From IMG/VR virus record IMGVR_UViG_2531839440_000002: 27,296 nt of DNA; one strand, 5' to 3'. The stretch comes from a virus. Lineage: Duplodnaviria > Heunggongvirae > Uroviricota > Caudoviricetes. Both the position numbers and the translations under genes were made by a program. The notes beneath the pieces were generated by a model. It saw only the letters and a program-made list of their open reading frames with translations. It did no database searches and was not told the DNA's origin. Positions within the stretch are counted from its first letter, which is position 1; the number at the start of each line of letters is the position of its first letter. Shown here in pieces: positions 1-27,296 of this stretch.

Positions 1-1284
1 TTACTTCTTCGCCTCTGCAACCACTTTGCTACCCACGCCGCGATTATTGTATTCCCACATGCGGTTGTAGTTAGTGTCATTCAGATTGCGCTGTATTTCG
101 TCGCTATCGTCAACGCTGCCGGTATTACCCGCAAATGGACGATTGGAAATCACCGCATCGCCCCACGGTTTAACCGTGTTAAAACCTTCGTTGATGGCGC
201 TATCACGGATCACCACCTGACCGTTGGTATTGGCATCAACATCCAGCGAGCGGCCCAGTTGTGCCACGCCATCACCGGAAGCATTGAAACGGCTGTTTAC
301 GGCGAGGAAACCGTAATAGATGTTGGACAGCGTAGCCGGTGCAAACACATACGCTTCTTGCTGAGTACGTGAGTTCACCACGCGGAATTCGGTGTTATCG
401 AACACCACTGCGCCGCGACCAGAAACGATATCCACATCCCCTTCAATATAGCTGTTGGTCACCAGCGTACGCGGCTGACGGTTGGTTTCCAGACGGTTCT
501 GCACACCGCTGTTGGTGACAAAGAAGGTGTTCTGACGACCGAGAATGTTAACGTTGTTAATCTGTACCTGGTCACCATCAGTACGCAGTGCCACCGCCGG
601 ATGGTTACCTGCATCTACGCTATCGCCCAGCGTGTTTTCGATGGTCAGATTTTGCAGTTGCAGGCCATTGTTTTGTGACCAGAAGACCGCAGAGCAGAGA
701 ACACCGATACTGTCGCTGCGTTTGCTCTGGCAGCTATCGTACATATACCACGCTGGTTTACCTGGCATATATTTGCCGCGCGGGTTGACGTCGTGACGCC
801 AGTCGGTAGGGCTCATGCCACCATCAAGGGAAAGCCCAATCTTCACATCAATCGGTTTTTCACCTGTACCGTACAGAGTAATTCCACCCGGAGCGGCAGG
901 GACATATACCGTTCCCTGATACTCACCAGGCATCACGGCAATATACTGGCGCTTGTTGGTACGCTTGATAATTGCCGCATCTACCGCCGCCTGAATCGTG
1001 GTATGCGTTACACCTTGAGTGCCCGCCGGGCCGACAACAAATTCAGGTTGCGCAGGCAGGGTAATCGGGGAAGGATTCCACGCTGCAGCACCTGGTGTCA
1101 GGGATGCAAAATAGTGTTGAGCATCGAAATTCTGCGCTTCTTTTGCCGACAGAATCGGGCGAGAAGAGGTACCAGGCGCGGTTTGATCAGAAGGACGTTG
1201 ATCGGGCGGGGTTGAGCTACAGGCGGTCAGCGTCACGCCAAAAGCCAATGCCAGCGCCAGACGGGAAACTGAAAATGTGTTCAC
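1..1284 (-). CDS. ybhC: YbhC-type outer-membrane lipoprotein (pectinesterase-fold family); host gene flanking attB-lambda
   Basis: 427-aa ORF, GTG start at 1284, N-terminal signal peptide with lipobox LTAC, stop at window position 1-3; matches recalled E. coli YbhC length and N-terminus. Confidence 0.85.
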   Translation of the reverse strand: MNTFSVSRLALALAFGVTLTACSSTPPDQRPSDQTAPGTSSRPILSAKEAQNFDAQHYFASLTPGAAAWNPSPITLPAQPEFVVGPAGTQGVTHTTIQAAVDAAIIKRTNKRQYIAVMPGEYQGTVYVPAAPGGITLYGTGEKPIDVKIGLSLDGGMSPTDWRHDVNPRGKYMPGKPAWYMYDSCQSKRSDSIGVLCSAVFWSQNNGLQLQNLTIENTLGDSVDAGNHPAVALRTDGDQVQINNVNILGRQNTFFVTNSGVQNRLETNRQPRTLVTNSYIEGDVDIVSGRGAVVFDNTEFRVVNSRTQQEAYVFAPATLSNIYYGFLAVNSRFNASGDGVAQLGRSLDVDANTNGQVVIRDSAINEGFNTVKPWGDAVISNRPFAGNTGSVDDSDEIQRNLNDTNYNRMWEYNNRGVGSKVVAEAKK

Positions 1285-1320
1285 AGGTTGCTCCGGGCTA
1301 TGAAATAGAAAAATGAATCC

Positions 1321-1420
1321 GTTGAAGCCTGCTTTTTTATACTAAGTTGGCATTATAAAAAAGCATTGCTTATCAATTTGTTGCAACGAACAGGTCACTA
1401 TCAGTCAAAATAAAATCATT
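1321..1420. other. attL-type prophage junction: bacterial B arm, 15-bp lambda core GCTTTTTTATACTAA (1331-1345), phage P' arm
   Basis: Core read directly; downstream sequence GTTGGCATTATAAAAAAGCATTGCTTATCAATTTGTTGCAACGAACAGGTCACTATCAGTCAAAATAAAATCATTATTTG matches recalled lambda attP P' arm; upstream TGAAGCCT matches recalled attB side. Confidence 0.8.
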
Positions 1421-2489
1421 ATTTGATTTCAATTTTGTCCCACTCCCTGCCTCTGTCATCACGATACTGTGATGCCATGGTGTCCGACTTATGCCCGAGA
1501 AGATGTTGAGCAAACTTATCGCTTATCTGCTTCTCATAGAGTCTTGCAGACAAACTGCGCAACTCGTGAAAGGTAGGCGGATCCCCTTCGAAGGAAAGAC
1601 CTGATGCTTTTCGTGCGCGCATAAAATACCTTGATACTGTGCCGGATGAAAGCGGTTCACGACGAGTAGATGCAATTATGGTTTCTCCGCCAAGAATCTC
1701 TTTGCATTTATCAAGTGTTTCCTTCATTGATATCCCGAGAGCATCAACATGCAATGTTGTTGGGATGGCAATTTTTACGCCTGTTTTGCTTTGCTCGACA
1801 TAAAGATATCCATCTACGATATCAGACCACTTCATTTCGCATAAATCACCAACTCGTTGCCCGGTAACAACAGCCAGTTCCATTGCAAGTCTGAGCCAAC
1901 ATGGTGATGATTCTGCTGCTTGATAAATTTTCAGGTATTCGTCAGCCGTAAGTCTTGATCTCCTTACCTCTGATTTTGCTGCGCGAGTGGCAGCGACAGG
2001 GTTTGTTGTTATATGGCCTTCAGCTATTGCCTCTCGGAATGCATCGCTCAGTGTTGATCTGATTAACTTGGCTGACGCCGCCTTGCCCTCGTCTATGTAT
2101 CCATTGAGCATTGCCGCAATTTCTTTTGTGGTGATGTCTTCAAGTGGAGCATCAGGCAGACCCCTCCTTATTGCTTTAATTTTGCTCATGTAATTTATGA
2201 GTGTCTTCTGCTTGATTCCTCTGCTGGCCAGGATTTTTTCGTAGCGATCAAGCCATGAATGTAACGTAACGGAATTATCACTGTTGATTCTCGCTGTCAG
2301 AGGCTTGTGTTTGTGTCCTGAAAATAACTCAATGTTGGCCTGTATGGCTTCAGTGATTGCGATTCGCCTGTCTCTGCCTAATCCAAACTCTTTACCCGTC
2401 CTTGGGTCCCTGTAGCAGTAATATCCATTGTTTCTTATATAAAGGTTAGGGGGTAAATCCCGGCGCTCATGACTTCGCCTTCTTCCCAT
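1419..2489 (-). CDS. int: Lambda-type integrase (tyrosine recombinase)
   Basis: 356-aa ORF beginning MGRRRSHERRDLPPNLYIRNNGYYCYRDPRTGKEFGLGRDRR, recalled as lambda Int; ATG at 2487-2489; sits next to attL. Confidence 0.95.
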   Translation of the reverse strand: MGRRRSHERRDLPPNLYIRNNGYYCYRDPRTGKEFGLGRDRRIAITEAIQANIELFSGHKHKPLTARINSDNSVTLHSWLDRYEKILASRGIKQKTLINYMSKIKAIRRGLPDAPLEDITTKEIAAMLNGYIDEGKAASAKLIRSTLSDAFREAIAEGHITTNPVAATRAAKSEVRRSRLTADEYLKIYQAAESSPCWLRLAMELAVVTGQRVGDLCEMKWSDIVDGYLYVEQSKTGVKIAIPTTLHVDALGISMKETLDKCKEILGGETIIASTRREPLSSGTVSRYFMRARKASGLSFEGDPPTFHELRSLSARLYEKQISDKFAQHLLGHKSDTMASQYRDDRGREWDKIEIK

Positions 2490-2685
2490 TTCTGATCCTC
2501 TTCAAAAGGCTACCTGTTACTGGTCGATTTAAGTCAACCTTTACCGCTGATTCGTGGAACAGATACTCTCTTCCATCCTTAACCGGAGGAGGGAATATCC
2601 TGCACTCGCGTACCCATCGACGAACTGTTTCAAGGCTTCTTGGGCGTCGCTGGCGTGCGTTCCACTCCTGAAGTGTCAAGTACAT
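2467..2685 (-). CDS. xis: Lambda-type excisionase
   Basis: 72-aa ORF MYLTLQEWNARQRRPRSLETVRRWVRECRIFPPP..., overlapping int 5' end as in lambda. Confidence 0.9.
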   Translation of the reverse strand: MYLTLQEWNARQRRPRSLETVRRWVRECRIFPPPVKDGREYLFHESAVKVDLNRPVTGSLLKRIRNGKKAKS

Positions 2686-2724
2686 CGCAAAGTCTCCGCA
2701 ATTACACGCAAGAAAAAACCGCCA

Positions 2725-2892
2725 TCAGGCGGCTTGGTGTTCTTTCAGTTCTTCAATTCGAATATTGGTTACGTCTGCATGTGCTATCTGCGCCCACAGC
2801 ATCCAGTGGTCATAGCAGTCGCTGATGTTCTCGGCTTCGATAACTCTGTTGAATGGTTCTCCATTCCATTCACCTGTGACTCGGAAGTGCAT
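2725..2892 (-). CDS. Small hypothetical protein (55 aa) directly upstream of xis, as in lambda
   Basis: ATG at 2890-2892, stop 2725-2727; translation MHFRVTGEWNGEPFNRVIEAENISDCYDHWMLWAQIAHADVTNIRIEELKEHQAA; below the 60-aa cutoff of the ORF track; position matches a small lambda orf (recall). Confidence 0.45.
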   Translation of the reverse strand: MHFRVTGEWNGEPFNRVIEAENISDCYDHWMLWAQIAHADVTNIRIEELKEHQAA

Positions 2893-3134
2893 TTATCATC
2901 TCCATAAAACAAAACCCGCCGTAGCGAGTTCAGATAAAAGAAATCCTCGTCAGTGCGAGGATGCTGTTCATTGCTGCTATACACTTTTTTGCTCTCAACG
3001 TAAGCGGTAGCCCATTCTGTTGGGTTGGTGCAGTTGCTTTTAGGAAATGCTATTTACCCCTTAAATGTCGGCTGAAAGAGCTAAAATCCATGCAAAAAAT
3101 TTACGCAATTTTGTGTATTATTGTGCAGTAAGTA

Positions 3135-3737
3135 ATGAGCTATTTTCTGCGCAAAAAATGGATGGTAAATTTGTCCGGGTCAGGAAAAATTTTATGGGCG
3201 CTAAACATGAAAAAAGATTCGTATCCTTATTTGATTTGCATGACAGTTTCAGGGCTGATCTTTATTTTCCTTTTCTTCTGGTGGCGGGCAGATATCTACA
3301 GGGTCACGTTTCTTAATCAGAGTATATCCCACTATTACATTCTGTTTAGCATGGGAATAGCTTTTCTGTTATCTCTGTTTTGGGTTAAGAAGGGGATAGT
3401 AAAACAAAGAGGCTGGAAGAGTCTGTCAGCATACCTTAAGGTTTATGCAGGGATGTGCATATTTGCTGGATTTTTTCTGATTATACCCCTTACGACACTA
3501 ACTTATTTTTTGCCTGGAGAGACATCGTCTTATGTTGCACCGTATCGGTATACTTCCGGTAGTTCAAAAAGTTGTTCTGGAGCTGAGGTGGATGACCCCG
3601 ATCTACATGAGAATATTCGCATTTGCTATCCGTATGGCAATTATGAGTACGATAATATTATCTATGTTGAAAAGAAAATTAATATATTAGGTGCGGTAGT
3701 GACATATGCACAGACCGCGCGTGATGATACTGAATGA
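3135..3737 (+). CDS. Hypothetical multi-pass membrane protein in an AT-rich substitution (moron-like)
   Basis: 200-aa ORF with at least three hydrophobic helices (LIFIFLFFWW, YYILFSMGIAFLLSLFWV, CIFAGFFLIIPLTTLTYFL); AT-rich; true start uncertain (3135, 3162 or 3207). Confidence 0.4.
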   Translation: MSYFLRKKWMVNLSGSGKILWALNMKKDSYPYLICMTVSGLIFIFLFFWWRADIYRVTFLNQSISHYYILFSMGIAFLLSLFWVKKGIVKQRGWKSLSAYLKVYAGMCIFAGFFLIIPLTTLTYFLPGETSSYVAPYRYTSGSSKSCSGAEVDDPDLHENIRICYPYGNYEYDNIIYVEKKINILGAVVTYAQTARDDTE

Positions 3738-3947
3738 TATAGTATATAGCGGGCAAGTTTTAGTTAATTTATCGAGGTAATATAATTTACCTCGACTCGT
3801 TTGTTCTGGTATTAATATTTCGCTTTACGACCGATTTTTATCTGATGATATCATGCGGTTTTCATATACTGACTTACTGTCTTTTCTCCGTTAGCGATTT
3901 TCTCCTGCTCAGCGATGATTTTATCTTTGGCTTCTAGTTAATTTCGC

Positions 3948-4169
3948 TCACTTCGAACCTCTCTGTTTACTGATAAGCTCCAGATCCTCCTGGCAACTTG
4001 CACAAGTCCGACAACCCTGAACGACCAGGCGTCTTCGTTCATCTATCGGATCGCCACACTCACAACAATGAGTGGCAGATATAGCCTGGTGGTTCAGGCG
4101 GCGCATTTTTATTGCTGTGTTGCGCTGTAATTCTTCAATTTCTGATGCTGAATCAATGATGTCTGCCAT
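3948..4169 (-). CDS. TraR/DksA-family C4 zinc-finger protein (lambda Orf73-type RNA polymerase-binding regulator)
   Basis: 73-aa ORF with CxxC-(17 aa)-CxxC motif (CCECGDPIDERRRLVVQGCRTCASC), typical of TraR/DksA C-terminal zinc finger. Confidence 0.75.
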   Translation of the reverse strand: MADIIDSASEIEELQRNTAIKMRRLNHQAISATHCCECGDPIDERRRLVVQGCRTCASCQEDLELISKQRGSK

Positions 4170-4267
4170 CTTCCATTAATCCCTGAATTGTTGGTTAATA
4201 CGCTTGAGGGTGAATGCGAATAATAAAAAAGGAGCCTGTAGCTCCCTGATGATTTTGCTTTTCATGT

Positions 4268-4579
4268 TCATCGTTCCTTAAAGACGCCGTTTAACATGCC
4301 GATTGCCAGGCTTAAATGAGTCGGTGTGAATCCCATCAGCGTTACCGTTTCGCGGTGCTTCTTCAGTACGCTACGGCAAATGTCATCGACGTTTTTATCC
4401 GGAAACTGCTGTCTGGCTTTTTTGATTTCAGAATTAGCCTGACGGGCAATGCTGCGAAGGGCGTTTTCCTGCTGAGGTGTCATTGAACAAGTCCCATGTC
4501 GGCAAGCATAAGCACACAGAATATGAAGCCCGCTGCCAGAAAAATGCATTCCGTGGTTGTCATACCTGGTCTCTCTCAT
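4268..4579 (-). CDS. Hypothetical protein, lambda early-left small orf (orf61-like position)
   Basis: 103-aa ORF; 20-nt overlap with the following 63-aa ORF reproduces the recalled orf61/orf63 overlap in lambda; real start may be internal. Confidence 0.45.
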   Translation of the reverse strand: MRETRYDNHGMHFSGSGLHILCAYACRHGTCSMTPQQENALRSIARQANSEIKKARQQFPDKNVDDICRSVLKKHRETVTLMGFTPTHLSLAIGMLNGVFKER

Positions 4580-4751
4580 CTGCTTCTGCTTTCGCCACCA
4601 TCATTTCCAGCTTTTGTGAAAGGGATGCGGCTAACGTATGAAATTCTTCGTCTGTTTCTACTGGTATTGGCACAAACCTGACTCCAATTTGAGCGAGGCT
4701 ATGTGCCATCTCGATACTCGTTCTTAACTCAACGGGAGATGCTTTGTGCAT
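4560..4751 (-). CDS. Hypothetical protein, lambda orf63-like (63 aa)
   Basis: 192-nt ORF, same size and overlap geometry as recalled lambda orf63. Confidence 0.5.
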   Translation of the reverse strand: MHKASPVELRTSIEMAHSLAQIGVRFVPIPVETDEEFHTLAASLSQKLEMMVAKAEADERDQV

Positions 4752-4999
4752 ACAGCTCCCCGTTTATTATTTATCTCCTCAGCCAGCCGCTGTGCTTTCA
4801 GGGGATTTCGGATAACAGAAAGGCCGGGAAATACCCAGCCTCGCTTCGTAACGGAGTAGACGAAAGTGATCGTGCCTATAAGTGGCTTCACAACAAAGCA
4901 AAGGTATCCCCTGAACATGTCGGCAGCATTGTTACGGCTACTGGTGGAGTTGTGAAGGCGTACCAGATTCGCCCGGATCTTCCGAAGTTGTTTCCACAC
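4724..4999 (-). CDS. Hypothetical protein; C-terminal part resembles lambda orf60a, N-terminal part differs (possible deletion junction)
   Basis: C-terminal ...TFVYSVTKRGWVFPGLSVIRNPLKAQRLAEEINNKRGAVCTKHLPLS matches my recollection of lambda orf60a; in lambda exo follows, here it does not. Confidence 0.3.
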   Translation of the reverse strand: MWKQLRKIRANLVRLHNSTSSRNNAADMFRGYLCFVVKPLIGTITFVYSVTKRGWVFPGLSVIRNPLKAQRLAEEINNKRGAVCTKHLPLS

Positions 5000-5101
5000 A
5001 CCGAAAAGAACGCAGCTTAAATTTCCATTTCACGCTCTTTAACAATAAGCAATCAACTTAACAGACTGATTAACAGTCAATTCAAACTAAAGGAATCAAT
5101 T

Positions 5102-5641
5102 ATGCAACCAATTACATACCAACAGACTAGCGGATTTACCCCGACTGCGGTGATAAATCGTTCTCAAACAAAACAGGCGCCAGGCCACGAAAAAATCCGT
5201 GATGCCGTTCGCGCCTGGTCGGCTGCAGATAATCAGGATGTTGTTGCCGCACTCATTGTGAATGAGTATCGGGAGCTGGGCGGCGGCACCATCGATTTCC
5301 CTGATGATGTCAGCCGTGCACGCCAGAAGTTGTTCCGCTTCCTCGATAACAAATTCGATTCTGAAAAATACCGAAATAACGTGCGTGAACTGACCCCGGC
5401 AATTCTGGCGGTACTACCGCTGGAATATCGCGGCCACCTGGTTGAGCAGGATAGCTTCATGGCTCGGCTGGTTGAAATGGAAAAGGAACTCAGTGAGGCA
5501 AAGCAGGCGGTCATTCTCAACGCACCACGCCACCAGAAACTGAAGGAAATGAGTGAAGGTATTGTGTCGATGTTTCGCGTGGACCCGGATCTGGCTGGTC
5601 CATTAATGGCGATGGTTACCACCATGCTGGGGGCAATATGA
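5102..5641 (+). CDS. Hypothetical protein (179 aa) directly upstream of O, in the position cII occupies in lambda
   Basis: ATG at 5102 with AAGGA about 8 nt upstream; stop overlaps an ATG at 5638 (ATGA); no motif recognised. Confidence 0.55.
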   Translation: MQPITYQQTSGFTPTAVINRSQTKQAPGHEKIRDAVRAWSAADNQDVVAALIVNEYRELGGGTIDFPDDVSRARQKLFRFLDNKFDSEKYRNNVRELTPAILAVLPLEYRGHLVEQDSFMARLVEMEKELSEAKQAVILNAPRHQKLKEMSEGIVSMFRVDPDLAGPLMAMVTTMLGAI

Positions 5642-5727
5642 CAGGTTCAGAAATGGCGAAAGTCGGTCTGCGGGAACAGAACCGACTTTCAGGTGCAAAT
5701 CGTAACGCACTCATTACGGGAGGAATT

Positions 5728-6657
5728 ATGGCAAACACTGCTGAGATATTCAATTTTCCAGTGCCGGATGTGGCACAAAAGGAGCCGCGCGTGGCAGATC
5801 TCGATGATGGTTATACGCGCATTGCAAATGAGTTGCTGGAAGTTGTAATGCTGGCCGGATTAACACAGCACCAGCTTCTGGTCTTCCTGGCTGTCATGCG
5901 CAAAACATATGGCTTTAATAAAAAACTGGATTGGGTGAGCAACGAGCAACTTTCCGAGTTAACCGGGATATTGCCGCACAAGTGTTCTGCTGCAAAAAGT
6001 GTTCTGGTAAAGCGTGGGATTTTAATTCAGAGCGGGCGGAATATCGGCATCAATAATGTGGTCAGTGAATGGTCAACATTACCCGAATCAGGTAAGAAAA
6101 ATAAAGTTTACCTGAAAGAGGTAAATTTACCTGAATCAGGTAAGAAAAGTTTACCTAAATCAGGTAAACGCCTTTACCCGAATCAGGTAAACACAAAAGA
6201 CAAACTAACAAAAGACAATATAAAACCTTTTTCGTCAGAGAATTCTGGCGAATCCTCTGACCAGCCAGAAAACGATCTTCCTGTGGTGAAACCGGATGCT
6301 GCAATTCAGAGCGGCAGCAAGTGGGGGACAGCAGAAGACCTGACCGCCGCAGAGTGGATGTTTGACATGGTGAAGACCATCGCGCCATCAGCCAGAAAAC
6401 CGAATTTTGCAGGGTGGGCTAACGATATCCGCCTGATGCGTGAACGTGACGGACGTAACCACCGCGACATGTGTGTACTGTTCCGCTGGGCATGCCAGGA
6501 CAACTTCTGGTCCGGTAACGTGCTGAGTCCGGCCAAACTCCGCGACAAGTGGACCCAGCTCGAAATCAACCGAAACAAGCAACAGGCTGGCGTGACAGCC
6601 GGCAAACCAAAACTCGACCTGACGAACACTGACTGGATTTACGGGGTGGAGCTATGA
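5728..6657 (+). CDS. O: Replication initiator protein O (lambdoid, non-lambda allele) containing ori iterons
   Basis: N-terminus MANTAEIFNF...RVADLDDGYTRIAN aligns with recalled lambda O (MTNTAKILNF...NVADLDDGYARLSN); GGGAGGA SD before ATG 5728; alternative upstream start at 5638; internal iterons and AT-rich tract. Confidence 0.85.
   Translation: MANTAEIFNFPVPDVAQKEPRVADLDDGYTRIANELLEVVMLAGLTQHQLLVFLAVMRKTYGFNKKLDWVSNEQLSELTGILPHKCSAAKSVLVKRGILIQSGRNIGINNVVSEWSTLPESGKKNKVYLKEVNLPESGKKSLPKSGKRLYPNQVNTKDKLTKDNIKPFSSENSGESSDQPENDLPVVKPDAAIQSGSKWGTAEDLTAAEWMFDMVKTIAPSARKPNFAGWANDIRLMRERDGRNHRDMCVLFRWACQDNFWSGNVLSPAKLRDKWTQLEINRNKQQAGVTAGKPKLDLTNTDWIYGVEL
6079..6190. repeat. Origin of replication: five dyad-symmetric iterons (consensus TTACCYGAATCAGGTAA) followed by an AT-rich unwinding tract
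   Basis: Copies at 6079-6095, 6109-6125, 6127-6143, 6151-6167, 6174-6190; each half TTACCTGA is the reverse complement of TCAGGTAA; AT-rich tract 6191-6235; encodes the ESGKK repeats in O. Confidence 0.75.
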
Positions 6658-7355
6658 AAAACATCGCCGCACAGATGGTTAACTTTGACCGTGAGCAGAT
6701 GCGCCGGATCGCCAACAACATGCCGGAACAGTACGACGAAAAGCCGCAGGTACAACAGGTAGCGCAGATCATCAATGGTGTGTTCAGCCAGTTACTGGCA
6801 ACTTTCCCGGCGAGCCTGGCTAACCGGGACCAGAACGAACTGAACGAAATCCGCCGCCAGTGGGTGCTGGCTTTCCGGGAAAACGGGATCACCACAATGG
6901 AACAGGTTAACGCAGGAATGCGCGTAGCCCGTCGGCAGAATCGACCATTCCTGCCATCACCCGGGCAGTTTGTTGCCTGGTGCCGGGAAGAAGCATCCGT
7001 TAACGCCGGGCTGCCAAACGTCAGCGAGCTGGTTGATATGGTCTATGAGTATTGTCGGAAGCGTGGCCTGTATCCGGATGCAGAGTCTTATCCGTGGAAA
7101 TCAAACGCGCACTACTGGCTGGTTACCAACCTGTACCAGAACATGCGGGCCAATGCGCTTACTGATGCGGAATTACGGCGCAAGGCTGCCGATGGACTGA
7201 CTTGTATGACCGCGCGAATTAACCGTGGTGAGGCGATACCTGAACCAGTAAAACAACTTCCTGTCATGGGCGGTAGACCTCTAAATCGTGCACAGGCTCT
7301 GGCGAAGATCGCAGAAATCAAAGCGAAGTTCGGACTGAAAGGAGCAACTGTATGA
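6654..7355 (+). CDS. P: Replication protein P (DnaB helicase loader), lambda-type
   Basis: 233-aa ORF MKNIAAQMVNFDREQMRRIANNMPEQYDEKPQVQQVAQIINGVF..., recalled as near-identical to lambda P; start overlaps O stop. Confidence 0.9.
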   Translation: MKNIAAQMVNFDREQMRRIANNMPEQYDEKPQVQQVAQIINGVFSQLLATFPASLANRDQNELNEIRRQWVLAFRENGITTMEQVNAGMRVARRQNRPFLPSPGQFVAWCREEASVNAGLPNVSELVDMVYEYCRKRGLYPDAESYPWKSNAHYWLVTNLYQNMRANALTDAELRRKAADGLTCMTARINRGEAIPEPVKQLPVMGGRPLNRAQALAKIAEIKAKFGLKGATV

Positions 7356-7633
7356 CGGGCAAAGAGGTAATTATTCATTATCTGGAGACGCACAAGAGCT
7401 TCTGTGCGCAGGACGTTGCTGCGGCAACAGGTGTGACAGTAACCTGCATAAATCAGGCAGCAGCTAAAATGGCGCGGGCAGGAATCCTGGTCATTGATGG
7501 TAAGGTCTGGCGAACGGTGTATTACCGGTTCGCTACCAGAGAAGAACGGGAAGGAAAGGTGAGCACGAACCTGATTTTTAAGGAGTGCCGCCAGAGTGCC
7601 GCGATGAAGCGGGTGTTGGCGGTATATGGGTGA
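7352..7633 (+). CDS. ren: Ren-like protein (possibly truncated at C-terminus)
   Basis: 93-aa ORF starting MTGKEVIIHYLETHKSFCAQD with ATGA overlap to P, as for lambda ren; sequence becomes AT-rich immediately after its stop. Confidence 0.65.
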   Translation: MTGKEVIIHYLETHKSFCAQDVAAATGVTVTCINQAAAKMARAGILVIDGKVWRTVYYRFATREEREGKVSTNLIFKECRQSAAMKRVLAVYG

Positions 7634-7927
7634 TTAGTTATTACTTGATTTGATGGTTATCTCGAAAACATCCAATCAAATTTAATGGTTTGCTTTGTGC
7701 GGGGAACTATAACAATGTTTCTAGCTTGGTGCTGTATGAATTAGTGAATTAGTAGGGAATATATCCACACATTGATTAACACAAAAATATTTTAGATATT
7801 AAATGTAACTCAAAGGATGAGTAATAATGGTTGTGTAGCGTATAACAGGATGCTGAGGTAGTATTAAACAATGAATAAATCTGATTGACAAGCACCAGAT
7901 AATACTGCGGGTCAATCATTAGACATG

Positions 7928-7962
7928 AACGCCACTAGTTACTGAGAGTAACTAATGGCGTT
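7928..7962. repeat. Near-perfect 16-bp inverted repeat (hairpin) 3' of the HD-domain gene
   Basis: AACGCCACTAGTTACT / gag / AGTAACTAATGGCGTT with one mismatch; no clear U-tract on either strand. Confidence 0.4.
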
Positions 7963-8003
7963 GTGTTTATAGTTAAGATGTTTTTTAAAACATCAGGGGG
8001 GCT

Positions 8004-8885
8004 CTACTTGTCTTTTTTAATATGATCAATCTCATCATTAAGACATTTATCTATTTTTTTTATTAACACATTAATTTCTTCGGTGTTTTGGAGTTGAGTT
8101 GTCTTAGAAACAAAAACTCGAATAAAGAATTTAACATAGTGATAGGGTTGAAGTACATCGTTATACTTACATAAATCATTTATTGTATACTTGCCGCCTG
8201 TTTCTTTTTTTATTATTTTAGCTTGACTTGTATCGATATCTTTAAAGTTATCTTCAATCTGAAAATCAAGAACCCATTCATCTTCTTTTAAATTATCCTC
8301 AATGATTTTGTTGATTTTCTTAGATATATTTTGTTTATATTTTTTGTATCTGTTGTCGGAAATGTTAACATTAGAAAACGTGTGTTTTTTTTCATATATT
8401 TTTTTCCAAACATTTCTATCAACAATATCTTGAATTATAGCTTGAGAATTTTTATCTAATGTGTTTTTAAGAGTGTTTTCTAAAAACGTTTTGTCTGGGT
8501 TTTCACGATAAAAGTGTTTGATGGACTCAATGAGAGTGTTTTTAGATTTTAAAGAGACAACATCATCAGTTTTTTTTCTAGAACACGCTTTGTTAAGCAT
8601 CGCAGATAGTGCACGATTGGTCTTATGAAAATAAACTTGACTATAAAGCCCACTTCTTGCATTGGCAAATTCTAGTATTGAATCCATACCACTTTCTTTA
8701 TATGCCAGGTAAACACTATTTTCAACTTTCACAGGAATAAATGACATTAATAATCGTCCATAATCATAAATCCCATATTTAACGCCGGAGAAGTAGCTAT
8801 CTCTAAGTAGGTAGTCCATTCTGTCCGCATCTATAGGTGAAGATGATATGATTGAACCTAATAAAGGATATACATTTACTCCCTC
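8004..8885 (-). pseudogene. HD-domain phosphohydrolase (dGTPase/SAMHD1-like), C-terminal fragment displaced by IS1
   Basis: Frame open from 8885 to stop at 8004; contains DADRMDYLLRDSYFSG motif; in frame with the N-terminal fragment once IS1 and one duplication copy are removed. Confidence 0.75.
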
Positions 8886-8940
8886 GGTGATGCTGCCAAC
8901 TTACTGATTTAGTGTATGATGGTGTTTTTGAGGTGCTCCA

Positions 8941-9216
8941 GTGGCTTCTGTTTCTATCAGCTGTCCCTCCTGTTCAGCTACTGACGGGGTGGTGCGTAAC
9001 GGCAAAAGCACTGCCGGACATCAGCGCTATCTCTGCTCTCACTGCCGTAAAACATGGCAACTGCAGTTCACTTACACCGCTTCTCAACCCGGTACGCACC
9101 AGAAAATCATTGATATGGCCATGAATGGCGTTGGATGCCGGGCAACAGCCCGCATTATGGGCGTTGGCCTCAACACGATTTTACGTCACTTAAAAAACTC
9201 AGGCCGCAGTCGGTAA
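8941..9216 (+). CDS. insA: IS1 InsA
   Basis: 91-aa [43 protein letters not shown]..., GTG start. Confidence 0.9.
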
Positions 9217-9638
9217 CCTCGCGCATACAGCCGGGCAGTGACGTCATCGTCTGCGCGGAAATGGACGAACAGTGGGGCTATGTCGGGGCTAAATCGCGCC
9301 AGCGCTGGCTGTTTTACGCGTATGACAGGCTCCGGAAGACGGTTGTTGCGCACGTATTCGGTGAACGCACTATGGCGACGCTGGGGCGTCTTATGAGCCT
9401 GCTGTCACCCTTTGACGTGGTGATATGGATGACGGATGGCTGGCCGCTGTATGAATCCCGCCTGAAGGGAAAGCTGCACGTAATCAGCAAGCGATATACG
9501 CAGCGAATTGAGCGGCATAACCTGAATCTGAGGCAGCACCTGGCACGGCTGGGACGGAAGTCGCTGTCGTTCTCAAAATCGGTGGAGCTGCATGACAAAG
9601 TCATCGGGCATTATCTGAACATAAAACACTATCAATAA
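9135..9638 (+). CDS. insB: IS1 InsB reading frame (transposase made as InsAB' by frameshifting)
   Basis: 167-aa ORF ...[44 protein letters not shown]...; overlaps insA. Confidence 0.85.
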
Positions 9639-9653
9639 GTTGGAGTCATTACC

Positions 9654-10328
9654 TACTCCCTCAATGTTATTTTTAAAATCATATCTTTTATCAACAATTT
9701 TTATAATGCTTTCTGGATTAATAGCCGCTATGTTTTCTTTATAGACATCGTCGTCATTTGATTTATCTTGGGCTTCATTTTTTAATTCTTCAATAATTTC
9801 TTTAATAAAAATACATGATACTTGTTCGTGGGTTAACTTGTCATTATCACTTAAAGATATAATCTTATCGTATTGTTTATTTCCTTCAGTTTTGCATTTT
9901 TCTTTGAAATCTTTTACGGATATTGCAAAACTATCGAATTGGTGGGCAAGTGGGCCATGCCCAACATCGTGTAACAATGCTGCAATACGTAACTCCTGTA
10001 TAAGACTTGAAGGCATTTTTTTTATATCTAAATATAGATCAATGCCCATATTTTTTCGATTGTAAATTAGTGCATTTAAATCAATATTTTTTAATATTTC
10101 ATACGATAAATGCATTACACCGACAGAGTGTTCAAAGCGAGAGTGCATTGCAGAAGGAAATACTTTATATAGAAACGTGTTCTGCCTGATATCTCGTAGT
10201 CGTTGGAATAAAGGATGGTCAATTATCTTTTTTTCTAGCTTAGTTATTCGAATCACTCCATGTATGGGATCTAAAAACTTCCCCAGAAGTAAGTCTTCAA
10301 AGTTCTCAAGTTTGTTTTTGTTTGTCAT
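9654..10328 (-). pseudogene. HD-domain phosphohydrolase (dGTPase/SAMHD1-like), N-terminal fragment interrupted by IS1
   Basis: ATG at 10326-10328; 225 codons up to the IS1 boundary; motifs HSRFEHSVGVMHLS and LLHDVGHGPLAH; the listed ORF 9573-10328 reads 26 codons into IS1 before stopping. Confidence 0.75.
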
Positions 10329-10389
10329 GAGGCTTTCCTTTTGCTGTAGTTATAATACGAAATTTAAATAGTAATGATGTTTATAGTTT

Positions 10390-10418
10390 CAATGTGTTAT
10401 CTAATGGTTAACACATTG
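10390..10418. promoter_or_regulatory. Dyad-symmetric element CAATGTGTTA-N9-TAACACATTG upstream of the HD-domain gene; candidate operator
   Basis: Perfect 10-bp inverted repeat arms read directly, about 60-90 bp 5' of the HD gene start. Confidence 0.3.
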
Positions 10419-10687
10419 TGATGTAGCATATCAATATGGATTCATATGTTCAATTGGTCTGTGGAGTTTAGTTATGAATAAGATTGATTCTGGTAATACT
10501 TTGTAGTTTAAGCTAGAGGCGGGATTCGTGATGTTCAAATCAGTATGTAATGGAGGTTGTGCATTAGTACTTGCTGCTGGAAATTAAAAATAAAGTTGCA
10601 AGTAATCGACGTTTTCCGAGAGGAGGATGTAAGCATCGCTGACCAAAAAGTATCAACGATGCCTGTTTTGTTTTAACTACAAATTAA

Positions 10688-12190
10688 TTAAATTGCATCT
10701 GCAAACTCTGGGATTTTTCGCTCAAGTATGATTGATGAGTTGCTGTTGTCGCTTTTTTTATTTTCATGATTACGAATAGCCAATGACTCATTAAAGTCTT
10801 TTGCGACTGCTGTCTCAATAAATTCAATTTCTGAATCAGAGTGTTTTTTAACAGCTTCTTTGATCTCATCCAGAGTAACATAGAAAAACTCTTTTCTACG
10901 ATTTACAAGATTGACTCTCTTTTTATCGAAGACATCATGTAGTTCTTTTTCTAATGATGGAGCGTCCTCCGAATAAATCATGGCATGCACATCAAAAATA
11001 AAAGGAACAGATGCATCACCAAGCTCATTTACACGGTCTTGTGGATCAAGACGTCGTGTCATGCCTATTTTATAAACATTCTCCCCAAAAGAACCTATGT
11101 TCGAAATAATATAAACATGACCTTGTTTGGTTTGTTGTGCCATGGATAATGCTCTTTGATGCTTTGATTCAGCCTGCGACAAACTCTGTTCTAGTTCGGC
11201 AATGCGATTTTCGAGGCGCTGCTTCATGTCACCAGTAACTTTTTCCATTTCCTTTCTTGCAGCTTCAATTGCTTTTTTATAACGGCGCTCTTCTGCCTCT
11301 GCGTCTTGCATGGCCTTTTCTATTTCTCGTTGTGCACGCTCCTCCTCTCTCATTTGTGCCCTTATTTCTGCCTGTTCTTCTTTTTCTTTCTGTTTTTGCT
11401 CACGATATTCATGGGTAAGCCACAACTCCTCAAGTTTTTTATTAAGGTATTTAGTATTTATATATATGTGATTTTGCTCGTTTAGTTTATTTATGGCCTC
11501 AAATGCCTTTGTGATGCGTTCTTCCATTTTAGTGATATTTTTCCACGTGCAATTACTAATTGCAGCATCACATTCATTATTAAATGCTCTAGTAGTTAGC
11601 CTAATATTTCTGTCTGTCATTTTTTTACCCTCTGCTCGAGAGCCTTCAACAGTCCATTGGGTTGTGCAATATACTGCACCAGAGTGGGTTTTATCCCGCA
11701 GCATTAATTTCTGTTCATCCCTGATGGATTTTATTTTGTTTTTAAATTGCTCTGAATCTTCAAAATTAAAATGAGGTTCGTAAAATCCTAGTTCGGCTAG
11801 TTCAACATCTTCTGAATAAATAGAAATTTGCTTTACTAACTTATCATATATTTCTTTCTTCTCTTTATAAGTTCTTCTTAGTTCTTGGATTTGTTTATTG
11901 ATACCATCCATTTTTTCAATGGTGTTTGTTAGTTCATTATTGGCATTTTCTTTTACTTTTTGGGACTCTTCTTTTATAATGGAGCATTCTTGCTCTGTTT
12001 TCTCAATAAGCTTCTTACATTCCTCTTCCATATTAAAATAATCTGCAAAGCGAGATTTGTATTCTTCATTTTTTTGATTGCTATCACTTAATTCTAATTG
12101 TATTTTTTTGATGCGTTTGATTGCAGCTATATATAGAACAAGAACAACCAATAAAAATATGATTGCAAGTAATAGTGGAGTTTGAGTCAT
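10688..12190 (-). CDS. Membrane-anchored coiled-coil protein with DUF4041-like central region and C-terminal T5orf172 (GIY-YIG-like) domain; candidate defence protein
   Basis: 500 aa; N-terminal helix PLLLAIIFLLVVLVLYIAAI; long K/E-rich heptad segments; C-terminal GHVYIISNIGSFGENVYKIGMTRRLDPQDRVNELGDASVPFIFDVHAMIY...; AT-rich. Confidence 0.8.
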   Translation of the reverse strand: MTQTPLLLAIIFLLVVLVLYIAAIKRIKKIQLELSDSNQKNEEYKSRFADYFNMEEECKKLIEKTEQECSIIKEESQKVKENANNELTNTIEKMDGINKQIQELRRTYKEKKEIYDKLVKQISIYSEDVELAELGFYEPHFNFEDSEQFKNKIKSIRDEQKLMLRDKTHSGAVYCTTQWTVEGSRAEGKKMTDRNIRLTTRAFNNECDAAISNCTWKNITKMEERITKAFEAINKLNEQNHIYINTKYLNKKLEELWLTHEYREQKQKEKEEQAEIRAQMREEERAQREIEKAMQDAEAEERRYKKAIEAARKEMEKVTGDMKQRLENRIAELEQSLSQAESKHQRALSMAQQTKQGHVYIISNIGSFGENVYKIGMTRRLDPQDRVNELGDASVPFIFDVHAMIYSEDAPSLEKELHDVFDKKRVNLVNRRKEFFYVTLDEIKEAVKKHSDSEIEFIETAVAKDFNESLAIRNHENKKSDNSNSSIILERKIPEFADAI

Positions 12191-12616
12191 TCGTGCTATT
12201 CCTTACGGACAATTTAAGACGTTTTGTATTAAATCCTGTTCAATGTGTATGCGGGTGATTGCTACCGCTTACAATCTTCATAATTATCAGTTAGATAGAC
12301 TCGCTAGTAAATAATTTCATTTTTTGCAATATTCTTATTGAATATTTCAATTTATGAAATGAGCTCTTTATCCTTTCAAGGCGAAAGGTTTCTTCTTCGG
12401 AAATATTTGCTCTCGTGTGACGTATAAAGGCCTTTGATTTTTAAAAAACAGTAGGAAATAATATAGTTACAGTCGGCCTGAACACCCGGCGGTGGGGTTG
12501 CGCTAAACGGGGACGTTTATGCGCACATACAATCTAAACTCTCTTCTCCCTTCACAGATGCAGAAATGCACCTGCGATTTTTTGCATCCAACGTTTGACC
12601 TCTGCGGAGGTGAAGC

Positions 12617-13072
12617 ATGAACCTACCACAAGATGGCATCAAATTACATCGTGGCAACTTCACCGCTATCGGCCAGCAGATCCAGCCTTATCTGGAGGAC
12701 GGAAAATGCTTTCGCATGGTGCTTAAACCGTGGCGTGAGAAACGCAGTCTTTCCCAGAGTGCACTCAGCCACATGTGGTACAGCGAAATCAGTGAATACC
12801 TTATCAGCAGGGGTAAAACGTTCGCCACTCCAGCTTGGGTAAAAGATGCTCTCAAACACACATATCTCGGTTATGAAACCAAAGACCTGGTTGATGTCGT
12901 AACCGGTGATATCACCACTATCCAGTCGTTACGCCATACCTCCGACCTTGATACCGGAGAGATGTATGTCTTCCTGTGTAAGGTTGAAGCCTGGGCGATG
13001 AATATTGGCTGCCACCTGACTATTCCGCAGAGCTGCGAGTTCCAGCTGCTGCGTGATAAGCAGGAGGCGTAA
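12617..13072 (+). CDS. ybcN: YbcN-like lambdoid nin-region protein (151 aa)
   Basis: [58 protein letters not shown]... recalled as DLP12 YbcN family; GGAGG SD upstream. Confidence 0.65.
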
Positions 13073-13242
13073 TGGCTACACCGCTTATTCGTGTCATGAA
13101 CGGACACATCTACAAAATACCAAATCGTCGTAAGCGTAGGCCTGAGCTGAAACCATCCGAAATACCAACACTGCTCGGATATACCGCCAGCCTGGTTGAT
13201 AAAAAATGGTTGCGACTGGCAGCAAGGAGGAATCATGGCTGA
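13072..13242 (+). CDS. ninE: NinE-like protein (56 aa)
   Basis: ATG overlaps previous stop (TAATG); [56 protein letters not shown]; below ORF-track cutoff. Confidence 0.6.
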   Translation: MATPLIRVMNGHIYKIPNRRKRRPELKPSEIPTLLGYTASLVDKKWLRLAARRNHG

Positions 13243-13525
13243 TTTGAGAAAAGCAGCGCGTGGTCGGGAATGCCAGGTAAGAATCCCTGGCGTATGTAAT
13301 GGCAATCCTGAAACGTCTGTACTGGCACATATCCGGCTGGCTGGATTGTGCGGTACCGGTATCAAACCGCCAGACCTGATTGCCACCATTGCATGTTCTG
13401 CCTGTCACGACGAGATCGACCGTCGCACGCATTTTGTTGACGCTGGATATGCAAAAGAATGCGCGCTGGAAGGTATGGCGAGAACGCAGGTTATCTGGCT
13501 GAAAGAGGGGGTAATTAAGGCGTGA
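13235..13525 (+). CDS. ybcO: YbcO-like Cys-rich putative nuclease (DUF1364 family)
   Basis: 96 aa from [42 protein letters not shown]...; CxxxxxxxC and CSACH motifs; sits before rusA as in DLP12-type prophages. Confidence 0.65.
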
Positions 13526-13884
13526 ATACCTACAATATCACATTACCCTGGCCGCCGAGCAATAATCGCTATTACCGCCATAATCGCGGGCGCACGCACA
13601 TCAGCGCAGAGGGGCAGGCATACCGCGAAAACGTCGCCCGAATCATTAAAAACGCAATGCTGGATATCGGCCTGGCTATGCCTGTGAAAATCCGCATTGA
13701 GTGTCACATGCCGGATCGCCGTCGCCGTGACCTGGATAATCTACAAAAGGCCGCTTTTGACGCACTCACCAAAGCAGGTTTCTGGTTGGATGATGCTCAG
13801 GTCGTTGATTACCGCGTTGTGAAGATGCCGGTTGTCAAAGGTGGAAAGCTGGAACTGACCATCACTGAACAGGGAGATGAATGA
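13522..13884 (+). CDS. rusA: RusA Holliday-junction resolvase
   Basis: 120-aa [45 protein letters not shown]...[10 protein letters not shown], recalled RusA sequence. Confidence 0.85.
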
Positions 13885-14021
13885 TGTTTGAGTTTTATAT
13901 GGCAGAACTTCTTCGCCACCGCTGGATGCGCCTGCGCTTATATCGTTTCCCCGGTTCTGTTTTGACCGATTACCGAATACTGAAGAATTACGCCAAAACA
14001 CTGACAGGAGCAGGAGTATGA
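13881..14021 (+). CDS. ylcG: YlcG-like small protein (46 aa)
   Basis: [46 protein letters not shown]; overlaps rusA stop; below ORF-track cutoff. Confidence 0.5.
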
Positions 14022-14106
14022 AGTCAGAGATAACAATCAACTAATACTGTTTTGTTGATTTTTGCTTGTAATTGGCGTTCTGGTCTGAGTTTTGTGGAGT
14101 AAGTTG

Positions 14107-14484
14107 ATGCGTGATATTCAGATGGTTCTTGAGCGTTGGGGAGCGTGGGCGGCTAATAATCATGAAGATGTGACCTGGTCGTCCATTGCCGCCGGTTTTA
14201 AGGGATTAATTCCTTCAAAAGTAAAATCTCGCCCACAATGTTGTGACGATGACGCGATGATCATTTGCGGGTGCATGGCCCGTCTGAAAAAGAACAACAG
14301 CGATTTGCATGATTTATTGGTGGACTATTATGTCGGCGGCATGACTTTTATGGCGCTTGCACGTAAGCATGGGCGATCTGATTGTTGGGTTGGCAGGATG
14401 CTCCAGAAAGCTGAGGGCGTAGTGGAGGGTATGCTGATGGTGTTGGATCTCCGATTGGAGATGGATGCTGATTGTTCGAAATAA
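14107..14484 (+). CDS. Late-gene antiterminator Q (phage 82 / DLP12 QuuD-type)
   Basis: ATG at 14107 preceded by GGAG; [36 protein letters not shown]...; the ORF-track start at 14092 is a TTG. Confidence 0.75.
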
Positions 14485-14584
14485 TTAAAGGAAAAGTTGC
14501 TGTCTGATTCTCATTAGTCTAACATTTTAAATGTTGGAATCGCAACGTAGTTATTATCATATAACAGCTTGTTTCCTGATTTAG

Positions 14585-14611
14585 CCAGCCTCCCCAAAGG
14601 CTGGTTTTTTT
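14585..14611 (+). terminator. Rho-independent terminator about 100 nt after Q (tR'-like)
   Basis: Stem CCAGCCT / AGGCTGG, loop CCCCAA, followed by a run of seven T on the + strand. Confidence 0.5.
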
Positions 14612-14639
14612 CTAATAAGTATTATTTCGGGTAGGGATT

Positions 14640-15111
14640 TTATTGTTTAACCCATAATAATTCATTGACATTGAATCCCAACTTTTGAGCGGTTCGCACA
14701 TAGTCTGCTTTTACTTTATCTGGAATAGTTGGGGTCCTTGCCAGAATCCATAGGTATTCTCTGTTCGGACCACTGACAAGAGCATACTTATACTCATCAT
14801 CCAGTTTGATTACATTATAGCCACCATAGAAGGGGCCAAAAAACGAAACCTTCAACGCTGCAGTTTTAGTATCTCCAGTAAAGTATGCTTTACCTTCGCT
14901 CTCGCTCCATTTATTTTTCGTTGGATCGTATCCACGGTTAAGTACACGAATCCCTCCGTCGTTCCGTTTTCCATAAGTAGCGCTGACCTGTTCCAGACCA
15001 CGTTCGAATCGGTTCTCGAGGCGAGCTATTTCATACCACTTTCCGAGGTAGCGGTTGGCGTCAAAATTTGTAATCGGCTGCACACCTTTAGGTGGTGTCG
15101 GGACCTTACAT
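14640..15111 (-). pseudogene. Blc-type bacterial lipocalin, main body separated from its start and signal peptide by an IS66-family insertion
   Basis: NFDANRYLGKWYEIARLENRFERGLEQVSATY...KVSFFGPFYGGYNVI matches recalled Blc; the reported TTG start at 15120-15122 lies inside the IS terminal repeat. Confidence 0.8.
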
Positions 15112-15141
15112 GTAAGCGTCAACGGAGCACCGTATTGACGC

Positions 15142-16754
15142 TTATTTATTGGTGAGTACTACGTTCCATGGCAGGAGTTCGTCAACACGGTTGGAGGGCC
15201 ATTCCGGCAGTACGCTCAGAATATGGCGCAGATACGCTTCCGGATCGATACCGTTCAGACGGCAGGTGCCGATCAGCCCGTACAGCAGTGCTCCACGCTC
15301 GCCGCCGTGATCGCTACCGAAGAACACGTAATTTTTCTTTCCGAGACAGACTGCACGAAGCGCTCTTTCCGCTGTGTTATTGTCCACCTCCGCCAGACCG
15401 TCATCACTGTAATAACAGAGGGCGTCCCACTGATTCAGTACATAGCTGAACGCTTCACCCAGTCTGGATTTTTTCGACAGCGTGCCATTCTTCTCCACCA
15501 TCCATTCATGCAGCGACGTCAGTAACGCTTTGCTTCGCTGCTGCCTGGCTGCAAGACGCTCTGACTCTGGTAATCCCCGTATTTCATCCTCGATGGCGTA
15601 CAGTTCACTGATTCGCTTCAGGGCTTCTTCTGCCGTCGCACTTTTGCTGCTGATGTATACATCGTGGATTTTTCTCCGGGCATGAGCCCAGCACGCAACT
15701 TCTGTCAGCGCACTACCTTCACGTTCTGCACTGAACAGCCTGTCATAACCTGTGAACGCATCCGCCTGCAGGATACCCCGGAAGGGGCGGAGGTGTTGCT
15801 CCGGGTGTTTCCCCTGCCGGTTCGATGAGTACGCGAACCAGACCGCCGGAGGAGATGACGAACCCGCATTGCGATCATCCCGGACATACGTCCAGATGCG
15901 CCCTGTTTTCGTCTTTTTCAGGCCCGGTGCCAGTACCTTTACCGGTGTGTCGTCAGTGTGAAGCTTGCGGGTATTCATCACATAACGGTACAGGGCATCA
16001 TTCAGCGGCGTCATTAACTGGCAGCACGCGTCAACCCAGTTGGAGAGTAATGCACGGCTCAGTTCGACACCCTGTCGGGCAAAGATTTCACTCTGACGAT
16101 ACAGTGGCAGGTGTTCGCAGTATTTTCCCGTTAACACGCGGGCAAGTAATCCGGGGCCCGCGATACCACGCTCTATCGGGCGGGACGGCGCCGGTGCTTC
16201 AACGATGCAGTCACATTTTGTACAGGCTTTTTTACCCGTTCTGTGCGGATCACTTTCAGGGCGCTGCTCACCAGTTCCAGTTGTTCTGCGCTGACTTCCC
16301 CCAGATAATCCAGCTCACCGCCACACTCCGGGCAACAGCTTTCTTCAGGCTCCAGGCGGTATATTTCACGGGGAAGGTGTGCCGGTAACGGACGACGATG
16401 GCGCGACTGTCGCAACTGGCGGGGAACCAGCGGGTCATCCTCACGCCCACTGTAACGATCGCTTTCCTGCTCGCGTTGTTTCAGCAGGGCTTCAGCCTGT
16501 TCAACCTCACGACGCAGTTTTTCAGAACGGGTTCCGAACAGCATCCGGCGCAGTTTTTCTATCTGAGCCCGCAGATGCTCTATTTCTCGCTCATCTTCTT
16601 CGATCTTTTCTTCGGCACGTGCCAGTGCAGAGCGCAGGAAGGCCTCCGTCTCTTCAACCAGACTCAGTTGCTGGTCTTTCTGACGGAGGGCTTCAGCCTG
16701 CTCAGAGAGCAGCCTTTCCAGCTCAGCGATGCGAATGAGGTATTTCTGACTCAT
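15142..16754 (-). pseudogene. IS66-family transposase TnpC, split into two reading frames by a frameshift
   Basis: N-terminal ORF 16173-16754 (coiled-coil plus CxxC zinc-finger region) and C-terminal ORF 15142-16137 (DDE region); span length 1613 is not a multiple of 3. Confidence 0.75.
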
Positions 16755-16784
16755 GGCCGTTTTTATAATCCGGCCCGGCGTTTT

Positions 16785-17135
16785 TTACAACATTGTCAGT
16801 GCGTTAAGGCGGGATGTTTTTGGCTGACGCCAGTCCAGCTTATCGAGGAGCATTGCCAGTTGCGAGCGGGTAATGGATATCTTACCGTCACGCACCGCAG
16901 GCCAGATAAACTGACCTTCCTCAAGGCGTTTGGTGAACAGGCACAGACCATCAGCATCAGCCCACAGGATTTTAATCGTGTCTCCCCGTCGGCCACGGAA
17001 GATAAACAGGTGACCGGAGAAGGGGTTATCATCCAGCACATGCTGTATCTGCTCCCCCAGACCGTTGAAGGATTTACGCATATCAGTAACGCCGGCAACG
17101 AGCCAGATACGGGTACCTGATGGGAGTGAAATCAT
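16785..17135 (-). CDS. IS66-family TnpB (orf2)
   Basis: 116-aa ORF MISLPSGTRIWLVAGVTDMRKSFNGLGEQIQHVLDDNPFSGHLFIFRGRRGDTIKILWAD... Confidence 0.85.
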   Translation of the reverse strand: MISLPSGTRIWLVAGVTDMRKSFNGLGEQIQHVLDDNPFSGHLFIFRGRRGDTIKILWADADGLCLFTKRLEEGQFIWPAVRDGKISITRSQLAMLLDKLDWRQPKTSRLNALTML

Positions 17136-17566
17136 CGTCCCCTCCCGGTCAGCTCACGGATCAACACCGTGAGCAGCTCTGGTGAAGGATTTTCCAGCAT
17201 CATTTTACCGTAATGGAATTCCGCATGGCAGGAAGCTGCACAAGCAACTGATAATGCCTCCGGAGCAGGAGCATCTGTAGCACAGCGCGGGGTGTCGATA
17301 AGTTCCACTGGAACCAGAGTCGGAGAGGCCGGAAAAGATTGTGATACTGTAGGGCCTACAATAGTTGGAGGCATTCTACGGGAAATACGTCCTTCTCTTT
17401 GCCAGAGGCGTAGCCATTTAAAAATCAGGTTGTTATCAACGCCATGTTCCCGGGCCAGTTGTGCAACATTGGCATTTGGTTTCGAAGCCAGTTCAACCAT
17501 ATGAAGTTTAAATTCATTAGAAAATATCCGGCGGGTTCCGGAGCGCCAGTCTGTAGGTTTATCCAT
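17132..17566 (-). CDS. IS66-family TnpA (orf1)
   Basis: ATG at 17564-17566 (track start 17569 is TTG); MDKPTDWRSGTRRIFSNEFKLHMVELASKPNANVAQLAREHGV...; overlaps tnpB start. Confidence 0.8.
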   Translation of the reverse strand: MDKPTDWRSGTRRIFSNEFKLHMVELASKPNANVAQLAREHGVDNNLIFKWLRLWQREGRISRRMPPTIVGPTVSQSFPASPTLVPVELIDTPRCATDAPAPEALSVACAASCHAEFHYGKMMLENPSPELLTVLIRELTGRGR

Positions 17567-17651
17567 CAATAGAACTCCGTCTAATTTAGAAGGAGCTCTA
17601 ATTTAGTCTGCAAGGAGCAGGTGTTACAGACGGCATTGGCTTTACGCTTAC

Positions 17652-17712
17652 CCTTACATGCTATAAGAGTGAAAGAGAGTGCAATGCCAGTCAACACAGG
17701 CCATAACTTCAT
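17652..17712 (-). pseudogene. N-terminal fragment of the lipocalin gene (signal peptide with lipobox), cut off by the IS66-family insertion
   Basis: ATG at 17710-17712; MKLWPVLTGIALSFTLIAC then runs into the duplication; joined to 15111 downwards gives ...LIACKVPTPPKG... in frame. Confidence 0.55.
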
Positions 17713-17904
17713 AATAAATCCTGTACTTTTGATAGTTGAGAGTAAGTATGAAAGATAGATGATTACGACCGATCACTTAAAGAACTTTCATACTATATTA
17801 GGAATAGTCCATAACAGAAAAATTGTCAGTGATGACGCCAGAAAGGCAATTTATTCCGTGCACTACACAGTTTATGTGTTAATGAATTAGTCAAGGGGGA
17901 GGAT

Positions 17905-18864
17905 ATGATAAAAAAACCTGTGATTGGAATCAGCGGTTGTCTGGCCGGTTCTGCTGTTCGTTTTGATGGTGGTCACAAAAGAGCTGACTTTTTAATGGAC
18001 AAATTAGTGGAATGGGTAACATTCAGACCAGTATGTCCGGAAATGGCTATAGGGCTGCCAGTTCCGCGTCCTGCTCTACGTCTTGTGCGCTCGACGCAAG
18101 GAAATATACGGATGTGTTTCAGCCACGACCAGAATGAGGATGTGACAGAGAGAATGACAGAGTTTAGTCGTTCTTATATGGACAAATTAAAGGATGTATC
18201 GGGGTTTGTGGTTTGTGCTAAATCTCCCAGCTGTGGCATGGAGCGCGTGCGTGTCTATGATGAAAATGGTAATCGAGGTCGTAAAGATGGAGTGGGACTA
18301 TTTACGAGCACTTTGATGGAAAAGTTTTCCTGGCTACCGGTTGAAGAGGATGGGCGATTACATGATCCAGTGCTTCGTGAGAATTTTGTTGAAAGAGTTT
18401 TTGCTTTGCATGAGCTCAATCACCTTTACAAGGAGAAATTATCAAGAAGAGAGTTATTAGCTTTTCATAGTCGTTATAAGCTTCAGTTGTTGGCGCATAG
18501 TCAGGCAGGCTATAAAGATATGGGACCATTTGTGGCTGCAATACACGAGTGGGCGGACCTTGAATCATACTTTGAGGTGTATCGTGATAAGCTGATGGCG
18601 ATTCTCAGAAAACCTGCATCACGTAAAAATCACACGAATGTGCTGATGCATATACAGGGGTATTTTAGTAACTACTTAAGTACACGCCAGCGTAAAGAGT
18701 TGAGCGAGGTTATACTTAACTATCGTTCTGGCACATTACCTCTTCTTGCGCCGTTGACTCTGCTGAAGCATTATCTGGGTGAGTATCCTAATGATTACTT
18801 GCTTACACAGAATTACTTCGATCCCTATCCGGACGAACTGGCTCTAAGACTGATGGTAAATTAA
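17905..18864 (+). CDS. DUF523 (TudS-like) / DUF1722 fusion protein
   Basis: 319-aa ORF; N-terminus MIKKPVIGISGCLAGSAVRFDGG with further conserved Cys (RPVCPE, CAKSPSCG) resembles DUF523; C-terminal half resembles DUF1722; GGGGGAGG SD upstream. Confidence 0.65.
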   Translation: MIKKPVIGISGCLAGSAVRFDGGHKRADFLMDKLVEWVTFRPVCPEMAIGLPVPRPALRLVRSTQGNIRMCFSHDQNEDVTERMTEFSRSYMDKLKDVSGFVVCAKSPSCGMERVRVYDENGNRGRKDGVGLFTSTLMEKFSWLPVEEDGRLHDPVLRENFVERVFALHELNHLYKEKLSRRELLAFHSRYKLQLLAHSQAGYKDMGPFVAAIHEWADLESYFEVYRDKLMAILRKPASRKNHTNVLMHIQGYFSNYLSTRQRKELSEVILNYRSGTLPLLAPLTLLKHYLGEYPNDYLLTQNYFDPYPDELALRLMVN

Positions 18865-19020
18865 TTGTATGCGATATCATCCAAAAGGATGAGTTCCTGC
18901 ATGCAGGATATTTACAATCGTAAAAACTACACTATGATACCCAGAGTGTCAGTTTGTATAAAAACTCTGTTTACGCTGAAGAAACCATTGAGATGCAACT
19001 TAAAGTTGGTGTATTTGCCC

Positions 19021-19926
19021 CTATATTTCCAGACACCTGTTATCACTTAACCCATTACTGGCCCGCTGCCGTAGATATTCCCGTGGCGAGCGATAACCCA
19101 GTGCACTATGCGGATGCCATTCGTTATAATGCTCGAACGCCTCTGCAAGATTCTTTGCTGCCGTTAACCCGTCTGGTTTGGGCATGATACTGATGTAATC
19201 ACGCTTTATCGTTTTCACGAAGCTCTCTGCTATGCCGTTACTCTCCGGACTCCGCACCGCCGTGTTCTTCGGTTCAAGTCCCAACATCCGAGCGAACTGG
19301 CGTGTTTCATTAGCCCGGTAGCATGAACCATTATCCGTCAGCCACTCCACTGGAGATGTCGGAAGCTCGCTGCCGAAGCGGCGTTCCACCGCTCCCAGCA
19401 TGACGTCCTGTACTGTTTCACTGTCGAAGCCGCCCGTAGTGACCGCCCAGTGCAGTGCCTCACGGTCACAGCAGTCCAGCGCGAACGTGACTCGCAGTTT
19501 TTCTCCGTTATCACAGCGGAACTCGAACCCGTCAGAGCACCATCGTTGATTGCTTTCTTTCACGGCCACTTTGCCAGTATGTGCCCGTTTCGATGGCGGT
19601 ACAGCGGTTTTTCGCTCAAGCAACAGCGCATTCTGGCGCATGATCCGGTAAACACGTTTGGCATTGATAGCAGGCATACCATCAAGTTCGGCCTGTCTGC
19701 GAAGCAGCGCCCATACCCGACGATAACCATACGTGGGCAGCTCTCCGATAACATGGTGTATACGGAGAAGCACATCCGTATCATCTGAGTGACGGCTGCG
19801 GCGACCATCTTTCCAGTCATCGGTTCGTCTGAGAATGACGTGCAACTGCGCACGCGACACCCGGAGACAACGGCTGACTAAGCTTACTCCCCATCCCCGG
19901 GCAATAAGGGCGCGTGCGCTATCCAC
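19021..19926 (-). CDS. insD: IS2 transposase OrfB
   Basis: 301-aa ORF with DDE-type region ...WCSDGFEF...DNGSCY... Confidence 0.9.
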
Positions 19927-20249
19927 TTTTTTGCACGCCCGTATTCAACGGCTTCTTTAAGGAGTTCATTTTCCATCGTTTTTTTGCCGAGCAGGCGCTG
20001 GAGTTCTTTAATCTGCTTCATGGCAGCAGCAAGTTCAGAGGCAGGAACGACCTGCTCTCCTGCGGCCACAGCAGTAAGACTTCCCTCCTGGTATTGCTTG
20101 CGCCAGAGAAATAACTGGCTGGCTGCCACACCGTGTTGCCGGGCAACAAGGGAGACCGTCATTCCCGGTTCAAAGCTCTGCTGAACAATAGCGATCTTTT
20201 CCTGTGTAGTACGCCGTCTGCGTTTCTCCGGCCCTAAGACATCAATCAT
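19884..20249 (-). CDS. insC: IS2 OrfA (helix-turn-helix)
   Basis: 121 aa from [47 protein letters not shown]...; the track ORF begins 15 codons upstream. Confidence 0.85.
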
Positions 20250-20551
20250 CTGTTCTCCAATGACTAGTCTAAAAACTAGTATTAAGACTATCACTTATTT
20301 AAGTGATATTGATTGTCTGGAGATTCAGGGGGCCAGTCTAGTTGGTAAACATGCCAGTCAAAATATATAATATTATGATTCCACGCAGCTATATATAATA
20401 TAACAGATTGGTTTAATAATTTGTCTTTGTGAGTTAAATACATAATTTTATACTTGTGATGCAATGAGATTTTCCTTATTGTTGAACTGGCGAATATTGA
20501 TTTTCCACCTATACTTACCTGGTGTAACCCCAATGATATCAGGTGGATAAT

Positions 20552-21277
20552 ATGCCATACATATGTTCTATCATTTTGGTGTTGAACTCGTTTGATGTCC
20601 GAATTGGTAAAGAAGATATTTTATTTAAAAAAGGAAGTGCTGTTCTCATTGATTACAATTTAAAAGATTTTTTTTCATCAAATATAGATCATGCAATGAT
20701 CGTAGATGTTGAAGAGAAAACAGTTAATGATTTCTTTAAAAGCAACACACTCTCACCTTTTTCTGTAAGAAGGTTTTATCCGGCATACTTGATGGTGGAA
20801 TGTGAAGATTTTTCATTGTTAAAGAACTTGATTGCATGCTTGAATTGTGATGGCAGAACTGTGGATTTTGTTAGAAATCAAATATCACTTGCATGTCTTG
20901 CTATCTTATCTTCAGAGAAAATAGTGCAAAGTTTTTTATTTGGATGTCTTAATAGTTTAGGAAGTAAAGTTAAGGCTATTATTCACACGGATATATCTGC
21001 AGCATGGAGACTTTGTGATATATCTTCAAGACTGTATCTGAGTGAAAGTCTGTTAAAAAGAAAATTAAAGCACGAAGGCTTATCATTTAGTAAGTTAATT
21101 CTTGAAGAGCGAATGGTGATGGCGGAAAGGTTATTAAGCTACAATTTATATTCTGTTGGAAAAGTTACTGAGATATGCGGTTATGAAAACACGTCATATT
21201 TTGTAAGTGTTTTCAGAAGATATTTTGGTGTTCCTCCCCATCAATATTCATCAAGATTTTTTTTAGAAAAGACATGA
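20552..21277 (+). CDS. AraC/XylS-family transcriptional regulator (prophage cargo)
   Basis: C-terminal helix-turn-helix region ...KVTEICGYENTSYFVSVFRRYFGVPPHQY typical of AraC family; AT-rich; ATG at 20552 after AGGTGG (track start 20543 is GTG). Confidence 0.75.
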   Translation: MPYICSIILVLNSFDVRIGKEDILFKKGSAVLIDYNLKDFFSSNIDHAMIVDVEEKTVNDFFKSNTLSPFSVRRFYPAYLMVECEDFSLLKNLIACLNCDGRTVDFVRNQISLACLAILSSEKIVQSFLFGCLNSLGSKVKAIIHTDISAAWRLCDISSRLYLSESLLKRKLKHEGLSFSKLILEERMVMAERLLSYNLYSVGKVTEICGYENTSYFVSVFRRYFGVPPHQYSSRFFLEKT

Positions 21278-21343
21278 TGTAACGTGATGCGTTTTAATGA
21301 TTTTGTAATTTTCGTATTTGATAATTGTATGATGCTTTCAGCT

Positions 21344-21375
21344 ACGCCAGAATAATCGCTGGCGTTTTTCTTTTT
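21344..21375 (+). terminator. Rho-independent terminator after the AraC-family gene
   Basis: Stem CGCCAG / CTGGCG, loop AATAATCG, followed by TTTTTCTTTTT. Confidence 0.45.
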
Positions 21376-21470
21376 GAATAGATGTTCAAGCCTTACGCTA
21401 ATGTAACTTCTATACCTTTCCTCTTCGTTCCGAACCGTGTACACCATCCGTTATTTGCGGAGGTGAGGCT

Positions 21471-21686
21471 ATGAAATCCATGGATAAGTTAACAACGGGT
21501 GTCGCCTATGGCACCTCAGCAGGTAGTGCCGGTTACTGGTTTTTACAGCTGCTCGATAAAGTCACGCCCTCACAGTGGGCAGCAATAGGTGTGCTGGGTA
21601 GCCTGGTATTTGGCCTGCTGACGTACCTGACAAACCTTTATTTCAAGATTAAAGAAGATAAGCGCAAGGCTGCGAGAGGTGAATAA
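21471..21686 (+). CDS. Class II holin / pinholin (phage 21 S21-type) with dual-start motif MKSM
   Basis: 71 aa [26 protein letters not shown]...; two TM segments; GGAGGTGAGG SD; resembles recalled S21/EssD. Confidence 0.85.
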
Positions 21687-22183
21687 TGCCTCCATCATTA
21701 CGAAAAGCCGTTGCTGCTGCTATTGGTGGCGGGGCTATTGCTATAGCATCTGTGCTAATCACTGGCCCAAGTGGTAACGATGGTCTGGAGGGTGTGAGAC
21801 ATAATCCTTACAAAGACATAGTTGGTGTATGGACTGTATGTTACGGGCATACAGGAAAAGACATCATTCCTGGTAAAACGTATACCGAAGCAGAGTGCAA
21901 AGCCCTCCTGAATAAAGACCTTGCCACTGTCGCCAGACAAATTAACCCGTACATCAAAGTCGATATACCGGAAACAACGCGCGGCGCTCTTTACTCGTTC
22001 GTCTACAACGTGGGTGCTGGCAATTTCAGAACATCGACGCTTCTTCGCAAAATAAACCAGGGTGATATTAAAGGCGCATGTGATCAGCTACGGCGCTGGA
22101 CATACGCTGGCGGTAATCAATGGAAAGGACTGATGACTCGCCGTGAGATTGAGCGTGAAGTCTGTTTGTGGGGGAAACAATGA
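21686..22183 (+). CDS. Endolysin (lysozyme), SAR-endolysin type
   Basis: 165 aa; N-terminal [18 protein letters not shown] signal-anchor-release-like segment; catalytic region ...[23 protein letters not shown]...; start overlaps holin stop (TAATG). Confidence 0.85.
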
Positions 22184-22638
22184 GCAGAGTAACCGCGATT
22201 ATCTCCGCTCTGGTTATCTGCATCATCGTCTGCCTGTCATTGGCTGTTAATCATTACCGTGATAACGCAATCGCCTACAAGGAGCAGCGCGATAACAAGG
22301 CCAGTGAACTGGAGAAGGCGAACGCCACCATCGCTGACATGCGGAAGCGTCAACGTGATGTAGCAGAACTCGACGCAAGATACACAAAGGAGCTTGCTGA
22401 TGCTAACGCGACTATCGAAAGTCTCCGTGCTGATGTTTCTGCTGGGCGTAAGCGCCTGCAAGTCGCCGCCACCTGTGCAAAGTCAACGACCGGAGCCAGC
22501 GGCATGGGCGATGGAGAAAGCCCAGGACTTACAGCAGATGCTGAACTCAATTATTACCGTCTCCGAAGTGGAATCGACAAGATAACCGCGCAGGTTAACT
22601 ACCTGCAGGAATACATCAGGACGCAATGCCTGAAATAA
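22180..22638 (+). CDS. Rz-type inner-membrane spanin subunit
   Basis: ATG at 22180 overlaps endolysin stop; N-terminal [20 protein letters not shown] then coiled-coil. Confidence 0.8.
22394..22585 (+). CDS. Rz1-type outer-membrane lipoprotein spanin subunit, embedded in Rz in the +1 frame
   Basis: Lipobox LGVSAC followed by proline-rich [13 protein letters not shown]; exact start Met uncertain. Confidence 0.6.
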
Positions 22639-22839
22639 TTTTTTTGCAAATCACAAAGTCCATTTAATGAGCCTCGCGATGCGGGGCTTTTTGCAATAAA
22701 TGCGTACCGCAACGCATGTTTTTTACACCGAACCTGCCCCTTTGGAATGGGCCTTTGAGGATACCAGTTAGTGCTGGCGAGCCTCGGTGGGCTGGTTTCC
22801 TGTGCGGCAAAGGTTCATTTCAAAGAGTAGGTACACGCT

Positions 22840-23280
22840 ATGAAATCATTAACCCTCTCCAATCAACCAATTCGTATCGGTGAAGATGGCATGATCTGCC
22901 TCACTGATATGTGGAAAGCCAGTGGTAAAAGTGAATCTGAATCGCCTTACCACTACCTGCGAAACAAGCAGACCAAAGAGTTCTTAGCCGAGCTGGAGAA
23001 AAACCACGAATCTGTGGTTTTTACTGAGCGCGGTGTACACGGTGGAACATATGGCGGGAAGTTTGTTGCTTACGATTATGCGGCTTGGTTAAACCCCGGG
23101 TTCAAGTACGCGGCCTATAAAGTCCTCGATGACTACTTCACCGGAGAACTTCAGCATCGCAACAGCTTAAGTGCGCAGCTCAACATGAAATGTCATGAGT
23201 TTGACCAGAAAAGACATGGCGAGCTTCTGCGGACAAGGGCTGGCAGCATGGCGCTATACGAAGCCAGTGTTGGTCGCTGA
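22840..23280 (+). CDS. Hypothetical protein (146 aa), possibly KilA-N-like DNA-binding domain
   Basis: ATG at 22840; N-terminus MKSLTLSNQPIRIGEDGMICLTDMWKASGK; domain assignment from recall only. Confidence 0.45.
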   Translation: MKSLTLSNQPIRIGEDGMICLTDMWKASGKSESESPYHYLRNKQTKEFLAELEKNHESVVFTERGVHGGTYGGKFVAYDYAAWLNPGFKYAAYKVLDDYFTGELQHRNSLSAQLNMKCHEFDQKRHGELLRTRAGSMALYEASVGR

Positions 23281-23331
23281 GATTAACTCCCTGGCTAACC
23301 AGCTGCAGATTACGATCCCCGGGCTTCCGGG

Positions 23332-23601
23332 ATGAGTGATCATGTTATTGAATGCGCCTCCAGAGCGGGGCGCGACTTCTCAGAGTTCATGAAAGGCGAG
23401 AAGGGCATGATGGAAGCATTGGCCTCGGTGGATGAGTTTGGCGAGCAGCTGCGCCTCAACGGCTGTGTCAATCATCACTTTGTTAGCTACATGATGCGGA
23501 ACTCGATCATGCAGGCATTCATGGACATGGCAAAAGCCGAGAGGAAAGAAGAGCGCCGGCGTAAGCGAGCGGAAGCAAAAGCAAAAGCAAAAGTGAAGTA
23601 G
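23332..23601 (+). CDS. Hypothetical protein (89 aa) with basic K/R/E-rich C-terminus
   Basis: ORF with ATG at 23332; no motif recognised. Confidence 0.4.
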   Translation: MSDHVIECASRAGRDFSEFMKGEKGMMEALASVDEFGEQLRLNGCVNHHFVSYMMRNSIMQAFMDMAKAERKEERRRKRAEAKAKAKVK

Positions 23602-23603
23602 CC

Positions 23604-23640
23604 ATTACAAAGCCCATTTACGGGTGGGCTTGATAATGAA
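23604..23640. repeat. Hairpin element A (AAGCCCA-N8-TGGGCTT followed by GATAATG)
   Basis: Inverted repeat read directly; similar element B at 23900-23940. Confidence 0.3.
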
Positions 23641-23899
23641 ACCGGAATTTATTCTGGGCCACCAGTTAACGGCAGTACCACGAAACAACCCAAGCCAGTA
23701 AGTGGGGAAATAACACCGGCAGCCACTGAAAGATGAACCTCCTGCCTTATGGCAAAAAAGATTCTTTGTGGTGGCGGACTGATGGAAAGACATCCTAATT
23801 TCAGCCAAACATTGAAGAAGTTGTTATGTCAGCAGAAGGTTTCAATAACCCATCAAAATTCCGGGATGAGTGGGATAGCAGCGTAAAGAGTAAGTGATG

Positions 23900-23940
23900 C
23901 CATCACAAAAGCCATTCCCTACAGAGTGGCTTTGATAATG
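23900..23940. repeat. Hairpin element B (AAAGCCA-N12-TGGCTTT followed by GATAATG)
   Basis: Imperfect direct copy of element A, about 295 bp downstream. Confidence 0.3.
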
Positions 23941-23979
23941 GCTTATACCCTACACGGGATAACTTAACTGATATCCCTT

Positions 23980-24144
23980 TTAAAGGATAAAGGTATTCAA
24001 GCCTGACACATCATGCGCTGTATCGTCGCCGTATTCCCGTATTAACAGAGACCGTAGCCCGACGGGGAACTCCTTCTGCGCGAGTGTGCGGGAATAATCA
24101 AAAACGATGCACACCGGGGTTACCGGGTACACATATTTCATCAT
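23980..24144 (-). CDS. Small hypothetical protein (54 aa), not in the ORF track
   Basis: ATG-ATG at 24144; translation MMKYVYPVTPVCIVFDYSRTLAQKEFPVGLRSLLIREYGDDTAHDVSGLNTFIL; ordinary composition, no obvious SD. Confidence 0.3.
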   Translation of the reverse strand: MMKYVYPVTPVCIVFDYSRTLAQKEFPVGLRSLLIREYGDDTAHDVSGLNTFIL

Positions 24145-24189
24145 GCCAGCGAGTCCGGTTCTGGCACGGAAGAAACCGGACGTTATGAT

Positions 24190-24600
24190 TTAGTGCGGAA
24201 ATATTTGTGTAGTGTTCTGAATGTTCTCAGTAAAGAGTAATGAATTATCAAAGGTATAGTAATACCTTTTGTTTTCGTGGATATTTGTAATCCATCTGAA
24301 AACCCCTGCTGTAGCAAGATTTTTTCTGTATTCGTAAAATGATAACTCTCCTGATTTGAATCCTTTTAAGGTGGCTTCTATAAGGCATTTATTTTTTGAA
24401 AATCTTACATTTACAACCTTACCCTGTCCTTTTATTAAAACCGTATTATCGTTTTCAAGAACAAGATGAATATTCTCTGTGGCTAAATAGTAAATGTAAT
24501 GTGAGACATTGTGACGTTTTAGTTCAGAATAAAACCAGTGATAGTTTAAATTATTTCGCACTTTATCGAATATTTGTTTAAAAATGGCAACCTGAGCCAT
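24190..24600 (-). CDS. ybcV: YbcV-like (DUF1398) prophage protein
   Basis: [58 protein letters not shown]... recalled as DLP12 YbcV; track start is 5 codons upstream. Confidence 0.6.
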
Positions 24601-24656
24601 TGTAGTACCTTCCATGTGATATGAGGGGCGTAGTCTGCACGATTATCTAAATTGCT

Positions 24657-24890
24657 TCAATCTGGTCTAACCTGTTTTCTGAGCAATTCAGTAATGTCAC
24701 TCTTTTCTTTGTTTGCTTCAGGCGAAACTCTTTTTTCTGAGCACAGTCTCCGGCGGCAGGCTTCAATGACCCAGGCTGAGAAATTCCCAGACCCTTTTTG
24801 CTCAAGAGCGATGTTAATTTGTTCAATCATTTGGTTAGGAAAGCGGATGTTGCGGGTTGTTGTTCTGCGGGTTCTGTTCTTCGTTGACAT
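24657..24890 (-). CDS. Small DNA-binding-like protein (YlcI-like, ribbon-helix-helix-type)
   Basis: 77-aa ORF; ...RFPNQMIEQINIALEQKGSGNFSAWVIEACRRRL resembles ribbon-helix-helix proteins. Confidence 0.45.
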   Translation of the reverse strand: MSTKNRTRRTTTRNIRFPNQMIEQINIALEQKGSGNFSAWVIEACRRRLCSEKRVSPEANKEKSDITELLRKQVRPD

Positions 24891-25088
24891 GAGGTTGCCC
24901 CGTATTCAGTGTCGCTGATTTGTATTGTCTGAAGTTGTTTTTACGTTAAGTTGATGCAGATCAATTAATACGATACCTGCGTCATAATTGATTATTTGAC
25001 GTGGTTTGATGGCGTAGATGCACGTTGTGACATATAGATGATAATTATTATCATTTTGCGGGTCCTTTCCGGCGATCCGACAGGTTAC

Positions 25089-25101
25089 GGGGCGGCGACC
25101 T
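25089..25101. other. Lambda-type cos site (cosN cohesive-end sequence GGGCGGCGACCT) about 190 bp upstream of Nu1 start
   Basis: ...CAGGTTACGGGGCGGCGACCTCTCGGGTTTTCGCTATTTATGAAAATTTTCCGG matches recalled lambda right-end/left-end junction with one substitution. Confidence 0.7.
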
Positions 25102-25278
25102 CTCGGGTTTTCGCTATTTATGAAAATTTTCCGGTTTAAGGCATTTCCGTTCTTCTTCATCGTAACTTAATGTTTTTATTTAAAACACCCCCTGAAAAGA
25201 AAGGAAACGACAGGTGCTGAAAACGGGCTTTTTGGCCTCTGTCGTTTCCTTTCTCTGTTTTTGTCCGTGGAATGAACA

Positions 25279-26712
25279 ATGGAAGTCAACAAAAAGCAGC
25301 TGGCTGACATTTTCGGCGCGAGTATCCGTACCATTCAGAACTGGCAGGAGCAGGGAATGCCCGTTCTGCGGGGTGGTGGGAAGGGTAATGAGGTGCTTTA
25401 TGATTCTGCCGCCGTCATAAAATGGTATGCCGAAAGGGATGCTGAAATTGAGAACGAAAAGCTGCGCCGGGAAGTTGAAGAACTGCGGCAGGCCAGCGAG
25501 ACAGATCTCCAGCTACCTTCTGCCCGTAAGGTGAATGGTAAGGCGCTTTCAGCGGATATAACACTGACACCGAAAGATATTGGTACGCTTAACTCAACAA
25601 CTATGTCATTCAGCGGTGGTGCTGGTTGGTTCAAATTAGCAACGGTAACCATGCCGCAGGCGAGTTCTGTTGTTTCAATTACGTTGATTGGTGGGGCTGG
25701 ATATAACGTCGGTTCACCTCAACAGGCAGGTATATCTGAACTTGTTTTGCGTGCAGGTAATGGTAATCCGAAGGGGATTACTGGTGCTTTATGGCAGCGC
25801 ACATCGGCAGGGTTTACAAATTTTGCCTGGGTCAATACATCTGGTGATACTTACGATATTTACGTTGCAATCGGAAATTATGCGACTGGTGTAAATATTC
25901 AATGGGATTATACCAGTAATGCCAGCGTAACGATTCATACGTCACCAGCATATTCTGCTAATAAGCCGGAAGGGTTAACGGACGGTACAGTTTATTCACT
26001 CTATACGCCATCAGAGCAGTTTTATCCGCCTGGCGCACCAATCCCGTGGCCATCGGATACCGTTCCGTCTGGTTATGCCCTGATGCAGGGGCAGACTTTT
26101 GACAAATCTGCCTACCCGAAACTTGCAGTCGCTTATCCGTCAGGCGTGATCCCTGATATGCGTGGCTGGACGATTAAGGGCAAGCCCGCCAGTGGTCGTG
26201 CCGTATTGTCTCAGGAGCAGGACGGCATTAAATCGCACACCCACAGCGCCAGCGCATCCAGTACGGATTTGGGTACGAAAACCACATCGTCGTTTGATTA
26301 CGGCACTAAATCCACGAATAACACCGGGGCGCATACGCACAGTCTGAGCGGCTCTACAAGCTCGGCCGGAGCACACTCGCACGTTGATGGTCGCAGGTTT
26401 AATACAAGCACTTTTAAAGACACCTATCAGTATGGTTCTACAGCTGTCGGAAGTAACTCATACCAGGTACAAGGGGTGGTTGGTCTGGGCATTGGCACGA
26501 TGGCGAATACGAACTCTGCTGGCGCGCATACCCACTCACTGTCCGGCACTGCTGCAAGCGCAGGTGCACACGCACATACTGTCGGTATTGGTGCACACAC
26601 GCACTCCGTTGCGATTGGTTCACATGGACACACCATCACCGTTAACGCTGCTGGTAACGCGGAAAACACCGTCAAAAACATCGCATTTAACTATATTGTG
26701 AGGCTTGCATAA
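25279..26712 (+). pseudogene. In-frame fusion of terminase small subunit Nu1 N-terminus (about 78 aa) to the C-terminal about 400 aa of side tail fiber Stf; deletion scar
   Basis: N-terminus [74 protein letters not shown] matches recalled lambda Nu1; junction near 25513; C-terminus has tail-fiber HxH repeats and ends [11 protein letters not shown] before tfa. Confidence 0.75.
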
Positions 26713-27296
26713 TGGCATTCAGAATGAGTGAACAACCACGGACCATAAAAATTTATAATCTGCTGGCCGGAACTAATGAATTTATTGGTGAAGGTGACGC
26801 ATATATTCCGCCTCATACAGGTCTGCCAGCAAACAGTACCGATATTGCACCGCCAGATATTCCGGCTGGCTTTGTGGCTGTTTTCAACAGTGATGAGGCA
26901 TCGTGGCATCTCGTTGAAGATCATCGGGGAAAAACCGTCTATGACGTGGCTTCCGGCGACGCGTTATTTATTTCTGAACTTGGCTCGTTACCGGAAAATG
27001 TCACCTGGTTATCGCCGGAAGGGGAATATCAGAAGTAGAACGGCACAGCCTGGGTGAAGGATACGGAAGCAGAAAAACTGTTCCGGAGCCGGGAGGCGGA
27101 AGAAACAAAAAACAGCCTGATGCAGGTAGCCAGTGAGCATATAGCGCCACTTCAGGATGCTGTAGATCTGGAGATCGCAACGGAGGAAGAAACCTCATTG
27201 CTGGAAGCCTGGAAAAAATATCGGGTGTTGCTGAACCGTGTTAATACAACAACTGCACCGGATATTGAATGGCCAACAGTACCCATTATCGAATAG
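26712..27296 (+). pseudogene. tfa: Tail fiber assembly protein Tfa with in-frame amber codon at 27036-27038
   Basis: [37 protein letters not shown]... then ...[22 protein letters not shown]... continuing in the same frame to a stop at 27294-27296; lambda Tfa has Trp at that position (recall). Confidence 0.75.

What the first reader, a model, noticed from the sequence alone, without database searches (positions are those of the whole stretch)
1321..5100. Lambda-type attL/int/xis arm joined to a prophage lacking immunity and recombination genes
attL, int, xis and the 55-aa orf match lambda, but between xis (2685) and O (5728) there are only about 3 kb with no exo, bet, gam, kil, cIII, N, rex, cI, cro or cII. 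An orf60a-like gene with a divergent N-terminus (4724-4999) and the non-coding stretch 5000-5100 look like a deletion junction. The element cannot maintain lysogenic control or excise and replicate normally.
Basis: partly seen in the sequence, partly recalled or inferred. Interest (0 to 1): 0.5.

Follow-up and report, generated by a model that had tools for sequence, protein, structure and literature searches.

The report
Defective lambda-like prophage, control region deleted
This is an ordinary decayed lambda-like virus remnant in an E. coli chromosome: one clean 3.5-kb deletion removed its repressor, both early promoters and its recombination genes.

Summary
The window holds E. coli ybhC, a lambda-type attL (core 1331-1345), and int and xis that are 99% identical to lambda's. 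It has no exo, bet, gam, kil or cI.

A sibling prophage at the same chromosomal site in E. coli Evo1 is 99.5-99.9% identical and shows what happened. A single 3,545-bp deletion has its junction at 4876-4878, a 3-bp CTA microhomology with no IS element. It runs from 28 nt inside the orf60a/DUF1317 gene to about 89 nt inside a YdaS-type cro.

Three details were wrong:
- 5000-5100 is native sequence, not a junction.
- The last 46 codons of cro survive.
- An intact cII analogue (YdaT family, 5102-5641) is present.

Lambda N, cIII and rex were not found in the intact sibling, so this lineage probably never had them. The replication module looks intact but has lost its promoter.

The same junction occurs at 100% identity in an independent public assembly, so it is not an artefact. 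It is absent from 5,426 complete E. coli genomes, so it is rare.

Elsewhere the prophage has lost all head and tail genes through a nu1-stf fusion and carries IS1, IS66-family and IS2 elements. This is textbook prophage decay and of low interest.

The parts
1..1284 (-). ybhC, the chromosomal gene flanking the lambda attachment site
   Evidence: 427-aa ORF. Annotated ybhC in all matching E. coli genomes.
1331..1345 (+). attL 15-bp core GCTTTTTTATACTAA. The P' arm follows, up to int.
   Evidence: Read directly. It is the only copy of the core in the window. Lambda homology starts at 1331 = lambda 27724.
1419..2489 (-). int, a lambda-type tyrosine integrase, intact
   Evidence: 353/356 identical to lambda Int. 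R212, K235, H308, R311, H333 and Y342 are all kept.
2467..2685 (-). xis, the excisionase, intact
   Evidence: 71/72 identical to lambda Xis.
2698..2711 (-). Lambda PI-type CII box TTGCGTGTAATTGC just upstream of xis
   Evidence: The only exact TTGC-N6-TTGC in the window. No lambda-type cII gene is present.
2725..2892 (-). 55-aa ORF conserved in lambda, function unknown
   Evidence: PHROG 676, E 5.5e-40, full length. It lies inside the lambda-homologous block.
2963..3935 (.). Non-lambda substitution in place of lambda ea8.5/ea22. It includes a 200-aa ORF (3135-3737, + strand) that phage 434 records annotate as a putative membrane protein.
   Evidence: No lambda match here. The region is collinear with phages mEp332 (99.1%) and 434. 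38% G+C.
3948..4169 (-). TraR/DksA-type zinc-finger gene
   Evidence: Pfam PF01258, E 1.6e-8. PHROG 54.
4268..4483 (-). orf61-region hypothetical gene
   Evidence: PHROG 303 and 26061. Annotated as a 71-aa hypothetical protein in the sibling.
4560..4751 (-). orf63 / DUF1382 gene, intact
   Evidence: Pfam PF07131, E 3e-31. 60/63 identical to lambda orf63.
4724..4878 (-). 5'-truncated orf60a / DUF1317 gene. The first 28 nt are lost. The open frame continues to 4999 through antisense cro sequence.
   Evidence: DUF1317 profile positions 10-59 match residues 41-90 of the 91-aa ORF. The intact 60-aa gene is present in the sibling.
4876..4878 (.). Deletion junction: 3-bp microhomology CTA. 3,545 bp are missing relative to the intact sibling.
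   Evidence: The two BLAST blocks, window 1-4878 = L001 501-5378 and window 4876-8885 = L001 8921-12930, overlap by 3 nt. The parental sequences were read, and the window.
4879..5020 (+). 3' remnant of a YdaS-type cro: the last 46 of 76 codons plus the stop. The residues bearing the predicted helix-turn-helix are deleted.
   Evidence: Pfam YdaS profile 26-60 of 65, at 26.7 bits against a 30-bit cut-off. PHROG 35, E 1.7e-11. Identical to residues 31-76 of the sibling's Cro.
5021..5101 (.). Native cro-ydaT intergenic spacer, not a junction
   Evidence: Collinear with the sibling, and this stretch is base-for-base identical to L001 9066-9146.
5102..5641 (+). ydaT-family gene, the cII analogue, intact but cut off from PR
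   Evidence: Pfam PF06254, E 3.5e-29. PHROG 163 'CII-like transcriptional activator', E 1.2e-65. Function in the family: PMC9986795.
5638..6657 (+). O replication initiator. The likely true start is 5728. Five ori iterons lie at 6074-6191.
   Evidence: Pfam PF04492 and PHROG 277, with the profile starting at residue 31. Iterons. Lambda homology resumes at 6191 = lambda 39119.
6654..7355 (+). P replication protein, intact
   Evidence: 227/233 identical to lambda P.
7352..7633 (+). ren-like gene
   Evidence: PHROG 142, E 1.3e-40. 82/93 identical to lambda Ren.

Best explanation
The interval is the early-left arm of a lambdoid prophage integrated at the E. coli lambda attachment site, next to ybhC. 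It has suffered one 3,545-bp illegitimate (microhomology-mediated) deletion.

The deletion runs from 28 nt inside the orf60a/DUF1317 gene to about 89 nt inside a YdaS-type cro. It removed:
- exo, bet, gam and kil;
- the roughly 590-bp region where PL and OL should lie;
- the S24-type CI repressor gene;
- the divergent PRM/PR-operator region;
- the DNA-binding N-terminus of Cro.

Shown: the breakpoints, the lost genes, and the intactness of attL, int, xis, ydaT, O, ori and P.

Inferred: the repressor and both of its target promoters went together, along with kil. That made the loss survivable, and the remnant is transcriptionally orphaned. It gives no immunity, cannot be induced by the SOS response, and has no PR-driven expression of ydaT, O and P. 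int and xis are left with only a lambda-type PI whose activator (lambda CII) this phage lineage lacks.

Three further lesions add to this: a second deletion fusing nu1 to stf, with loss of all head and tail genes; an IS1 in a moron gene; and IS66-family and IS2 insertions between Q and the lysis genes. Together they make the element a locked-in cryptic prophage. Its remaining value to the host is probably cargo, such as the intact PD-lambda-1/SNIPE defence gene.
For: -: window 1-4878 and 4876-8885 align at 99.5% and 99.9% to two blocks of the Evo1 prophage that lie 3,545 bp apart. They overlap by 3 nt.
- the junction and both parental sequences were read directly.
- the missing segment in the sibling encodes exonuclease, Bet, Gam, Kil, an S24 CI-like repressor and the start of a 76-aa Cro.
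- half-genes sit on both sides of the junction (DUF1317 positions 10-59; Cro residues 31-76).
- the same junction, 100% identical over 14.3 kb, occurs in an independent assembly, GCA_039870605.1. That assembly lacks the IS1.
- the sibling still has all head and tail genes.
- a nu1-stf fusion ORF lies at 25279-26712, with cosN at 25090-25101.
- PMC5700373 and PMC5700377 report that loss of the RacR repressor is lethal in Rac because the adjacent ydaS-ydaT operon is derepressed. This fits the idea that repressor loss is tolerated only together with promoter loss.
- PD-lambda-1, E 1.5e-198.
Against: - No expression data exist. The silence of ydaT, O and P, and the orphaning of PI, are inferred from gene order and from lambda and CP-933P biology.
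- PL and PR of this phage type were not mapped. They are assumed to flank cI as in other lambdoid phages.
- Consensus promoter-like hits in 2600-5800 (8 found, 5.9 expected) neither support nor exclude new promoters at the junction.
- Whether the remnant still excises is unknown.
- A selective benefit from the cargo genes is conjecture.
Confidence: 0.9

Rival explanations
1. This is a native mosaic joint. The phage type never carried recombination or immunity genes here, and the arrangement is a natural module boundary.
For: Lambdoid genomes are mosaics. The window itself switches between lambda-like and non-lambda blocks at 2962/2963, 3935/3936 and 6190/6191.
Against: Both flanks of the joint are half-genes: DUF1317 lacks its first 9-10 codons and cro its first 30. 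Prophages 99.5-99.9% identical at the same site carry the full interval. Natural module joints fall at gene boundaries, not inside two ORFs on opposite strands.
Confidence: 0.02
2. This is an assembly or sequencing artefact, a collapsed or chimeric contig, rather than a real deletion.
For: None of 5,426 complete RefSeq E. coli genomes has the junction. It is also absent from the GTDB species representatives.
Against: The identical junction, with 100% identity over 8,885 + 5,455 flanking bases, is in an independent NCBI assembly that differs by lacking the IS1. The chimeric product is a RefSeq protein, WP_071597156.1, seen on 2 contigs. There is no repeat at the junction that could mislead an assembler; the shared sequence is only 3 bp.
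Confidence: 0.02
3. The deletion was made by a transposable element (IS-adjacent deletion) or by homologous recombination between repeated prophage segments, not by microhomology-mediated illegitimate recombination.
For: The prophage holds IS1, an IS66-family element and IS2. IS1 is known to generate adjacent deletions.
Against: There is no IS sequence or IS end at or near 4876-4878. The nearest IS1 is 4 kb away and is absent from the assembly that shares the junction. The parental sequences share only CTA at the break.
Confidence: 0.04
4. The remnant is not inert but a helper-dependent mobile element. It keeps att sites, int, xis, ori-O-P, Q, lysis genes and cos. A superinfecting lambdoid phage could therefore excise, replicate, package or recombine with it.
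For: attL, int and xis are intact. attR is present in a near-identical assembly. The iterons and O/P are intact. An exact cosN lies 189 nt upstream of the nu1 start, as in lambda.
Against: There is no repressor or any recognisable helper-sensing regulator. O and P lack a promoter, and lambda-type origins need transcription in cis (established lambda biology; not tested here). At about 28 kb the element is well below the lambda packaging minimum as a monomer. The decay pattern (IS insertions, a split moron gene) is that of a dying prophage.
Confidence: 0.05

Closest known systems
Bacteriophage lambda (J02459) int-xis arm and O/P/ren
   Same: - The attachment core is identical.
- Int is 353/356 and Xis 71/72 identical.
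- orf63 and orf60a are homologous.
- P is 227/233 identical and Ren 82/93.
- DNA identity over the three shared blocks is 98.6%, 98.3% and 93.7%.
- The PI CII box is kept.
   Different: - ea8.5 and ea22 are replaced by a 434/mEp332-type segment.
- The immunity region of this lineage is not lambda's. It has an S24 repressor, a YdaS-type Cro and YdaT in place of CII.
- No N, cIII or rex was recognisable, even in the intact sibling.
- The O N-terminus and the iterons differ from lambda's.
Intact sibling prophage at the lambda attachment site of E. coli Evo1 (NZ_CP101915.1) and six similar complete genomes
   Same: It sits at the same chromosomal site, has the same mosaic, and is 99.5-99.9% identical on both sides of the junction.
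   Different: - The sibling keeps the 3,545-bp exo-to-cro segment and all head and tail genes.
- It lacks the IS1 in the HD-domain gene but has an IS1 in the PD-lambda-1/SNIPE gene.
- It carries different cargo between Q and the lysis genes.
Rac / CP-933P-type cryptic prophages (RacR-YdaS-YdaT switch)
   Same: The cro and cII positions are occupied by YdaS- and YdaT-family genes. Both are cryptic lambdoid remnants that have lost most structural genes.
   Different: - Rac and CP-933P keep the repressor, which is essential in Rac because ydaS/ydaT expression is toxic (PMC5700373, PMC5700377). Here the repressor, PR and the ydaS 5' end are all gone.
- The CP-933P YdaT operator TTGATTN6AATCAA is not present in the cro-ydaT spacer.
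E. coli K-12 cryptic prophages DLP12 and Qin (from my own knowledge)
   Same: They show decay by large internal deletions and IS insertions. A nu1 homologue (nohD/nohA) lies next to tail-fibre remnants. The identical 477-aa nu1-stf fusion protein of this window is found in Qin-like contexts in other E. coli drafts (L008-L010).
   Different: They sit at different attachment sites and have different integrases. The specific orf60a-cro deletion is particular to this lineage.

Membership tests
Lambdoid prophage integrated at the lambda attachment site | attL of BOP' structure: the bacterial arm next to ybhC, the 15-bp core, then lambda's P' arm | tested here: met
   Core at 1331-1345 with the P' arm sequence. 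Lambda homology begins exactly at the core.
Lambdoid prophage integrated at the lambda attachment site | Lambda-type tyrosine integrase and excisionase adjacent to attL | tested here: met
   Int 353/356 identical with all six catalytic residues kept. Xis 71/72 identical.
Lambdoid prophage integrated at the lambda attachment site | A matching attR (POB') next to ybhB-bioA | tested here: met
   attR is outside the window. In L004 (99.98% identical over window 15281-27296) the core lies 2,046 bp beyond the window end, followed by B' and by ybhB and bioA. The P1 and P2 arm sites differ from lambda at 1-2 positions, and the core-proximal roughly 90 nt is more diverged.
Defective (cryptic) prophage | Loss of genes essential for lysogenic control and early transcription | tested here: met
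   The 3,545-bp deletion removes cI, the cI-cro intergenic region, the cro 5' end and the region between kil and cI.
Defective (cryptic) prophage | Loss of the genes needed to build virus particles | tested here: met
   A nu1-stf fusion ORF at 25279-26712 replaces terminase, portal, capsid and tail genes, all of which are present in the sibling.
Defective (cryptic) prophage | Failure to produce phage or to be induced | not testable with these tools
   Needs mitomycin C or UV induction and plaque or qPCR assays.
Lambda immunity type (lambda cI / cro / cII / N) | Homologues of lambda cro and cII flanking PR and PRE | tested here: not met
   The local alignments of the 105-aa and 179-aa ORFs to lambda Cro and CII score only 32 and 37, which is not significant. 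The Pfam families found are YdaS and YdaT instead.
Rac/CP-933P-type YdaS-YdaT switch | A YdaT-family protein in the cII position | tested here: met
   PF06254 at 101.5 bits against a cut-off of 21.
Rac/CP-933P-type YdaS-YdaT switch | An intact repressor and an intact YdaS (Cro) with their promoter | tested here: not met
   Both are deleted. The YdaS remnant scores 26.7 bits, below the 30-bit cut-off, and lacks residues 1-30.
Rac/CP-933P-type YdaS-YdaT switch | The YdaT operator TTGATTN6AATCAA at the ydaS-ydaT boundary | tested here: not met
   No match with up to 2 mismatches in 4879-5101. The four matches elsewhere are at the chance level. The paper notes that the recognition helix varies within the family, so a different operator is likely.
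Phage satellite (cos-type PICI-like) | A compact island of about 10-15 kb with its own regulator responding to a helper phage, plus genes that redirect packaging | tested here: not met
   The element spans about 28 kb from attL to attR. Its gene content and near-identity to a full-length prophage show that it is a deletion derivative. No PICI-type regulator or capsid-redirection gene turned up among the proteins scanned. The window was not scanned exhaustively for them.

The most novel reading that the evidence does not exclude
The remnant may be a helper-exploiting or module-donating element rather than dead DNA. It keeps attL and attR, intact int and xis, an intact origin with O and P, Q, the lysis genes and an exact cos site. 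A superinfecting or co-resident lambdoid phage could therefore excise and package it as multimers, or rescue its modules by recombination. The co-deletion of the repressor with both early promoters could then be the step that made such a repressor-less hitch-hiker tolerable to the host.
Probability: 0.05. Interest if true: 0.45.

Novelty: new member of a known kind. Interest (0 to 1): 0.12.

Why it matters
It matters little beyond correct annotation. The region should be labelled a cryptic lambdoid prophage with a defined 3,545-bp deletion, not a lambda prophage.

It is a clean worked example of how a prophage can lose its repressor without killing the host. The repressor, both early promoters and kil went in one event, and the potentially toxic ydaT was left without a promoter.

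The chimeric ORFs at 4724-4999 and 4703-5020 should not be taken as real genes. The remnant still carries an intact PD-lambda-1/SNIPE anti-phage gene, which may explain why it is kept.

Tried and rejected
- I searched for the junction (301-bp query) in 5,426 complete RefSeq E. coli genomes. No place covered at least 80% of the query.
- An exact 33-mer across the junction found nothing in the GTDB species-representative genomes.
- An exact-protein look-up of the 91-aa GTG-start chimeric ORF found nothing. The 64-aa ATG-start version was found.
- The CP-933P YdaT operator is not at the cro-ydaT boundary.
- The promoter/terminator consensus scan of 2600-5800 gave promoter hits at the chance level. 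Terminator-like hits were above chance (11 found, 3.4 expected) but were not interpreted further.
- Rfam and tRNA scans found nothing in 1321-5100.
- I looked for a lambda-type N in the intact sibling. There is only an unassigned arginine-rich 78-aa ORF with no PHROG match.
- I rejected IS-mediated deletion, a native mosaic joint and an assembly artefact, for the reasons given under the rival explanations.
- I made no structure predictions or large protein-database searches, because every gene in the interval was identified by near-identity to known phages.

Full report
**What is in the window**

The first 1,284 bases encode ybhC on the minus strand. ybhC is the E. coli gene on one side of the lambda attachment site. 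At 1331-1345 lies the 15-bp lambda core GCTTTTTTATACTAA, with bacterial sequence to its left and lambda's P' arm to its right. This is an attL, and it is the only copy of the core in the window.

A BLAST against lambda 27300-41000 gives three homologous blocks:

| Window | Lambda | Identity |
|---|---|---|
| 1331-2962 | 27724-29355 | 98.6% |
| 3936-4878 | 30380-31323 | 98.3% |
| 6191-7629 | 39119-40557 | 93.7% |

Int is 353/356 identical to lambda Int and keeps R212, K235, H308, R311, H333 and Y342. Xis is 71/72 identical. The 55-aa ORF at 2725-2892 lies in the first block and matches PHROG 676 over its full length.

**The deletion**

The closest complete genomes carry a prophage at the same site that is 99.5-99.9% identical to the window on both sides of position 4878. 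These are E. coli Evo1 (NZ_CP101915.1) and six others. They have 3,545 extra bases in between.

- Window 1-4878 equals L001 501-5378.
- Window 4876-8885 equals L001 8921-12930.
- The two alignments overlap by three bases.

Reading the three sequences directly shows the break:

- Left parent: ...cgtgccTAC|gcgg...
- Right parent: ...gccgtcTAT|aagtgg...
- Window: ...cgtgccTATaagtgg...

The only shared sequence at the break is CTA. No IS sequence is present there. This is a simple illegitimate, microhomology-mediated deletion.

In the sibling, the missing segment encodes the following:

- the first 28 nt of the DUF1317 (lambda orf60a) gene;
- exonuclease, Bet, Gam and Kil;
- about 590 bp without an assigned gene;
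- an S24-peptidase CI-like repressor;
- the divergent cI-cro intergenic region;
- the first 30 codons of a 76-aa Cro.

**What the junction ORFs are**

The 91-aa minus-strand ORF at 4724-4999 is a chimera. Residues 41-90 match DUF1317 profile positions 10-59 of 60. Residues 1-40 are a read-through of antisense cro.

The 105-aa plus-strand ORF at 4703-5020 is the mirror image. Its last 46 residues are identical to residues 31-76 of the sibling's Cro. They match Pfam YdaS profile 26-60, below the cut-off, and PHROG 35.

However, the stretch 5000-5100 is native: 5000-5020 is the end of cro and 5021-5101 is the natural cro-ydaT spacer.

The gene at 5102-5641 is intact. It belongs to the YdaT family (Pfam E 3.5e-29; PHROG 163 'CII-like transcriptional activator', E 1.2e-65). 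In CP-933P, YdaT is the functional equivalent of lambda CII. It binds between ydaS and ydaT and activates a leftward PRE-type promoter (PMC9986795).

This lineage therefore has a Rac/CP-933P-like switch, not lambda's. The only candidate there is an unassigned arginine-rich 78-aa ORF between kil and cI.

The CP-933P operator sequence is absent from the spacer. That is expected, given the variable recognition helix in the family.

**What survives to the right**

- O is present.
- Five iterons lie at 6074-6191. Lambda homology resumes directly after them.
- P is 227/233 identical to lambda P.
- A ren-like gene follows.

**Is it real, and how common is it?**

The junction is absent from all 5,426 complete RefSeq E. 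coli genomes and from the GTDB representatives.

The 64-aa ATG-start version of the chimeric ORF is on record as WP_071597156.1, on two contigs. One of them is GCA_039870605.1 contig ABSMSI010000073.1. It is 100% identical to window 1-8885 and 9654-15108 and lacks only the IS1.

The deletion is therefore real and rare, and it predates the IS1 insertion at 8886-9653, which has the 9-bp target duplication TACTCCCTC.

**How it most likely works**

What is shown:
- The repressor gene, the region that must hold PRM, PR and the operators, the Cro DNA-binding half, the region where PL should lie, kil and the Red genes are all gone.
- attL, int, xis, ydaT, O, ori and P are intact.

What is inferred:
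- In the related Rac prophage, losing the repressor alone is lethal because ydaS and ydaT are derepressed (PMC5700373, PMC5700377). A deletion that takes the repressor together with both early promoters and kil is the kind that a cell can survive.
- Such a deletion leaves ydaT-O-P without a promoter, and the leftward genes without PL.
- int and xis retain the lambda PI CII box TTGCGTGTAATTGC at 2698-2711. No lambda-type CII exists in this lineage, so regulated Int and Xis synthesis is unlikely.

The claim that the element cannot excise is not demonstrated. An attR with the core and near-conserved P1 and P2 arm sites lies 2,046 bp past the window end in a 99.98%-identical assembly.

**Wider decay**

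The sibling has a full head and tail gene set. In the window, a single ORF (25279-26712) fuses the first 70-odd residues of Nu1 to a side-tail-fibre protein (Pfam Phage_Nu1 + Collar). An exact cosN lies 189 nt upstream of its start codon.

An IS66-family element and IS2 sit among cargo genes between Q and the lysis cassette. IS1 splits an HD-domain gene. The PD-lambda-1/SNIPE defence gene at 10688-12190 is intact.

**Verdict**

This is a well-defined but ordinary cryptic prophage. Several details needed correction. Nothing here departs from known prophage decay, so interest is low. The most novel reading the evidence does not exclude is a helper-mobilisable remnant with cos, ori and att sites, and that reading is unlikely.

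Noticed in passing
window 25090-26712: An exact lambda cosN (GGGCGGCGACCT, 25090-25101) is followed by a 477-aa ORF (25279-26712) that fuses the N-terminus of terminase small subunit Nu1 to a side-tail-fibre protein. This marks a second large deletion that removed all head and tail genes. The identical 477-aa protein also occurs in Qin/Rac-like prophage contexts in other E. coli drafts (L008-L010). That suggests the fusion has spread between prophage remnants by recombination.
   Followed up: partly
window 8886-9653: An IS1 (768 bp, 9-bp target duplication TACTCCCTC) splits a 515-aa HD-domain gene located between ren and the nin region. It is absent from the otherwise identical assembly L003, so it inserted after the immunity deletion. 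The HD-domain protein has no PADLOC match.
   Followed up: partly
window 10688-12190 (-): An intact 500-aa DUF4041/SNIPE + GIY-YIG (T5orf172) protein matches the PD-lambda-1 anti-phage defence model almost end to end (E 1.5e-198). In the sibling prophage of strain Evo1 this gene is the one hit by an IS1.
   Followed up: partly
window 2698-2711 (-): The lambda PI CII-binding box TTGCGTGTAATTGC is retained upstream of xis. Yet neither this prophage nor its intact sibling has a lambda-type cII; both have YdaT instead. It is unclear how int is activated during lysogenisation in this mosaic lineage.
   Followed up: no
L001 7415-7651 (-), the intact sibling; this region is deleted in the window: Between kil and the repressor gene the intact sibling has no recognisable N or cIII. 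There is only an unannotated 78-aa TTG-start ORF with an arginine-rich N-terminus (RLRGVRGVKRTRERR) and no PHROG match. It could be an N-like antiterminator or nothing at all.
   Followed up: partly
window 6074-6191: Five ori iterons (TTACCYGAATCAGGTAA type) lie inside O. Homology to lambda resumes at 6191 (lambda 39119), immediately after the position of lambda's fourth iteron. This is a textbook module joint separating origin specificity from the P-interacting half of O.
   Followed up: partly
window 14640-21277: The cargo region between Q and the lysis genes holds: a Blc lipocalin gene; an IS66-family element whose transposase reading frame is split (193-aa and 331-aa ORFs); a YbgA/DUF1722 gene; IS2; and an AraC-family regulator. 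Blc and the YbgA-type gene (annotated COG1683) are also carried at this position by viable lambda-like phages (Lambda_ev087 and others).
   Followed up: partly
window 27055-27253 (+): An Rfam IS009 hit (220.8 bits against a gathering score of 117) overlaps an 80-aa tail-fibre-assembly fragment ORF at the right end of the window.
   Followed up: no
window 5039-5076: The retained cro-ydaT spacer contains three direct TTAACA repeats (5039, 5058, 5070). It also has an AATCA...TGATT inverted pair. These are possible operator elements for this YdaT variant, and a possible PRE-type promoter region that would now point into the truncated orf60a.
   Followed up: no

Follow-up and report, generated by a model that had tools for sequence, protein, structure and literature searches.

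SNIPE and an IS1-interrupted SAMHD1-like HD gene as independent cassettes in a lambda-like prophage of Escherichia coli

PD-lambda-1 was discovered by Vassallo et al. 2022 (PMC9519451) and later renamed SNIPE, and its mechanism as a single-gene system has been described by Saxton et al. (Nature 2026, PMC13190303). In the published work, SNIPE is an inner-membrane-anchored GIY-YIG nuclease that cuts incoming siphovirus DNA at the ManYZ/tape-measure injection site, and SNIPE alone, with its native promoter, gives direct defense. Neither paper mentions a neighboring HD gene. Several other defense systems employ HD-domain dNTPases. The defensive dGTPases (Sp-dGTPase; Tal et al. 2022) are, like E. 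coli Dgt, HD-superfamily triphosphohydrolases of the Dgt-like branch (hexamers lacking a C-lobe); they are single-gene systems in defense islands, proposed to block phage DNA replication by dNTP depletion, and were found by Tal et al. not to be directly alignable to SAMHD1. Clover (Yamaguchi et al. 2025 preprint, PMC12265719) consists of two genes, a nucleotide-gated, Dgt-like and octameric dNTPase effector, CloA, and a nucleotidyltransferase, CloB, that makes the inhibitor p3diT. Ogmios, from the V. cholerae superintegron (Darracq et al. 2024 preprint), consists of one gene for a putative HD-domain dGTPase; its anti-phage effect has been demonstrated, and older dGTPase models miss it. Here we describe an insert that probably represents a small defense island, in which two independent single-gene cassettes, SNIPE and an HD gene that is a plausible nucleotide-depletion defense but inactive in this copy, lie one after the other in the prophage hotspot between ren and ybcN.

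Structure of the ren-ybcN insert

The window analyzed here (the whole stretch of 27,296 nucleotides) is part of a lambda-like E. coli prophage in decay, integrated beside ybhC. The insert at 7634-12470, taken without IS1 (4,069 bp), has a G+C content of 32.5%, versus 51.3% in the left flank (5100-7633) and 49.2% in the right flank (12617-14500); the lowest value of any 4-kb window outside the insert is 36.7%. G+C falls from the ren-like stop codon (7633) onward and recovers about 120-150 bp before ybcN (12617), in agreement with the initial annotation, which had placed the recovery about 150 bp before that gene. The ren-like ORF has no Pfam match, and its final codons are unlike those of the 100-aa ren of SNIPE-only loci; it is labeled "hypothetical protein" in loci with both genes and "protein ren" in SNIPE-only loci. 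Similarity to one SNIPE-only locus (L004) ends at position 7629 (blastn). The insert is composed of two modules (Table 1): the HD module is missing from SNIPE-only loci, which have 211 bp in its place (blastn against L004 and L003), and the SNIPE module is 97-99.9% identical to both SNIPE-only and HD+SNIPE loci.

Table 1. Features of the insert and its borders, in window coordinates
Feature	Position	Strand	Basis
ren-like ORF, 93 aa, left border of the insert	7352..7633	+	ORF list
HD module, 2,219 bp, 31% G+C, plus IS1 and its duplication	7630..10625	-	blastn against L004 and L003; G+C
Inverted repeat, 16-nt arms, 94% complementary, 3-nt loop, 42 bp past HD stop codon	7928..7962	.	repeat search
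HD gene 3' part, codons 223-515 and stop; DRMDYLLRD with metal ligand D243, C-terminal lobe	8004..8885	-	reconstruction and translation; SAMHD1 alignment
IS1, 768 bp, 53% G+C, inverted ends	8886..9653	+	insA 8941-9216; insB frame 9135-9638
HD gene 5' part, codons 1-225 including the duplicated 9 bp; R64/H67, H120-D121 motif	9654..10328	-	
Promoter-like element, TTGAAC - 17 nt - TGaTATGCT (extended -10)	10425..10453	-	alignment of five upstream regions
SNIPE module, 34.9% G+C	10626..12500	-	blastn, G+C
Stem-loop, stem 10 bp, loop 10 nt, 26 nt past SNIPE stop, at SNIPE module end	10633..10662	-	read from sequence
SNIPE (PD-lambda-1) gene, intact, 500 aa	10688..12190	-	PADLOC, Pfam, residue positions, hydropathy
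ybcN, first nin-region gene, right border of the hotspot	12617..13072	+	

The 500-aa gene is SNIPE. Its product matches the PADLOC PD-Lambda-1 model with E = 1.5e-198 (residues 1-485 against a 491-position profile), is equal in length to the published E. coli protein, and carries E223, W257 and the catalytic E414 at the positions published by Saxton et al. The layout is likewise shared: a single N-terminal transmembrane helix at about residues 6-24 (the most hydrophobic 19-mer of the protein), a coiled coil, DUF4041 (198-252), a second coiled coil and a C-terminal GIY-YIG/T5orf172 domain (357-449), the Pfam matches being DUF4041 and T5orf172/MUG113. RefSeq now names the gene "SNIPE associated domain-containing protein". 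The initial annotation was correct in all that it read from the letters, the transmembrane helix and terminal domain included, and in the label "defense-like"; its suggestion that the pair may belong to no named system fails for this gene and holds at most for the HD gene. Unlike published SNIPE, the window allele has V54M and K416E, both private to it, and K416E lies two residues from the catalytic Glu; this SNIPE is intact and probably active. The stem-loop beyond the SNIPE stop codon may have a function; no T-tract follows it.

The HD gene is interrupted by IS1 after codon 222, and the 9-bp target duplication TACTCCCTC lies at 8877-8885 and 9654-9662. When IS1 and one copy of the duplication are deleted (10328..9663 joined to 8885..8004, minus strand), the split protein of about 515 aa that had been proposed is regained as an ORF of exactly 515 aa, with all three of its expected motifs: RFEHSVGV (64-71), LLHDVGHGPLAH (118-129) and DRMDYLLRD (243-251). 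This repaired protein differs by two residues from an intact one, WP_074507652.1 of strain 2018-11-3CC, and the insertion is absent from all 21 complete E. coli genomes in which the HD gene occurs. Because IS1 parts the metal ligands H67, H120 and D121 from D243, the HD gene is dead in the window.

The inverted repeat beyond the HD stop codon is a possible terminator of the gene and had no match in a terminator scan. The TTGAAC element, about 95-125 nt upstream of the start codon, is better conserved across four genera than any other non-coding part of the HD module; it scores 8/12, under the scan cut-off, and may be the HD promoter. At the DNA level, the module shares about 80% identity with loci in Serratia, Proteus and Enterobacter where it stands alone, and the match extends 125-235 bp upstream of the ATG. 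The upstream region moves with the HD gene from genus to genus.

Class and predicted role of the HD protein

By sequence and structural model, the repaired HD protein is a member of the SAMHD1-like branch of dNTP triphosphohydrolases. A phmmer search of the PDB matched only this family, namely 2hek (1.6e-29), EF1143 2o6i (6.7e-27), human SAMHD1 (about 1e-26, residues 19-430) and 2q14, exactly the structures that define the SAMHD1-like family in Yu et al. 2021, and no Dgt-type chain was found among the matches at E <= 1. For the AlphaFold model (pLDDT 89.5, pTM 0.90), Foldseek ranked human SAMHD1 tetramer structures highest, at E 1e-17 and TM 0.61-0.72 with about 510 columns aligned, together with a fungal SAMHD1. 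The earlier description of a "dGTPase/SAMHD1-type" protein holds in its second half and is imprecise in its first, the protein failing the Dgt-type models. The prokaryotic enzymes (EF1143, 3IRH/2O6I; A. aeolicus, 2HEK; B. thetaiotaomicron, 2Q14) and human SAMHD1 align directly with the HD protein over about 410 residues, and its model has the N-terminal beta-hairpin, the catalytic lobe and the C-lobe in common with them. Every metal and catalytic residue is kept: counterparts of SAMHD1 R164, H167, H206, D207, H210, H215, H233, D311, Y315 and D319 are invariant in 90 HD homologues. The same is true of Y374, of Q142 and R145 in the guanine-specific allosteric site 1, and of R333, H376 and K377 in allosteric site 2; the D137 counterpart is kept in 58 of the 90. 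The HD protein is unlike SAMHD1 in lacking a SAM domain and in being only 22-23% identical to it, and its gene, from a family known here from sequence and model, lies on AT-rich mobile DNA in defense contexts and is not resident.

We infer dNTPase activity, a tetramer with allostery and an anti-phage role, and the HD gene is probably a second defense gene, for which nucleotide depletion is a plausible mode of action. An alternative, which we regard as unlikely but to be taken seriously, is that it encodes a housekeeping enzyme of the dNTP pool or of genome stability, similar to EF1143 or E. coli Dgt, and is a prophage moron with no defense role. SAMHD1-like dNTPases are widespread auxiliary enzymes for which housekeeping roles have been proposed (Yu et al. 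2021), distant dGTPase homologues were not enriched near defense genes in Tal et al., no PADLOC defense HMM recognizes the HD protein, and no anti-phage phenotype of this HD family was found in the literature searched. The homologue of K. pneumoniae, in a cluster of 3,530 sequences, occupies an ordinary chromosomal site between an SDR gene and a T6SS cluster, outside islands, and looks more like a resident housekeeping gene. Against this reading stand the foreign, AT-rich composition of the HD DNA, its patchy presence (21 of 5,426 E. coli genomes), the turnover of HD alleles independently of their flanks, and the sites themselves. In addition to the prophage slot beside SNIPE, Zorya II adjoins one homologue, with a Dgt-type defensive dGTPase 288 bp off, CBASS genes share a Proteus island with another, HigBA adjoins that of Enterobacter, and that of V. 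cholerae is a superintegron cassette amid toxin-antitoxin genes. Zorya, CBASS, SIR2-HerA or a Dgt-type dGTPase is a frequent neighbor of the HD orthologues in other genera. The 206 ORFs near HD homologues, counted without a matched background control, include DarTG, PDC-M45, DRT and two SIR2-HerA; an RTasSbcB match (L017) is probably just exonuclease I. Purifying selection on the HD gene (dN/dS 0.25) also counts for a defense role; the near absence of its family from deposited phage genomes counts against one.

It is quite improbable that the protein applies the SAMHD1 scaffold to another substrate, such as ribonucleotides, modified phage nucleotides or nucleic acid, through an altered specificity pocket. 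Asn50 is found in all 90 homologues at the position of Leu in SAMHD1 (L150), EF1143 and Aq_1910, and the counterpart of Q375 is Phe or Tyr. In SAMHD1, L150 helps keep out the 2'-OH, and because the invariant Asn replaces it, the substrate choice of the HD family may differ. SAMHD1-like proteins also bind oligonucleotides via their allosteric sites, in which H376 is highly conserved (Yu et al. 2021). However, the triphosphohydrolase center is fully invariant, including the counterparts of H233/E234 and Y315/D319, and the modeled fold matches dNTP-bound SAMHD1 overall.

Membership of a named system, that is, the Dgt-type dGTPase of Tal et al., CloA of Clover, or Ogmios, is very unlikely, although all three are HD-domain dNTPases in defense. 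The HD protein was ruled out as a Dgt-type defensive dGTPase, scoring 15 bits with the PADLOC dGTPase model (versus 450 bits for a true member adjoining an HD homologue), 21 bits with TIGR01353 (cut-off 152) and E = 0.024 over 99 residues in BLASTP against that same Dgt-type member. Clover was likewise rejected, since it requires an adjacent CloB nucleotidyltransferase gene, of which there is none in the insert, and CloA is Dgt-like, about 33% identical to a Dgt-type enzyme; the predicted nucleotide gating is the trait in common. Ogmios resembles the HD gene in being a single gene, a 44%-identical HD homologue is itself a V. cholerae superintegron cassette, and a 2026 preprint calls an HD-domain integron cassette an Ogmios homologue. 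Ogmios is set apart by description only, being Dgt-like (blastp similarity over at least 50% of the length to DefenseFinder dGTPases, with a W6G homologue predicted as a hexamer), and no large V. cholerae cluster is present among the closest 120 relatives of the HD protein.

Independence of the two genes

Among 5,426 complete E. coli genomes, 131 carry SNIPE and 21 carry the HD gene. SNIPE lies immediately upstream in 21/21 genomes with the HD gene, which alone would fit a functional link, and both genes are on the minus strand, separated by 359 bp (about 360 bp in the initial annotation, which gave no strand). However, 110 of the 131 SNIPE-bearing genomes have no HD gene, and the ren-ybcN slot occurs in three configurations with exact indel boundaries. 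Outside E. coli, the HD loci cover Serratia, Proteus, Enterobacter, Klebsiella, Vibrio and 30 other species; tblastn in about 38-40 of these loci detected no SNIPE beside the HD orthologues, and no neighboring gene is conserved among 38 of them. In one pair of loci, dS was 0.31 for HD and 0.024 for SNIPE, a 13-fold difference. That the HD protein and the DUF4041 nuclease form one two-gene system, for instance one in which the HD protein serves the nuclease as sensor or regulator, is therefore already largely refuted and extremely improbable, because single-gene SNIPE defends directly from its native promoter, the HD gene is absent from most SNIPE-bearing genomes, orthologues of 75% identity occur by themselves in Serratia, Proteus and Enterobacter, each with its own conserved upstream region, SNIPE is absent from 40 HD loci outside E. 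coli, synonymous divergence differs so widely, and a hairpin and the module boundary separate the two genes. The pairing proposed at first is thus not upheld.

In the reading that we prefer, of two independent cassettes, SNIPE would act first as a membrane-anchored nuclease, cutting siphovirus DNA on entry. The second cassette, when intact, would supply a SAMHD1-like HD dNTP triphosphohydrolase under its own promoter-like region, most likely a tetramer gated by nucleotides, whose allosteric site 1 takes up a guanine nucleotide. This enzyme would strip the triphosphate from dNTPs and starve replicating phage DNA, so that nucleotide depletion would form a post-injection layer behind SNIPE. What is already known here is the 500-aa gene, a published defense, and the uncharacterized part may be the HD gene alone, whose product is a bacterial protein related to human SAMHD1, an antiviral enzyme.

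The AT-rich insert and its IS1 lesion

The initial annotation described an AT-rich insert downstream of ren, and the base composition bears this out: the G+C content falls from about 51% to 25–36% right past the stop of the ren-like ORF (7633) and rises again just before ybcN (12617). With IS1 left out, the insert (7634–12470) has a G+C content of 32.5%, compared with 36.7% in the lowest 4-kb stretch elsewhere in the window. The only supported ORFs of at least 50 aa in 7634–12616 are the HD gene, insA and insB of IS1, and a gene for a 500-aa protein that proved to be SNIPE (see below). Both insert genes lie on the minus strand, and their spacing is 359 bp, in agreement with the co-orientation and the distance of about 360 bp first reported. 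No RNA family of Rfam was recognized within the insert. A promoter/terminator scan yielded 17 sites against 18.5 expected from shuffled sequence, and individual matches were therefore left unused.

When IS1 and one copy of its target duplication are deleted, a 515-aa ORF containing all three motifs quoted in the initial annotation is restored, so the description of an HD protein of roughly 515 aa split by IS1 was correct. The repaired protein differs at two residues from the intact WP_074507652.1 of strain 2018-11-3CC. Because IS1 lies after codon 222, it parts the ligands H67, H120 and D121 from D243, and the HD gene in the window is inactive.

The rest of the window carries further lesions. 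Compared with the prophage of strain 2018-11-3CC, to which it is elsewhere 99% identical, the window lacks about 3.5 kb (7878–11421 of the comparison locus L046) at a junction, and exo, bet, gam, kil and the gene for an S24-peptidase (CI-like) repressor are missing with it; the prophage, located beside ybhC, is thus defective. Three IS insertions, counting IS1, are found in 27 kb. The 2.5-kb IS66-family element lies within a lipocalin gene downstream of Q and is probably frameshifted, since its transposase is split into ORFs of 331 aa and 193 aa, and the 1.33-kb IS3-family element, which is IS2-like (ORFs of 136 aa and 301 aa), lies between the gene for a YbgA-family protein and an HTH gene. 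This YbgA-family gene and the lipocalin gene are carried as cargo in the interval from Q to the lysis genes.

Features of the window discussed in the text
Feature	Position	Strand	Description
Junction	4876		Site of missing stretch
IS1	8886–9653		Inverted ends; 9-bp target duplication TACTCCCTC
HD gene	10328..9663 + 8885..8004	minus	515 aa once IS1 is removed
Codon for residue 50 of the HD protein	~10181–10179	minus	Asn
Conserved element	10453–10425		TTGAAC-17-TGaTATGCT, within conserved HD upstream region
SNIPE gene	12190..10688	minus	500 aa, intact
IS66-family element	15113–17651		Within lipocalin gene
YbgA-family gene	17905–18864		2-thiouracil desulfurase domain and DUF1722
IS3-family element	19011–20339		IS2-like
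IS009	27055–27253		220.8 bits; sole Rfam match in window, near right end

SNIPE and an independently exchanged HD cassette

The 500-aa gene had at first been left without assignment to any named system. This position has to be given up, because the PD-Lambda-1 profiles of PADLOC cover the whole protein: PDLC03976 matches at E = 1.5e-198, with residues 1–485 on profile positions 1–485 of 491, and a second model at 3.1e-195. The N-terminal transmembrane helix and the T5orf172/GIY-YIG-like domain proposed earlier agree with hydropathy and Pfam. By hydropathy only, the most hydrophobic 19-mer is LLLAIIFLLVVLVLYIAAI (residues 6–24; mean Kyte-Doolittle value 3.37); DUF4041 (PF13250, E = 1.2e-19, residues 198–252) exceeds its gathering score, and residues 357–449 match T5orf172 (4.3e-17) and MUG113 (5.3e-19). 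Vassallo et al. 2022 (PMC9519451) recovered PD-lambda-1 by functional selection in E. coli, and its present name, SNIPE, is due to Saxton et al. (bioRxiv 2025; Nature 2026, PMC13190303). They describe an inner-membrane protein of 500 aa in which one transmembrane helix near the N-terminus is combined with a DUF4041 that binds DNA and with a GIY-YIG nuclease. Encoded by one gene and expressed from its native promoter, the protein cuts lambda DNA as injection proceeds, and it associates with ManYZ and the tape measure protein (Saxton et al., PMC13190303). E223, W257 and E414 of the window protein occupy exactly the positions named by these authors, and the RefSeq label 'SNIPE associated domain-containing protein' now appears for the gene. 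The SNIPE half of the finding is an already known, published system.

The window allele carries V54M and K416E, neither of which occurs in the four other alleles compared; K416E reverses the charge two residues away from the catalytic E414, and the exact V54M/K416E variant is found in 14 contigs of public E. coli assemblies. In other strains it is SNIPE, and not the HD gene, that is interrupted at this locus: SNIPE is split by IS1 in Evo1 (6349–7196 of locus L001), NZ_CP137705.1 and TB354, and by IS5 in LP-26-E1-261 and its duplicate record NZ_OZ392478.1. Such recurrent disruption may mean that these genes are costly, or only that IS elements favour AT-rich DNA. As such a preference could explain the insertion of IS1 in the window equally well, we did not adopt the reading that IS1 marks selection against a toxic HD gene.

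The HD and DUF4041 genes had also been regarded as a possible functional pair, but their co-occurrence is confined to one E. coli prophage haplotype. Of 5,426 complete E. coli genomes, 131 carry SNIPE and 21 carry the HD gene, always with SNIPE beside it, so that 110 SNIPE genomes lack the HD gene; this is consistent with the published single-gene action of SNIPE. In all of the loci compared, tblastn matches to SNIPE were confined to E. coli prophages, and the non-E. coli HD loci examined lack it; the co-occurrence across lineages that a two-gene system would call for was not borne out. All-against-all BLASTP of 631 ORFs from 38 HD loci revealed no conserved partner gene of HD beyond local synteny.

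The slot between ren and ybcN exists in three forms, which are SNIPE alone, SNIPE with a P22AR-type gene, and HD with SNIPE. Window positions 7630–10625 replace 211 bp of the SNIPE-only E. coli locus L004 with clean boundaries, and the last codons of ren change too. A second E. coli HD allele shows 84% protein identity (dS 0.31, dN/dS 0.25), whereas dS is 0.024 between the SNIPE genes adjoining the two alleles; the HD cassette has thus been exchanged independently and is under purifying selection. Stand-alone orthologues with 75% identity exist in Serratia, Proteus and Enterobacter; at the DNA level the window resembles these loci at about 80%, and the resemblance extends 125–235 bp upstream of the HD start codon. 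That the insert is composed of two separate modules, one of them SNIPE, is in our estimation very likely.

Enzyme class of the HD protein

The HD protein had been credited with dGTPase/SAMHD1-type motifs. The HD domain and the likeness to SAMHD1 hold, and the assignment to Dgt-type dGTPases fails. Pfam recognizes only a generic HD domain, and PADLOC (2023 models) and NCBIfam gave sub-threshold dGTPase matches alone: 15.4 bits over residues 59–153 for the PADLOC dGTPase model, and 21 bits for TIGR01353 against a cut-off of 152. We therefore rejected the possibility that this is a Dgt-type defensive dGTPase. The same PADLOC model gives 450 bits for a true member of that type, encoded beside an HD homologue of Vibrio caribbeanicus, and the HD protein of the window matches this member with a BLASTP E-value of 0.024 over only 99 residues.

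A phmmer search of the PDB gave 30 matches at E ≤ 1, comprising 2hek of A. aeolicus (1.6e-29), EF1143 of E. faecalis (2o6i/3irh/4lrl; 6.7e-27), 2q14 of B. thetaiotaomicron and eukaryotic SAMHD1 proteins, and no Dgt-type chain (Dgt, TT1383, 2PGS or 3BG2) was among them. Residues 19–430 match residues 119–502 of human SAMHD1 at about 1e-26. These matched structures define the SAMHD1-like family as distinguished from the Dgt-like one (Yu et al. 2021). The AlphaFold (AF2) model built from 90 homologues (pLDDT 89.5, pTM 0.90) has an N-terminal beta-hairpin (strands 14–20 and 24–29) and a structured C-terminal lobe (383–515). In Foldseek the model comes closest to human SAMHD1 in its tetrameric form (E = 1e-17, TM 0.61–0.72, with about 510 aligned columns covering SAMHD1 109–626) and to a fungal SAMHD1. 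On this evidence, the enzyme probably belongs to the SAMHD1-like class and not to the Dgt-type dGTPases, an assignment that we hold with good though not full confidence.

The residues H67, H120, D121, D243, H124, H129, H167, R64, Y247, D251 and Y307 show no variation among the 90 homologues; their counterparts in SAMHD1, which comprise metal ligands, catalytic histidines and residues in contact with the substrate, are H167, H206, D207, D311, H210, H215, H233, R164, Y315, D319 and Y374. The roles of these SAMHD1 residues follow the SAMHD1 structures and Yu et al. 2021. At the guanine-specific allosteric site 1 (D137, Q142, R145 and R451 in SAMHD1), Q42 and R45 are invariant among the 90 homologues, D37 (equivalent to D137) is present in the HD protein and in 58 homologues, with N in 21, and the invariant R379 is a candidate counterpart of R451. 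At the second allosteric site, the counterparts of R333, H376 (H309 in the HD protein) and K377 are invariant in all 90.

Residue 50 is Asn in every homologue and Leu in SAMHD1 (L150), EF1143 and Aq_1910, and Phe or Tyr occupies the position of SAMHD1 Q375. L150 of SAMHD1 helps to exclude the 2'-OH. These two substitutions may point to a different substrate range.

Genomic setting and possible role of the HD gene

Several HD homologues lie near defence genes. The Proteus copy shares an island, inserted in icd, with CBASS genes; the Enterobacter copy adjoins HigBA; one V. cholerae copy forms a cassette of the superintegron, with toxin-antitoxin genes around it; and Zorya II directly follows a Psychromonas copy. 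The 206 ORFs located up to 4 kb from 34 copies outside E. coli also include DarTG, PDC-M45, DRT and two SIR2-HerA systems, as raw counts with no matched background. In V. caribbeanicus (locus L015), the Dgt-type gene (8394–9713) lies 288 bp upstream of the HD homologue (10001–11428), and this spacing places the two dNTPase classes in tandem. A 44% identical homologue that is very common in K. pneumoniae (P0088 in loci L011/L031; cluster of 3,530 sequences) has an SDR gene on one side and a T6SS cluster on the other, an ordinary chromosomal setting unlike a defence island. In a protein search the family was nearly absent from deposited phage genomes, and the Gram-positive matches are probably contigs of host DNA.

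If the HD gene should prove to be already named among the dNTPase defences, the name would most likely be Ogmios, an integron cassette of V. cholerae N16961. Ogmios is described as similar by blastp to the dGTPases of DefenseFinder, and its homologue in V. cholerae W6G is predicted to form hexamers; these descriptions suggest a place on the Dgt branch, which would set it apart from the HD protein. Clover requires an adjacent CloB nucleotidyltransferase and its CloA is Dgt-like, and we rejected it because 7634–12616 holds no CloB and the 38 HD loci share no conserved neighbour. The defensive dGTPases cannot be aligned directly to SAMHD1, and the homology is too limited to judge ancestry (Tal et al. 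preprint). SAMHD1-like bacterial defence proteins are still listed as yet to be revealed in a January 2026 review. Literature searches on SAMHD1-like anti-phage proteins and on the accessions of both proteins, together with DefensePredictor and a domain-centric discovery paper, yielded no report of the HD family.

The analysis establishes what both proteins are, where the modules end, that the two genes are independent, and that IS1 has damaged the HD gene. For the HD gene we infer dNTPase activity and its allosteric control, a promoter upstream of the gene, and an anti-phage role; for defence as such, we put the chances at slightly under even. Most likely, two layers of defence have come together by accretion. 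At the membrane, SNIPE cuts the DNA of incoming siphoviruses. An intact HD protein would be a tetrameric dNTPase, gated by guanine nucleotides, and by lowering dNTP pools it would stop the replication of phages past entry. More tentatively, and with the balance somewhat against it, the HD gene may be a stand-alone anti-phage dNTPase of the true SAMHD1 clade, directly alignable to human SAMHD1 including the guanine site, unlike the known Dgt-types. It would move as a promoter-plus-gene cassette of about 2.2 kb among gammaproteobacterial prophages, integrons and defence islands and serve as a post-injection back-up behind SNIPE in this haplotype, and the Asn at its sugar-gating position may alter its nucleotide range.

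In part the finding is ordinary, because SNIPE is known and published; in part it is a lead, since the HD gene is a candidate for defence from the SAMHD1 clade, though broken in the window. The value of the locus lies in its context: the prophage slot of SNIPE is a hotspot that accepts a second cassette, and both cassettes have repeatedly been interrupted by IS elements. If the HD gene is a housekeeping gene, the locus is merely SNIPE with a broken moron. A SAMHD1-clade enzyme in defence contexts would be a directly testable counterpart, in bacteria, of SAMHD1 as a restriction factor of humans, and its allosteric gating by GTP could be tested as well.

Follow-up and report, generated by a model that had tools for sequence, protein, structure and literature searches.

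Among the described bacterial defences that deplete nucleotides are the dGTPases (Sp-dGTPase and its relatives; Tal et al., 10.1101/2021.04.26.441389), HD-domain proteins encoded in defence islands and on mobile elements. Like Clover CloA (PMC12265719) and Vdg (PMC13519002), they are effectors that stand alone or in a small operon and starve phage replication of dNTPs; the Clover paper also describes nucleotide-depleting effectors as toxic and able to limit host fitness. Ogmios, a V. cholerae superintegron cassette with a single gene for a "putative dGTPase", provides phage resistance (10.1101/2024.07.02.601686). Its blastp homologues match DefenseFinder's dGTPase model, and a predicted hexamer has been reported for a homologue (10.64898/2026.03.17.712381), both of which suggest a Dgt-like family; judged by description rather than by sequence, Ogmios is probably Dgt-like. 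A separate family of SAMHD1-like prokaryotic dNTPases has been defined by, among other traits, a guanine-specific A1 allosteric site (D137, Q142, R145 and R451 in SAMHD1) and a conserved H376 (PMC7854603). The neighbour of the gene studied here, SNIPE, is known as a membrane-bound GIY-YIG nuclease that works alone (PMC13190303).

Our locus lies in a window of 27,296 nucleotides, by which we mean the whole stretch of DNA analysed; it is 100% identical to contig AQEX01000014.1 of GCA_000355515.2. A first-pass annotation had described an HD-domain gene interrupted there by IS1 between identical 9-bp repeats, with an original reading frame that could be reconstructed (Table 1). The coordinates of the element proved exact, and both repeats read TACTCCCTC, a sequence present in two copies in the window but as a single one in AP021895 and the other genomes with an empty site; two 9-mers would be identical by chance with a probability of 4^-9, about 4e-6. 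The terminal inverted repeats of the element are imperfect over approximately 23 bp (GGTGATGCTGCCAACTTACTGAT versus GGTAATGACTCCAACTTATTGAT, the latter being the reverse complement of the right end), the overlap of insA and insB' contains the slippery motif TTAAAAAAC (an A6C -1 frameshift site), the insB product matches Pfam DDE_Tnp_IS1 (PF03400), and the whole element shares 99.1% identity with the IS1A copy annotated in AP038814. When IS1 and one repeat are excised in silico, positions 8004-8885 and 9663-10328 join on the minus strand into 1548 nt, a multiple of 3, and translation gives an open reading frame of 515 aa with a terminal stop only; it includes the peptide quoted by the annotation (DKRYDFKNNIEGVNVYPLLGSIISSSPIDADRMDYLLRDSYFSG), and no internal stop, frame break or mismatch between the flanking 9-mers was found. 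The comparison with IS-free alleles of other strains agrees: in the complete E. coli genomes with an empty site, the flanks meet at a single TACTCCCTC, the span being 4190 (4967 - 777), and the allele of strain 2018-11-3CC and the reconstructed gene disagree at 2 nt. In the size of the element, its imperfect 23-bp repeats, the 9-bp duplication, the AT-rich target and the destruction of the gene, we see no difference from classical insertional inactivation by IS1, and the insertion is a textbook, ordinary event.

Table 1. Features of the interrupted HD gene and its surroundings, in positions of the window.
Feature	Position	Strand	Details and basis
IS1	8886..9653	+	768 bp; orientation opposite to HD-gene transcription
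insA	8941-9216	+	91 aa, frame intact
insB'	9135-9638	+	167 aa, frame intact
Left copy of 9-bp target-site duplication TACTCCCTC	8877..8885	.	sequence read
Right copy of 9-bp target-site duplication TACTCCCTC	9654..9662	.	codons E221-G222-V223, minus strand
HD gene, 5' part, codons 1-223	9654..10328	-	sequence and translation; Pfam HD E 1.2e-6; alignment to human SAMHD1
5'-side fusion ORF	9573..10328	-	251 aa (223 HD + 28 IS1-derived residues); ORF list
HD gene, 3' part, codons 221-515 + stop	8004..8885	-	ORF list, alignment
Longest ORF left in 3' part	8004-8819	-	271 aa, start M245
AT-rich HD module	7634..10629	-	about 30% G+C without IS1; between ren and SNIPE
SNIPE / PD-lambda-1 gene	10688..12190	-	500 aa; intact; DUF4041 + GIY-YIG/T5orf172 (Pfam), PADLOC

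The 5' part of the gene encodes H67, H120-D121, H124, H129 and H167-E168, as well as the allosteric-site residues D37, Q42 and R45, and the 3' part encodes D243, R299, Y307, H309-K310, R379 and the C-terminal lobe. Because IS1 separates the HD motif (H120-D121) from D243, the last of the four metal ligands, no active site can arise from either fragment and the allele is a null; that the insertion is real and has this consequence seems to us almost beyond doubt. The events behind it are the transposition of IS1 into codons 221-223 of a 515-codon gene, with the usual 9-bp target duplication, and the resulting split of the catalytic centre. The fusion protein on the 5' side, which is without D243 and the entire C-terminal half, corresponds to WP_001686243.1 and has been called on nine independent NCBI contigs or draft assemblies; these assemblies have neighbouring accession numbers and have in common a nearby IS66 insertion, and neither IS1/HD junction gave a match in the 5,426 complete E. 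coli genomes searched. The perfect duplications, the undecayed state of the fragments (neither shows a secondary stop or frameshift), the distance of 2 nt to an intact allele, the intact IS1 and the limitation to nine assemblies all indicate that the insertion is recent, as had been proposed from the window, and it would appear to be a young event restricted to one small clonal group.

On the nature of the gene, the first-pass annotation went no further than "HD-domain"; Pfam confirms the domain, and the product can now be described more closely, as a SAMHD1-type dNTPase encoded beside SNIPE. Judged from its sequence and predicted fold, the full-length protein very probably belongs to the SAMHD1-like dNTP triphosphohydrolases. 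A phmmer search of the PDB matched 2HEK (1.6e-29), EF1143 (2O6I/3IRH; 6.7e-27), human SAMHD1 (~5e-26, residues 19-430) and 2Q14; all 30 sequence matches at E <= 0.01 are SAMHD1, EF1143, 2HEK, 2Q14 or eukaryotic homologues of SAMHD1, none being a chain of the Dgt type. The alignments to the Enterococcus faecalis (EF1143, 3IRH/2O6I), Aquifex (Aq_1910, 2HEK), Bacteroides (2Q14) and human proteins have E values from 1e-22 to 1e-29. An AF2 model, made from P0001 (a protein 98% identical to the reconstructed one) and a 36-sequence alignment, reached a pLDDT of 87 and a pTM of 0.89, with an N-terminal beta-hairpin (strands at 16-20 and at 24-28) and, over residues 383-515, a C-terminal region folded with a pLDDT of about 88-96; in Foldseek it aligned to SAMHD1 over about 510 columns with E about 1e-18, and the best 50 matches are SAMHD1 chains and one complex containing SAMHD1. 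By alignment, the metal ligands H67, H120-D121 and D243 correspond to SAMHD1 H167, H206-D207 and D311, and the catalytic residues H124, H129 and H167-E168 to H210, H215 and H233-E234; the metal ligands and the catalytic His and Glu are invariant across the 36 homologues. In the A1 allosteric site, D37, Q42, R45 and R379 correspond to D137, Q142, R145 and R451, and H309 corresponds to H376; Q42, R45, R379 and H309 are invariant in the same alignment. The likeness thus extends over the whole-length fold, the ligands, the H-E dyad, the A1 residues, H376, the N-terminal hairpin and the C-lobe, and the sequence traits by which PMC7854603 delimits the family, including greater closeness to SAMHD1 and EF1143 than to Dgt, are all present in the window protein, which has no SAM domain. 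The proposal that the ancestral gene was intact is borne out by the open reconstructed frame and by signs of constraint, the invariant catalytic residues among them; between two groups of E. coli alleles, dN/dS is 0.25, which points to long-term maintenance of the gene.

We infer from the sequence that the intact protein would be a (d)GTP-activated dNTPase; whether it had an anti-phage role seems to us evenly poised. Searches of the literature, including searches by accession, found no experiment that shows this protein or a close homologue to hydrolyse dNTPs or to protect against phage. In being an HD-domain protein associated with defence islands and mobile elements, it resembles the defensive dGTPases, and its expected mode of action, dNTP starvation of phage replication, would be theirs and that of CloA and Vdg. 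Ogmios, too, is a lone gene of the HD type, carried by a mobile cassette, and a homologue 44% identical to the window protein also lies in a V. cholerae cassette array. Its identification as a known defensive dGTPase of the Dgt-like type was nevertheless rejected, as the PADLOC and NCBIfam models match the HD motif alone: PDLC02374 covers residues 59-153 only (E 0.0022, 15.4 bits) and TIGR01353 scores 21 bits against a cut-off of 152. Vdg and CloA were rejected as relatives, both being Dgt-like according to their own papers (PMC13519002, PMC12265719), and so was a two-gene system of the Clover type (CloA dNTPase with CloB nucleotidyltransferase), there being no adjacent NTase but ren and SNIPE as neighbours. 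No partner family is conserved next to homologues in 24 species. The intact dNTPase may have formed a stand-alone anti-phage or dNTP-depleting module of a lambdoid prophage, occupying the ren/nin moron slot beside the independent SNIPE nuclease.

The SNIPE gene of the window matches the PADLOC PD-Lambda-1 model (491 positions) over residues 1-485 with E 1.5e-198, and the Pfam domains DUF4041, MUG113 and T5orf172. It is unrelated to the HD protein and, unlike the HD gene, intact here. The two resemble each other in prophage slot, orientation and low G+C content, and SNIPE too has been disrupted, by IS1 or IS5, in other strains. Since SNIPE shares the strand of the HD gene and lies upstream of it, IS1 has no polar effect on SNIPE. 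Among the 131 complete genomes that carry SNIPE, 21 have the HD module and 110 are without the HD gene, ren being followed directly by SNIPE in SNIPE-only prophages. The prophage of the window is without the region from exo through cI (the repressor region; a 3.5-kb deletion), and near the HD locus it carries an IS66-family element in a lipocalin gene, with an 8-bp duplication, and an IS2 with a 5-bp duplication; it is already defective and decaying as a whole. A scan of positions 7600-12700 for promoters and terminators gave sites no more frequent than in shuffled sequence, and Rfam had no match in or near the HD locus.

The HD gene has been disabled more than once. A -1 frameshift in its A8 tract (nt 975-982) leaves an allele of 333 aa, of which four sequence variants occur, on at least 76 contigs and in the complete genome 1297KP. 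Alleles of 420 aa, on about 20 contigs, result from frameshifts at nt 1147-1153 and 1160-1167, and strain R12 has a frameshift at nt 1341-1348. The commonest intact 515-aa allele is found on 214 contigs, all these counts being inflated by clonal sampling and some homopolymer indels possibly being sequencing errors. WP_074507652.1 is an example of an intact allele. In other strains, SNIPE has been disrupted by IS1, IS5 and small indels, and the events in the island as a whole amount to three IS1, one IS5 and several frameshifts.

The first-pass annotation had left the cause of the loss between counter-selection of a costly gene and simple decay. Both readings still stand, and to them can be added the decay of the whole prophage and the repeated hits on the HD/SNIPE island. 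Overall, we consider it likely that the window holds an IS1 null of a SAMHD1-like prophage dNTPase and that its loss was ordinary and IS driven; it would reflect usual IS activity in an IS-active lineage, the target being an AT-rich, dispensable gene of an already defective prophage. On the cause itself, our judgement leans slightly away from selection and towards neutral decay or a target preference. Neutral decay by itself leaves the frequent island hits in other strains unexplained.

These hits could come from a mutational hot spot, with IS1 preferring AT-rich, H-NS-bound acquired DNA and poly-A tracts slipping, and no selection involved. IS1 reportedly prefers AT-rich targets and depends on H-NS; the island has a G+C content of 30-35% against 45% for the window, and the three IS1 targets are all in stretches of 30-39%. 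The HD gene contains seven A-tracts of at least 7 bases, where codon-shuffled controls have 3.05 +/- 1.5 (P = 0.019), and the frameshifts observed all fall within or next to a long A-tract. Against this, the window has a single IS1 copy, and the Poisson estimate of the number of insertions to be expected is crude. We regard a hot spot as plausible, if a little short of probable. It is compatible with the ordinary IS-driven loss preferred above and is in part included in it.

Alternatively, selection may have driven the loss: if the dNTP drain is costly or toxic, cells inactivated by IS1 would outgrow their parents and the insertion would be adaptive. The toxicity of nucleotide-depleting effectors described in the Clover paper (PMC12265719) fits with this, as do the recurring HD null alleles (333 aa, 420 aa and the R12 frameshift) and the three IS1 insertions in the 4.2-kb island across about 22 lineages, where a crude uniform (Poisson) model expects 0.2-0.6. 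On the other hand, the gene is kept at full length in 19 of the 21 complete genomes that have it, with the dN/dS given above, the contig counts and homopolymer indels carry the caveats already stated, and IS elements have also landed at unrelated places of the same prophage. SNIPE, with its different mechanism, has also been struck, which argues for a property of the AT-rich island or a general turnover of defence genes and not for a cost specific to the dNTPase. On this evidence, a selective loss is doubtful.

The question of defence would not arise if the HD protein served in housekeeping, regulating the dNTP pool, or were some other phosphohydrolase that the prophage carries passively; its loss would then be irrelevant to immunity. 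SAMHD1-like dNTPases have been described as widespread auxiliary genes with homeostatic roles (PMC7854603), and current PADLOC models do not recognise the HD protein. A Klebsiella pneumoniae homologue, 44% identical and the representative of a 3,530-member sequence cluster, sits outside any island, with a T6SS cluster alongside and ordinary chromosomal genes around it (two assemblies), a setting that looks more like that of a housekeeping gene than that of a mobile defence gene. In E. coli, however, the HD gene is found in only 21 of the 5,426 complete genomes, always in a prophage and beside SNIPE, as an AT-rich moron in antisense orientation within a known variable slot. Its homologues are scattered patchily across phyla, several of them adjoining known defence systems: a Proteus homologue, 76% identical, lies in an icd island with CBASS, the V. 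cholerae homologue is placed among toxin-antitoxin cassettes in a superintegron-like array (the species representative is not among the 50 loci of our homologue genome scan), and PADLOC finds Zorya II, Olokun, Lamassu, DarTG, Cas9, PDC-S06 and PDC-S46 among the neighbours of homologues in 24 species. Collections of isolated phages and of plasmids contained no close copy (>60% identity), and the Klebsiella "phage" matches, at the edges of predicted prophage records, are probably host flank. A passively carried housekeeping gene seems unlikely to us.

The notion of a reversible contingency switch, with poly-A tracts and possibly IS1 toggling a costly gene, was rejected and is very improbable: shortened forms of one and the same A8 tract occur in several sequence backgrounds, but the excess of long A-tracts is modest (P = 0.019) and explained by Lys-Lys dipeptides, with which the tracts coincide in an AT-rich gene of 12% Lys and an AAA:AAG ratio of 52 to 11, and precise excision of IS1 is rare. 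IS copies are generally hard to assemble and several of the nine contigs stop within IS1, but a mis-assembled repeat at 8886-9653 has a practically negligible chance, since one contig of 1.23 Mb runs across the element, the same HD::IS1 fusion recurs on nine independent contigs, both junction ORFs are common to the nine assemblies, and the perfectly duplicated 9 bp are single copy in empty sites.

The IS1 event itself is minor, a clean and datable insertional loss in a decaying prophage. The gene that was lost is of wider interest. In its fullest form, which we offer tentatively and hold to be rather doubtful, the intact gene would encode a GTP-regulated dNTPase of the true SAMHD1 type, as opposed to the Dgt type, acting as a stand-alone anti-phage module of temperate phages, its fitness cost leading to recurrent inactivation by IS1 and poly-A slippage and to the coexistence of on and off alleles. 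If this were true, human SAMHD1, a restriction factor, would have no closer counterpart in bacteria than this protein, in which the guanine allosteric site is preserved. The defences by nucleotide depletion so far known from bacteria are of the Dgt-like kind and thus distant relatives of human SAMHD1, whereas the window protein aligns to SAMHD1 directly, and genes of its kind are carried by prophages, by an integron-like array of cassettes and by defence islands. The natural null alleles, created by IS1 and by frameshifts and found beside intact ones, would provide material for studying the costs and benefits of a dNTP-depleting immune gene. Should the HD protein turn out to be protective, the SAMHD1-type immunity of bacteria and animals would be linked more closely than through the known dGTPases.

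The disruption of the HD-domain gene is a textbook case of IS1 insertional inactivation. The element is canonical, with terminal inverted repeats GGTGATGCTGCCAACTTACTGAT and GGTAATGACTCCAACTTATTGAT, insA and insB' of 91 and 167 aa and the slippery site TTAAAAAAC, and the two flanking 9-mers are identical (TACTCCCTC). When IS1 and one 9-mer copy are excised in silico, 9663-10328 joins 8004-8885 on the minus strand, giving 1548 nt and 515 codons with no internal stop. Other genomes, collinear and IS-free in the region, confirm the reconstruction: the empty site in complete E. coli genomes has a single TACTCCCTC and a span shorter by exactly 777 bp, and the reconstructed gene lies two nucleotides (K404E and E423G) from the intact annotated allele WP_074507652.1 of strain 2018-11-3CC. 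The first-pass annotation had read the identical repeats and in-frame excision product as a recent insertion into an intact ancestral gene, to be compared with IS-free alleles, and both observation and interpretation are supported. The insertion is real, as a 1.23-Mb contig spans IS1, and young, given the perfect duplications and the absence of secondary lesions from both halves. Its distribution is limited to a single small clonal group. The window is identical to contig AQEX01000014.1 (GCA_000355515.2) across 20,328 overlapping bases. The 251-aa product of the HD::IS1 fusion, in exactly this form, is recorded for nine contigs, as is the C-terminal ORF of 271 aa (start M245); the contigs belong to draft assemblies whose accession numbers are neighbours, and all share an IS66-family insertion nearby. 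Neither IS1/HD junction was found in a search for both among 5,426 complete RefSeq E. coli genomes.

Judged from its sequence, the HD gene is predicted to be a new, prophage-borne and previously uncharacterised member of the known family of SAMHD1-like dNTPases found in prokaryotes; our literature search found no paper on this protein. Pfam recognizes an HD domain and, weakly, HD_assoc_2, and a PDB sequence search returned only SAMHD1-type chains: Aquifex 2HEK (E 1.6e-29), Enterococcus EF1143 (E 6.7e-27), human SAMHD1 (E ~5e-26, aligned residues 19-430), Bacteroides 2Q14 and fungal and nematode SAMHD1. The AlphaFold model (pLDDT 87, pTM 0.89), for which 36 homologues were used, matches SAMHD1 structures across ~510 columns (E ~1e-18). 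In the alignment to human SAMHD1, the metal ligands H67, H120-D121 and D243 correspond to H167, H206-D207 and D311; the other catalytic residues H124, H129 and H167-E168 to H210, H215 and H233-E234; the substrate-contacting R64, Q49, R299 and Y307 to R164, Q149, R366 and Y374; the guanine-specific A1 allosteric site D37, Q42, R45 and R379 to D137, Q142, R145 and R451; and H309-K310 to H376-K377. All of them are features given by Yu et al., and the majority are invariant across the 36-sequence alignment. The HD motif and D243 fall on opposite sides of the insertion, which is in codons 221-223, and neither fragment of the broken gene retains a full active site.

The defensive dGTPases validated by experiment all belong to the Dgt-like type: Sp-dGTPase (Tal et al., 10.1101/2021.04.26.441389), Clover CloA (PMC12265719) and Vdg (PMC13519002). 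The PADLOC dGTPase model covers no more of our protein than its HD motif (E 0.002), consistent with a place outside the Dgt-like type. We rejected both the Dgt-like defensive family and Clover, having tested for the defining features of each and found them absent from the HD protein and the HD locus, respectively. Ogmios, a V. cholerae cassette gene, seems to belong to the Dgt-like type.

Homologues stand alone, with a patchy distribution that takes in Proteus, Serratia, Klebsiella, Vibrio, Aeromonas, Flavobacterium and Paenibacillus, among others. Several lie directly beside CBASS in the icd island of Proteus mirabilis (L010), PDC-S46 and PDC-S06 in a Flavobacterium MAG (L036), Olokun in F. 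procerum (L037) and Cas9 in a Bacteroidia MAG (L035), and within a V. cholerae cassette array rich in toxin-antitoxin pairs; further copies adjoin Zorya II, Lamassu, DarTG and one Dgt-type dGTPase. No recurrent partner family was found among the neighbours, and no two of the four loci L010, L035, L036 and L037 have a partner gene in common. From this genomic association, an anti-phage role is a reasonable inference. As a counter-example, however, the two K. pneumoniae assemblies examined have a homologue of 44% identity, the representative of a cluster with 3,530 member sequences, in an ordinary chromosomal setting next to a T6SS cluster.

The window is a lambdoid prophage adjoining ybhC, at the attachment site of phage lambda, and its genes run in the order Int, YdaT, O, P, ren, HD gene, SNIPE, ybcN, ninE, ybcO, rusA, Q, lysis genes and terminase. 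SNIPE, an anti-phage nuclease gene earlier named PD-lambda-1, is directly upstream of the HD gene on the same strand and, by that position, escapes any polar effect of IS1. Of the 5,426 complete E. coli genomes, 131 carry SNIPE, and 21 of these carry the HD gene as well; where the HD gene is absent, SNIPE follows ren directly, which makes the HD gene a separate AT-rich module in a variable slot (~2.7 kb, 30% G+C vs 45% for the window). The inverted repeat between ren and the HD gene end may, from its sequence, be a rightward terminator; a consensus terminator scan did not call it. The late region also holds a candidate sRNA.

Features of the prophage window and their positions
Feature	Position	Strand	Size	Details
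Prophage edge with ybhC and integrase	1-2489	-		ybhC: 427-aa pectinesterase-like gene
Lambda-type integrase	1419-2489	-		
Deletion junction	4876-4878		~3.5 kb lost	3-bp microhomology CTA
Inverted repeat	7925-7965		16 bp	imperfect, AACGCCACTAGTTACT / AGTAACTAATGGCGTT, then T-rich stretch
HD gene, split by IS1	8004-10328	-		
IS1	8886-9653		768 bp	9-mers at 8877-8885 and 9654-9662
SNIPE (PD-lambda-1)	10688-12190	-	500 aa	intact; full-length PADLOC match, E 1.5e-198
IS66-family element	15112-17651		2540 bp	ends GTAAGCG...CGCTTAC; 8-bp duplication CCTTACAT at 15104-15111 and 17652-17659
IS2	19010-20340		1331 bp	5-bp duplication GTTGG at 19005-19009 and 20341-20345
IS009 (RF02111)	27055-27253	+		full-length Rfam match, 220.8 bits vs gathering score 117

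The prophage is decaying as a whole. Compared with an intact relative in AP021895, it is defective, since the deletion takes out exo, bet, gam and kil along with the S24 (cI-like) repressor and the 5' part of cro. The IS66-family element interrupts the lipocalin gene of the prophage at its 5' end and is probably inactive, as its tnpC is broken into two ORFs (193 and 331 aa); IS2 is intergenic, between a ybgA-like gene and a helix-turn-helix gene. IS1 is thus one lesion among four within 27 kb, in a genome with active IS elements, and simple decay is the most economical reading of the loss of the HD gene.

The HD/SNIPE island has been hit repeatedly elsewhere. Independent IS1 insertions interrupt SNIPE at different sites in Evo1 (CP101915, L002; 6099-6866, 9-bp duplication CAAATGCCT, window equivalent 11500-11508) and TB354 (AP038814, L003; ~6209-6976, 9-bp duplication CTGTCTGTC, window equivalent 11610-11618), IS5 interrupts that of OZ392478, and the copies of HH45, EC96 and P276M are 1-2 nt shorter. 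By a crude Poisson estimate, finding IS1 three times in 4.2 kb across ~22 lineages is 5-15 times the expectation. In other E. coli (loci L065, L066 and L004), the HD gene has -1 frameshifts at four A7-A8 tracts (coding-strand nt 975-982, 1147-1153, 1160-1167 and 1341-1348), which shorten the protein to 333, 420 or 456 aa. The shortest allele (333 aa, tract 975-982) occurs in at least 76 contigs as four sequence variants and in the complete genome 1297KP, and alleles of 420 aa in ~20 contigs; of the intact alleles, the commonest is found in 214. These hits fit a preference of IS1 for AT-rich targets combined with A-tracts prone to slippage, and the gene has seven A-tracts of at least 7 bases against ~3 expected from codon shuffles (P = 0.019). 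A generally high turnover of defence genes fits them as well. Selection against a dNTP-draining enzyme also fits the loss, but a strong cost sits poorly with a full-length HD gene kept in 19 of 21 complete genomes and a dN/dS of 0.25 between the two E. coli allele groups. All three readings fit the data and sequence alone cannot separate them, so the annotation's choice of counter-selection or simple decay stands. While the IS1 disruption itself is ordinary, an HD gene with a natural on/off allele series beside SNIPE would make a worthwhile experimental target.

What the first reader, a model, noticed from the sequence alone, without database searches (positions are those of the whole stretch)
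10688..12190. Unusual architecture: TM anchor, coiled coil, DUF4041-like region, second coiled coil, T5orf172 domain
One N-terminal transmembrane helix, then two heptad-rich K/E/Q segments (one containing EEQAEIRAQMREEERAQREIEKAMQDAEAEERRYKKAIEAARKEMEK), and a C-terminal GIY-YIG-like module. A membrane-tethered putative nuclease is an uncommon combination and could be a sensor/effector.
Basis: partly seen in the sequence, partly recalled or inferred. Interest (0 to 1): 0.6.

Follow-up and report, generated by a model that had tools for sequence, protein, structure and literature searches.

The report
SNIPE (PD-λ-1) membrane-anchored anti-phage nuclease

Summary
The ORF is real: window 10688-12190, minus strand, 500 aa. 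It has an N-terminal transmembrane helix, a long helix, a DUF4041 domain, a second long helical linker and a C-terminal T5orf172/GIY-YIG domain.

It is not novel. It matches the PADLOC PD-Lambda-1 model end to end (E = 1.5e-198). It is 494/500 identical to the PD-lambda-1 protein of phage PhiR26_1, a phage record from the PD-λ-1 source strain ECOR26. All nine residues named in the published mutagenesis, including catalytic E414, sit at the same numbers.

PD-λ-1 was found by Vassallo et al. 2022. Saxton et al. (Nature 2026) characterised it as SNIPE. It is an inner-membrane GIY-YIG nuclease that associates with ManYZ and with siphovirus tape measure proteins. [quoted passage not shown]

My own checks agree:
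- Hydropathy supports the TM helix.
- 41 of 42 homologues keep an N-terminal hydrophobic segment.
- The GIY-YIG motif residues are invariant.

The gene lies in the P–ninB moron slot of a lambdoid prophage. The only local peculiarity is a neighbouring SAMHD1-like HD gene split by IS1. Verdict: already known; low interest.

The parts
10688..12190 (-). SNIPE / PD-λ-1 gene, 500 aa plus stop
   Evidence: ORF listed. PADLOC PD-Lambda-1 match, E = 1.5e-198, over residues 1-485. 494/500 identical to the PD-lambda-1 CDS of phage PhiR26_1. The exact sequence is in NCBI as an E. coli DUF4041 protein, e.g. EFH3247428.1.
12119..12178 (-). N-terminal transmembrane helix (residues about 5-24), followed by the basic cluster KRIKK on the cytoplasmic side
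   Evidence: Maximum KD19 of 3.37 at residue 6. Helical in the AF2 model. The property is conserved in 41/42 homologues. The published PhoA-LacZα topology places the N terminus in the periplasm (PMC13190303).
11792..12118 (-). N-terminal cytoplasmic long helix (residues 25-133), heptad-patterned from about residue 78. This is the poorly conserved 'adapter' region.
   Evidence: AF2 helices 5-47 and 54-133. Constant heptad register 5 with score 0.75-0.88. The paper reports low conservation of this region and links it to ManYZ association.
11435..11764 (-). DUF4041 globular domain (AF2 about 143-244; Pfam 198-252), which binds DNA and tape measure protein
   Evidence: Pfam PF13250, E = 1.2e-19. 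pLDDT 88-97. Invariant R201, A202, F203, N204, E206 and C207. Function taken from PMC13190303.
11129..11434 (-).
   Evidence: AF2 helices 246-317 and 321-354. Heptad register 1 with score up to 0.88. Specificity-enhancing mutations E264K, K305N, I308V and T319A map here in the paper.
10811..11122 (-). GIY-YIG nuclease domain (residues 357-460; Pfam T5orf172/MUG113)
10949..10951 (-). Codon of catalytic Glu414
   Evidence: Residue 414 is E and invariant in 42/42 sequences. E414A abolishes defence and the ΔTM toxicity (PMC13190303).
12191..12520 (-). Upstream region that probably holds the native promoter
   Evidence: 323/330 nt identical to the region upstream of PD-lambda-1 in PhiR26_1. The validated clone extended 62 nt beyond the gene on one side and 282 nt on the other (coordinates). 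One -35/-10-like site lies at 12311-12283, but the number of such sites in the region is no higher than chance.

Best explanation
[quoted passage not shown] This is a single-gene, prophage-borne, direct (non-abortive) anti-phage defence.

Shown for the near-identical reference protein in PMC13190303:
- The protein associates with the mannose permease ManYZ, through which λ injects its DNA, and with the phage tape measure protein.
- DUF4041 promotes DNA binding. The paper infers that it also contacts the tape measure protein.
- The C-terminal GIY-YIG domain, with catalytic E414, cleaves phage DNA as it enters.
- Membrane sequestration, and an auto-inhibited state, keep the nuclease off the chromosome.

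Inferred here:
- The window allele does the same. It has six substitutions, none at a tested residue, and its upstream region is conserved.
- Because it sits in the P–ninB moron slot of a lambdoid prophage at the ybhC side of attλ, it protects the lysogen against superinfecting siphoviruses.
For: - Full-length PADLOC PD-Lambda-1 match, E = 1.5e-198.
- Pfam DUF4041 plus T5orf172/MUG113, at the same coordinates as the HHpred table for PD-λ-1 in the Vassallo supplement.
- Same gene length as the ECOR26 gene RCP76574.1, 1503 nt.
- 494/500 aa identical to the CDS annotated 'PD-lambda-1' in phage PhiR26_1, with 323/330 identical upstream bases.
- L253, E264, K305, E223, T319, W257, I308, N250 and E414 are all present at the published numbering, and the length is 500 aa.
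- TM segment from hydropathy and from the AF2 helix.
- GIY-YIG residues invariant in 42 homologues.
- The C-terminal domain model matches SLX1 GIY-YIG nucleases best.
- RefSeq now names this gene 'SNIPE associated domain-containing protein', and precomputed Pfam labels PF13250 'SNIPE'.
- Same genomic slot, between ren/P and ybcN, as in PhiR26_1.
- Experimental mechanism from PMC13190303.
Against: - Nothing here tests the activity of this allele.
- It differs from the PhiR26_1 protein at M54V, Q77L, K120R, E416K, L489P and I493T (written window residue, position, PhiR26_1 residue). Position 416 is two residues from the catalytic E414, although it is a variable column in the family.
- I could not retrieve RCP76574.1 itself. 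Identity to the cloned protein is therefore inferred through the PhiR26_1 record and the nine matching residues.
- Foldseek with the full-length model found nothing significant.
- No solved relative is found by sequence.
- Expression in this strain is unknown.
Confidence: 0.93

Rival explanations
1. The gene is a SNIPE family member whose substitutions, or the strain background, have made it inactive or changed its specificity. On this reading it is a decaying passenger of a defective prophage rather than a working defence.
For: - The prophage is degraded: it carries IS1, an IS66-family element, an IS3-family element and a chimeric Nu1::tail-fibre ORF.
- The adjacent HD gene is already knocked out by IS1.
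- SNIPE itself is interrupted by IS1 or IS5 in other strains (H3/H16, H13, H21).
- E416K lies next to the catalytic Glu.
Against: - The ORF is intact at full length.
- All invariant family residues are retained.
- The upstream region is 98% identical to that of the functional clone.
- The six variant positions are in variable columns or are conservative changes.
- The same allele, or one within 2 aa of it, occurs in 21 complete genomes.
Confidence: 0.05
2. It is an abortive-infection toxin. The membrane-held nuclease would be released on infection and would destroy the host chromosome, killing the cell.
For: Removing the TM helix makes the reference protein toxic through host DNA cleavage (PMC13190303). 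Many single-gene nuclease defences are abortive (general knowledge).
Against: For the reference protein, infected cells survive and grow at high MOI, unlike the abortive control PD-λ-3. Radiolabelled injected phage DNA is degraded. λ induced from within the cell is not affected (PMC13190303).
Confidence: 0.01
3. It is an SMC-like 'chromosome segregation ATPase', or a ParA-like or SbcC-like protein, as several database records name its homologues.
For: Source names such as 'chromosome segregation ATPase', 'chromosome partitioning protein ParA' and 'DNA repair exonuclease SbcCD ATPase subunit' appear among the homologues. There is a sub-threshold NCBIfam hit to an archaeal SMC-related protein, 21.9 bits against a cut-off of 300.
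Against: No ATPase or Walker-motif domain is detected by Pfam or NCBIfam. The weak similarity covers only the charged helices (residues 22-346), which is typical compositional coiled-coil cross-matching. The conserved modules are DUF4041 and GIY-YIG.
Confidence: 0.01

Closest known systems
SNIPE / PD-λ-1 of E. coli ECOR26 (RCP76574.1; phage PhiR26_1 CDS XSB42081.1). Vassallo et al. 2022, PMC9519451; Saxton et al. 2026, PMC13190303.
   Same: - 500 aa, 98.8% identical.
- Same TM, helix, DUF4041, helix, GIY-YIG architecture.
- Same catalytic E414 and same numbering of all mutated residues.
- Near-identical upstream region.
- Same slot in a lambdoid prophage, antisense to the early-right operon, between the replication genes and ybcN.
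   Different: - Six amino-acid substitutions (M54V, Q77L, K120R, E416K, L489P, I493T; window residue written first).
- Here, and in 21 complete E. coli genomes, a SAMHD1-like HD gene lies between SNIPE and gene P, where the common arrangement has ren. In this window that HD gene is split by IS1.
Other membrane-associated entry-stage defences (Zorya, Kiwa) and prophage superinfection-exclusion proteins
   Same: They act at the inner membrane at or near the site of genome injection (as discussed in PMC13190303).
   Different: Zorya and Kiwa are multi-gene systems thought to sense envelope perturbation. SNIPE is a single polypeptide that carries its own GIY-YIG nuclease and recognises ManYZ and the tape measure protein. 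No sequence relationship was detected: PADLOC hits only PD-Lambda-1 and the T5orf172-only candidate PDC-S57.
GIY-YIG nucleases with solved structures (SLX1, At-HIGLE, UvrC N-terminal domain, T4 EndoII)
   Different: Sequence identity is only 11-26%. None of these has a TM anchor or a DUF4041 domain. Their substrate selection is by DNA structure or sequence, not by subcellular location.

Membership tests
SNIPE / PD-λ-1 defence system | Full-length similarity to the PD-Lambda-1 profile and to the experimentally validated protein | tested here: met
   PADLOC PDLC03976, E = 1.5e-198, covering residues 1-485 of 500. 494/500 identical to the PhiR26_1 PD-lambda-1 protein.
SNIPE / PD-λ-1 defence system | Central DUF4041 (PF13250) domain | tested here: met
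   Pfam match, E = 1.2e-19, residues 198-252, 70.4 bits against a cut-off of 27. pLDDT is above 88 across the domain.
SNIPE / PD-λ-1 defence system | C-terminal GIY-YIG (T5orf172) nuclease domain with the catalytic Glu (E414) | tested here: met
SNIPE / PD-λ-1 defence system | N-terminal membrane-targeting element (a single TM helix in the reference protein) | tested here: met
   KD19 of 3.37 at residues 6-24, followed by KRIKK. Helical in the AF2 model. 41/42 homologues carry such a segment. No dedicated TM predictor was available, and topology itself cannot be tested here.
SNIPE / PD-λ-1 defence system | Single-gene system, sufficient for defence with its own promoter | tested here: inconclusive
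   The upstream 330 nt are 98% identical to the reference. In PhiR26_1 and in H22 the gene stands alone between ren and ybcN. Sufficiency of this allele was not tested.
SNIPE / PD-λ-1 defence system | Protects against λ and other siphoviruses by cleaving DNA during injection; associates with ManYZ and the tape measure protein | not testable with these tools
   Known only from experiments on the reference protein (PMC13190303).
GIY-YIG nuclease superfamily | Motif residues: GIY-like and YIG-like β-strands, a conserved Arg, a catalytic Glu and an Asn | tested here: met
   G357-H-V-Y360, (Y/F)373-K-I-G376, R379/R380, E414 and N430 are invariant in 42 sequences, with position 373 being Y or F.
GIY-YIG nuclease superfamily | α/β core fold (β-β-α-β-α) | tested here: met
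Coiled-coil protein (oligomeric) | Heptad repeats that form an inter- or intramolecular coiled coil | tested here: inconclusive
   Long helices appear in the AF2 monomer model. Heptad a/d occupancy is at about the 99th percentile of shuffles in two segments. No multimer prediction and no dedicated coiled-coil predictor were available.
SMC / chromosome segregation ATPase (name given to some homologues) | ATPase head domains with Walker A and B motifs | tested here: not met
   No ATPase domain is found in Pfam or NCBIfam. The only hit is a sub-threshold helical-region match of 21.9 bits against a cut-off of 300.

The most novel reading that the evidence does not exclude
The minority arrangement seen here places SNIPE immediately upstream of a 515-aa SAMHD1-like HD gene. 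It occurs in 21 of the 131 E. coli genomes that carry SNIPE. It could be a functional two-layer cassette: DNA cleavage at entry, backed by dNTP depletion.

Two observations point that way. The six substitutions of this SNIPE allele travel with the HD gene. An Enterobacter SNIPE homologue also sits next to a bona fide defence dGTPase.

If so, the IS1 knock-out of the HD gene in this window would be a natural experiment on the cost or redundancy of the second layer. My evidence does not exclude this. It fits ordinary clustering of independent defence genes in a prophage hotspot equally well.
Probability: 0.1. Interest if true: 0.35.

Novelty: already known. Interest (0 to 1): 0.1.

Why it matters
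SNIPE matters in its own right. It distinguishes self from non-self by location: it cuts only DNA that enters through the phage injection route. That differs from recognising a DNA sequence or a DNA modification. However, this was published in 2026 for a protein 98.8% identical to the one in this window.

The finding therefore adds only three things:
- another natural allele;
- its prophage context;
- confirmation that reading the sequence alone could recover the correct architecture and role.

It opens no new question. The one loosely open point is whether the neighbouring SAMHD1-like gene cooperates with SNIPE.

Tried and rejected
1. My first exact-sequence look-up used the wrong minus-strand coordinates (10688-12187 drops the Met and keeps the stop). 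It wrongly reported 'not in the collection'. The repeat with 10691-12190 found the sequence.

3. A profile search of PDB sequences found no solved relative, best E = 0.25 to coiled-coil proteins.

4. NCBIfam has no curated model for this protein. It gave only sub-threshold SMC-like and MazE-like noise. I reject the 'chromosome segregation ATPase / ParA / SbcC' names carried by some homologues as coiled-coil artefacts.

5. The promoter and terminator scan around the gene gave counts no different from shuffled sequence: 9 promoter-like sites against 8.3 ± 3.1. I make no promoter call beyond conservation with the functional clone.

6. I considered an operon or obligatory pairing between SNIPE and the downstream HD gene and rejected it. 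The validated clone lacks the HD gene, and PhiR26_1 and the common E. coli arrangement have no HD gene. V. cholerae homologues have other neighbours. The Enterobacter HD neighbour is a different protein, divergently oriented.

7. I could not retrieve RCP76574.1 itself. The link to the cloned protein rests on the PhiR26_1 record and on residue numbering.

Full report
**Observation**

The window holds one 500-aa ORF at exactly the reported coordinates, 10688-12190 on the minus strand, with an ATG start. It lies in a low-GC stretch of about 33-37% between regions of about 50% GC, as expected for a prophage moron.

Every element of the described architecture checks out.

- TM helix. The most hydrophobic 19-residue window of the protein starts at residue 6 (Kyte-Doolittle mean 3.37). 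It is followed by the basic cluster KRIKK.
- Domains. Pfam finds DUF4041 at 198-252 (E = 1.2e-19), T5orf172 at 357-449 (E = 4.3e-17) and MUG113 at 373-449 (E = 5.3e-19), all well above the curated thresholds.
- Long helices. An AlphaFold2 model built on 42 homologues has mean pLDDT 78. It shows helices at 5-47 and 54-133, a compact α/β domain at about 143-244, helices at 246-317 and 321-354, and then an α/β domain at 358-460.
- Heptads. A crude heptad test gives a constant register and a/d hydrophobic occupancy at about the 99th percentile of shuffles in two segments, roughly 92-140 and 288-322. 'Heptad-rich' is fair. Whether the protein forms an oligomeric coiled coil was not tested.

**Identity**

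The PADLOC library matches the protein end to end to PD-Lambda-1 (E = 1.5e-198, residues 1-485 of a 491-position model).

A literature search led to two papers. Vassallo et al. 2022 (PMC9519451) isolated PD-λ-1 from ECOR26 in a functional selection. Their supplement lists it as a single 1503-nt gene (RCP76574.1, contig QOXL01000020, 49060-50562), cloned with 62 and 282 nt of flanking sequence. Its HHpred coordinates are DUF4041 197-252, T5orf172 357-448 and MUG113 373-449, which are essentially those I obtained. Saxton et al., Nature 2026 (PMC13190303), renamed it SNIPE.

All nine residues that this paper names in mutants are present at the same numbers in the window protein, and the paper's last insertion point is 'a.a. 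500'. The residues are L253, E264, K305, E223, T319, W257, I308, N250 and E414.

A tblastn against the phage collection found phage PhiR26_1, whose CDS is annotated 'PD-lambda-1'. It differs from the window protein at six positions. Written as window residue, position, PhiR26_1 residue, they are M54V, Q77L, K120R, E416K, L489P and I493T. The genes are 1474/1503 nt identical, and 323 of the 330 upstream bases are identical.

The exact window protein is in NCBI as an E. coli 'DUF4041 domain-containing protein', e.g. EFH3247428.1. RefSeq now also uses the name 'SNIPE associated domain-containing protein' for this gene. The precomputed Pfam label for PF13250 is 'SNIPE'.

**Mechanism (from the paper; experiments on the reference protein, not on this allele)**

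- SNIPE gives direct, non-abortive defence against λ.
- E414A and ΔDUF4041 each abolish defence.
- ΔTM is toxic because the protein relocates to the nucleoid and makes double-strand breaks.
- DUF4041 promotes DNA binding.
- Radiolabelled λ DNA is degraded during injection. λ induced from inside the cell is unaffected.
- SNIPE associates with ManYZ before infection. ManYZ also associates with the tape measure protein during injection. Defence against other siphoviruses can be independent of ManYZ, and escape mutations map to the tape measure protein.
- The authors propose self/non-self discrimination by location.

TM helix. Besides the hydropathy and the AF2 helix, 41 of 42 homologues at 50-57% identity have a strongly hydrophobic N-terminal segment, although its sequence is not conserved. 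This matches the paper's statement that the N-terminal region is the least conserved.

Nuclease fold. The motif residues are invariant across the 42 sequences: G357-H-V-Y360, (Y/F)373-K-I-G376, R379/R380, E414 and N430.

The support is moderate rather than strong, but it agrees with the Pfam assignment and with the published E414A phenotype.

**Context**

The window is a lambdoid prophage. Its features, in order:

- a ybhC-like pectinesterase gene at 1-1284;
- a λ-type integrase at 1419-2489;
- a YdaT-like gene, then O and P, at 5102-7355;
- ybcN, ybcO and rusA at 12617-13884;
- Q at 14092-14484;
- a lysozyme at 21686-22183.

It is degraded. It carries an IS66-family element at 15142-17569 and an IS3-family element at 19021-20294. 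A chimeric ORF at 25279-26712 joins a Nu1 N-terminus to tail-fibre repeats.

SNIPE sits antisense between the replication genes and ybcN. That is the same slot as in PhiR26_1 and in the common E. coli arrangement, where it is flanked directly by ren and ybcN.

131 of 5426 complete E. coli genomes carry the gene, always on the chromosome. 109 of them match the window gene at 95-99% nt identity. The sampled ones are about 98%, the same figure as PhiR26_1. 21 carry the window-type allele at 99% or more.

Homologues are abundant. Named hits include Vibrio, Shewanella, Klebsiella and Enterobacter. Homologues also occur in phages of Klebsiella, Salmonella (ES18 gp19), Clostridium, Streptococcus and Marinitoga. 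'Uncommon combination' is therefore not correct.

**The neighbour**

In the window-type arrangement, a 515-aa HD-domain gene lies between P and SNIPE (locus L001). In this window it is split by a 768-bp IS1 at 8886-9653, with a 9-bp target duplication TACTCCCTC.

The intact protein is SAMHD1-like. phmmer gives E of about 4e-26 to human SAMHD1 over residues 19-430, and 7e-27 to E. faecalis EF1143. It scores only weakly against the PADLOC dGTPase model.

An Enterobacter hormaechei SNIPE homologue is next to a true defence dGTPase (PADLOC E = 1.4e-109). That protein is barely related to the E. coli HD protein and is divergently oriented. V. cholerae homologues have different neighbours.

I read this as clustering of independent defence genes in a hotspot. 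A functional partnership is not excluded.

**Verdict**

The object is a near-identical allele of a system whose mechanism was published in 2026. It is already known and of low interest.

The remaining uncertainty is only whether this particular allele is active and whether its six substitutions shift specificity. The most novel reading left open is a SNIPE plus SAMHD1-like two-layer cassette, which I rate at about 10% probability.

Noticed in passing
window 8004-10328 (minus strand); IS1 at 8886-9653; target duplications at 8877-8885 and 9654-9662: A 515-aa HD-domain gene directly downstream of SNIPE is split at about codon 225 by a complete 768-bp IS1 with a 9-bp target duplication (TACTCCCTC). 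The intact protein (L001 8128-9675) is SAMHD1-like: phmmer gives E of about 4e-26 to human SAMHD1 and 7e-27 to EF1143. It is barely recognised by the PADLOC dGTPase model (E = 0.0019). It may be an uncatalogued dNTPase-type prophage defence gene, inactivated in this strain.
   Followed up: partly
L001 8128-11537; L010 5001-7054; L011 3501-5554: There are two arrangements of the SNIPE slot in E. coli prophages. The common one (109 of 131 genomes at 95-99% nt identity to the window gene; the sampled ones and phage PhiR26_1 are about 98%) has SNIPE directly between ren and ybcN. The minority one (21 genomes, and this window) has the SAMHD1-like HD gene between P and SNIPE. The minority arrangement carries a distinct SNIPE allele with six amino-acid differences.
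   Followed up: partly
L002 3244-6509 (Enterobacter hormaechei): A 51%-identical SNIPE homologue sits divergently next to a bona fide defence dGTPase (HD + HD_assoc, PADLOC E = 1.4e-109). This is a second, independent juxtaposition of SNIPE with an HD dNTPase. V. cholerae homologues (L006-L009) instead neighbour umuDC-like genes, HipA and an unannotated 523-aa protein.
   Followed up: partly
hits H3/H16 (NZ_CP101915.1), H13 (NZ_AP038814.1), H21 (NZ_CM144251.1): In other E. coli strains the SNIPE gene itself is interrupted by IS1 or IS5, and is annotated as two fragments flanking a transposase. This suggests recurrent loss of the gene.
   Followed up: no
window 25279-26712 (+): A 477-aa ORF joins a Nu1 terminase small-subunit N-terminus (residues 1-78) to tail collar and tail-fibre repeats. 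This implies a large internal deletion of the prophage's packaging and morphogenesis genes, i.e. a cryptic prophage.
   Followed up: no
window 15142-17569 (-) and 19021-20294 (-): Further insertion sequences lie in the late region of the prophage. One is an IS66-family element whose transposase appears split into two ORFs (331 aa and 193 aa). The other is an IS3-family element (301-aa rve ORF plus 136-aa ORF, IS2-like). They lie among cargo genes: a lipocalin at 14640-15122, a YbgA/DUF1722 gene at 17905-18864 and an AraC-type regulator at 20543-21277.
   Followed up: no
window 1-1284 (-) and 1419-2489 (-): A ybhC-like pectinesterase-family gene lies next to a λ-type integrase with an Arm-DNA-binding domain. 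From my own knowledge of the E. coli map, this suggests the prophage sits at the classical attλ site. No tRNA gene is present in the window.
   Followed up: no

Follow-up and report, generated by a model that had tools for sequence, protein, structure and literature searches.

What occupies the unusually long stretch between the antiterminator gene Q and the holin gene of this prophage, and do the genes located there belong to the phage and to its late transcription? At the lambda attachment site adjoining ybhC, the window (the whole stretch of 27,296 nucleotides that was analyzed) carries a lambdoid prophage that is DLP12-like and defective. In comparison with the prophage of E. coli 042, cI and pR are absent along with part of cro, and all head and tail genes are missing. 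The Q gene ends at 14484 and essD starts at 21471, such that the interval comprises 6,986 bp (14485-21470), in agreement with the approximately 7 kb given in the initial annotation. The contents listed there were recovered by Pfam and NCBIfam, namely, a Blc-like lipocalin, a DUF523/DUF1722 protein, an AraC-family regulator, an IS66-family element, and IS2 (Table 1). We assign a probability of roughly 80% to the reading of this interval as the defective prophage's accessory (moron-type) slot, occupied by a standard 3.1-kb allele that received two IS insertions.

Table 1. Features in and around the Q-to-holin interval (positions are those of the window).
Feature	Position	Strand	Basis
Q antiterminator gene, 125 aa, DLP12 QuuD/82-type	14107..14484	+	PF06530 full-length, E=2.5e-51; phrog_79
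Putative tR'-like intrinsic terminator	14583..14613	+	Terminator scan; 9-bp GC-rich stem (14583-14606) plus U7
Blc-like outer-membrane lipocalin, 3' part (mature domain), pseudogene	14640..15111	-	PF08212, E=5.5e-44
ISEc47-like IS66-family element, 2540 bp	15112..17651	-	Junctions vs uninterrupted TOK-001 locus; Pfam IS66 domains
ISEc47-like genes	tnpA 17132-17569; tnpB 16785-17135; frameshifted tnpC 15142-16754	-	
Lipocalin 5' fragment, first 20 codons	17652..17712	-	Translation, TOK-001 protein comparison
rudS, 319 aa, intact, predicted tRNA 4-thiouridine desulfidase	17905..18864	+	PF04463 + PF08349
IS2, 1331 bp, rudS-regulator intergenic	19010..20340	-	TOK-001 junctions; Pfam HTH_Tnp_1/rve ORFs
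Promoter-like site TTGGTA-18-TATAAT upstream of regulator	20342..20371	+	Consensus scan, 10/12 matches
AraC/XylS-family regulator, 241 aa, intact ORF, 32% G+C	20552..21277	+	PF12833, 1e-13; PF00165; phrog_1450, E=1e-105
Second intrinsic terminator, between regulator and holin	21344..21375	+	Terminator scan; stem 21344-21365
Lysis cassette	21471..22638 (essD holin 21471-21686; rrrD 21686-22183; rzpD 22168-22638)	+	ORFs

The slot is well delimited. On the left, the Q counterpart in the 100% identical TOK-001 locus is annotated as antiterminator Q; the right border is the lysis cassette, in which gene names follow the homologous annotations of TOK-001, 042, and K-12. DLP12 and ev243, in both of which a porin gene replaces the cargo, lose homology 18 nt short of the Q stop codon and regain it 11 nt ahead of the essD ATG. 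The G+C content of the cargo is 38%, compared with 48–52% in the flanking phage genes. This combination of porin replacement, sharp edges, and deviant G+C is characteristic of a moron/accessory cassette, and the earlier proposal of an accessory slot between Q and the lysis genes is well founded. The nmpC/lc-type porin cassette (DLP12, PA-2, and ev243) occupies the same slot and also has its first cargo gene on the minus strand; moreover, the nmpC porin of K-12 was hit by an IS (IS5), as was the lipocalin in the window. In contrast, the porin cassette contains one porin gene and has no cargo genes on the sense strand. For the stxAB genes of Stx-converting lambdoid phages, placement behind Q and Q-coupled expression are established knowledge. 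Similar to the cargo in the window, these accessory genes lie downstream of Q and pR'-tR' and upstream of the holin gene. Their sense-strand expression has been described as coupled to Q antitermination (PMC8065619). Unlike those phages, the window has an antisense first cargo gene, no tRNA or toxin genes were found in the interval, and the Q dependence is putative.

The TOK-001 locus, which is uninterrupted and otherwise 100% identical, served as the reference for the IS junctions. The cassette grew from 3.1 to 7 kb through two insertion sequences, and the cargo without them is 3,102 bp. The first has the features of the IS66 family, including a tnpA-tnpB-tnpC set, GTAAGCG...CGCTTAC termini (inverted repeats), and an 8-bp target duplication (CCTTACAT; 15104-15111 and 17652-17659). 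The second has the length, the ends, the orfA/orfB with DDE integrase core (rve), and the 5-bp target duplication (GTTGG; 19005-19009 and 20341-20345) of IS2 (IS3 family), and sits 211 nt upstream of the ATG of the AraC-type regulator.

The ISEc47-like element parts codons 1–20 of the lipocalin gene (…LIAC-K) from the remainder. Because this 5' fragment encodes the signal peptide MKLWPVLTGIALSFTLIAC-K with the lipobox LIAC at its end, the gene was split exactly at the lipobox, which killed both export and the gene. Excision of the element in silico restored the 174-aa lipocalin of TOK-001; in TOK-001 and the phage copies, the gene is intact and encodes both the lipoprotein signal peptide and the lipobox cysteine. 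The lipocalin scored 296.8 bits against the NCBIfam Blc subfamily NF007786 (cut-off 267) and is 60% identical to K-12 Blc. Intact cassette copies share with E. coli Blc (b4149) the Lipocalin_2 fold family and a lipoprotein signal peptide with lipobox cysteine; the cassette lipocalin differs in being a paralog rather than the chromosomal blc and, in the window, in being split by an IS. Neither the antisense orientation nor the disruption of this gene had been mentioned in the initial annotation. The only remaining intact cargo genes, rudS and the regulator gene, are possibly useful.

The low G+C, the IS elements, the bacterial-type functions, and the chromosomal homologs in other Enterobacteriaceae could suggest that the cargo genes are host backbone, or a separate island merely abutting prophage remnants. 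However, 12 isolated phages carry the complete cassette, among them IdasGreatGrand (98%) and 1H12 (90%), with the same Q-to-holin location in complete phage genomes. Among the 80 IMG/VR loci examined, 74 have the order Q+ lipocalin- rudS+ araC+ essD+, and the Q-to-essD span is 3,102–3,146 bp in most of the loci. The cassette is also found in the chromosomes of 1,156 out of 5,426 complete E. coli genomes, in at least two types of prophages (at the att-lambda site and in a Qin-like prophage), and its genes fall in three PHROG families. The chromosomal homologs, by comparison, share approximately 70% DNA identity in the coding parts only and reside in non-phage contexts of other genera. A host-backbone origin is therefore refuted by the isolated phages and the IMG/VR loci, and we regard it as extremely improbable. 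Because the cassette occurs in isolated phages, IMG/VR loci, and PHROG families, these genes belong to the phage rather than to the host, and the previous label of "non-phage genes" is misleading. The three-gene cassette is common and already catalogued, i.e., real but ordinary.

A divergent lipocalin-RudS pair, with the lipocalin gene upstream, was found in 43 of the 62 chromosomal loci (Enterobacter, Leclercia, Citrobacter, Klebsiella, and others). Protein identity to the phage cassette is 77–82% for the lipocalin and 66–77% for RudS, and the divergent orientation is the same. In C. sedlakii, the two genes are directly adjacent and separated by 188 nt (192 nt in the phage), and in E. cloacae, MerR/MlrA-like and transthyretin-like genes are located between them. 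These chromosomal loci differ from the phage cassette in their non-phage context, in having the MerR-type and transthyretin-like genes, and in lacking an AraC-type gene; no intergenic homology between the two was detectable. The lipocalin-rudS pair of the phage matches this divergent enterobacterial pair, and the regulator gene would have joined separately.

RudS contains PF04463 (TudS/DUF523; residues 7–149, 3.1e-40) and PF08349 (DUF1722; residues 192–309, 1.9e-40), and the N-terminal part matches the TudS structure 6Z92. A close counterpart is gp66 of phage 1H12 (RudS_vir), which has the same length and architecture, is encoded within the same cassette, and is identical at 298 of the 319 residues (93%). 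Alignment to RudS_vir revealed Cys12 (SGC), Cys44 (VCPE), and Cys110 (SPSCG), which are the [4Fe-4S] cluster ligands of RudS_vir and RudS_ST (Table 1 of PMC11417400). Expression of RudS_vir in E. coli lowered tRNA s4U (PMC11417400), and the protein in the window is predicted from its sequence to remove s4U from tRNA. This activity would strip the sulfur from 4-thiouridine at tRNA position 8 and reduce the near-UV cross-linking that stalls translation; a UVA rationale for RudS was given in the same work (PMC11417400). However, RudS_vir showed the weakest tRNA desulfidation among the enzymes tested although it was well expressed (PMC11417400), so it may also act on, or prefer, substrates other than tRNA s4U. 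Bacterial RudS proteins (P. putida PP_0741 and Salmonella STM1389/ORF319) share the TudS plus DUF1722 architecture, and their genes usually adjoin genes for a MerR/LitR-type light regulator and photolyase. In contrast, the phage rudS lacks such a light regulator and is located downstream of Q.

Prophage accessory slots often carry defense genes, and the defense gene PD-Lambda-1 is present elsewhere in the same prophage. Nonetheless, it is highly unlikely that the cassette is an anti-phage defense or superinfection-exclusion module, given that PADLOC returned no match for the three cassette proteins and that a tRNA-modification activity was demonstrated for the RudS_vir counterpart of one of them (PMC11417400).

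The regulator has a C-terminal double helix-turn-helix domain (PF12833 at residues 161–237, plus PF00165). Its top NCBIfam match is YdeO (124 bits, cut-off 348), and GadX scored 83 (cut-off 500); with both scores under the cut-offs, identification as YdeO or GadX was rejected, and the protein is a related paralog only. With Sakai ECs_0287, which we equate with PatE (Z0321) by prophage correspondence, it shares 53% identity over the full length; its identity to PsrA (ECs_1087) is 47%. Sequence comparison thus places it in the PatE/PsrA/YdeO-like prophage subgroup as a paralog at approximately 50% identity. PatE, PsrA, and PsrB are prophage-encoded AraC-like regulators of O157:H7, and PatE and PsrB activate the gadE/hdeA acid-resistance promoters (PMC10877973). 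The cassette regulator resembles these small, prophage-borne, YdeO/GadX-like AraC/XylS proteins, and PsrA (Z1789/ECs1087) is also encoded downstream of a Q gene in the Sakai prophage Sp4. It differs in forming a separate sequence cluster, with about half of the residues different and with other neighbors. The analogy to PatE, PsrA, and PsrB suggests that host acid-resistance genes may be under its control; with an identity to PatE and PsrA of only approximately 50%, any assignment of targets is a guess.

AraC-family proteins often control neighboring genes, and in the 80 IMG/VR loci, the AraC-type gene is linked to lipocalin-rudS wherever the contig reaches far enough. Furthermore, the MerR/MlrA-like gene of the chromosomal loci is absent from the phage cassette. 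Still, it is rather doubtful that the AraC-type protein replaced the chromosomal MerR-type one as a local cassette regulator rather than regulating host acid-resistance genes, as its nearest characterized relatives (PatE, PsrA/PsrB, YdeO, and GadX) act on gadE/hdeA and relatives occur in prophages that have neither lipocalin nor rudS (Sp1 and Sp4).

For expression, the relevant signals are two terminators and one promoter-like site. The first terminator is located 99 nt past the Q stop codon (fold −14.9 kcal/mol, z = −3.6), is invariant across four cassette copies, and has no U tract when read on the minus strand; we infer that it is tR'. The fold of the second terminator is −11.5 kcal/mol (z = −1.9). 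A search located neither the late promoter pR' nor a Q-binding site but only weak hexamer pairs; one 9-nt block (ATATAACAG) is common to the window and DLP12. Promoter-like hexamers were not in excess (16 found, compared with 12.6 ± 3.0 expected in shuffled sequence). The promoter-like sequence upstream of the regulator is also present in the uninterrupted TOK-001 locus, and it was retained after the IS2 insertion because the −35 hexamer overlaps the target duplication.

The cassette has a rigid order (Q 3' end, terminator, antisense lipocalin, sense rudS, sense AraC-type regulator, terminator, and holin). Q-modified RNA polymerase in intact phages would override the first terminator, cross the lipocalin gene in antisense, and proceed through rudS and the regulator, past the second terminator, into the genes for lysis and morphogenesis. 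For such phages, we expect Q to drive read-through of rudS and the regulator gene. The initial annotation suggested that the cargo genes are Q-controlled morons once induced with late transcription; this stands for rudS and the regulator insofar as they are co-oriented with the late genes. It fails for the lipocalin gene, for which late transcription is antisense because of its minus-strand location, such that only the other two genes are open to read-through. That all three genes are Q-controlled and turned on together would be consistent with the location of the cassette, which follows Q and its terminator and precedes the holin gene, with the shared orientation of two of them, and with a late transcript that must cross the cassette to reach the lysis genes in intact phages, because no shared promoter is found where homology resumes before essD. 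This scenario is somewhat unlikely, however. The lipocalin gene is on the opposite strand in all 80 IMG/VR loci, and the porin gene in DLP12 and ev243 is likewise antisense. In addition, PatE and PsrA, to which the regulator is related, are active in uninduced lysogens, and Z0321 depends on RpoS. With its own terminator and an upstream promoter-like site, Q-independent expression of the AraC-type gene is equally plausible, and these signals would fit fully autonomous expression too. Under the preferred reading of an accessory slot, expression of the lipocalin and the regulator in the lysogen, possibly from AT-rich promoters of their own, is the more likely case. In this prophage, Q control is at best historical because cI/pR and all morphogenesis genes have been lost.

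One quite improbable elaboration of the accessory-slot reading is that the cassette is a "sunlight and stomach" stress package, with a lipocalin and RudS core from the enteric pair and with rudS induced by UV as a pro-lytic function. In this scenario, rudS would follow the Q-controlled terminator as the first gene in sense orientation, and UV would induce the prophage while near-UV cross-links tRNA 4-thiouridine and stalls translation. If true, the same exposure would automatically yield an s4U eraser that protects late protein synthesis and burst size, and erasing a host tRNA modification would serve the phage as a pro-lytic function.

The IS2 copy is 96% identical to annotated IS2, and the IS66-family element is 99.7% identical to ISEc47 copies of 2,541 bp. 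The latter copy is probably not autonomous because its tnpC is frameshifted, a defect passed over in the initial annotation; the gene is broken into 193 and 331 aa, compared with 538 aa for intact tnpC.

The interval between Q (PF06530, E = 2.5e-51), which ends at 14484, and the holin gene essD, which starts at 21471, is 6,986 bp long. The initial annotation listed here a Blc-type lipocalin, a DUF523/DUF1722 protein, an AraC-family regulator, an IS66-family element, and IS2, and Pfam and NCBIfam searches recovered all of them between Q and the holin. Its description of the interval as an accessory slot between Q and the lysis genes was also right: the related DLP12 (the K-12 prophage) and ev243 carry a porin in the same slot, on the minus strand like the cassette lipocalin, and the homology breaks at both edges. 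On the Q side this homology ends 18 nt short of the stop codon, and on the lysis side it returns 11 nt ahead of the essD ATG, such that the exchanged unit corresponds to 14467-21459. Once the IS elements are subtracted, a cassette (lipocalin, rudS, and regulator) of 3,102 bp with 38% G+C (32% in the regulator gene) remains; the flanking phage genes have 48-52%.

Features of the prophage in the window, with positions in nucleotides
Feature	Position	Strand	Remarks
ybhC	1-1284	-	
Integrase and excisionase	1419-2685		After ybhC
YdaT, O, P	5102-7355		
Low-G+C insert, then ybcN, ninE, ybcO, rusA, Q			Downstream of P
Intrinsic terminator 1	14583-14613	+	Strong; 99 nt past Q stop codon; -14.9 kcal/mol, z = -3.6
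Lipocalin, mature domain	14640-15111	-	
IS66-family element	15112-17651		2,540 bp; ends GTAAGCG…CGCTTAC; 8-bp duplication CCTTACAT
Lipocalin, codons 1-20 (MKLWPVLTGIALSFTLIAC-K)	17652-17712	-	Displaced by IS66-family element
IS2	19010-20340		1,331 bp; duplication GTTGG; between rudS and regulator, 211 nt 5' of regulator ATG
Promoter-like site TTGGTA-18-TATAAT	20342-20371		Upstream of regulator
Intrinsic terminator 2	21344-21375	+	Just 5' of holin
essD, rrrD, rzpD, then KilA-N, ybcV, ylcI			Downstream of interval
Nu1::tail-fibre fusion ORF	25279-26712	+	477 aa; followed by tail-fibre assembly gene at window end

These genes had been described as non-phage, but they are instead standard phage cargo. 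The IS-free cassette is complete in 12 isolated phage genomes, always between Q and the holin, with identities of 98% in IdasGreatGrand and 90% in 1H12 and the Lambda_ev series. In IMG/VR, a RudS relative is encoded on 127 stretches, and the order Q(+), lipocalin(-), rudS(+), araC(+), essD(+), and rrrD(+) is found in 74 of the best 80; in the retrieved locus of the other six, at least one of these genes is absent. The Q-to-essD span is 3,102-3,146 bp in most of these best 80 loci, and the lipocalin, RudS, and the regulator each have a full-length match to a PHROG family of their own. The position between Q and the holin, which is kept in the isolated phages and the IMG/VR loci, refutes the alternative that these genes belong to the host backbone. 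Among 5,426 complete Escherichia coli genomes, 1,156 carry the cassette (999 with coverage of at least 80%), nearly always on the chromosome. At least two prophage backgrounds are involved, namely, one located at att-lambda and one that is Qin-like and has ydfU/cspI. The components (RudS_vir, Blc-like lipocalins, PatE/PsrA-type regulators, ISEc47, and IS2) and the type of slot are known, and we found no literature that treats the three genes as one cassette or addresses its chromosomal origin. Two short contigs of a MAG labeled 'Candidatus Nanosynbacter sp.' (JARKOR010000151.1 and JARKOR010000135.1) have Q, lipocalin, rudS, regulator, essD, and rrrD at 99.9% DNA identity; the cassette on both is almost certainly a binning contaminant.

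The lipocalin matches PF08212 (5.5e-44), exceeds the NCBIfam cut-off of 267 for the Blc subfamily with 296.8 bits, and has 60% identity to Blc of K-12. Closer relatives (77-82% identity) were found in 43 of 62 chromosomal loci, where they lie upstream of and divergent from a RudS homologue (66-77% identity); these loci are from Enterobacter, Leclercia, Citrobacter, Klebsiella, Raoultella, and relatives. In E. cloacae, a MerR/MlrA-like(+) and then a transthyretin-like(+) gene lie between lipocalin(-) and RudS(+), while in C. sedlakii the lipocalin and RudS genes are directly adjacent with a spacing of 188 nt, compared to 192 nt in the phage. This chromosomal pair of Enterobacteriaceae is the likely source of the phage pair. 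A recent transfer was rejected because the phage and chromosomal DNA share only about 70% identity, and this in the coding parts only, which indicates that the capture of lipocalin-rudS is old. No AraC homologue was found in the chromosomal lipocalin-RudS loci, indicating that the regulator was added separately.

The rudS product (319 aa; DUF523 and DUF1722) shares 93% identity with gp66 of phage 1H12, which was cloned as RudS_vir (Jamontas et al., NAR 2024, PMC11417400), and Cys12, Cys44, and Cys110 are conserved. RudS is a TudS [4Fe-4S] desulfidase fused to DUF1722 that takes sulfur off 4-thiouridine (s4U) in tRNA; every variant tested lowered tRNA s4U in E. coli, with RudS_vir weaker than the others, and overexpression of the Pseudomonas putida RudS shortened the UVA-induced growth delay (PMC11417400). 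The same work stated that RudS is absent from E. coli, whereas about one-fifth of the complete E. coli genomes carry rudS on prophages. The regulator is YdeO/GadX-like and scores under both curated cut-offs. It has 53% identity over its full length to ECs_0287, an AraC-type gene of the Sakai prophage Sp1 that we infer to be PatE/Z0321 of CP-933H, and 47% identity to PsrA (ECs_1087). PatE, PsrA, and PsrB are activators of gadE/hdeA and repressors of type III secretion (reviewed in PMC10877973). By sequence, the regulator is an uncharacterised paralogue of the acid-resistance/virulence regulators PatE and PsrA, and its homologues in protein searches are all apparently from E. coli.

Comparison with the uninterrupted locus of E. 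coli TOK-001 provided the exact IS junctions. The IS66-family element has 99.7% identity to ISEc47 copies of 2,541 bp, and a frameshift divides its transposase into ORFs of 193 and 331 aa. It lies inside the minus-strand lipocalin gene, precisely at the lipobox, and its removal in the reconstructed sequence restores a protein of 174 aa, so the lipocalin is a pseudogene in the window. The IS2 target duplication overlaps the -35 hexamer of the promoter-like site upstream of the regulator, and this site is thus retained. Neither IS junction is present in the 5,426 complete E. coli genomes. Another genome search yielded a single hit covering 80% or more, TW10573, which was discarded as a source configuration because it is an artefact of joining the cassette with unrelated nearby IS copies. 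An IS2 insertion in common with the sister prophage of E. coli 042 was likewise rejected, as the 042 copy is at a different site inside the regulator gene. Other strains, including E. coli 042 (locus 17169-19235), have IS2, IS1, IS3, or ISSen4 at different sites as independent insertions, and IS elements seem to have hit this AT-rich cassette repeatedly. The cassette is also damaged in E. coli B strains: in REL606 an IS3 copy splits rudS, and BL21(DE3), in which the RudS study did its UVA experiment (PMC11417400), has only the lipocalin and a 5' fragment of rudS.

The stretch from the cassette to the start of essD has no conserved sequence that could hold a shared late promoter; this homology break and the lambdoid architecture suggest that late transcription in an intact carrier would start near Q and cross the cassette. 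Q-modified polymerase would pass the terminator at 14583, continue antisense across the lipocalin gene, produce sense transcripts of rudS and the regulator, and pass the terminator at 21344 into the lysis genes. The hairpin at 14583-14613 lacks a U tract when read on the minus strand. A consensus promoter scan from Q to this terminator yielded no convincing late promoter, and pR' was not located; two hand-picked candidates, TTGCTG-17-TAACAT at 14497-14525 and one overlapping the block ATATAACAG common to DLP12, were too weak to call. No tRNA genes or known RNA families, as in Stx phages, were found in the interval. Directly 3' of rudS, 18865-18960 (+) has an RNA fold of -29.1 kcal/mol (z = -4.3; equaled by 0 of 200 shuffles) without a U tract.

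The lipocalin and the regulator are more plausibly conversion genes that would be expressed in the lysogen, given the porin-like orientation of the former and the AT-richness, promoter-like site, and own terminator of the latter. For rudS, we regard it as unlikely that its place behind Q allows a UV-induced prophage to erase a UVA-sensitive tRNA modification while translation continues; the idea would account for a UVA-protective tRNA enzyme coming right after the late terminator of a UV-inducible phage. An anti-phage defence role was rejected, as PADLOC gave no match for the three cargo proteins. The window's copy is of limited importance, being a decaying remnant with one dead gene and two IS elements that has lost its regulatory head and virion genes. 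Q control of the cargo is probably now defunct in this remnant, and rudS and the regulator, the sole cassette genes left intact, are possibly domesticated.

A defective lambdoid prophage, inserted at the lambda attachment site, makes up the window. Compared with the E. coli 042 prophage, a 5.2-kb deletion (window about 4873-4906 and 12838) removed exo, bet, gam, kil, a HipA-like pair, the cI repressor gene, pR, and the beginning of cro. Also missing is the complete set of head and tail genes. The fusion ORF near the right end, in which 78 N-terminal residues of Nu1, the terminase small subunit, precede tail-fibre collar/repeat domains, is the scar left by the deletion of these head and tail genes, as in DLP12 (nohD-tfaD). 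With the cI/pR region and the head and tail genes lost, the normal pR-to-Q cascade and particle production are impossible. The closest complete genome, TOK-001, has 100% identity over most shared segments and different IS insertions. It has the same 5.2-kb deletion junction and, in addition, a cro-to-ybcN deletion, which indicates one prophage lineage decaying stepwise.

Defence-like genes were found elsewhere in the window. A 500-aa DUF4041/T5orf172 protein at 10688-12190 (-) gave a full-length match to the PD-Lambda-1 model of anti-phage defence (E = 1.5e-198); its gene is in the low-G+C insert (33-37%) that separates ybcN from the replication genes, a position with different gene content in the 042 prophage. 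An HD-domain gene at 8004-10328 (-) is split by IS1 (8886 to about 9653, the right end being approximate) into an N-terminal part at 9573-10328, with a weak dGTPase-like PADLOC match, and a C-terminal HD_assoc_2 part at 8004-8819, and may be another inactivated defence gene. Furthermore, the tail-fibre assembly gene contains a full-length match to Rfam IS009 (RF02111; 220.8 bits) at 27055-27253 (+).

What the first reader, a model, noticed from the sequence alone, without database searches (positions are those of the whole stretch)
14640..17712. Lipocalin gene split in its signal peptide by an IS66-family element
The 8-bp duplication CCTTACAT flanks the element and the upstream fragment encodes MKLWPVLTGIALSFTLIAC, a lipoprotein signal peptide that joins the lipocalin body in frame once the IS is removed. 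The IS tnpC is itself frameshifted, so the element is probably immobile.
Basis: seen in the sequence. Interest (0 to 1): 0.45.

Follow-up and report, generated by a model that had tools for sequence, protein, structure and literature searches.

The report
IS-disrupted prophage lipocalin gene
A known mobile element (ISEc47, IS66 family) has jumped into a Blc-type lipocalin gene carried by a decaying lambda-like prophage of E. coli, cutting the export signal off the protein body; this is real but an ordinary, recurrent kind of gene inactivation.

Summary
CCTTACAT occurs only twice in the window, at 15104-15111 and 17652-17659. These copies abut a 2540-bp element (15112-17651) whose ends both begin GTAAGCGT. 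The element encodes tnpA, tnpB and tnpC on the minus strand.

Removing the element and one repeat copy gives an in-frame 174-aa lipoprotein, MKLWPVLTGIALSFTLIAC|KVPTPP.... It passes NCBIfam's Blc model and is 64% identical to crystallised E. coli Blc. The reconstructed 1164-bp empty site is 100% identical to E. coli TOK-001. At least 80% of it is present in 1014 of 5426 complete E. coli genomes, between the prophage Q antiterminator gene and a ybgA-like gene.

The element is 99.7% identical to intact ISEc47 copies. Its only coding lesion is a 1-base loss in an A7 run of tnpC (16228-16233). Once that is repaired, TnpC is 100% identical to an intact transposase.

"Probably immobile" therefore needs qualifying. 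The lesion could be a homopolymer sequencing error, and the ends are intact, so mobilisation in trans is possible.

This exact insertion was not found elsewhere. Other strains carry the same gene split by IS3 or IS1. Verdict: confirmed, already-known kind, low interest.

The parts
14640..15111 (-). 3' part of the prophage blc-like lipocalin gene. It holds the mature domain Val21-Gln174 and the stop codon, plus the left copy of the duplicated Cys19-Lys20 codons. It has lost its promoter, start codon and signal peptide.
   Evidence: ORF list; in-silico excision; Pfam Lipocalin_2 and NCBIfam Blc; 64% identity to E. coli Blc structures
15104..15111 (.). Left copy of the 8-bp target-site duplication CCTTACAT
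   Evidence: Only two copies in the window, both at the element ends
15112..17651 (-). ISEc47-like insertion sequence (IS66 family), 2540 bp. Its genes lie on the minus strand, the same orientation as the lipocalin gene.
   Evidence: 99.7% identity over 100% of its length to an intact 2541-bp copy in NZ_CP042885.1, annotated as an IS66-like element ISEc47 family transposase
15112..15135 (.). Terminal inverted repeat at the tnpC-proximal end, beginning GTAAGCGTCAACGG
   Evidence: Alignment of the two ends; the 40-bp end is identical to the intact reference copy
17628..17651 (.). Terminal inverted repeat at the tnpA-proximal end. It reads GTAAGCGTAAAGCC on the minus strand.
17132..17566 (-). tnpA (HTH_Tnp_1 domain). 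It has 2 amino-acid differences from the reference copy.
   Evidence: Pfam; reference annotation; comparison
16785..17135 (-). tnpB (IS66 Orf2-like accessory protein), identical to the reference
   Evidence: Pfam TnpB_IS66 at 3e-36
16173..16754 (-). tnpC N-terminal fragment (leucine-zipper and part of the zinc-finger domain). It ends prematurely after the frameshift.
   Evidence: Pfam LZ_Tnp_IS66 and zf-IS66; alignment to the intact copy
16228..16233 (.). Frameshift site: a run of 6 A (minus strand) where intact copies have 7. It falls at TnpC codon ~174, just before the CTKC half of the zinc finger.
   Evidence: The exact 80-mer with A6 is found in only 9 of 3394 matching records.
15142..16137 (-). 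tnpC C-terminal fragment (DDE catalytic domain and the IS66 C-terminal element), out of frame with the N-terminal part
   Evidence: Pfam DDE_Tnp_IS66 at 4e-93 and DDE_Tnp_IS66_C
17652..17659 (.). Right copy of the target-site duplication CCTTACAT
17652..17712 (-). 5' part of the lipocalin gene: the start codon, the complete lipoprotein signal peptide MKLWPVLTGIALSFTLIA, the lipobox Cys19 and Lys20. It now continues into the IS as a 43-aa ORF (17581-17712).
   Evidence: lipoprotein signal-peptide patterns match
14583..14612 (+). Terminator-like hairpin plus T-run between the Q gene (14092-14484) and the 3' end of the lipocalin gene. It sits where a lambdoid tR' would be expected. This is context only and not part of the insertion.
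   Evidence: Consensus scan; the positional interpretation is inference

Best explanation
An ISEc47 copy (IS66 family, DDE transposase) transposed into the blc-like lipocalin 'moron' of a defective lambdoid prophage. The prophage sits at the lambda attachment site of an E. coli chromosome, next to ybhC.

The element made the 8-bp staggered target cut typical of the family, within ...GCA TGT AAG G|TC... Repair duplicated CCTTACAT.

The promoter, start codon, signal peptide and lipobox Cys now lie 2548 bp from the rest of the gene. The upstream piece can at most give a 43-residue precursor. The lipocalin barrel (residues 21-174) has no start codon or export signal. The gene is therefore a null allele for an outer-membrane lipoprotein.

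The insertion looks recent. The flanks are 100% identical to an uninterrupted allele, the duplication is perfect, and the IS differs from active copies by 6 substitutions and 1 deleted base. As sequenced, the element cannot make full-length TnpC. It is non-autonomous unless the missing A is a sequencing error.

Shown here: the anatomy, the in-frame restoration, the empty site, the family assignments and the nature of the frameshift. Inferred: loss of lipocalin function, recency, and the mobility status.
For: - The duplication and the inverted ends lie exactly at the element boundaries, and excision restores a 174-aa ORF.
- The reconstructed empty site is 100% identical over 1164 bp to E. coli TOK-001, where it is annotated as a lipocalin family protein between an antiterminator Q gene and a YbgA family gene. 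At least 80% of it is covered in 1014 of 5426 genomes.
- The element is 99.7% identical to an intact ISEc47 copy.
- Pfam domains match IS66 TnpA, TnpB and TnpC. The repaired TnpC hits NCBIfam transpos_IS66 at 450 bits.
- The frameshift is A7 to A6. The repaired TnpC is 100% identical in protein sequence to the intact reference, tnpB is identical, and the 40-bp ends are identical.
- The lipocalin matches NCBIfam Blc above the cut-off, Pfam Lipocalin_2 and Blc crystal structures at 64% identity. Its lipobox is LIAC.
- An 8-bp duplication is the reported IS66 footprint (PMC6778807).
- blc is a described moron in more than half of 19 sequenced lambda-type gut coliphages (PMC6969025).
- The window backbone is 100% identical to the TOK-001 prophage flanked by ybhC.
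- The same gene is split by IS3 or IS1 at other positions in other strains, and RefSeq annotates the IS3-split copies (L004, L005) as incomplete pseudogenes.
Against: - No expression or protein data exist, so loss of function is inferred from anatomy alone.
- This exact junction was not found in 5426 complete E. coli genomes, in GTDB species representatives or in JGI metagenome contigs. No independent assembly corroborates it, and the only support is the window sequence itself.
- The homopolymer frameshift cannot be told apart from a sequencing error without reads.
- A TTG-initiated ORF (14640-15122) that starts inside the IS end could in principle give a signal-less cytoplasmic lipocalin. I saw no obvious ribosome-binding site on reading the sequence.
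Confidence: 0.93

Rival explanations
1. The insertion is real, but the tnpC frameshift is a homopolymer sequencing or assembly error. On this reading the element is a fully functional, recently arrived ISEc47 copy.
For: - The lesion is a single-base contraction of an A7 run, the commonest error type for long-read and pyrosequencing data (general knowledge).
- Every other tnpC difference from an intact copy is synonymous, tnpB is identical and the termini are identical.
- The A6 form is sporadic: 9 of 3394 records match the 80-mer at 99% identity or better, which for 80 bases means exactly. The six listed are scattered over unrelated strains and plasmids.
Against: Homopolymer runs are also genuine mutational hot spots. 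No other obvious homopolymer frameshifts turned up in the window genes examined: the backbone is 100% identical to TOK-001 over more than 8 kb. IS2 and IS1 show their usual gene arrangements.
Confidence: 0.3
2. The apparent insertion is an assembly artefact. A repeated IS was placed wrongly inside the lipocalin gene during assembly, and the gene is intact in the organism.
For: ISEc47-like sequences are multi-copy, with a median of 3 places per genome that has any. Such repeats complicate assembly. The junction is not seen in any other collection searched.
Against: A misjoin would not create a perfect 8-bp direct duplication of target sequence at exactly the two IS termini, which is the length expected for this family. 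Two other IS elements in the window also carry their family-typical duplications: IS1 with 9 bp and IS2 with 5 bp. That indicates a correctly resolved assembly.
Confidence: 0.02
3. The insertion rewires the gene rather than simply killing it. Either the 43-aa upstream ORF is made as a small lipopeptide, or read-out from the IS drives a signal-less lipocalin from the TTG at 15122.
For: The upstream fragment keeps its native 5' region, start codon, complete signal peptide and lipobox, and continues for 24 codons into the IS. The IS genes and the lipocalin body are co-oriented, so tnpC read-through transcripts would cover the body.
Against: No evidence of expression. No promoter-like match is positioned to drive the body from the IS end. 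Neither hybrid product is recorded as a called gene anywhere in the 153-billion-gene index. Other strains carry plain IS3 or IS1 disruptions of the same gene at unrelated positions, and the IS3-split copies are annotated as pseudogenes. That fits neutral decay rather than selection for a particular fusion.
Confidence: 0.04

Closest known systems
ISEc47 (IS66 family insertion sequence of E. coli; ISEc43 is a close relative)
   Same: 99.6-99.7% nucleotide identity over the full length. It shares the tnpA-tnpB-tnpC organisation, termini beginning GTAAGCG, an 8-bp target duplication, and a length of 2540 bp against 2541 bp.
   Different: One A is missing from the A7 run in tnpC, which splits the 537-aa transposase into 193-aa and 331-aa ORFs. 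There are two amino-acid changes in TnpA. The name comes from RefSeq annotation of near-identical copies; ISfinder itself was not consulted.
E. coli outer-membrane lipoprotein Blc (bacterial lipocalin; PDB 1QWD, 2ACO, 3MBT)
   Same: The reconstructed protein aligns end to end, at 64% identity over 154 residues. It has a lipoprotein signal peptide with a lipobox Cys, and passes NCBIfam NF007786 and Pfam Lipocalin_2.
   Different: It is a prophage-borne paralogue located between the Q antiterminator gene and the lysis genes, not the chromosomal blc. In this window it is interrupted and presumably non-functional.
blc moron of lambda-type temperate coliphages (Mathieu et al. 2020, PMC6969025)
   Same: A lipocalin gene carried as an accessory gene by lambdoid phages. 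It is reported in more than 50% of 19 sequenced gut lambda-type phages. At least 80% of the reconstructed site, which includes the whole gene, is present in 1014 of 5426 complete E. coli genomes, next to an antiterminator Q gene in every listed record.
   Different: Here the carrier is a degraded prophage remnant. It has a Nu1::tail-fibre fusion and three IS elements, and the moron itself is split.
Other IS-disrupted alleles of the same lipocalin gene in RefSeq E. coli genomes
   Same: The same gene and the same prophage slot are interrupted by mobile elements. IS3 lies at two different positions in strains 2020S05-013 and F1005. IS1 lies within or beside the gene in N1193 and EEC_W5; the exact IS1 positions were not resolved. 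ISEc43 lies 5 bp beyond the stop codon in strain 600029, with the duplication GGATTTTA.
   Different: The element, the position or both differ. The ISEc47 insertion at codon 20/21 was not found in any of those genomes.

Membership tests
IS66 family insertion sequence | Three consecutive genes, tnpA (HTH), tnpB (IS66 Orf2-like) and tnpC (DDE transposase with leucine-zipper and zinc-finger N-terminus) | tested here: met
   Pfam HTH_Tnp_1, TnpB_IS66, LZ_Tnp_IS66, zf-IS66, DDE_Tnp_IS66 and DDE_Tnp_IS66_C, in that order on the minus strand. The repaired TnpC hits NCBIfam transpos_IS66 at 450.5 bits against a cut-off of 180.
IS66 family insertion sequence | 8-bp direct target-site duplication | tested here: met
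   CCTTACAT at 15104-15111 and 17652-17659. 8 bp is reported for IS66 (PMC6778807).
IS66 family insertion sequence | Imperfect terminal inverted repeats beginning 5'-GTAAGCG (family hallmark recalled from Han et al. 2001, which could not be read here) | tested here: met
   Both ends begin GTAAGCGT and have scattered further matches. That this is a family hallmark rests on my own knowledge.
IS66 family insertion sequence | Uninterrupted tnpC reading frame, which is needed for autonomy but not for family membership | tested here: not met
   A 1-base deletion in the A7 run at 16228-16233 splits tnpC. It may be a sequencing error.
ISEc47 (specific element) | Near-identity of nucleotide sequence to the named element | tested here: met
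   99.7% over 2540 bp to copies that RefSeq labels 'IS66-like element ISEc47 family transposase'.
Bacterial lipocalin / outer-membrane lipoprotein Blc | Lipocalin_2 domain covering the mature protein and a score above the curated Blc model cut-off | tested here: met
   PF08212 at 7.2e-44, residues 35-174. NF007786 at 315.9 bits against a cut-off of 267, positions 1-174 of 176.
Bacterial lipocalin / outer-membrane lipoprotein Blc | Type II (lipoprotein) signal peptide with a lipobox cysteine | tested here: met
   MKLWPVLTGIALSFTLIAC matches two published-style lipoprotein signal patterns. The residue after the Cys is Lys, not Asp. No dedicated predictor such as SignalP or LipoP was available.
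Bacterial lipocalin / outer-membrane lipoprotein Blc | Eight-stranded beta-barrel that binds fatty acids or lysophospholipids | not tested
   Inferred only, from 64% identity to crystallised Blc. No structure prediction or ligand test was run because the assignment was not in doubt.
Lambdoid prophage moron (accessory gene between Q and the lysis cassette) | Location in a lambdoid late-region slot, transcribed independently of the phage late operon | tested here: met
   Q antiterminator at 14092-14484, lysozyme at 21686-22183 and Rz at 22168-22638. The lipocalin lies on the opposite strand. The same arrangement is annotated in TOK-001. Independent transcription is inferred from orientation.

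The most novel reading that the evidence does not exclude
The interval around the prophage lipocalin gene, from tR' to ybgA, might be a preferred landing zone for IS66-family and other IS elements. Two independent, co-oriented IS66-family insertions lie about 480 bp apart in different strains, and there are also IS3 and IS1 hits. If so, the insertion pattern would reflect a target feature such as local DNA structure, or selection to silence the moron or block phage late transcription, rather than neutral decay. Alternatively, the retained signal-peptide ORF could be expressed as a small new lipopeptide.
Probability: 0.05. Interest if true: 0.3.

Novelty: already known. Interest (0 to 1): 0.08.

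Why it matters
It matters little beyond correct annotation. The two lipocalin fragments and the two tnpC fragments should be annotated as pseudogenes, not as separate small genes. The element can serve as a strain-specific marker, because the junction is absent from 5426 complete E. coli genomes. It adds one more example of IS-driven erosion of accessory genes in a cryptic lambdoid prophage. No open question becomes testable because of it.

Tried and rejected
1. I searched for the same insertion elsewhere.
- Both junctions were run against 5426 complete E. coli genomes. The only full-coverage hit was strain 600029. It proved to be a different event, with ISEc43 inserted 5 bp past the lipocalin stop codon.
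- An exact 32-mer junction scan of GTDB species representatives and of JGI metagenome contigs found nothing.
- Exact-product look-ups of the two hybrid ORFs found nothing.

2. I tried to read Han et al. 2001 (IS679/IS66 family) by DOI and by PMC id. It is not held. The GTAAGCG hallmark and the requirement for all three genes therefore rest on my own recollection.

3. I considered whether the A-run could be a programmed frameshift site. I rejected this because the intact reference copy has a single continuous 537-aa tnpC. The window copy would also need a +1 shift, not a -1 shift, to be rescued.

4. I considered an assembly artefact. I rejected it because of the perfect family-typical duplication, and because IS1 and IS2 in the same window also carry correct duplications.

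5. The promoter and terminator consensus scan of 14400-18000 gave nothing that changes the picture.

6. No structure prediction or large protein-database search was run, because sequence-level assignments were unambiguous.
Full report
**1. Checking the observation**

Reading 14300-18500 and listing ORFs shows, on the minus strand:
- a 160-aa ORF (14640-15122) whose product is lipocalin-like from residue 5 onward;
- four ORFs with transposase character;
- a 43-aa ORF (17581-17712) that begins MKLWPVLTGIALSFTLIAC.

A script found CCTTACAT exactly twice in the 27,296-bp window, at 15104-15111 and 17652-17659, and never on the other strand. The sequence between the copies (15112-17651, 2540 bp) begins GTAAGCGT and ends with its reverse complement. 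Two fixed 8-mers agree by chance with probability of about 1.5e-5.

Deleting 15112-17659 gives a continuous 174-codon ORF plus stop: MKLWPVLTGIALSFTLIAC KVPTPPKGVQPITNF...WVKQ*.

One refinement. On the coding strand the duplication reads A-TGT-AAG-G. The element therefore sits between Lys20 and Val21, two codons after the lipobox cysteine. The signal peptide is separated from the protein body rather than cut internally.

**2. Independent confirmation from a natural empty site**

The 1164-bp in-silico excision product, with flanks, was searched against 5426 complete E. coli genomes.
- It is 100% identical to strain TOK-001. There the region is annotated as antiterminator Q family protein, lipocalin family protein (minus strand) and YbgA family protein.
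- At least 80% of it is covered in 1014 genomes.

This is the strongest evidence that the window carries a simple insertion into a pre-existing intact gene.

**3. What the inserted element is**

The 2540 bp match intact 2541-bp copies at 99.6-99.7% over their full length. RefSeq annotates those copies as 'IS66-like element ISEc47 family transposase', with tnpB and an upstream 'transposase' gene.

Pfam assigns:
- HTH_Tnp_1 to the first gene (17132-17566);
- TnpB_IS66 to the second (16785-17135);
- LZ_Tnp_IS66 and zf-IS66 to 16173-16754;
- DDE_Tnp_IS66 and DDE_Tnp_IS66_C to 15142-16137.

An 8-bp duplication is the footprint reported for IS66 (PMC6778807). From my own knowledge of Han et al. 2001, which is not held in the library, termini beginning GTAAGCG are a hallmark of the family. 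From the same source, all three genes of the related IS679 are needed for transposition.

**4. The frameshift**

Global alignment with the intact copy shows six substitutions and one deleted base. The A7 run in tnpC is A6 here, which reads T6 on the + strand at 16228-16233.

Restoring the A gives a TnpC whose protein sequence is 100% identical to the intact reference. tnpB is identical, TnpA has two substitutions, and both 40-bp termini are identical. The break falls at about codon 174, between the CPEC and CTKC halves of the zinc finger. It separates the DNA-binding N-terminus from the DDE domain.

The exact 80-mer carrying A6 is rare. Nine of 3394 records match at 99% or better, which for 80 bases means exactly. 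The six listed are scattered across unrelated strains and plasmids. That pattern fits recurrent homopolymer slippage, whether biological or technical.

As sequenced, the copy cannot make full-length transposase.
- a homopolymer miscall cannot be excluded without reads;
- the lesion must be very recent;
- the termini are intact and related elements are multi-copy in E. coli, with a median of 3 matching places per carrying genome, so movement in trans is conceivable.

**5. What the interrupted gene is**

The reconstructed protein:
- matches Pfam Lipocalin_2 at 7e-44;
- scores 315.9 bits against NCBIfam NF007786, 'outer membrane lipoprotein Blc', over positions 1-174 of 176, with a cut-off of 267;
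- aligns to the E. coli Blc crystal structures 3MBT, 1QWD and 2ACO at E about 1e-68, with 99 of 154 residues identical (64%).

Its N-terminus satisfies two lipoprotein signal-peptide patterns, with lipobox L-I-A-C followed by Lys. By the usual +2 rule (established knowledge), that predicts sorting to the outer membrane. It is therefore a Blc paralogue, not the chromosomal blc.

**6. Genomic context**

- Window 1-4906 is 100% identical to the TOK-001 region that contains ybhC and a lambda-type integrase. The integrase at 1419-2489 has the lambda arm-binding domain.
- Downstream lie YdaT-like, O-like and P-like replication genes, then YbcO, RusA and Q.
- Next come the lipocalin on the opposite strand, a YbgA-like protein with 2-thiouracil-desulfurase and DUF1722 domains, and an AraC/YdeO-like regulator.
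- Lysozyme and Rz follow.

The lipocalin thus occupies the accessory-gene slot between Q and the lysis cassette of a lambdoid prophage, inserted beside ybhC in the gal-bio interval that holds the lambda attachment site. blc has been described as a moron present in more than half of 19 lambda-type gut coliphages (PMC6969025).

The prophage is a remnant. ORF 25279-26712 fuses the first 78 residues of Nu1 to tail-fibre collar and repeat domains, so the head and tail genes have been deleted. TOK-001 shows the same truncation.

**7. Mechanism and consequence**

A DDE transposase made an 8-bp staggered cut in the target, and repair duplicated CCTTACAT.

Shown: the native 5' region, start codon, signal peptide and Cys19-Lys20 are now 2548 bp from Val21 onward. 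The upstream piece runs 24 codons into the IS and stops. The body has no in-frame ATG upstream and only a TTG inside the IS end.

Inferred: no exported, lipidated lipocalin can be made, so this is a null allele.

Also inferred: because the moron lies antisense to the late operon, and the prophage is already defective, no phage function is likely to be affected. A promoter and terminator consensus scan added nothing decisive. It did flag a terminator-like hairpin at 14583-14612, between Q and the lipocalin 3' end, where tR' would be expected.

**8. Is this particular event seen elsewhere, and is it unusual?**

Neither junction occurs in the 5426 genomes, in GTDB representatives or in metagenome contigs. 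The hybrid ORFs are not on record. The allele therefore appears private to the source strain.

The kind of event is common. Sampling the ranking of matches to the reconstructed locus and inspecting examples shows the same gene or locus interrupted as follows:
- IS3 at two different positions (strains 2020S05-013 and F1005, annotated as incomplete pseudogenes);
- IS1 within or beside it (N1193, EEC_W5; exact positions not resolved);
- ISEc43 inserted 5 bp beyond the stop codon, with the duplication GGATTTTA (strain 600029).

The window itself holds two more IS elements with perfect duplications. This is ordinary IS-mediated erosion of a cryptic prophage.

**9. Rivals**

- (a) The frameshift is a sequencing error and the IS is intact. 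This is plausible, at about 0.3, and does not alter the main conclusion.
- (b) Assembly artefact. This is very unlikely given the perfect family-typical duplication.
- (c) Neofunctional fusion products. There is no support for these.

**10. Verdict**

The element, the gene and the type of event are all already known. Interest is low (0.08).

Noticed in passing
window 8004-10328 (IS1 at 8886-9653; duplications at 8877-8885 and 9654-9662): A second IS-split gene. A 768-bp IS1 with a perfect 9-bp duplication TACTCCCTC interrupts an HD-domain gene on the minus strand. Excision restores an in-frame 515-aa protein with only weak similarity to dGTP triphosphohydrolases (PADLOC dGTPase E=0.002; TIGR01353 far below its cut-off). 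It sits next to a defence gene, so it may be an uncharacterised defence component.
   Followed up: partly
window 10688-12190 (-): A 500-aa protein with DUF4041 and T5orf172 domains matches the PADLOC model PD-Lambda-1 end to end (E=1.5e-198). This is an anti-phage defence gene carried in the prophage early region.
   Followed up: partly
window 19010-20340: A 1331-bp IS2 (IS3 family; orfA 19884-20294 and orfB 19021-19926, minus strand) with a 5-bp duplication GTTGG. It is inserted in the intergenic region between the ybgA-like gene and the AraC/YdeO-like regulator gene, and so lies in the path of phage late transcription.
   Followed up: yes
window 25279-26712 (+): A chimeric ORF. The first 78 residues are terminase small subunit Nu1, fused to tail-fibre collar and fibre-repeat domains. 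A deletion has removed the whole head-tail morphogenesis region, so the prophage is a defective remnant. TOK-001 shows the same truncated genes.
   Followed up: partly
window 1-4906, 12838-15112, 17652-19010 versus L002 (E. coli TOK-001): The prophage backbone is 100% identical to that of TOK-001. TOK-001 lacks window 4907-12837, which holds the replication genes, the HD gene, PD-Lambda-1 and IS1. It has IS2 at a different site (window ~13272) and another IS66-family element at window ~23612. Closely related copies of one prophage have therefore taken independent IS hits and deletions.
   Followed up: partly
L003 1160-3700 (E. coli strain 600029): An ISEc43 (IS66 family), in the same orientation as the window's element, is inserted 5 bp downstream of the intact lipocalin stop codon. 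Its 8-bp duplication is GGATTTTA, corresponding to window 14627-14634. It is a separate IS66-family event about 480 bp from the one studied.
   Followed up: yes
window 17905-18864 (+) and 20543-21277 (+): Two further accessory genes lie in the Q-to-lysis slot. One is a YbgA-like protein with 2-thiouracil desulfurase and DUF1722 domains. The other is an AraC-family regulator most similar to YdeO/GadX, but far below those models' cut-offs. Their roles in a prophage are unknown.
   Followed up: no
window 5102-5641 (+): A 179-aa protein with a YdaT_toxin domain lies immediately upstream of the O-like and P-like replication genes.
   Followed up: no

What the first reader, a model, noticed from the sequence alone, without database searches (positions are those of the whole stretch)
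17905..18864. DUF523 (TudS-like) / DUF1722 fusion gene as prophage cargo
The Cys pattern (GISGCLAG, RPVCPE, CAKSPSCG) resembles DUF523 [4Fe-4S] thiouracil desulfidase-type enzymes, fused to a DUF1722-like half. A nucleobase-modifying enzyme on a prophage could act on modified nucleotides or phage-related metabolism.
Basis: partly seen in the sequence, partly recalled or inferred. Interest (0 to 1): 0.45.

Follow-up and report, generated by a model that had tools for sequence, protein, structure and literature searches.

The report
Prophage-borne RudS tRNA 4-thiouridine desulfidase gene
The gene is an intact copy of RudS, an already characterised iron-sulfur enzyme that removes the UV-sensitive sulfur mark (4-thiouridine) from transfer RNA, carried as cargo in a decayed lambda-like prophage of E. 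coli; it is correctly spotted but not new.

Summary
Window 17905-18864 (+) is an intact 319-aa ORF with a full-length DUF523/TudS domain (PF04463, E 3e-40) fused to a full-length DUF1722 domain (PF08349, E 2e-40).

This architecture is the RudS family (Jamontas et al., NAR 2024), [4Fe-4S] desulfidases that convert tRNA 4-thiouridine back to uridine. The protein is 93.4% identical to RudS_vir (Escherichia phage 1H12 gp66). That paper expressed RudS_vir in E. coli and found lowered tRNA s4U. All residues shown there to be essential are present: Cys12/44/110, Glu46, Arg55, Ser107/109.

"Prophage cargo" is also right. The gene lies between antiterminator Q and the holin of a lambdoid prophage at att-lambda. 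The order Q, blc(-), rudS, AraC-like HTH, holin recurs in 69 of 80 viral contigs and in isolated phages.

Three things are specific to this window:
- The prophage is defective: the immunity region is deleted, and IS1, IS66 and IS2 have inserted.
- IS66 sits 253 bp upstream of rudS and IS2 145 bp downstream.
- The ORF itself is untouched and under purifying selection (dN/dS 0.10).

One point worth keeping: about 21% of complete E. coli genomes carry this gene, although reviews state that E. coli lacks RudS. Already known; low interest.

The parts
17905..18864 (+). rudS ORF, 319 aa plus stop: TudS-DUF1722 fusion, predicted tRNA 4-thiouridine desulfidase
   Evidence: ORF. Pfam PF04463 + PF08349. 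93.4% identical to RudS_vir (phage 1H12 gp66) and 99.7% to phage IdasGreatGrand. Identical protein in E. coli 2018-11-3CC, WP_000592546.1.
17923..18351 (+). Catalytic TudS/DUF523 domain (aa 7-149) with predicted [4Fe-4S] ligands Cys12, Cys44, Cys110 and catalytic Glu46, Arg55, Ser107, Ser109
   Evidence: Pfam. Residues read. At least 90% conserved across 137 diverse representatives. Profile alignment to TudS 6Z92. AF2 model matches TudS 6z96 at probability 1.00.
18478..18831 (+). DUF1722 domain (aa 192-309), all-helical, the tRNA-binding module of RudS; includes Ser239-Arg240, equivalent to RudS_KT Ser243-Arg244
   Evidence: Pfam. Helical in the AF2 model. S239/R240 invariant among close relatives. 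Role of the domain from PMC11417400.
17713..17904 (.). Intact 192-bp blc-rudS divergent intergenic region with the rudS ribosome-binding site; any gene-specific promoter would lie here (none demonstrated)
   Evidence: Alignment A3, mean column identity 96% across five copies that include the 92%-identical alleles. Spacing of 193 bp in 79 of 80 viral loci. Only a weak promoter-like match at 17736-17763.
17652..17712 (-). 5' fragment (first ~20 codons) of the lipocalin gene blc, cut off from the rest by IS66
   Evidence: sequence and mapping to uninterrupted L004.
15113..17651 (-). IS66-family element (2539 bp) inserted in blc, 253 bp upstream of the rudS ATG; 8-bp target duplication CCTTACAT; its tnpC is split into two ORFs
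   Evidence: Junctions and duplication. ORFs. Colinearity with L004/L007.
14640..15112 (-). 3' part of blc (lipocalin, PF08212), disrupted by IS66
   Evidence: Pfam. Full-length 174-aa gene in L004/L002.
14092..14484 (+). Antiterminator Q gene (PF06530), immediately upstream of the cargo cassette
   Evidence: Pfam. Annotation of homologous loci.
14497..14614 (+). Likely late promoter pR' (TTGCTG-17-TAACAT) and terminator tR' (hairpin 14583-14606 plus T-run); inferred from position only
   Evidence: Sequence. Terminator-like site. Assignment by analogy with lambdoid late regions (inference).
19010..20340 (-). IS2 (1331 bp), inserted 145 bp downstream of the rudS stop; 5-bp target duplication GTTGG
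   Evidence: junctions. ORFs. Annotation of the same IS.
20543..21277 (+). AraC-family HTH gene (PF12833/PF00165; phrog_1450), the constant downstream neighbour of rudS in this cassette
21471..22183 (+). Holin (essD-like, ~21471-21686, position inferred from L004) and lysozyme (ORF 21686-22183): start of the lysis cassette that closes the Q-to-lysis cargo site
   Evidence: Mapping to L004 annotation. ORF list. Synteny.

Best explanation
The ORF encodes RudS, a tRNA 'eraser' enzyme.

Mechanism, taken from the characterised family:
- The N-terminal TudS domain holds a [4Fe-4S] cluster on Cys12, Cys44 and Cys110.
- The free fourth iron binds the sulfur of 4-thiouridine at tRNA position 8.
- Glu46, oriented by Arg55 and stabilised by Ser107/Ser109, activates water to replace the sulfur with oxygen. 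Uridine is regenerated and sulfide released.
- The helical DUF1722 domain docks the tRNA.
- Less s4U means less UVA-induced s4U8-C13 cross-linking, and so a shorter near-UV growth delay.

The gene is a moron (accessory cargo) in the late region of lambdoid phages, in the slot between antiterminator Q and the holin. In an intact phage, Q-modified late transcription from pR' would read through it (inferred).

In this window the host prophage is defective. IS66 lies between pR' and rudS, and the cI/pR region is deleted. Expression here would therefore depend on a promoter in the conserved 192-bp upstream region. That promoter is inferred, not shown.
For: Domain architecture is full length on both halves.

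The protein is 93.4% identical over all 319 residues to RudS_vir, phage 1H12 gp66. PMC11417400 reports that all six RudS proteins tested, RudS_vir included, lowered E. coli tRNA s4U by 4.7- to 26-fold. Stand-alone TudS and YbgA did not.

None of the 21 substitutions relative to RudS_vir touches Cys12/44/110, Glu46, Arg55, Ser107/109 or Ser239/Arg240. The catalytic and ligand residues are at least 90% conserved in 137 representatives at 35-55% identity, and they align with TudS Cys10/43/104.

The AF2 model has pLDDT 86, and its N-terminal domain matches TudS crystal structures at probability 1.00.

dN/dS is 0.10 against the 92%-identical allele.

Prophage context: ybhC | int xis ... O P ren ... 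Q | blc | rudS | HTH | holin lysozyme. The same cassette is present in isolated phages and in 69 of 80 IMG/VR loci.
Against: No activity, cofactor or expression data exist for this exact allele or strain.

In PMC11417400, RudS_vir desulfidated tRNA less than RudS_ST at a comparable protein level. It also gave the shortest lag on 4-thiouracil of the RudS proteins tested. Its substrate preference may therefore be broader than tRNA alone.

Two of the tRNA-contact residues defined in RudS_KT differ here: Tyr25 is Phe20 and Asn26 is Asp21. Y25F behaved like wild type in KT. N-to-D was not tested.

No convincing sigma-70 promoter is detected upstream. The prophage has also lost cI/pR, so the gene may be silent in this strain.
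Confidence: 0.88

Rival explanations
1. It works mainly as a TudS-like salvage enzyme on free thiolated bases or nucleotides (4-thiouracil, 4-thio-UMP), not on tRNA. This is.
For: The catalytic domain is a bona fide TudS domain. Among the RudS proteins tested in PMC11417400, RudS_vir rescued a uracil auxotroph on 4-thiouracil with the shortest lag and had lower tRNA activity.
Against: In the same paper no RudS supported growth the way stand-alone TudS did. Every RudS, RudS_vir included, reduced tRNA s4U, whereas stand-alone TudS did not. The DUF1722 tRNA-docking domain is full length, and the gene as a whole is under purifying selection.
Confidence: 0.07
2. In this particular genome the gene is a silent passenger: an intact but unexpressed relic of a dead prophage, with no current role.
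For: The prophage has lost exo-bet-gam-kil-cI-pR in a 3.5-kb deletion at window 4876-4878, so Q has no known promoter. IS66 (2.5 kb, opposite orientation) separates pR' from rudS, and IS2 lies just downstream. The morphogenesis genes are deleted, leaving a Nu1/tail-fibre fusion ORF. No strong promoter is predicted upstream.
Against: The ORF, its RBS and the whole 192-bp upstream region are untouched by three nearby IS insertions. The gene DNA is 100% identical to the copy in strain TOK-001, and the protein is identical to that of strain 2018-11-3CC. dN/dS of 0.10 shows the gene is maintained by selection in the lineage. The upstream region is 96% identical on average across five copies that include the 92%-identical alleles.
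Confidence: 0.3
3. It is simply an orthologue of the E. coli housekeeping protein YbgA, as the RefSeq name 'YbgA family protein' suggests.
For: The C-terminal half matches the YbgA equivalog model NF007549 (E 1.4e-56, residues 160-315).
Against: The score of 190.8 bits is below the curated cut-off of 237. K-12 YbgA is a stand-alone DUF1722 without the catalytic domain, and it had no effect on tRNA s4U in PMC11417400.
Confidence: 0.01

Closest known systems
RudS_vir (Escherichia phage 1H12 gp66, H3V29_gp66, NC_049947), characterised in Jamontas et al., Nucleic Acids Res 2024 (PMC11417400)
   Same: Same length (319 aa) and 93.4% identity. Same Cys12/Cys44/Cys110 numbering. Same genomic slot, Q - blc(-) - rudS - HTH - holin.
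   Different: 21 conservative substitutions, none at functional residues. The window copy sits in a defective, IS-interrupted prophage rather than an infective phage.
RudS_KT (Pseudomonas putida PP_0741), the biochemically and mutationally characterised reference RudS
   Same: Same TudS-DUF1722 architecture. Equivalent cluster Cys, Glu, Arg, Ser-x-Ser and Ser-Arg tRNA-contact residues, with numbering offset by +5/+4.
   Different: Judged from the 35-55% identity of the diverse family representatives; PP_0741 itself was not aligned here. The chromosomal gene belongs to a light-inducible LitR/MerR-photolyase operon. The phage copy has no MerR regulator or photolyase neighbour. Tyr25 is Phe20 and Asn26 is Asp21.
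RudS_ST / ORF319 (Salmonella LT2 STM1389) and chromosomal enterobacterial RudS (Citrobacter, Enterobacter, Klebsiella)
   Same: 319 aa and the same Cys positions. The Citrobacter, Enterobacter, Klebsiella and S. Derby relatives recovered here are 70-77% identical; LT2 ORF319 itself was not aligned.
   Different: The chromosomal copies close a MerR-SnoaL-SDR-amine oxidase-DUF1365-CFA synthase-DUF2878-DUF3833 cluster. The phage cassette shares none of these neighbours, and its lipocalin is unrelated to the 175-aa ORF of that cluster.
TudS (stand-alone DUF523 thiouracil / 4-thio-UMP desulfidase, PDB 6Z92-6Z96)
   Same: Same catalytic fold and [4Fe-4S] ligand/acid-base constellation.
   Different: TudS is a single domain of about 150-166 aa acting on free bases or nucleotides. 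It does not lower tRNA s4U in vivo. The window protein carries the extra DUF1722 tRNA-binding domain.
YbgA (E. coli K-12 b0707, stand-alone DUF1722)
   Same: Homologous to the C-terminal half.
   Different: No catalytic domain and no effect on s4U. The window protein fails the YbgA equivalog cut-off.

Membership tests
RudS (TudS-DUF1722 tRNA s4U desulfidase) | N-terminal TudS/DUF523 domain | tested here: met
   PF04463 residues 7-149, full profile, E 3.1e-40. Fold match to TudS structures at probability 1.00.
RudS (TudS-DUF1722 tRNA s4U desulfidase) | C-terminal DUF1722 domain fused in the same polypeptide | tested here: met
   PF08349 residues 192-309, full profile, E 1.9e-40.
RudS (TudS-DUF1722 tRNA s4U desulfidase) | Three conserved Cys that ligate the [4Fe-4S] cluster (RudS_vir Cys12/44/110; TudS Cys10/43/104) | tested here: met
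   Cys12, Cys44 and Cys110 are present. They are at least 90% conserved in 137 representatives and aligned to the TudS motifs SaCLlG / CPEV / SPSCG.
RudS (TudS-DUF1722 tRNA s4U desulfidase) | Catalytic Glu, Arg and Ser-x-Ser (RudS_KT Glu51, Arg60, Ser111, Ser113) | tested here: met
   Glu46, Arg55, Ser107 and Ser109 are present and nearly invariant. Residue roles from PMC11417400.
RudS (TudS-DUF1722 tRNA s4U desulfidase) | tRNA-contact residues (RudS_KT Arg24-Tyr25-Asn26; Ser243-Arg244) | tested here: inconclusive
   Arg19, Ser239 and Arg240 are conserved. Tyr is replaced by Phe20 (Y25F was wild-type-like in KT) and Asn by Asp21 (effect unknown). The mapping is by numbering offset, not by a direct alignment to PP_0741.
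RudS (TudS-DUF1722 tRNA s4U desulfidase) | Removes s4U from tRNA; contains a [4Fe-4S] cluster | not testable with these tools
   The s4U reduction was shown for the 93.4%-identical RudS_vir in vivo, and the cluster requirement for RudS_KT (PMC11417400). Neither was shown for this allele.
Stand-alone TudS | Single-domain protein of about 150-170 aa acting on free thiouracil / 4-thio-UMP | tested here: not met
   319-aa two-domain protein. RudS proteins did not phenocopy TudS in the auxotroph assay.
YbgA (NCBIfam NF007549 equivalog) | Score above the curated cut-off of 237 bits; stand-alone DUF1722 | tested here: not met
   190.8 bits, covering only residues 160-315.
Light-responsive MerR/LitR-controlled RudS operon | Adjacent MerR-family regulator, photolyase or CFA/DUF3833 cluster | tested here: not met
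   The neighbours are Q, blc, an AraC-type HTH gene and the lysis genes. The MerR cluster is seen only in the chromosomal relatives.
Lambdoid prophage moron (cargo between Q and the lysis cassette) | Located downstream of Q/pR' and upstream of the holin in a lambdoid (pro)phage; not needed for phage functions | tested here: met
   69 of 80 IMG/VR loci show Q+ blc- rudS+ HTH+ holin+ lysozyme+. The cassette occurs in different prophage backbones (att-lambda, Qin-like, Jouyvirus).

The most novel reading that the evidence does not exclude
Phage-borne RudS may be a late-operon, Q-dependent factor. It would be switched on when UV or SOS induces the prophage. By erasing host tRNA s4U8, it would stop the UVA component of sunlight from cross-linking tRNA, stalling translation and triggering the stringent response during virion production.

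Alternatively, a low constitutive level from its own promoter could give about one fifth of E. coli strains a prophage-conferred UVA tolerance.

Neither the phage role nor the strain-level phenotype has been tested. Reviews still state that E. coli lacks RudS.
Probability: 0.25. Interest if true: 0.5.

Novelty: already known. Interest (0 to 1): 0.2.

Why it matters
The enzyme family, its mechanism and even the phage version were published in 2024, so the gene itself teaches nothing new. Two modest practical points follow.

1. Annotation lags behind the literature. RefSeq calls the protein 'YbgA family protein', and PHROGs lists phrog_3275 as 'unknown function'. The catalytic identity is therefore hidden in thousands of genomes.

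2. The gene is in 1136 of 5426 complete E. coli genomes. PMC11417400 and a 2026 review (PMC13602947) both say E. coli lacks RudS. Strain-to-strain differences in UVA growth delay, solar disinfection or tRNA s4U levels could therefore be prophage-determined.

Why lambdoid phages keep a tRNA s4U eraser in their late region remains an open, testable question.

Tried and rejected
1. I tested whether the phage lipocalin (blc) next to rudS is a remnant of the chromosomal MerR-CFA-DUF3833-RudS cluster. BLASTP against the unannotated 175-aa ORF of that cluster found no similarity (best E 4.3). Rejected.

2. I looked for a riboswitch or other known RNA element around rudS. An Rfam E-value scan of 13800-21700 gave only two sub-threshold hits, both near the tR' hairpin. 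Nothing there.

3. I looked for a clear sigma-70 promoter or terminator flanking rudS. The number of consensus matches was about what shuffled sequence gives (15 found, 12.1 expected). No call can be made. By eye I saw no LexA box in the upstream region.

4. I tested whether RudS or its neighbours belong to a known defence system. PADLOC gave no hit for RudS, blc or the HTH protein.

5. The search for related loci with the diverse alignment A1 failed because no stretch was conserved enough. It was repeated successfully with A2.

6. A literature search for a link between phage, s4U, UVA and prophage induction found nothing relevant.

7. The source genome was not found. No complete E. coli genome covers 80% or more of the window (best 76%).

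Full report
**Observation**

The ORF list shows one ATG-started ORF of 319 codons at exactly 17905-18864 on the + strand. A strong ribosome-binding site, GGGGGAGG, ends 2 nt before the ATG.

Pfam finds two full-length domains:
- PF04463, 2-thiouracil desulfurase (the former DUF523): residues 7-149, profile 1-141 of 141, E 3.1e-40.
- PF08349, DUF1722: residues 192-309, profile 1-117 of 117, E 1.9e-40.

**What it is**

A TudS domain fused to DUF1722 defines the RudS family, described by Jamontas et al. (Nucleic Acids Res 2024, PMC11417400). RudS proteins are [4Fe-4S] desulfidases that convert 4-thiouridine (s4U) in tRNA back to uridine.

That paper tested six RudS genes. [quoted passage not shown] The window protein compares as follows:

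| Comparison | Identity |
|---|---|
| RudS_vir, phage 1H12 gp66 | 93.4% over all 319 residues |
| Phage IdasGreatGrand | 99.7% |
| E. coli 2018-11-3CC, WP_000592546.1 | identical |

All 21 differences from RudS_vir lie outside the functional residues.

RudS_KT mutagenesis defined the essential residues as Cys17/49/114, Glu51, Arg60 and Ser111/113, with tRNA contacts Arg24-Tyr25-Asn26 and Ser243-Arg244. Here the equivalents are:
- Cys12/44/110, Glu46, Arg55 and Ser107/109.
- Arg19-Phe20-Asp21 and Ser239-Arg240.

Supporting evidence for the catalytic domain:
- The cluster and catalytic residues are at least 90% conserved in 137 representatives sharing only 35-55% identity.
- A profile built from those representatives aligns SaC-LlG, CPEV, PR and SPSCG with the crystallised TudS, 6Z92 (E 5e-16).
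- An AlphaFold2 model (mean pLDDT 86, pTM 0.84) has an alpha/beta N-terminal domain. Its only significant PDB matches are the TudS structures (probability 1.00, TM-score normalised to target length (TMt) 0.66).
- The C-terminal domain is all-helical and has no solved relative.

The family is large. HMMER finds 6575 representatives at E ≤ 1e-3 among the 50%-identity clusters, 1170 of them at E ≤ 1e-30.

**How it most likely works**

The chemistry is established for the family and inferred for this allele. Three Cys hold the cluster. The unique iron binds the thione sulfur of s4U8. Glu46, positioned by Arg55 and Ser107/109, deprotonates water for attack at C4. Sulfide leaves through a [4Fe-5S] intermediate. 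DUF1722 docks the anticodon side of the tRNA.

In PMC11417400, all RudS proteins lowered E. coli tRNA s4U 4.7- to 26-fold, whereas stand-alone TudS and YbgA did not. RudS_KT expression also shortened the UVA-induced growth delay.

RudS_vir had comparatively lower tRNA activity and the shortest lag on 4-thiouracil. Some free-base activity therefore cannot be excluded.

**Context: prophage cargo is correct**

The window starts in ybhC and enters a lambdoid prophage at att-lambda. The gene order is:

int, xis, ... YdaT-like, O, P, ren, ... ybcN, ninE, rusA, Q (14092-14484), blc lipocalin (minus strand), rudS, an AraC-type HTH gene (20543-21277), holin, lysozyme (21686-22183), Rz, KilA-N, DUF1398, Nu1.

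The Q-to-holin slot is the classical cargo (moron) position of lambdoid phages. A promoter-like element (TTGCTG-17-TAACAT) and a hairpin plus T-run (14583-14606) directly after Q look like pR'/tR'. That assignment is inferred.

The cassette Q+ blc- rudS+ HTH+ holin+ lysozyme+ recurs widely:
- In the infective phages 1H12 and IdasGreatGrand.
- In prophages with different backbones, including a Qin-like one.
- Complete in 69 of 80 IMG/VR loci. The other 11 lack one or more of these genes; several of those loci end close to rudS.
- With a fixed 193-bp blc-rudS spacer in 79 of those 80 loci.

Between the two allele groups (92.3% nucleotide identity), dS is 0.30 and dN is 0.031, giving dN/dS 0.10. 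Phages therefore keep the gene under purifying selection.

**What is special in this window**

Mapping to uninterrupted relatives shows a decayed prophage (with annotation):

| Feature | Window coordinates | Detail |
|---|---|---|
| Deletion, 3.5 kb | junction at 4876-4878 | removes exo, bet, gam, kil, cI, pR and the 5' end of cro |
| IS1 | 8886-9653 | target duplication TACTCCCTC; splits an HD-domain gene |
| IS66-family element | 15113-17651 | target duplication CCTTACAT; inserted about 20 codons into blc, 253 bp upstream of the rudS ATG, transcribed away from rudS |
| IS2 | 19010-20340 | target duplication GTTGG; 145 bp after the rudS stop |
| Nu1/tail-fibre fusion ORF | 25279-26712 | marks loss of the morphogenesis genes |

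rudS, its RBS and the full 192-bp upstream region are intact. That region averages 96% column identity across five copies that include the 92%-identical alleles.

pR is gone and 2.5 kb of IS66 lies between pR' and rudS. Q-dependent expression is therefore unlikely in this strain. Expression, if any, must come from an undemonstrated promoter in 17713-17904, where only a weak consensus match was found. I give the 'silent passenger in this strain' reading about 0.3. It does not change what the gene encodes.

**Comparison with known relatives**

The nearest non-phage relatives are chromosomal RudS of Citrobacter, Enterobacter, Klebsiella and Salmonella, all 319 aa and 70-77% identical.

In Citrobacter the gene ends a MerR-SnoaL-SDR-amine oxidase-DUF1365-CFA synthase-DUF2878-DUF3833 cluster. 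The paper reports that RudS genes often sit in light-responsive operons under MerR-family regulators. The phage cassette has none of these neighbours, and its lipocalin is unrelated to the unannotated ORF of that cluster. Regulation has therefore been replaced by phage late control and/or the adjacent AraC-type regulator (inference).

The RefSeq label 'YbgA family protein' is misleading. The protein matches the YbgA equivalog model only over residues 160-315 and below its cut-off (190.8 vs 237 bits). K-12 YbgA also lacks the catalytic domain. PHROGs lists the family (phrog_3275) as of unknown function.

**Distribution**

The gene is present in 1136 of 5426 complete E. coli genomes, 1064 of them with at least 80% coverage. 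Nearly all copies are chromosomal, with a median of one copy per carrying genome. It is also in 137 IMG/VR contigs.

Both PMC11417400 and a 2026 review (PMC13602947) state that E. coli lacks RudS. That holds for the laboratory strains those papers worked with, but not for about a fifth of sequenced strains.

I found no paper addressing why a phage carries RudS.

**Verdict**

However, this is a known, named and experimentally characterised enzyme family, with a 93%-identical phage orthologue already tested. Novelty: already known. Interest: low (0.2).

The residual open question is what the phage or lysogen gains from it, for example protection of translation from UVA during UV-triggered induction, or prophage-conferred UVA tolerance. 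It is testable, and I rate it at about 0.25 probability and 0.5 interest if true.

Noticed in passing
window 10688-12190 (-): A 500-aa DUF4041/T5orf172 protein matches the PADLOC model PD-Lambda-1 almost end to end (E 1.5e-198). This is an anti-phage defence gene carried in the nin region of the same prophage.
   Followed up: partly
window 8004-10328 (-), with IS1 at 8886-9653: An HD-domain gene next to PD-Lambda-1 (515 aa when intact in strain 2018-11-3CC) is split by an IS1 insertion with 9-bp target duplication TACTCCCTC. It has no PADLOC hit.
   Followed up: partly
window 4876-4878: A deletion junction. Relative to strain 2018-11-3CC, 3.5 kb carrying exo, bet, gam, kil, the cI-type repressor, pR and the 5' end of cro is missing, so the prophage has no immunity region.
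   Followed up: partly
window 15142-16754 (-): The IS66 transposase (tnpC) is split into two ORFs of 331 and 193 aa, instead of the single gene of about 511 aa seen in strain TOK-001. This IS66 copy is probably inactive.
   Followed up: no
window 25279-26712 (+): A 477-aa ORF joins an N-terminal Nu1 terminase fragment to tail-collar and tail-fibre repeats. It is a fusion scar showing that the head and tail genes were deleted. E. coli 042 has a similar arrangement.
   Followed up: no
window 20543-21277 (+): An AraC-family HTH protein (phrog_1450, unknown function) always follows rudS in the cassette. Here IS2 separates it from its upstream region, and in E. coli 042 IS2 interrupts the gene itself. 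It may regulate the cassette.
   Followed up: partly
E. coli complete genomes (collection search): rudS is in 1136 of 5426 complete E. coli genomes, yet PMC11417400 and PMC13602947 state that E. coli lacks RudS. RefSeq names it 'YbgA family protein', which hides the catalytic domain.
   Followed up: yes
L011 8001-8960 and L012 3704-4663 (Salmonella relative P0030): In this Salmonella lineage the RudS gene sits between ttcA (PF01171, by position the tRNA 2-thiocytidine synthetase gene) and a DUF1367 gene of a kind usually found in prophages. The site corresponds, from my own knowledge, to the Rac attachment region of E. coli. It may be another prophage-remnant location; the adjacency to a tRNA thiolation gene could be coincidence.
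   Followed up: no
plasmid collection: RudS homologues at about 74% identity occur on 319 plasmid records, mostly large Klebsiella and Enterobacter plasmids and many of them conjugative, next to a DUF3833 gene. The chromosomal-type cluster is therefore also mobile.
   Followed up: no

Follow-up and report, generated by a model that had tools for sequence, protein, structure and literature searches.

In the 27,296-nucleotide stretch of viral DNA analysed here (the window), an open reading frame (ORF) joins the start of a lambda-type Nu1 to the distal part of a side tail fibre (Stf), and its stf part begins at a recurrent breakpoint: 36 different junctions, in two unrelated stf cassettes, all begin at the same T of the sequence GGTCGGG^TA. 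The chimera is most likely a relic of prophage decay, ordinary if taken alone. The evidence as a whole is probably best explained by site-specific recombination at this stf site during decay, followed later by the copying of a 2-kb segment from one prophage to another. The coordinates of the features are collected in Table 1.

The initial annotation had described Nu1 as fused in frame to an Stf C-terminus, with a switch near 25513. This architecture was borne out, and alignment mapped the switch exactly between 25513 and 25514, that is, between ...GATCTCCAGC and TACCTTCTG..., where the nu1 and stf parts abut directly without filler. Residues 1-78 of the chimera are identical to lambda Nu1 1-78 at 77 of 78 positions (99%), the Pfam family Phage_Nu1 (PF07471) is matched over profile positions 1-78 of 164 and nowhere beyond 78, and the PDB entries 1J9I and 6HN7 match residues 1-68 and 1-79, respectively. 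At this level of identity, the winged-helix domain that binds the R elements of cosB is complete, whereas residues 79-181 of lambda gpNu1 are lacking. The reference for the Stf part was the intact Stf (942 residues) of a prophage of E. coli O55:H7 CB9615, to residues 543-942 of which chimera residues 79-477 are identical at 397 of 400 positions; at the nucleotide level, the stf part shows 0-2 differences per 100 nt from locus L005, from its position 20001 onward. A Collar domain (PF07484) lies at residues 252-299 and the T4 gp37 tip (PDB 2XGF) matches residues 235-477 (E=8e-88). The distal 399 residues, which contain the Collar domain and the His-rich gp37-like needle, are 99% identical to an intact prophage Stf, but the N-terminal 543 residues (tail attachment and Ala/Ser-rich shaft) are absent: the alignment begins at 543/544 and the tail-attachment domain is missing.

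Table 1. Features of the cos-to-tfa region of the window and sequences of the stf site
Feature	Position	Strand	Remarks
Tract identical to the Qin copy, about 2 kb	24800-26790 (approximate)		5' part of ylcI, cos, whole chimera, start of tfa
cosQ (presumed), GGGTCCT	25060-25066	+	Identical to lambda 48473-48479
cosN cohesive-end 12-mer, GGGCGGCGACCT	25090-25101	+	Sole exact match in the window
cosB region and nu1 leader	25102-25278	+	
R3-like element (predicted)	25142-25157		CATTTCC; CGTTTCC in lambda
R2 element (predicted)	25198-25213		
R1 element (predicted)	25239-25254		
Chimeric ORF, Nu1(1-78)::Stf(544-942)	25279-26712	+	477 codons, open throughout
nu1 5' part, 235 nt	25279-25513	+	Winged-helix DNA-binding domain and 10 residues
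stf 3' part, CB9615-type codons 544-942	25514-26712	+	Distal shaft, Collar domain, gp37-like His-rich tip
TA, putative crossover core of GGTCGGG^TA	25514-25515	+	
tfa (tail fibre assembly chaperone) pseudogene	26712-27296	+	Amber TAG at 27036-27038
stf site motif, GGTCGGGTA			
Second-cassette version of the site, CAAAAGGTCGGGTAACC			

The break follows codon position 1 in nu1 and in stf alike, which keeps the fusion in frame. An in-frame outcome is expected by chance for one joint in three. The ORF is intact, as had been reported, and ends where it had been placed, just before tfa; the stop codon TAA (26710-26712) shares its last base with the tfa ATG, which starts at 26712. Ahead of the ORF, the ribosome-binding region of nu1 is kept in its native form. 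The junction recurs on 11 contigs drawn from seven NCBI assemblies and in E. coli TOK-001, whose genome is closed, and an assembly artefact is thereby ruled out. The 477-residue sequence is identical in these seven assemblies and at two loci, the assemblies being near-clonal and the tract that carries it a recent copy; the TOK-001 chimera differs from the window version at three residues, and PGAP labels the same junction in that genome as two pseudogenes.

The cos site, described earlier as kept, is indeed present upstream of the chimera. Judged by its sequence, it is a lambda-type cos in which cosQ, the cosN 12-mer and the cosB elements R3, R2, and R1 follow one another in the lambda order, despite substitutions at 25103 and in R3. 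We take GGGTCCT to be cosQ, the element known from lambda cos, and the names and consensus of the R elements are likewise carried over from lambda, the sites in the window being predictions. Nine differences separate the window from lambda 1-190, including G to A within R3 and G to T at 25103, a base that is G in lambda, DLP12, and 2018-11-3CC. The cosN 12-mer begins one base after position 25089, so the start of the region in the initial annotation corresponds to the final base of the lambda right end.

The absence of every morphogenetic gene had been attributed to a single deletion from within nu1 to within stf. E. coli 2018-11-3CC carries an intact relative in the same att-lambda site. Its sequence agrees with the window as far as 25513 exactly, beyond which it reads nu1-A-W-B-C-D-E-FI-FII-Z-U-V-G-T-H-M-L-K-I-J-lom-stf; the homology of every intact relative stops at this nucleotide. 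One joint therefore explains the entire loss, and this part of the claim stands; the stf end, however, is recurrent and non-random, and the joint may have been acquired by exchange with Qin (see below). Compared with the intact relative, about 20.8 kb with 21 annotated head and tail coding sequences are absent, comprising the remainder of nu1, all genes from A to lom, and 58% of stf, counted from its start (in L006rc coordinates, from which the size was taken, 3786 marks the nu1 joint and the stf site falls at about 24621).

The arrangement agrees with that of cryptic prophages of the Qin/DLP12 type, in which a nu1 homologue adjoins stf/tfa remnants and head and tail genes are missing, and the nu1-stf architecture is already known (K-12 Qin nohA-stfQ; TOK-001 under PGAP). 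In K-12 Qin (ydfO-ynfO-cos-nohA-stfQ-tfaQ-pinQ) the nu1 homologue nohA is likewise joined to the 3' part of stf and followed by tfa, all head and tail genes are gone, and the stf-side break falls at the same motif (...GAGTGAATA^TAACCGCG). Qin differs in the nu1 break, which lies at nt 529 (176 residues kept), in that its fusion is out of frame, and in having a different stf cassette.

Recurrence of the stf end was established with the exact 25-mer that starts at window position 25514, for which 125 loci were examined. In about 99 of them the 25-mer follows the normal upstream sequence of stf; it also abuts 23 different foreign left flanks, always at the same T. The left partners include J in two cases and stf itself in three, along with nu1, A, K/L, lom, ylcI, Rac ynaK, early genes, and the terminase, portal, and gpW genes of non-lambda type. 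No junction was found at positions -6 to -16 of the stf site. The second cassette has only CNAAWGGTCGGG^TA in common with the first and adds 13 junction types, K-12 nohA^stfQ among them, all beginning at this T as well. Joints of this kind were found in about one fifth of the loci of one cassette and one seventh of those of the other. The site, with the consensus 5'-C-N-A-A-W-GGTCGGG^TA-3', is located at the border of the constant and variable parts of the fibre, and its GGTCGGG half is absent (lost) from the window junction. The 9-mer GGTCGGGTA has no other occurrence in lambda or in three reference prophages, a degenerate-motif scan of a collection of species-representative genomes returned chance matches in unrelated phyla only, and a literature search on the motif or on a tail-fibre deletion hot spot yielded nothing relevant.

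The partners follow a rule of their own. For 18 left partners the parent sequence is known; beyond the joint it reads TA in 15 of them, T alone in two, and neither in one. Given a TA frequency of 3%, 15 TA partners out of 18 correspond to P ~1e-20. The sole partner without T or TA is the nu1 of this window, which reads CA, a one-base mismatch with the core. Similarity between the partner flanks and those of the hot spot is weak (p = 0.01-0.05). In addition, two contigs from one metagenome sample (L279 and L041) carry the reciprocal joints of an inversion whose endpoints are the stf site and a TA within a portal gene; when the two are put back together in silico, the result aligns without a gap to an intact portal gene over 992 nt. 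This is the only inversion recovered, in that one sample, and its junction was absent from every complete E. coli genome searched. Leftward deletions were seen as well as one rightward TA-to-TA deletion. The integration site of another element was considered and rejected, as scans for foreign DNA attached to the left half turned up chance matches apart from the inversion partner and the rightward deletion.

Altogether, 36 junctions at one T, partners with TA and a lossless inversion point to conservative site-specific recombination with a 2-bp TA core. Such a reaction would cut at the specific stf site GGTCGGG^TA, the partner being a secondary site that needs little beyond a TA, and in the window it would have joined the first 235 nt of nu1 straight to stf codon 544. 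The 2-bp core suggests a serine recombinase. A broader hypothesis, which we advance tentatively although it is quite possible, is that GGTCGGG^TA (left half-site CNAAWGGTCGGG) is the crossover site of an unrecognised conservative system with a TA core that, acting on secondary TA sites, has repeatedly removed or inverted the morphogenetic genes of lambdoid prophages, that generated both this chimera and K-12 nohA-stfQ, and that constitutes a major directional route of prophage domestication.

Serine invertases (Cin with cixQ of P1; Gin, Hin, Pin, PinQ) offer the closest comparison. They share with the stf site the position at the constant/variable border of a tail fibre, a matching 2-bp core, the pairing of one good site with many poor ones, the production of deletions and inversions, and a conservative and reciprocal exchange; recombination between a true site and quasi-sites is known for Cin. 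The crossovers described here are precise to the nucleotide over the 36 junction types, with the 2-bp core present in 15 of 18 partners; deletions and one inversion occur, and the reciprocal products of the inversion show no gain or loss of bases. Unlike the invertase sites, the stf site differs in sequence from pix, gix, and cix, has a TA core and lacks a partner site or an invertible segment. Conservation between the cassettes is confined to the left 12 bp, the right halves being different and not inverted copies, and the site therefore lacks the dyad symmetry usual for serine-recombinase sites.

Din crossover sites are 26 bp in length (...AAACC-NN-GGTTT...), are read as (E/Q)NLGL in the fibre gene and form an inverted pair. 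A Din invertase site (pix/gix/cix/hix) was rejected, as pix differs in sequence and in reading frame and the stf site has no inverted partner; neither a direct nor an inverted repeat of the 9-mer was found downstream in 102 loci or near pinQ. The enzyme could be a serine recombinase encoded by the prophage or the host, and the PinQ/PinR family is the nearest candidate by location, a pinQ-like gene following tfa in 23 of 57 loci and 26 of 44 loci (about half). The PinQ-like serine recombinase is reported to act on the e14 pix sites (PMC12529663), and the e14 pix site, AAACCTTGGTTTGGGAGAA, has no resemblance to the hot spot.

A fixed right end and a variable left end would also be left by a nuclease that cuts GGTCGGG^TA and produces a 3' end (...GGTA) able to prime at a TA elsewhere, and the terminal T, TA, TAC, TACC and longer matches, up to TAACCGCG, that are anchored at the junction agree with such a break followed by microhomology joining. 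We regard this route as unlikely, since a lossless reciprocal inversion is not expected from break repair. Candidates for making the cut would be a Gabija GajA-like enzyme, a free-standing HNH endonuclease (such as lambda ea31) or a one-ended transposase. The site fits the nicking motif of GajA, TNNNC^GGGNNA (PMC8136825), with one mismatch, but GajA nicking was rejected, as the joint actually observed lies 3 nt to the right of where such an enzyme would nick. A transposon end was discarded as well, as an insertion sequence (IS) end adjoins the site in none of 36 contexts and no inverted copy of the retained end occurs within several kb. On one contig only, an IS1 is located 26 nt from the site. 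Neither a stable hairpin nor another structure is predicted there (z-scores ~0), and the resemblance of GGTCGGGTACCT to cosN (9/12) is at chance level, matches of this quality being expected about 12 times per 27 kb. Self-targeting by Type I-E CRISPR and RecBCD/Chi protection were dismissed because PAM and Chi geometry do not fit and the ends they leave are not nucleotide-precise.

Less probable still is a plain illegitimate deletion, random and recombinase-independent (slippage or end joining), for which the breakpoint would carry no meaning. The window junction considered by itself would suit it: the microhomology that was to be looked for amounts to 0 nt, or at most the A of the TA core, the nu1 partner has no TA, and cryptic prophages commonly have deletions that run from packaging to tail-fibre genes (K-12 DLP12, Qin, ZY22049, strain 300490). 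Nevertheless, the stf end coincides to the nucleotide with those of 35 other junction types in two cassettes, and a random endpoint in a 2.8-kb gene would hit that base about once in 3000.

Along with site-specific recombination, the reading favoured here includes a second step. The tract of about 2 kb around the chimera shows 0 nucleotide differences from its counterpart in Qin, a second prophage carried by the same set of strains, whereas the flanks have diverged (92 differences in 24152-24790 and 37 in 26790-27275), and the Qin of strains with the allele of the window holds an identical chimera. The presence of a nucleotide-identical tract in two prophages indicates that the deletion allele moves by homologous recombination. 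The segment bearing the joint would have been copied between the att-lambda prophage and Qin of one lineage through the shared cos/nu1 and stf/tfa flanks, in a direction that we infer, and the joint in the window may have arrived by homologous exchange with Qin and not by deletion in situ.

The surroundings of the chimera show further decay. An exo-to-cro deletion has removed the repressor gene cI, pL, pR, and the 5' end of cro, which leaves Q without a known promoter; IS66 and IS2 sit between Q and the lysis genes, and the IS1, IS66, and IS2 insertions are additional lesions of this prophage. In tfa, codon 109 has changed from TGG to the amber TAG (change at 27037); TOK-001 and CB9615 have TGG here, and both TOK-001 and the Qin copy have an intact tfa. 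The proposal that the chimera could be expressed is doubtful in view of these losses. As the assembly domains of Nu1 and the N-terminus of Stf are gone, tfa is interrupted and cI, pR, and pL are deleted, function is unlikely and, judging from the parts lost, the product is most likely non-functional. In lambda, residues 79-181 of Nu1 carry self-association and gpA binding. The chimera cannot serve as a terminase subunit, since this region is absent and the window contains no gene A for the large subunit gpA. It is very improbable that the fusion was domesticated, its Nu1 DNA-binding domain and trimeric receptor-binding fibre tip being kept, for example, to interfere with cos recognition by incoming lambdoid phages or for StfE2-like receptor masking. 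In favour of this reading, an intact ORF is found with 100% conservation in seven assemblies and at two loci, it retains the nu1 ribosome-binding region, and chimeric Stf fragments are reported to block T2 adsorption (PMC12529663). Against it, near-clonality and the recent 2-kb copy account for the conservation, TOK-001 differs at three residues and is called as two pseudogenes by PGAP, tfa carries the amber codon, early promoters are absent, the protein has neither a signal peptide nor a tail-attachment domain, and joints made with A and J at this site do not preserve the frame, which is therefore not under selection.

The main value of the chimera itself is a correction of annotation, one ORF in place of two pseudogenes. 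The decay of prophages is usually described as random deletion and selection; here, a defined site of 12+2 bp underlies 36 independent rearrangements among the samples examined, and each event removes the virion genes but spares the receptor-binding fibre tip and tfa and, as a rule, cos and the lysis genes too. The identical 2-kb tract indicates, in addition, that homologous recombination carries deletion alleles from one resident prophage to another. Should an enzyme be behind these joints, the grounding of prophages at this locus would be partly a catalysed and repeatable reaction. Modules of fibre tip and tfa are raw material for host-range exchange with infecting phages, and such a reaction, if confirmed, would explain their wide persistence.

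At the nucleotide level, identity to nu1 runs through 25513 and identity to stf begins at 25514 (GATCTCCAGC followed by TACCTTCTGCC), with neither a filler nor a shared base at the joint, so that the microhomology that the initial annotation proposed to look for amounts to 0 shared bases. The reading frame was preserved because nu1 and stf are both cut after codon base 1, and the resulting ORF is open over 477 codons, its stop codon overlapping the tfa ATG at 26712. Residues 1-78 are identical to lambda Nu1 at 77/78 positions, span the solved DNA-binding domain (1J9I, 6HN7) and limit the Pfam Phage_Nu1 match to profile positions 1-78 of 164; residues 79-477 match residues 543-942 of the 942-aa prophage Stf of E. 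coli O55:H7 CB9615 (397/400 identical) and contain the Collar domain and a T4 gp37-tip-like end. Thus, the in-frame Nu1-Stf fusion recognized from the sequence alone, with its switch at 25513, its end at tfa and its intact ORF, was exact to the base.

Homology to the intact relative, the att-lambda prophage of E. coli 2018-11-3CC, stops exactly at 25513. Beyond this point the relative continues with the rest of nu1, A, W, B, C, D, E, FI, FII and Z, followed by U, V, G, T, H, M, L, K, I, J, lom and stf, and placing the breakpoints of the window on it gives a loss of ~20.8 kb. This gene order fits the one nu1-to-stf deletion that had been proposed, and a single joint accounts for all the missing head and tail genes. 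The architecture itself is already known: the window carries a Qin-like Nu1-Stf joint, comparable to ydfO-ynfO-cos-nohA-stfQ-tfaQ in K-12 Qin and to DLP12, where nohD adjoins tfaD. Further independent nu1-to-stf joints are present in other strains, and the identical junction in TOK-001, a closed E. coli genome, is annotated by PGAP as two partial pseudogenes.

A different defective prophage (L002) carries a J^stf joint in which the stf part begins at the same nucleotide as in the window, and therefore IMG/VR was scanned for the 25-mer starting at 25514. The normal stf upstream sequence (ending in AATGCGAATGGTCGGG) precedes it in ~99/125 loci, and in the remaining loci unrelated DNA abuts the same T. 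Altogether, 23 different left flanks were found at that T in the IMG/VR scan, a metagenome scan and E. coli genomes, including nu1, A, K/L, J (two places), lom, stf itself (three places), early genes, ylcI and Rac ynaK, as well as terminase, gpW, portal and capsid genes that are not of lambda type; within the interval examined, none of the junctions fell at positions -6 to -16. Another stf cassette, of the K-12 stfQ type, has around the site only C-N-A-A-W-GGTCGGG^TA in common with the first and behaves likewise: the context is normal in 87 cases, and 13 junction types share the same T. K-12 Qin supplies one of these types, nohA^stfQ (MG1655 1635798-1636367; GAGTGAATA followed by TAACCGCGCTGACAGAC), whose nu1 parent goes on with TA. 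The 9-mer GGTCGGGTA has no other occurrence in lambda and none in three reference prophages. The stf breakpoint is a hot spot. Hundreds of intact E. coli stf alleles are ~87% identical in the constant part (L005, a compared locus, 19801-19989) up to a point ~11 nt ahead of the hot spot, where they begin to diverge, placing the site at a natural mosaic border of stf. In-frame stf-internal deletions at the hot spot were also observed, one fusing the distal cassette straight onto Stf residue ~93 (L118) and another removing 76 residues of the repeat region (L003), and these shortened fibres might be functional.

The parent of the left partner is known for 18 joints: TA comes next in 15, T only in 2 and neither in 1, the latter being the nu1 joint of the window, with CA. 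TA accounts for 3% of the dinucleotides across the lambda late region, giving P ~1e-20, and the events are therefore TA-to-TA joins that retain one TA; outside TA, partner flanks are weakly similar to the site. Scans for the left half of the site fused to foreign DNA gave two real cases amid chance matches. L290 is a rightward TA-to-TA deletion into a downstream tfa fragment. In L279, stf...GGTCGGG-TA runs into a portal gene in reverse complement, and L041, from the same sample, has the adjoining portal sequence, likewise in reverse complement, ahead of TA-CCTTCTG...; when both were rejoined in silico, the restored portal gene aligned over 992 nt with no gap. Together, the two contigs represent a reciprocal inversion with zero bases lost or gained, a hallmark of conservative site-specific recombination rather than of break repair or slippage. 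Target size can explain why leftward deletions are in excess, since the prophage DNA that can be dispensed with measures ~40 kb to the left vs 2-5 kb to the right; in addition, products with the GGTCGGG half remain substrates for more recombination.

A serine recombinase is suggested by the 2-bp core, which must match, and by the fact that deletions as well as inversions take place. Among loci extending far enough, tfa is immediately followed by an opposite-strand gene with 98% identity to K-12 pinQ in 23/57 loci of one cassette and 26/44 of the other, and a pinQ-like gene also follows the Qin copy of the chimera (L415). PinQ and PinR are reported to be active invertases that act on e14 pix sites (Kirigo et al. 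2025, PMC12529663); these pix sites, however, bear no resemblance to the hot spot, which shows a single conserved half-site and for which no partner copy was found. A Gabija GajA-type nick was rejected because its motif is close but its position is 3 nt off, and one-ended excision linked to an IS because no IS abuts the site. A cos mimic, a DNA structure and a transposon end at the stf site were set aside.

The exact 477-aa protein was detected on 11 contigs of assemblies GCA_000354395 to GCA_000354555. Some share the context of the window, two being 100% identical to it, and on others the chimera resides in Qin, downstream of rzpQ-cspI-gnsB-ydfO-ynfO and followed by an intact tfa, the pinQ-like gene, ynaE and ynaM. 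Comparison of L415, L416 and L417 (GCA_000354435.2, GCA_000354515.2) with window 24152-27275 revealed 0 differences between the att-lambda and Qin copies from ~24,800 to ~26,790, and 92 and 37 differences in the left and right flanks, respectively. A ~2-kb tract of this kind in diverged flanks marks gene conversion, in which the deletion allele was copied from one prophage to another via the homology they share in cos/nu1 and stf/tfa. Such a double crossover removes 21 kb in one step with no new illegitimate event. TOK-001 has the att-lambda copy only. The stf-tfa region of the window is a mosaic, CB9615-like to ~26,900 and like the att-lambda relative from ~26,600 on. In contig L414 (GCA_000354555.2 AQCO01000099.1) the left flank is of Qin type (cspI, gnsB, ydfO), and the right flank, with the amber tfa, a GGDEF gene and ybhB, is that of att-lambda; the contig reflects either a rearrangement of the chromosome between the two copies or an assembly mis-join over the 2-kb repeat. 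Over 23605-27296 the window and TOK-001 show 17 differences, 11 of them clustered within 300 nt of stf (25981-26274), and the match of the window to CB9615 at 10/11 clustered positions suggests that TOK-001 received a small conversion patch from a different copy of stf.

The window, from ybhC to the tfa stop codon (27296), contains a lambdoid prophage at the classical att-lambda site, and in the closest complete genomes a diguanylate cyclase gene, ybhB and bioA come next beyond tfa. Compared to 2018-11-3CC, the prophage has gained IS1, IS66-family and IS2 elements and has lost, besides all DNA from nu1 to stf, exo, bet, gam, kil, cI, the cI-cro control region and the cro 5' end at a joint at 4878. 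This second large deletion (4876-4878; L007 6580-10121), which took away the S24-family repressor together with the operator region and 86 nt from the start of cro, is common to TOK-001, where an additional deletion extends from 4907 to 12837. The HD-domain gene split by IS1 (8004-9653; 514 aa in the intact relative) adjoins PD-Lambda-1 and gave no PADLOC match, and the IS66-family element, with a transposase ORF of 330 aa only, is probably disrupted. The lysis genes still have open reading frames, and so does the PD-Lambda-1 gene (intact 499-aa DUF4041/T5orf172 protein, PADLOC E=4.6e-198), a possible reason for keeping the defective prophage.

Features of the window and of its cos region
Feature	Coordinates	Strand	Remark
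ybhC	1-1284	-	window start
lambda-type integrase	1419-2489		next after ybhC
IS1	8886-9653		inside HD-domain gene; extra vs 2018-11-3CC
PD-Lambda-1 defence gene	10688-12190	-	open
Q	14092-14484		reading frame open
IS66-family element	15113-17651		between Q and lysis cassette; extra vs 2018-11-3CC
IS2	19011-20339		between Q and lysis cassette; extra vs 2018-11-3CC
cosQ	25060-66		upstream of chimera
cohesive-end 12-mer	25090-25101		exact, single occurrence in window
Nu1-Stf chimera	25279-26712	+	477 codons

Lacking any assembly or gpA-binding region, and with no gpA gene present, the chimera cannot be a terminase subunit, nor can it be a tail fibre because the attachment domain and the tail are absent and tfa is broken. 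Codon 109 of tfa (27036-27038) is amber (TGG to TAG), splitting the gene into 108-aa and 80-aa ORFs, and is TGG in TOK-001, CB9615 and the Qin copy of the same strain set. A match of 220.8 bits to Rfam IS009 (RF02111), a family of candidate small RNAs, lies at 27055-27253 (+) in the 3' half of tfa, and the family apparently corresponds to coding sequence of tfa. Q, needed for late transcription, is left without early promoters and N and has two IS elements in its path; a promoter-like match at 25025-25054 is weak, such matches being near chance expectation. The A and J junctions at the same site are out of frame, indicating that the reading frame is not under selection. The chimera is rated a non-functional relic on these sequence features, with a small probability that it interferes with cos recognition or masks a receptor.

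The initial annotation, which began the locus at 25089, was correct as to the presence of cos; 25089 itself closes the lambda right end and is not the first base of cosN. All three cosB R elements are present upstream of the chimera, the cos region shows a few substitutions vs lambda, and a helper phage could apparently use this cos site. A G to T change at 25103, two bases past the cohesive-end 12-mer and next to cosN (G in lambda, DLP12 and 2018-11-3CC), and a G to A change at 25143 in the R3-like element might weaken cos cleavage or Nu1 binding.

A literature search found no prior description of the recurrent site or of TA-to-TA rearrangements. The GGTCGGG^TA site and the conservative rearrangements that join TA to TA are what adds interest beyond the known architecture, and both are directly testable in K-12.
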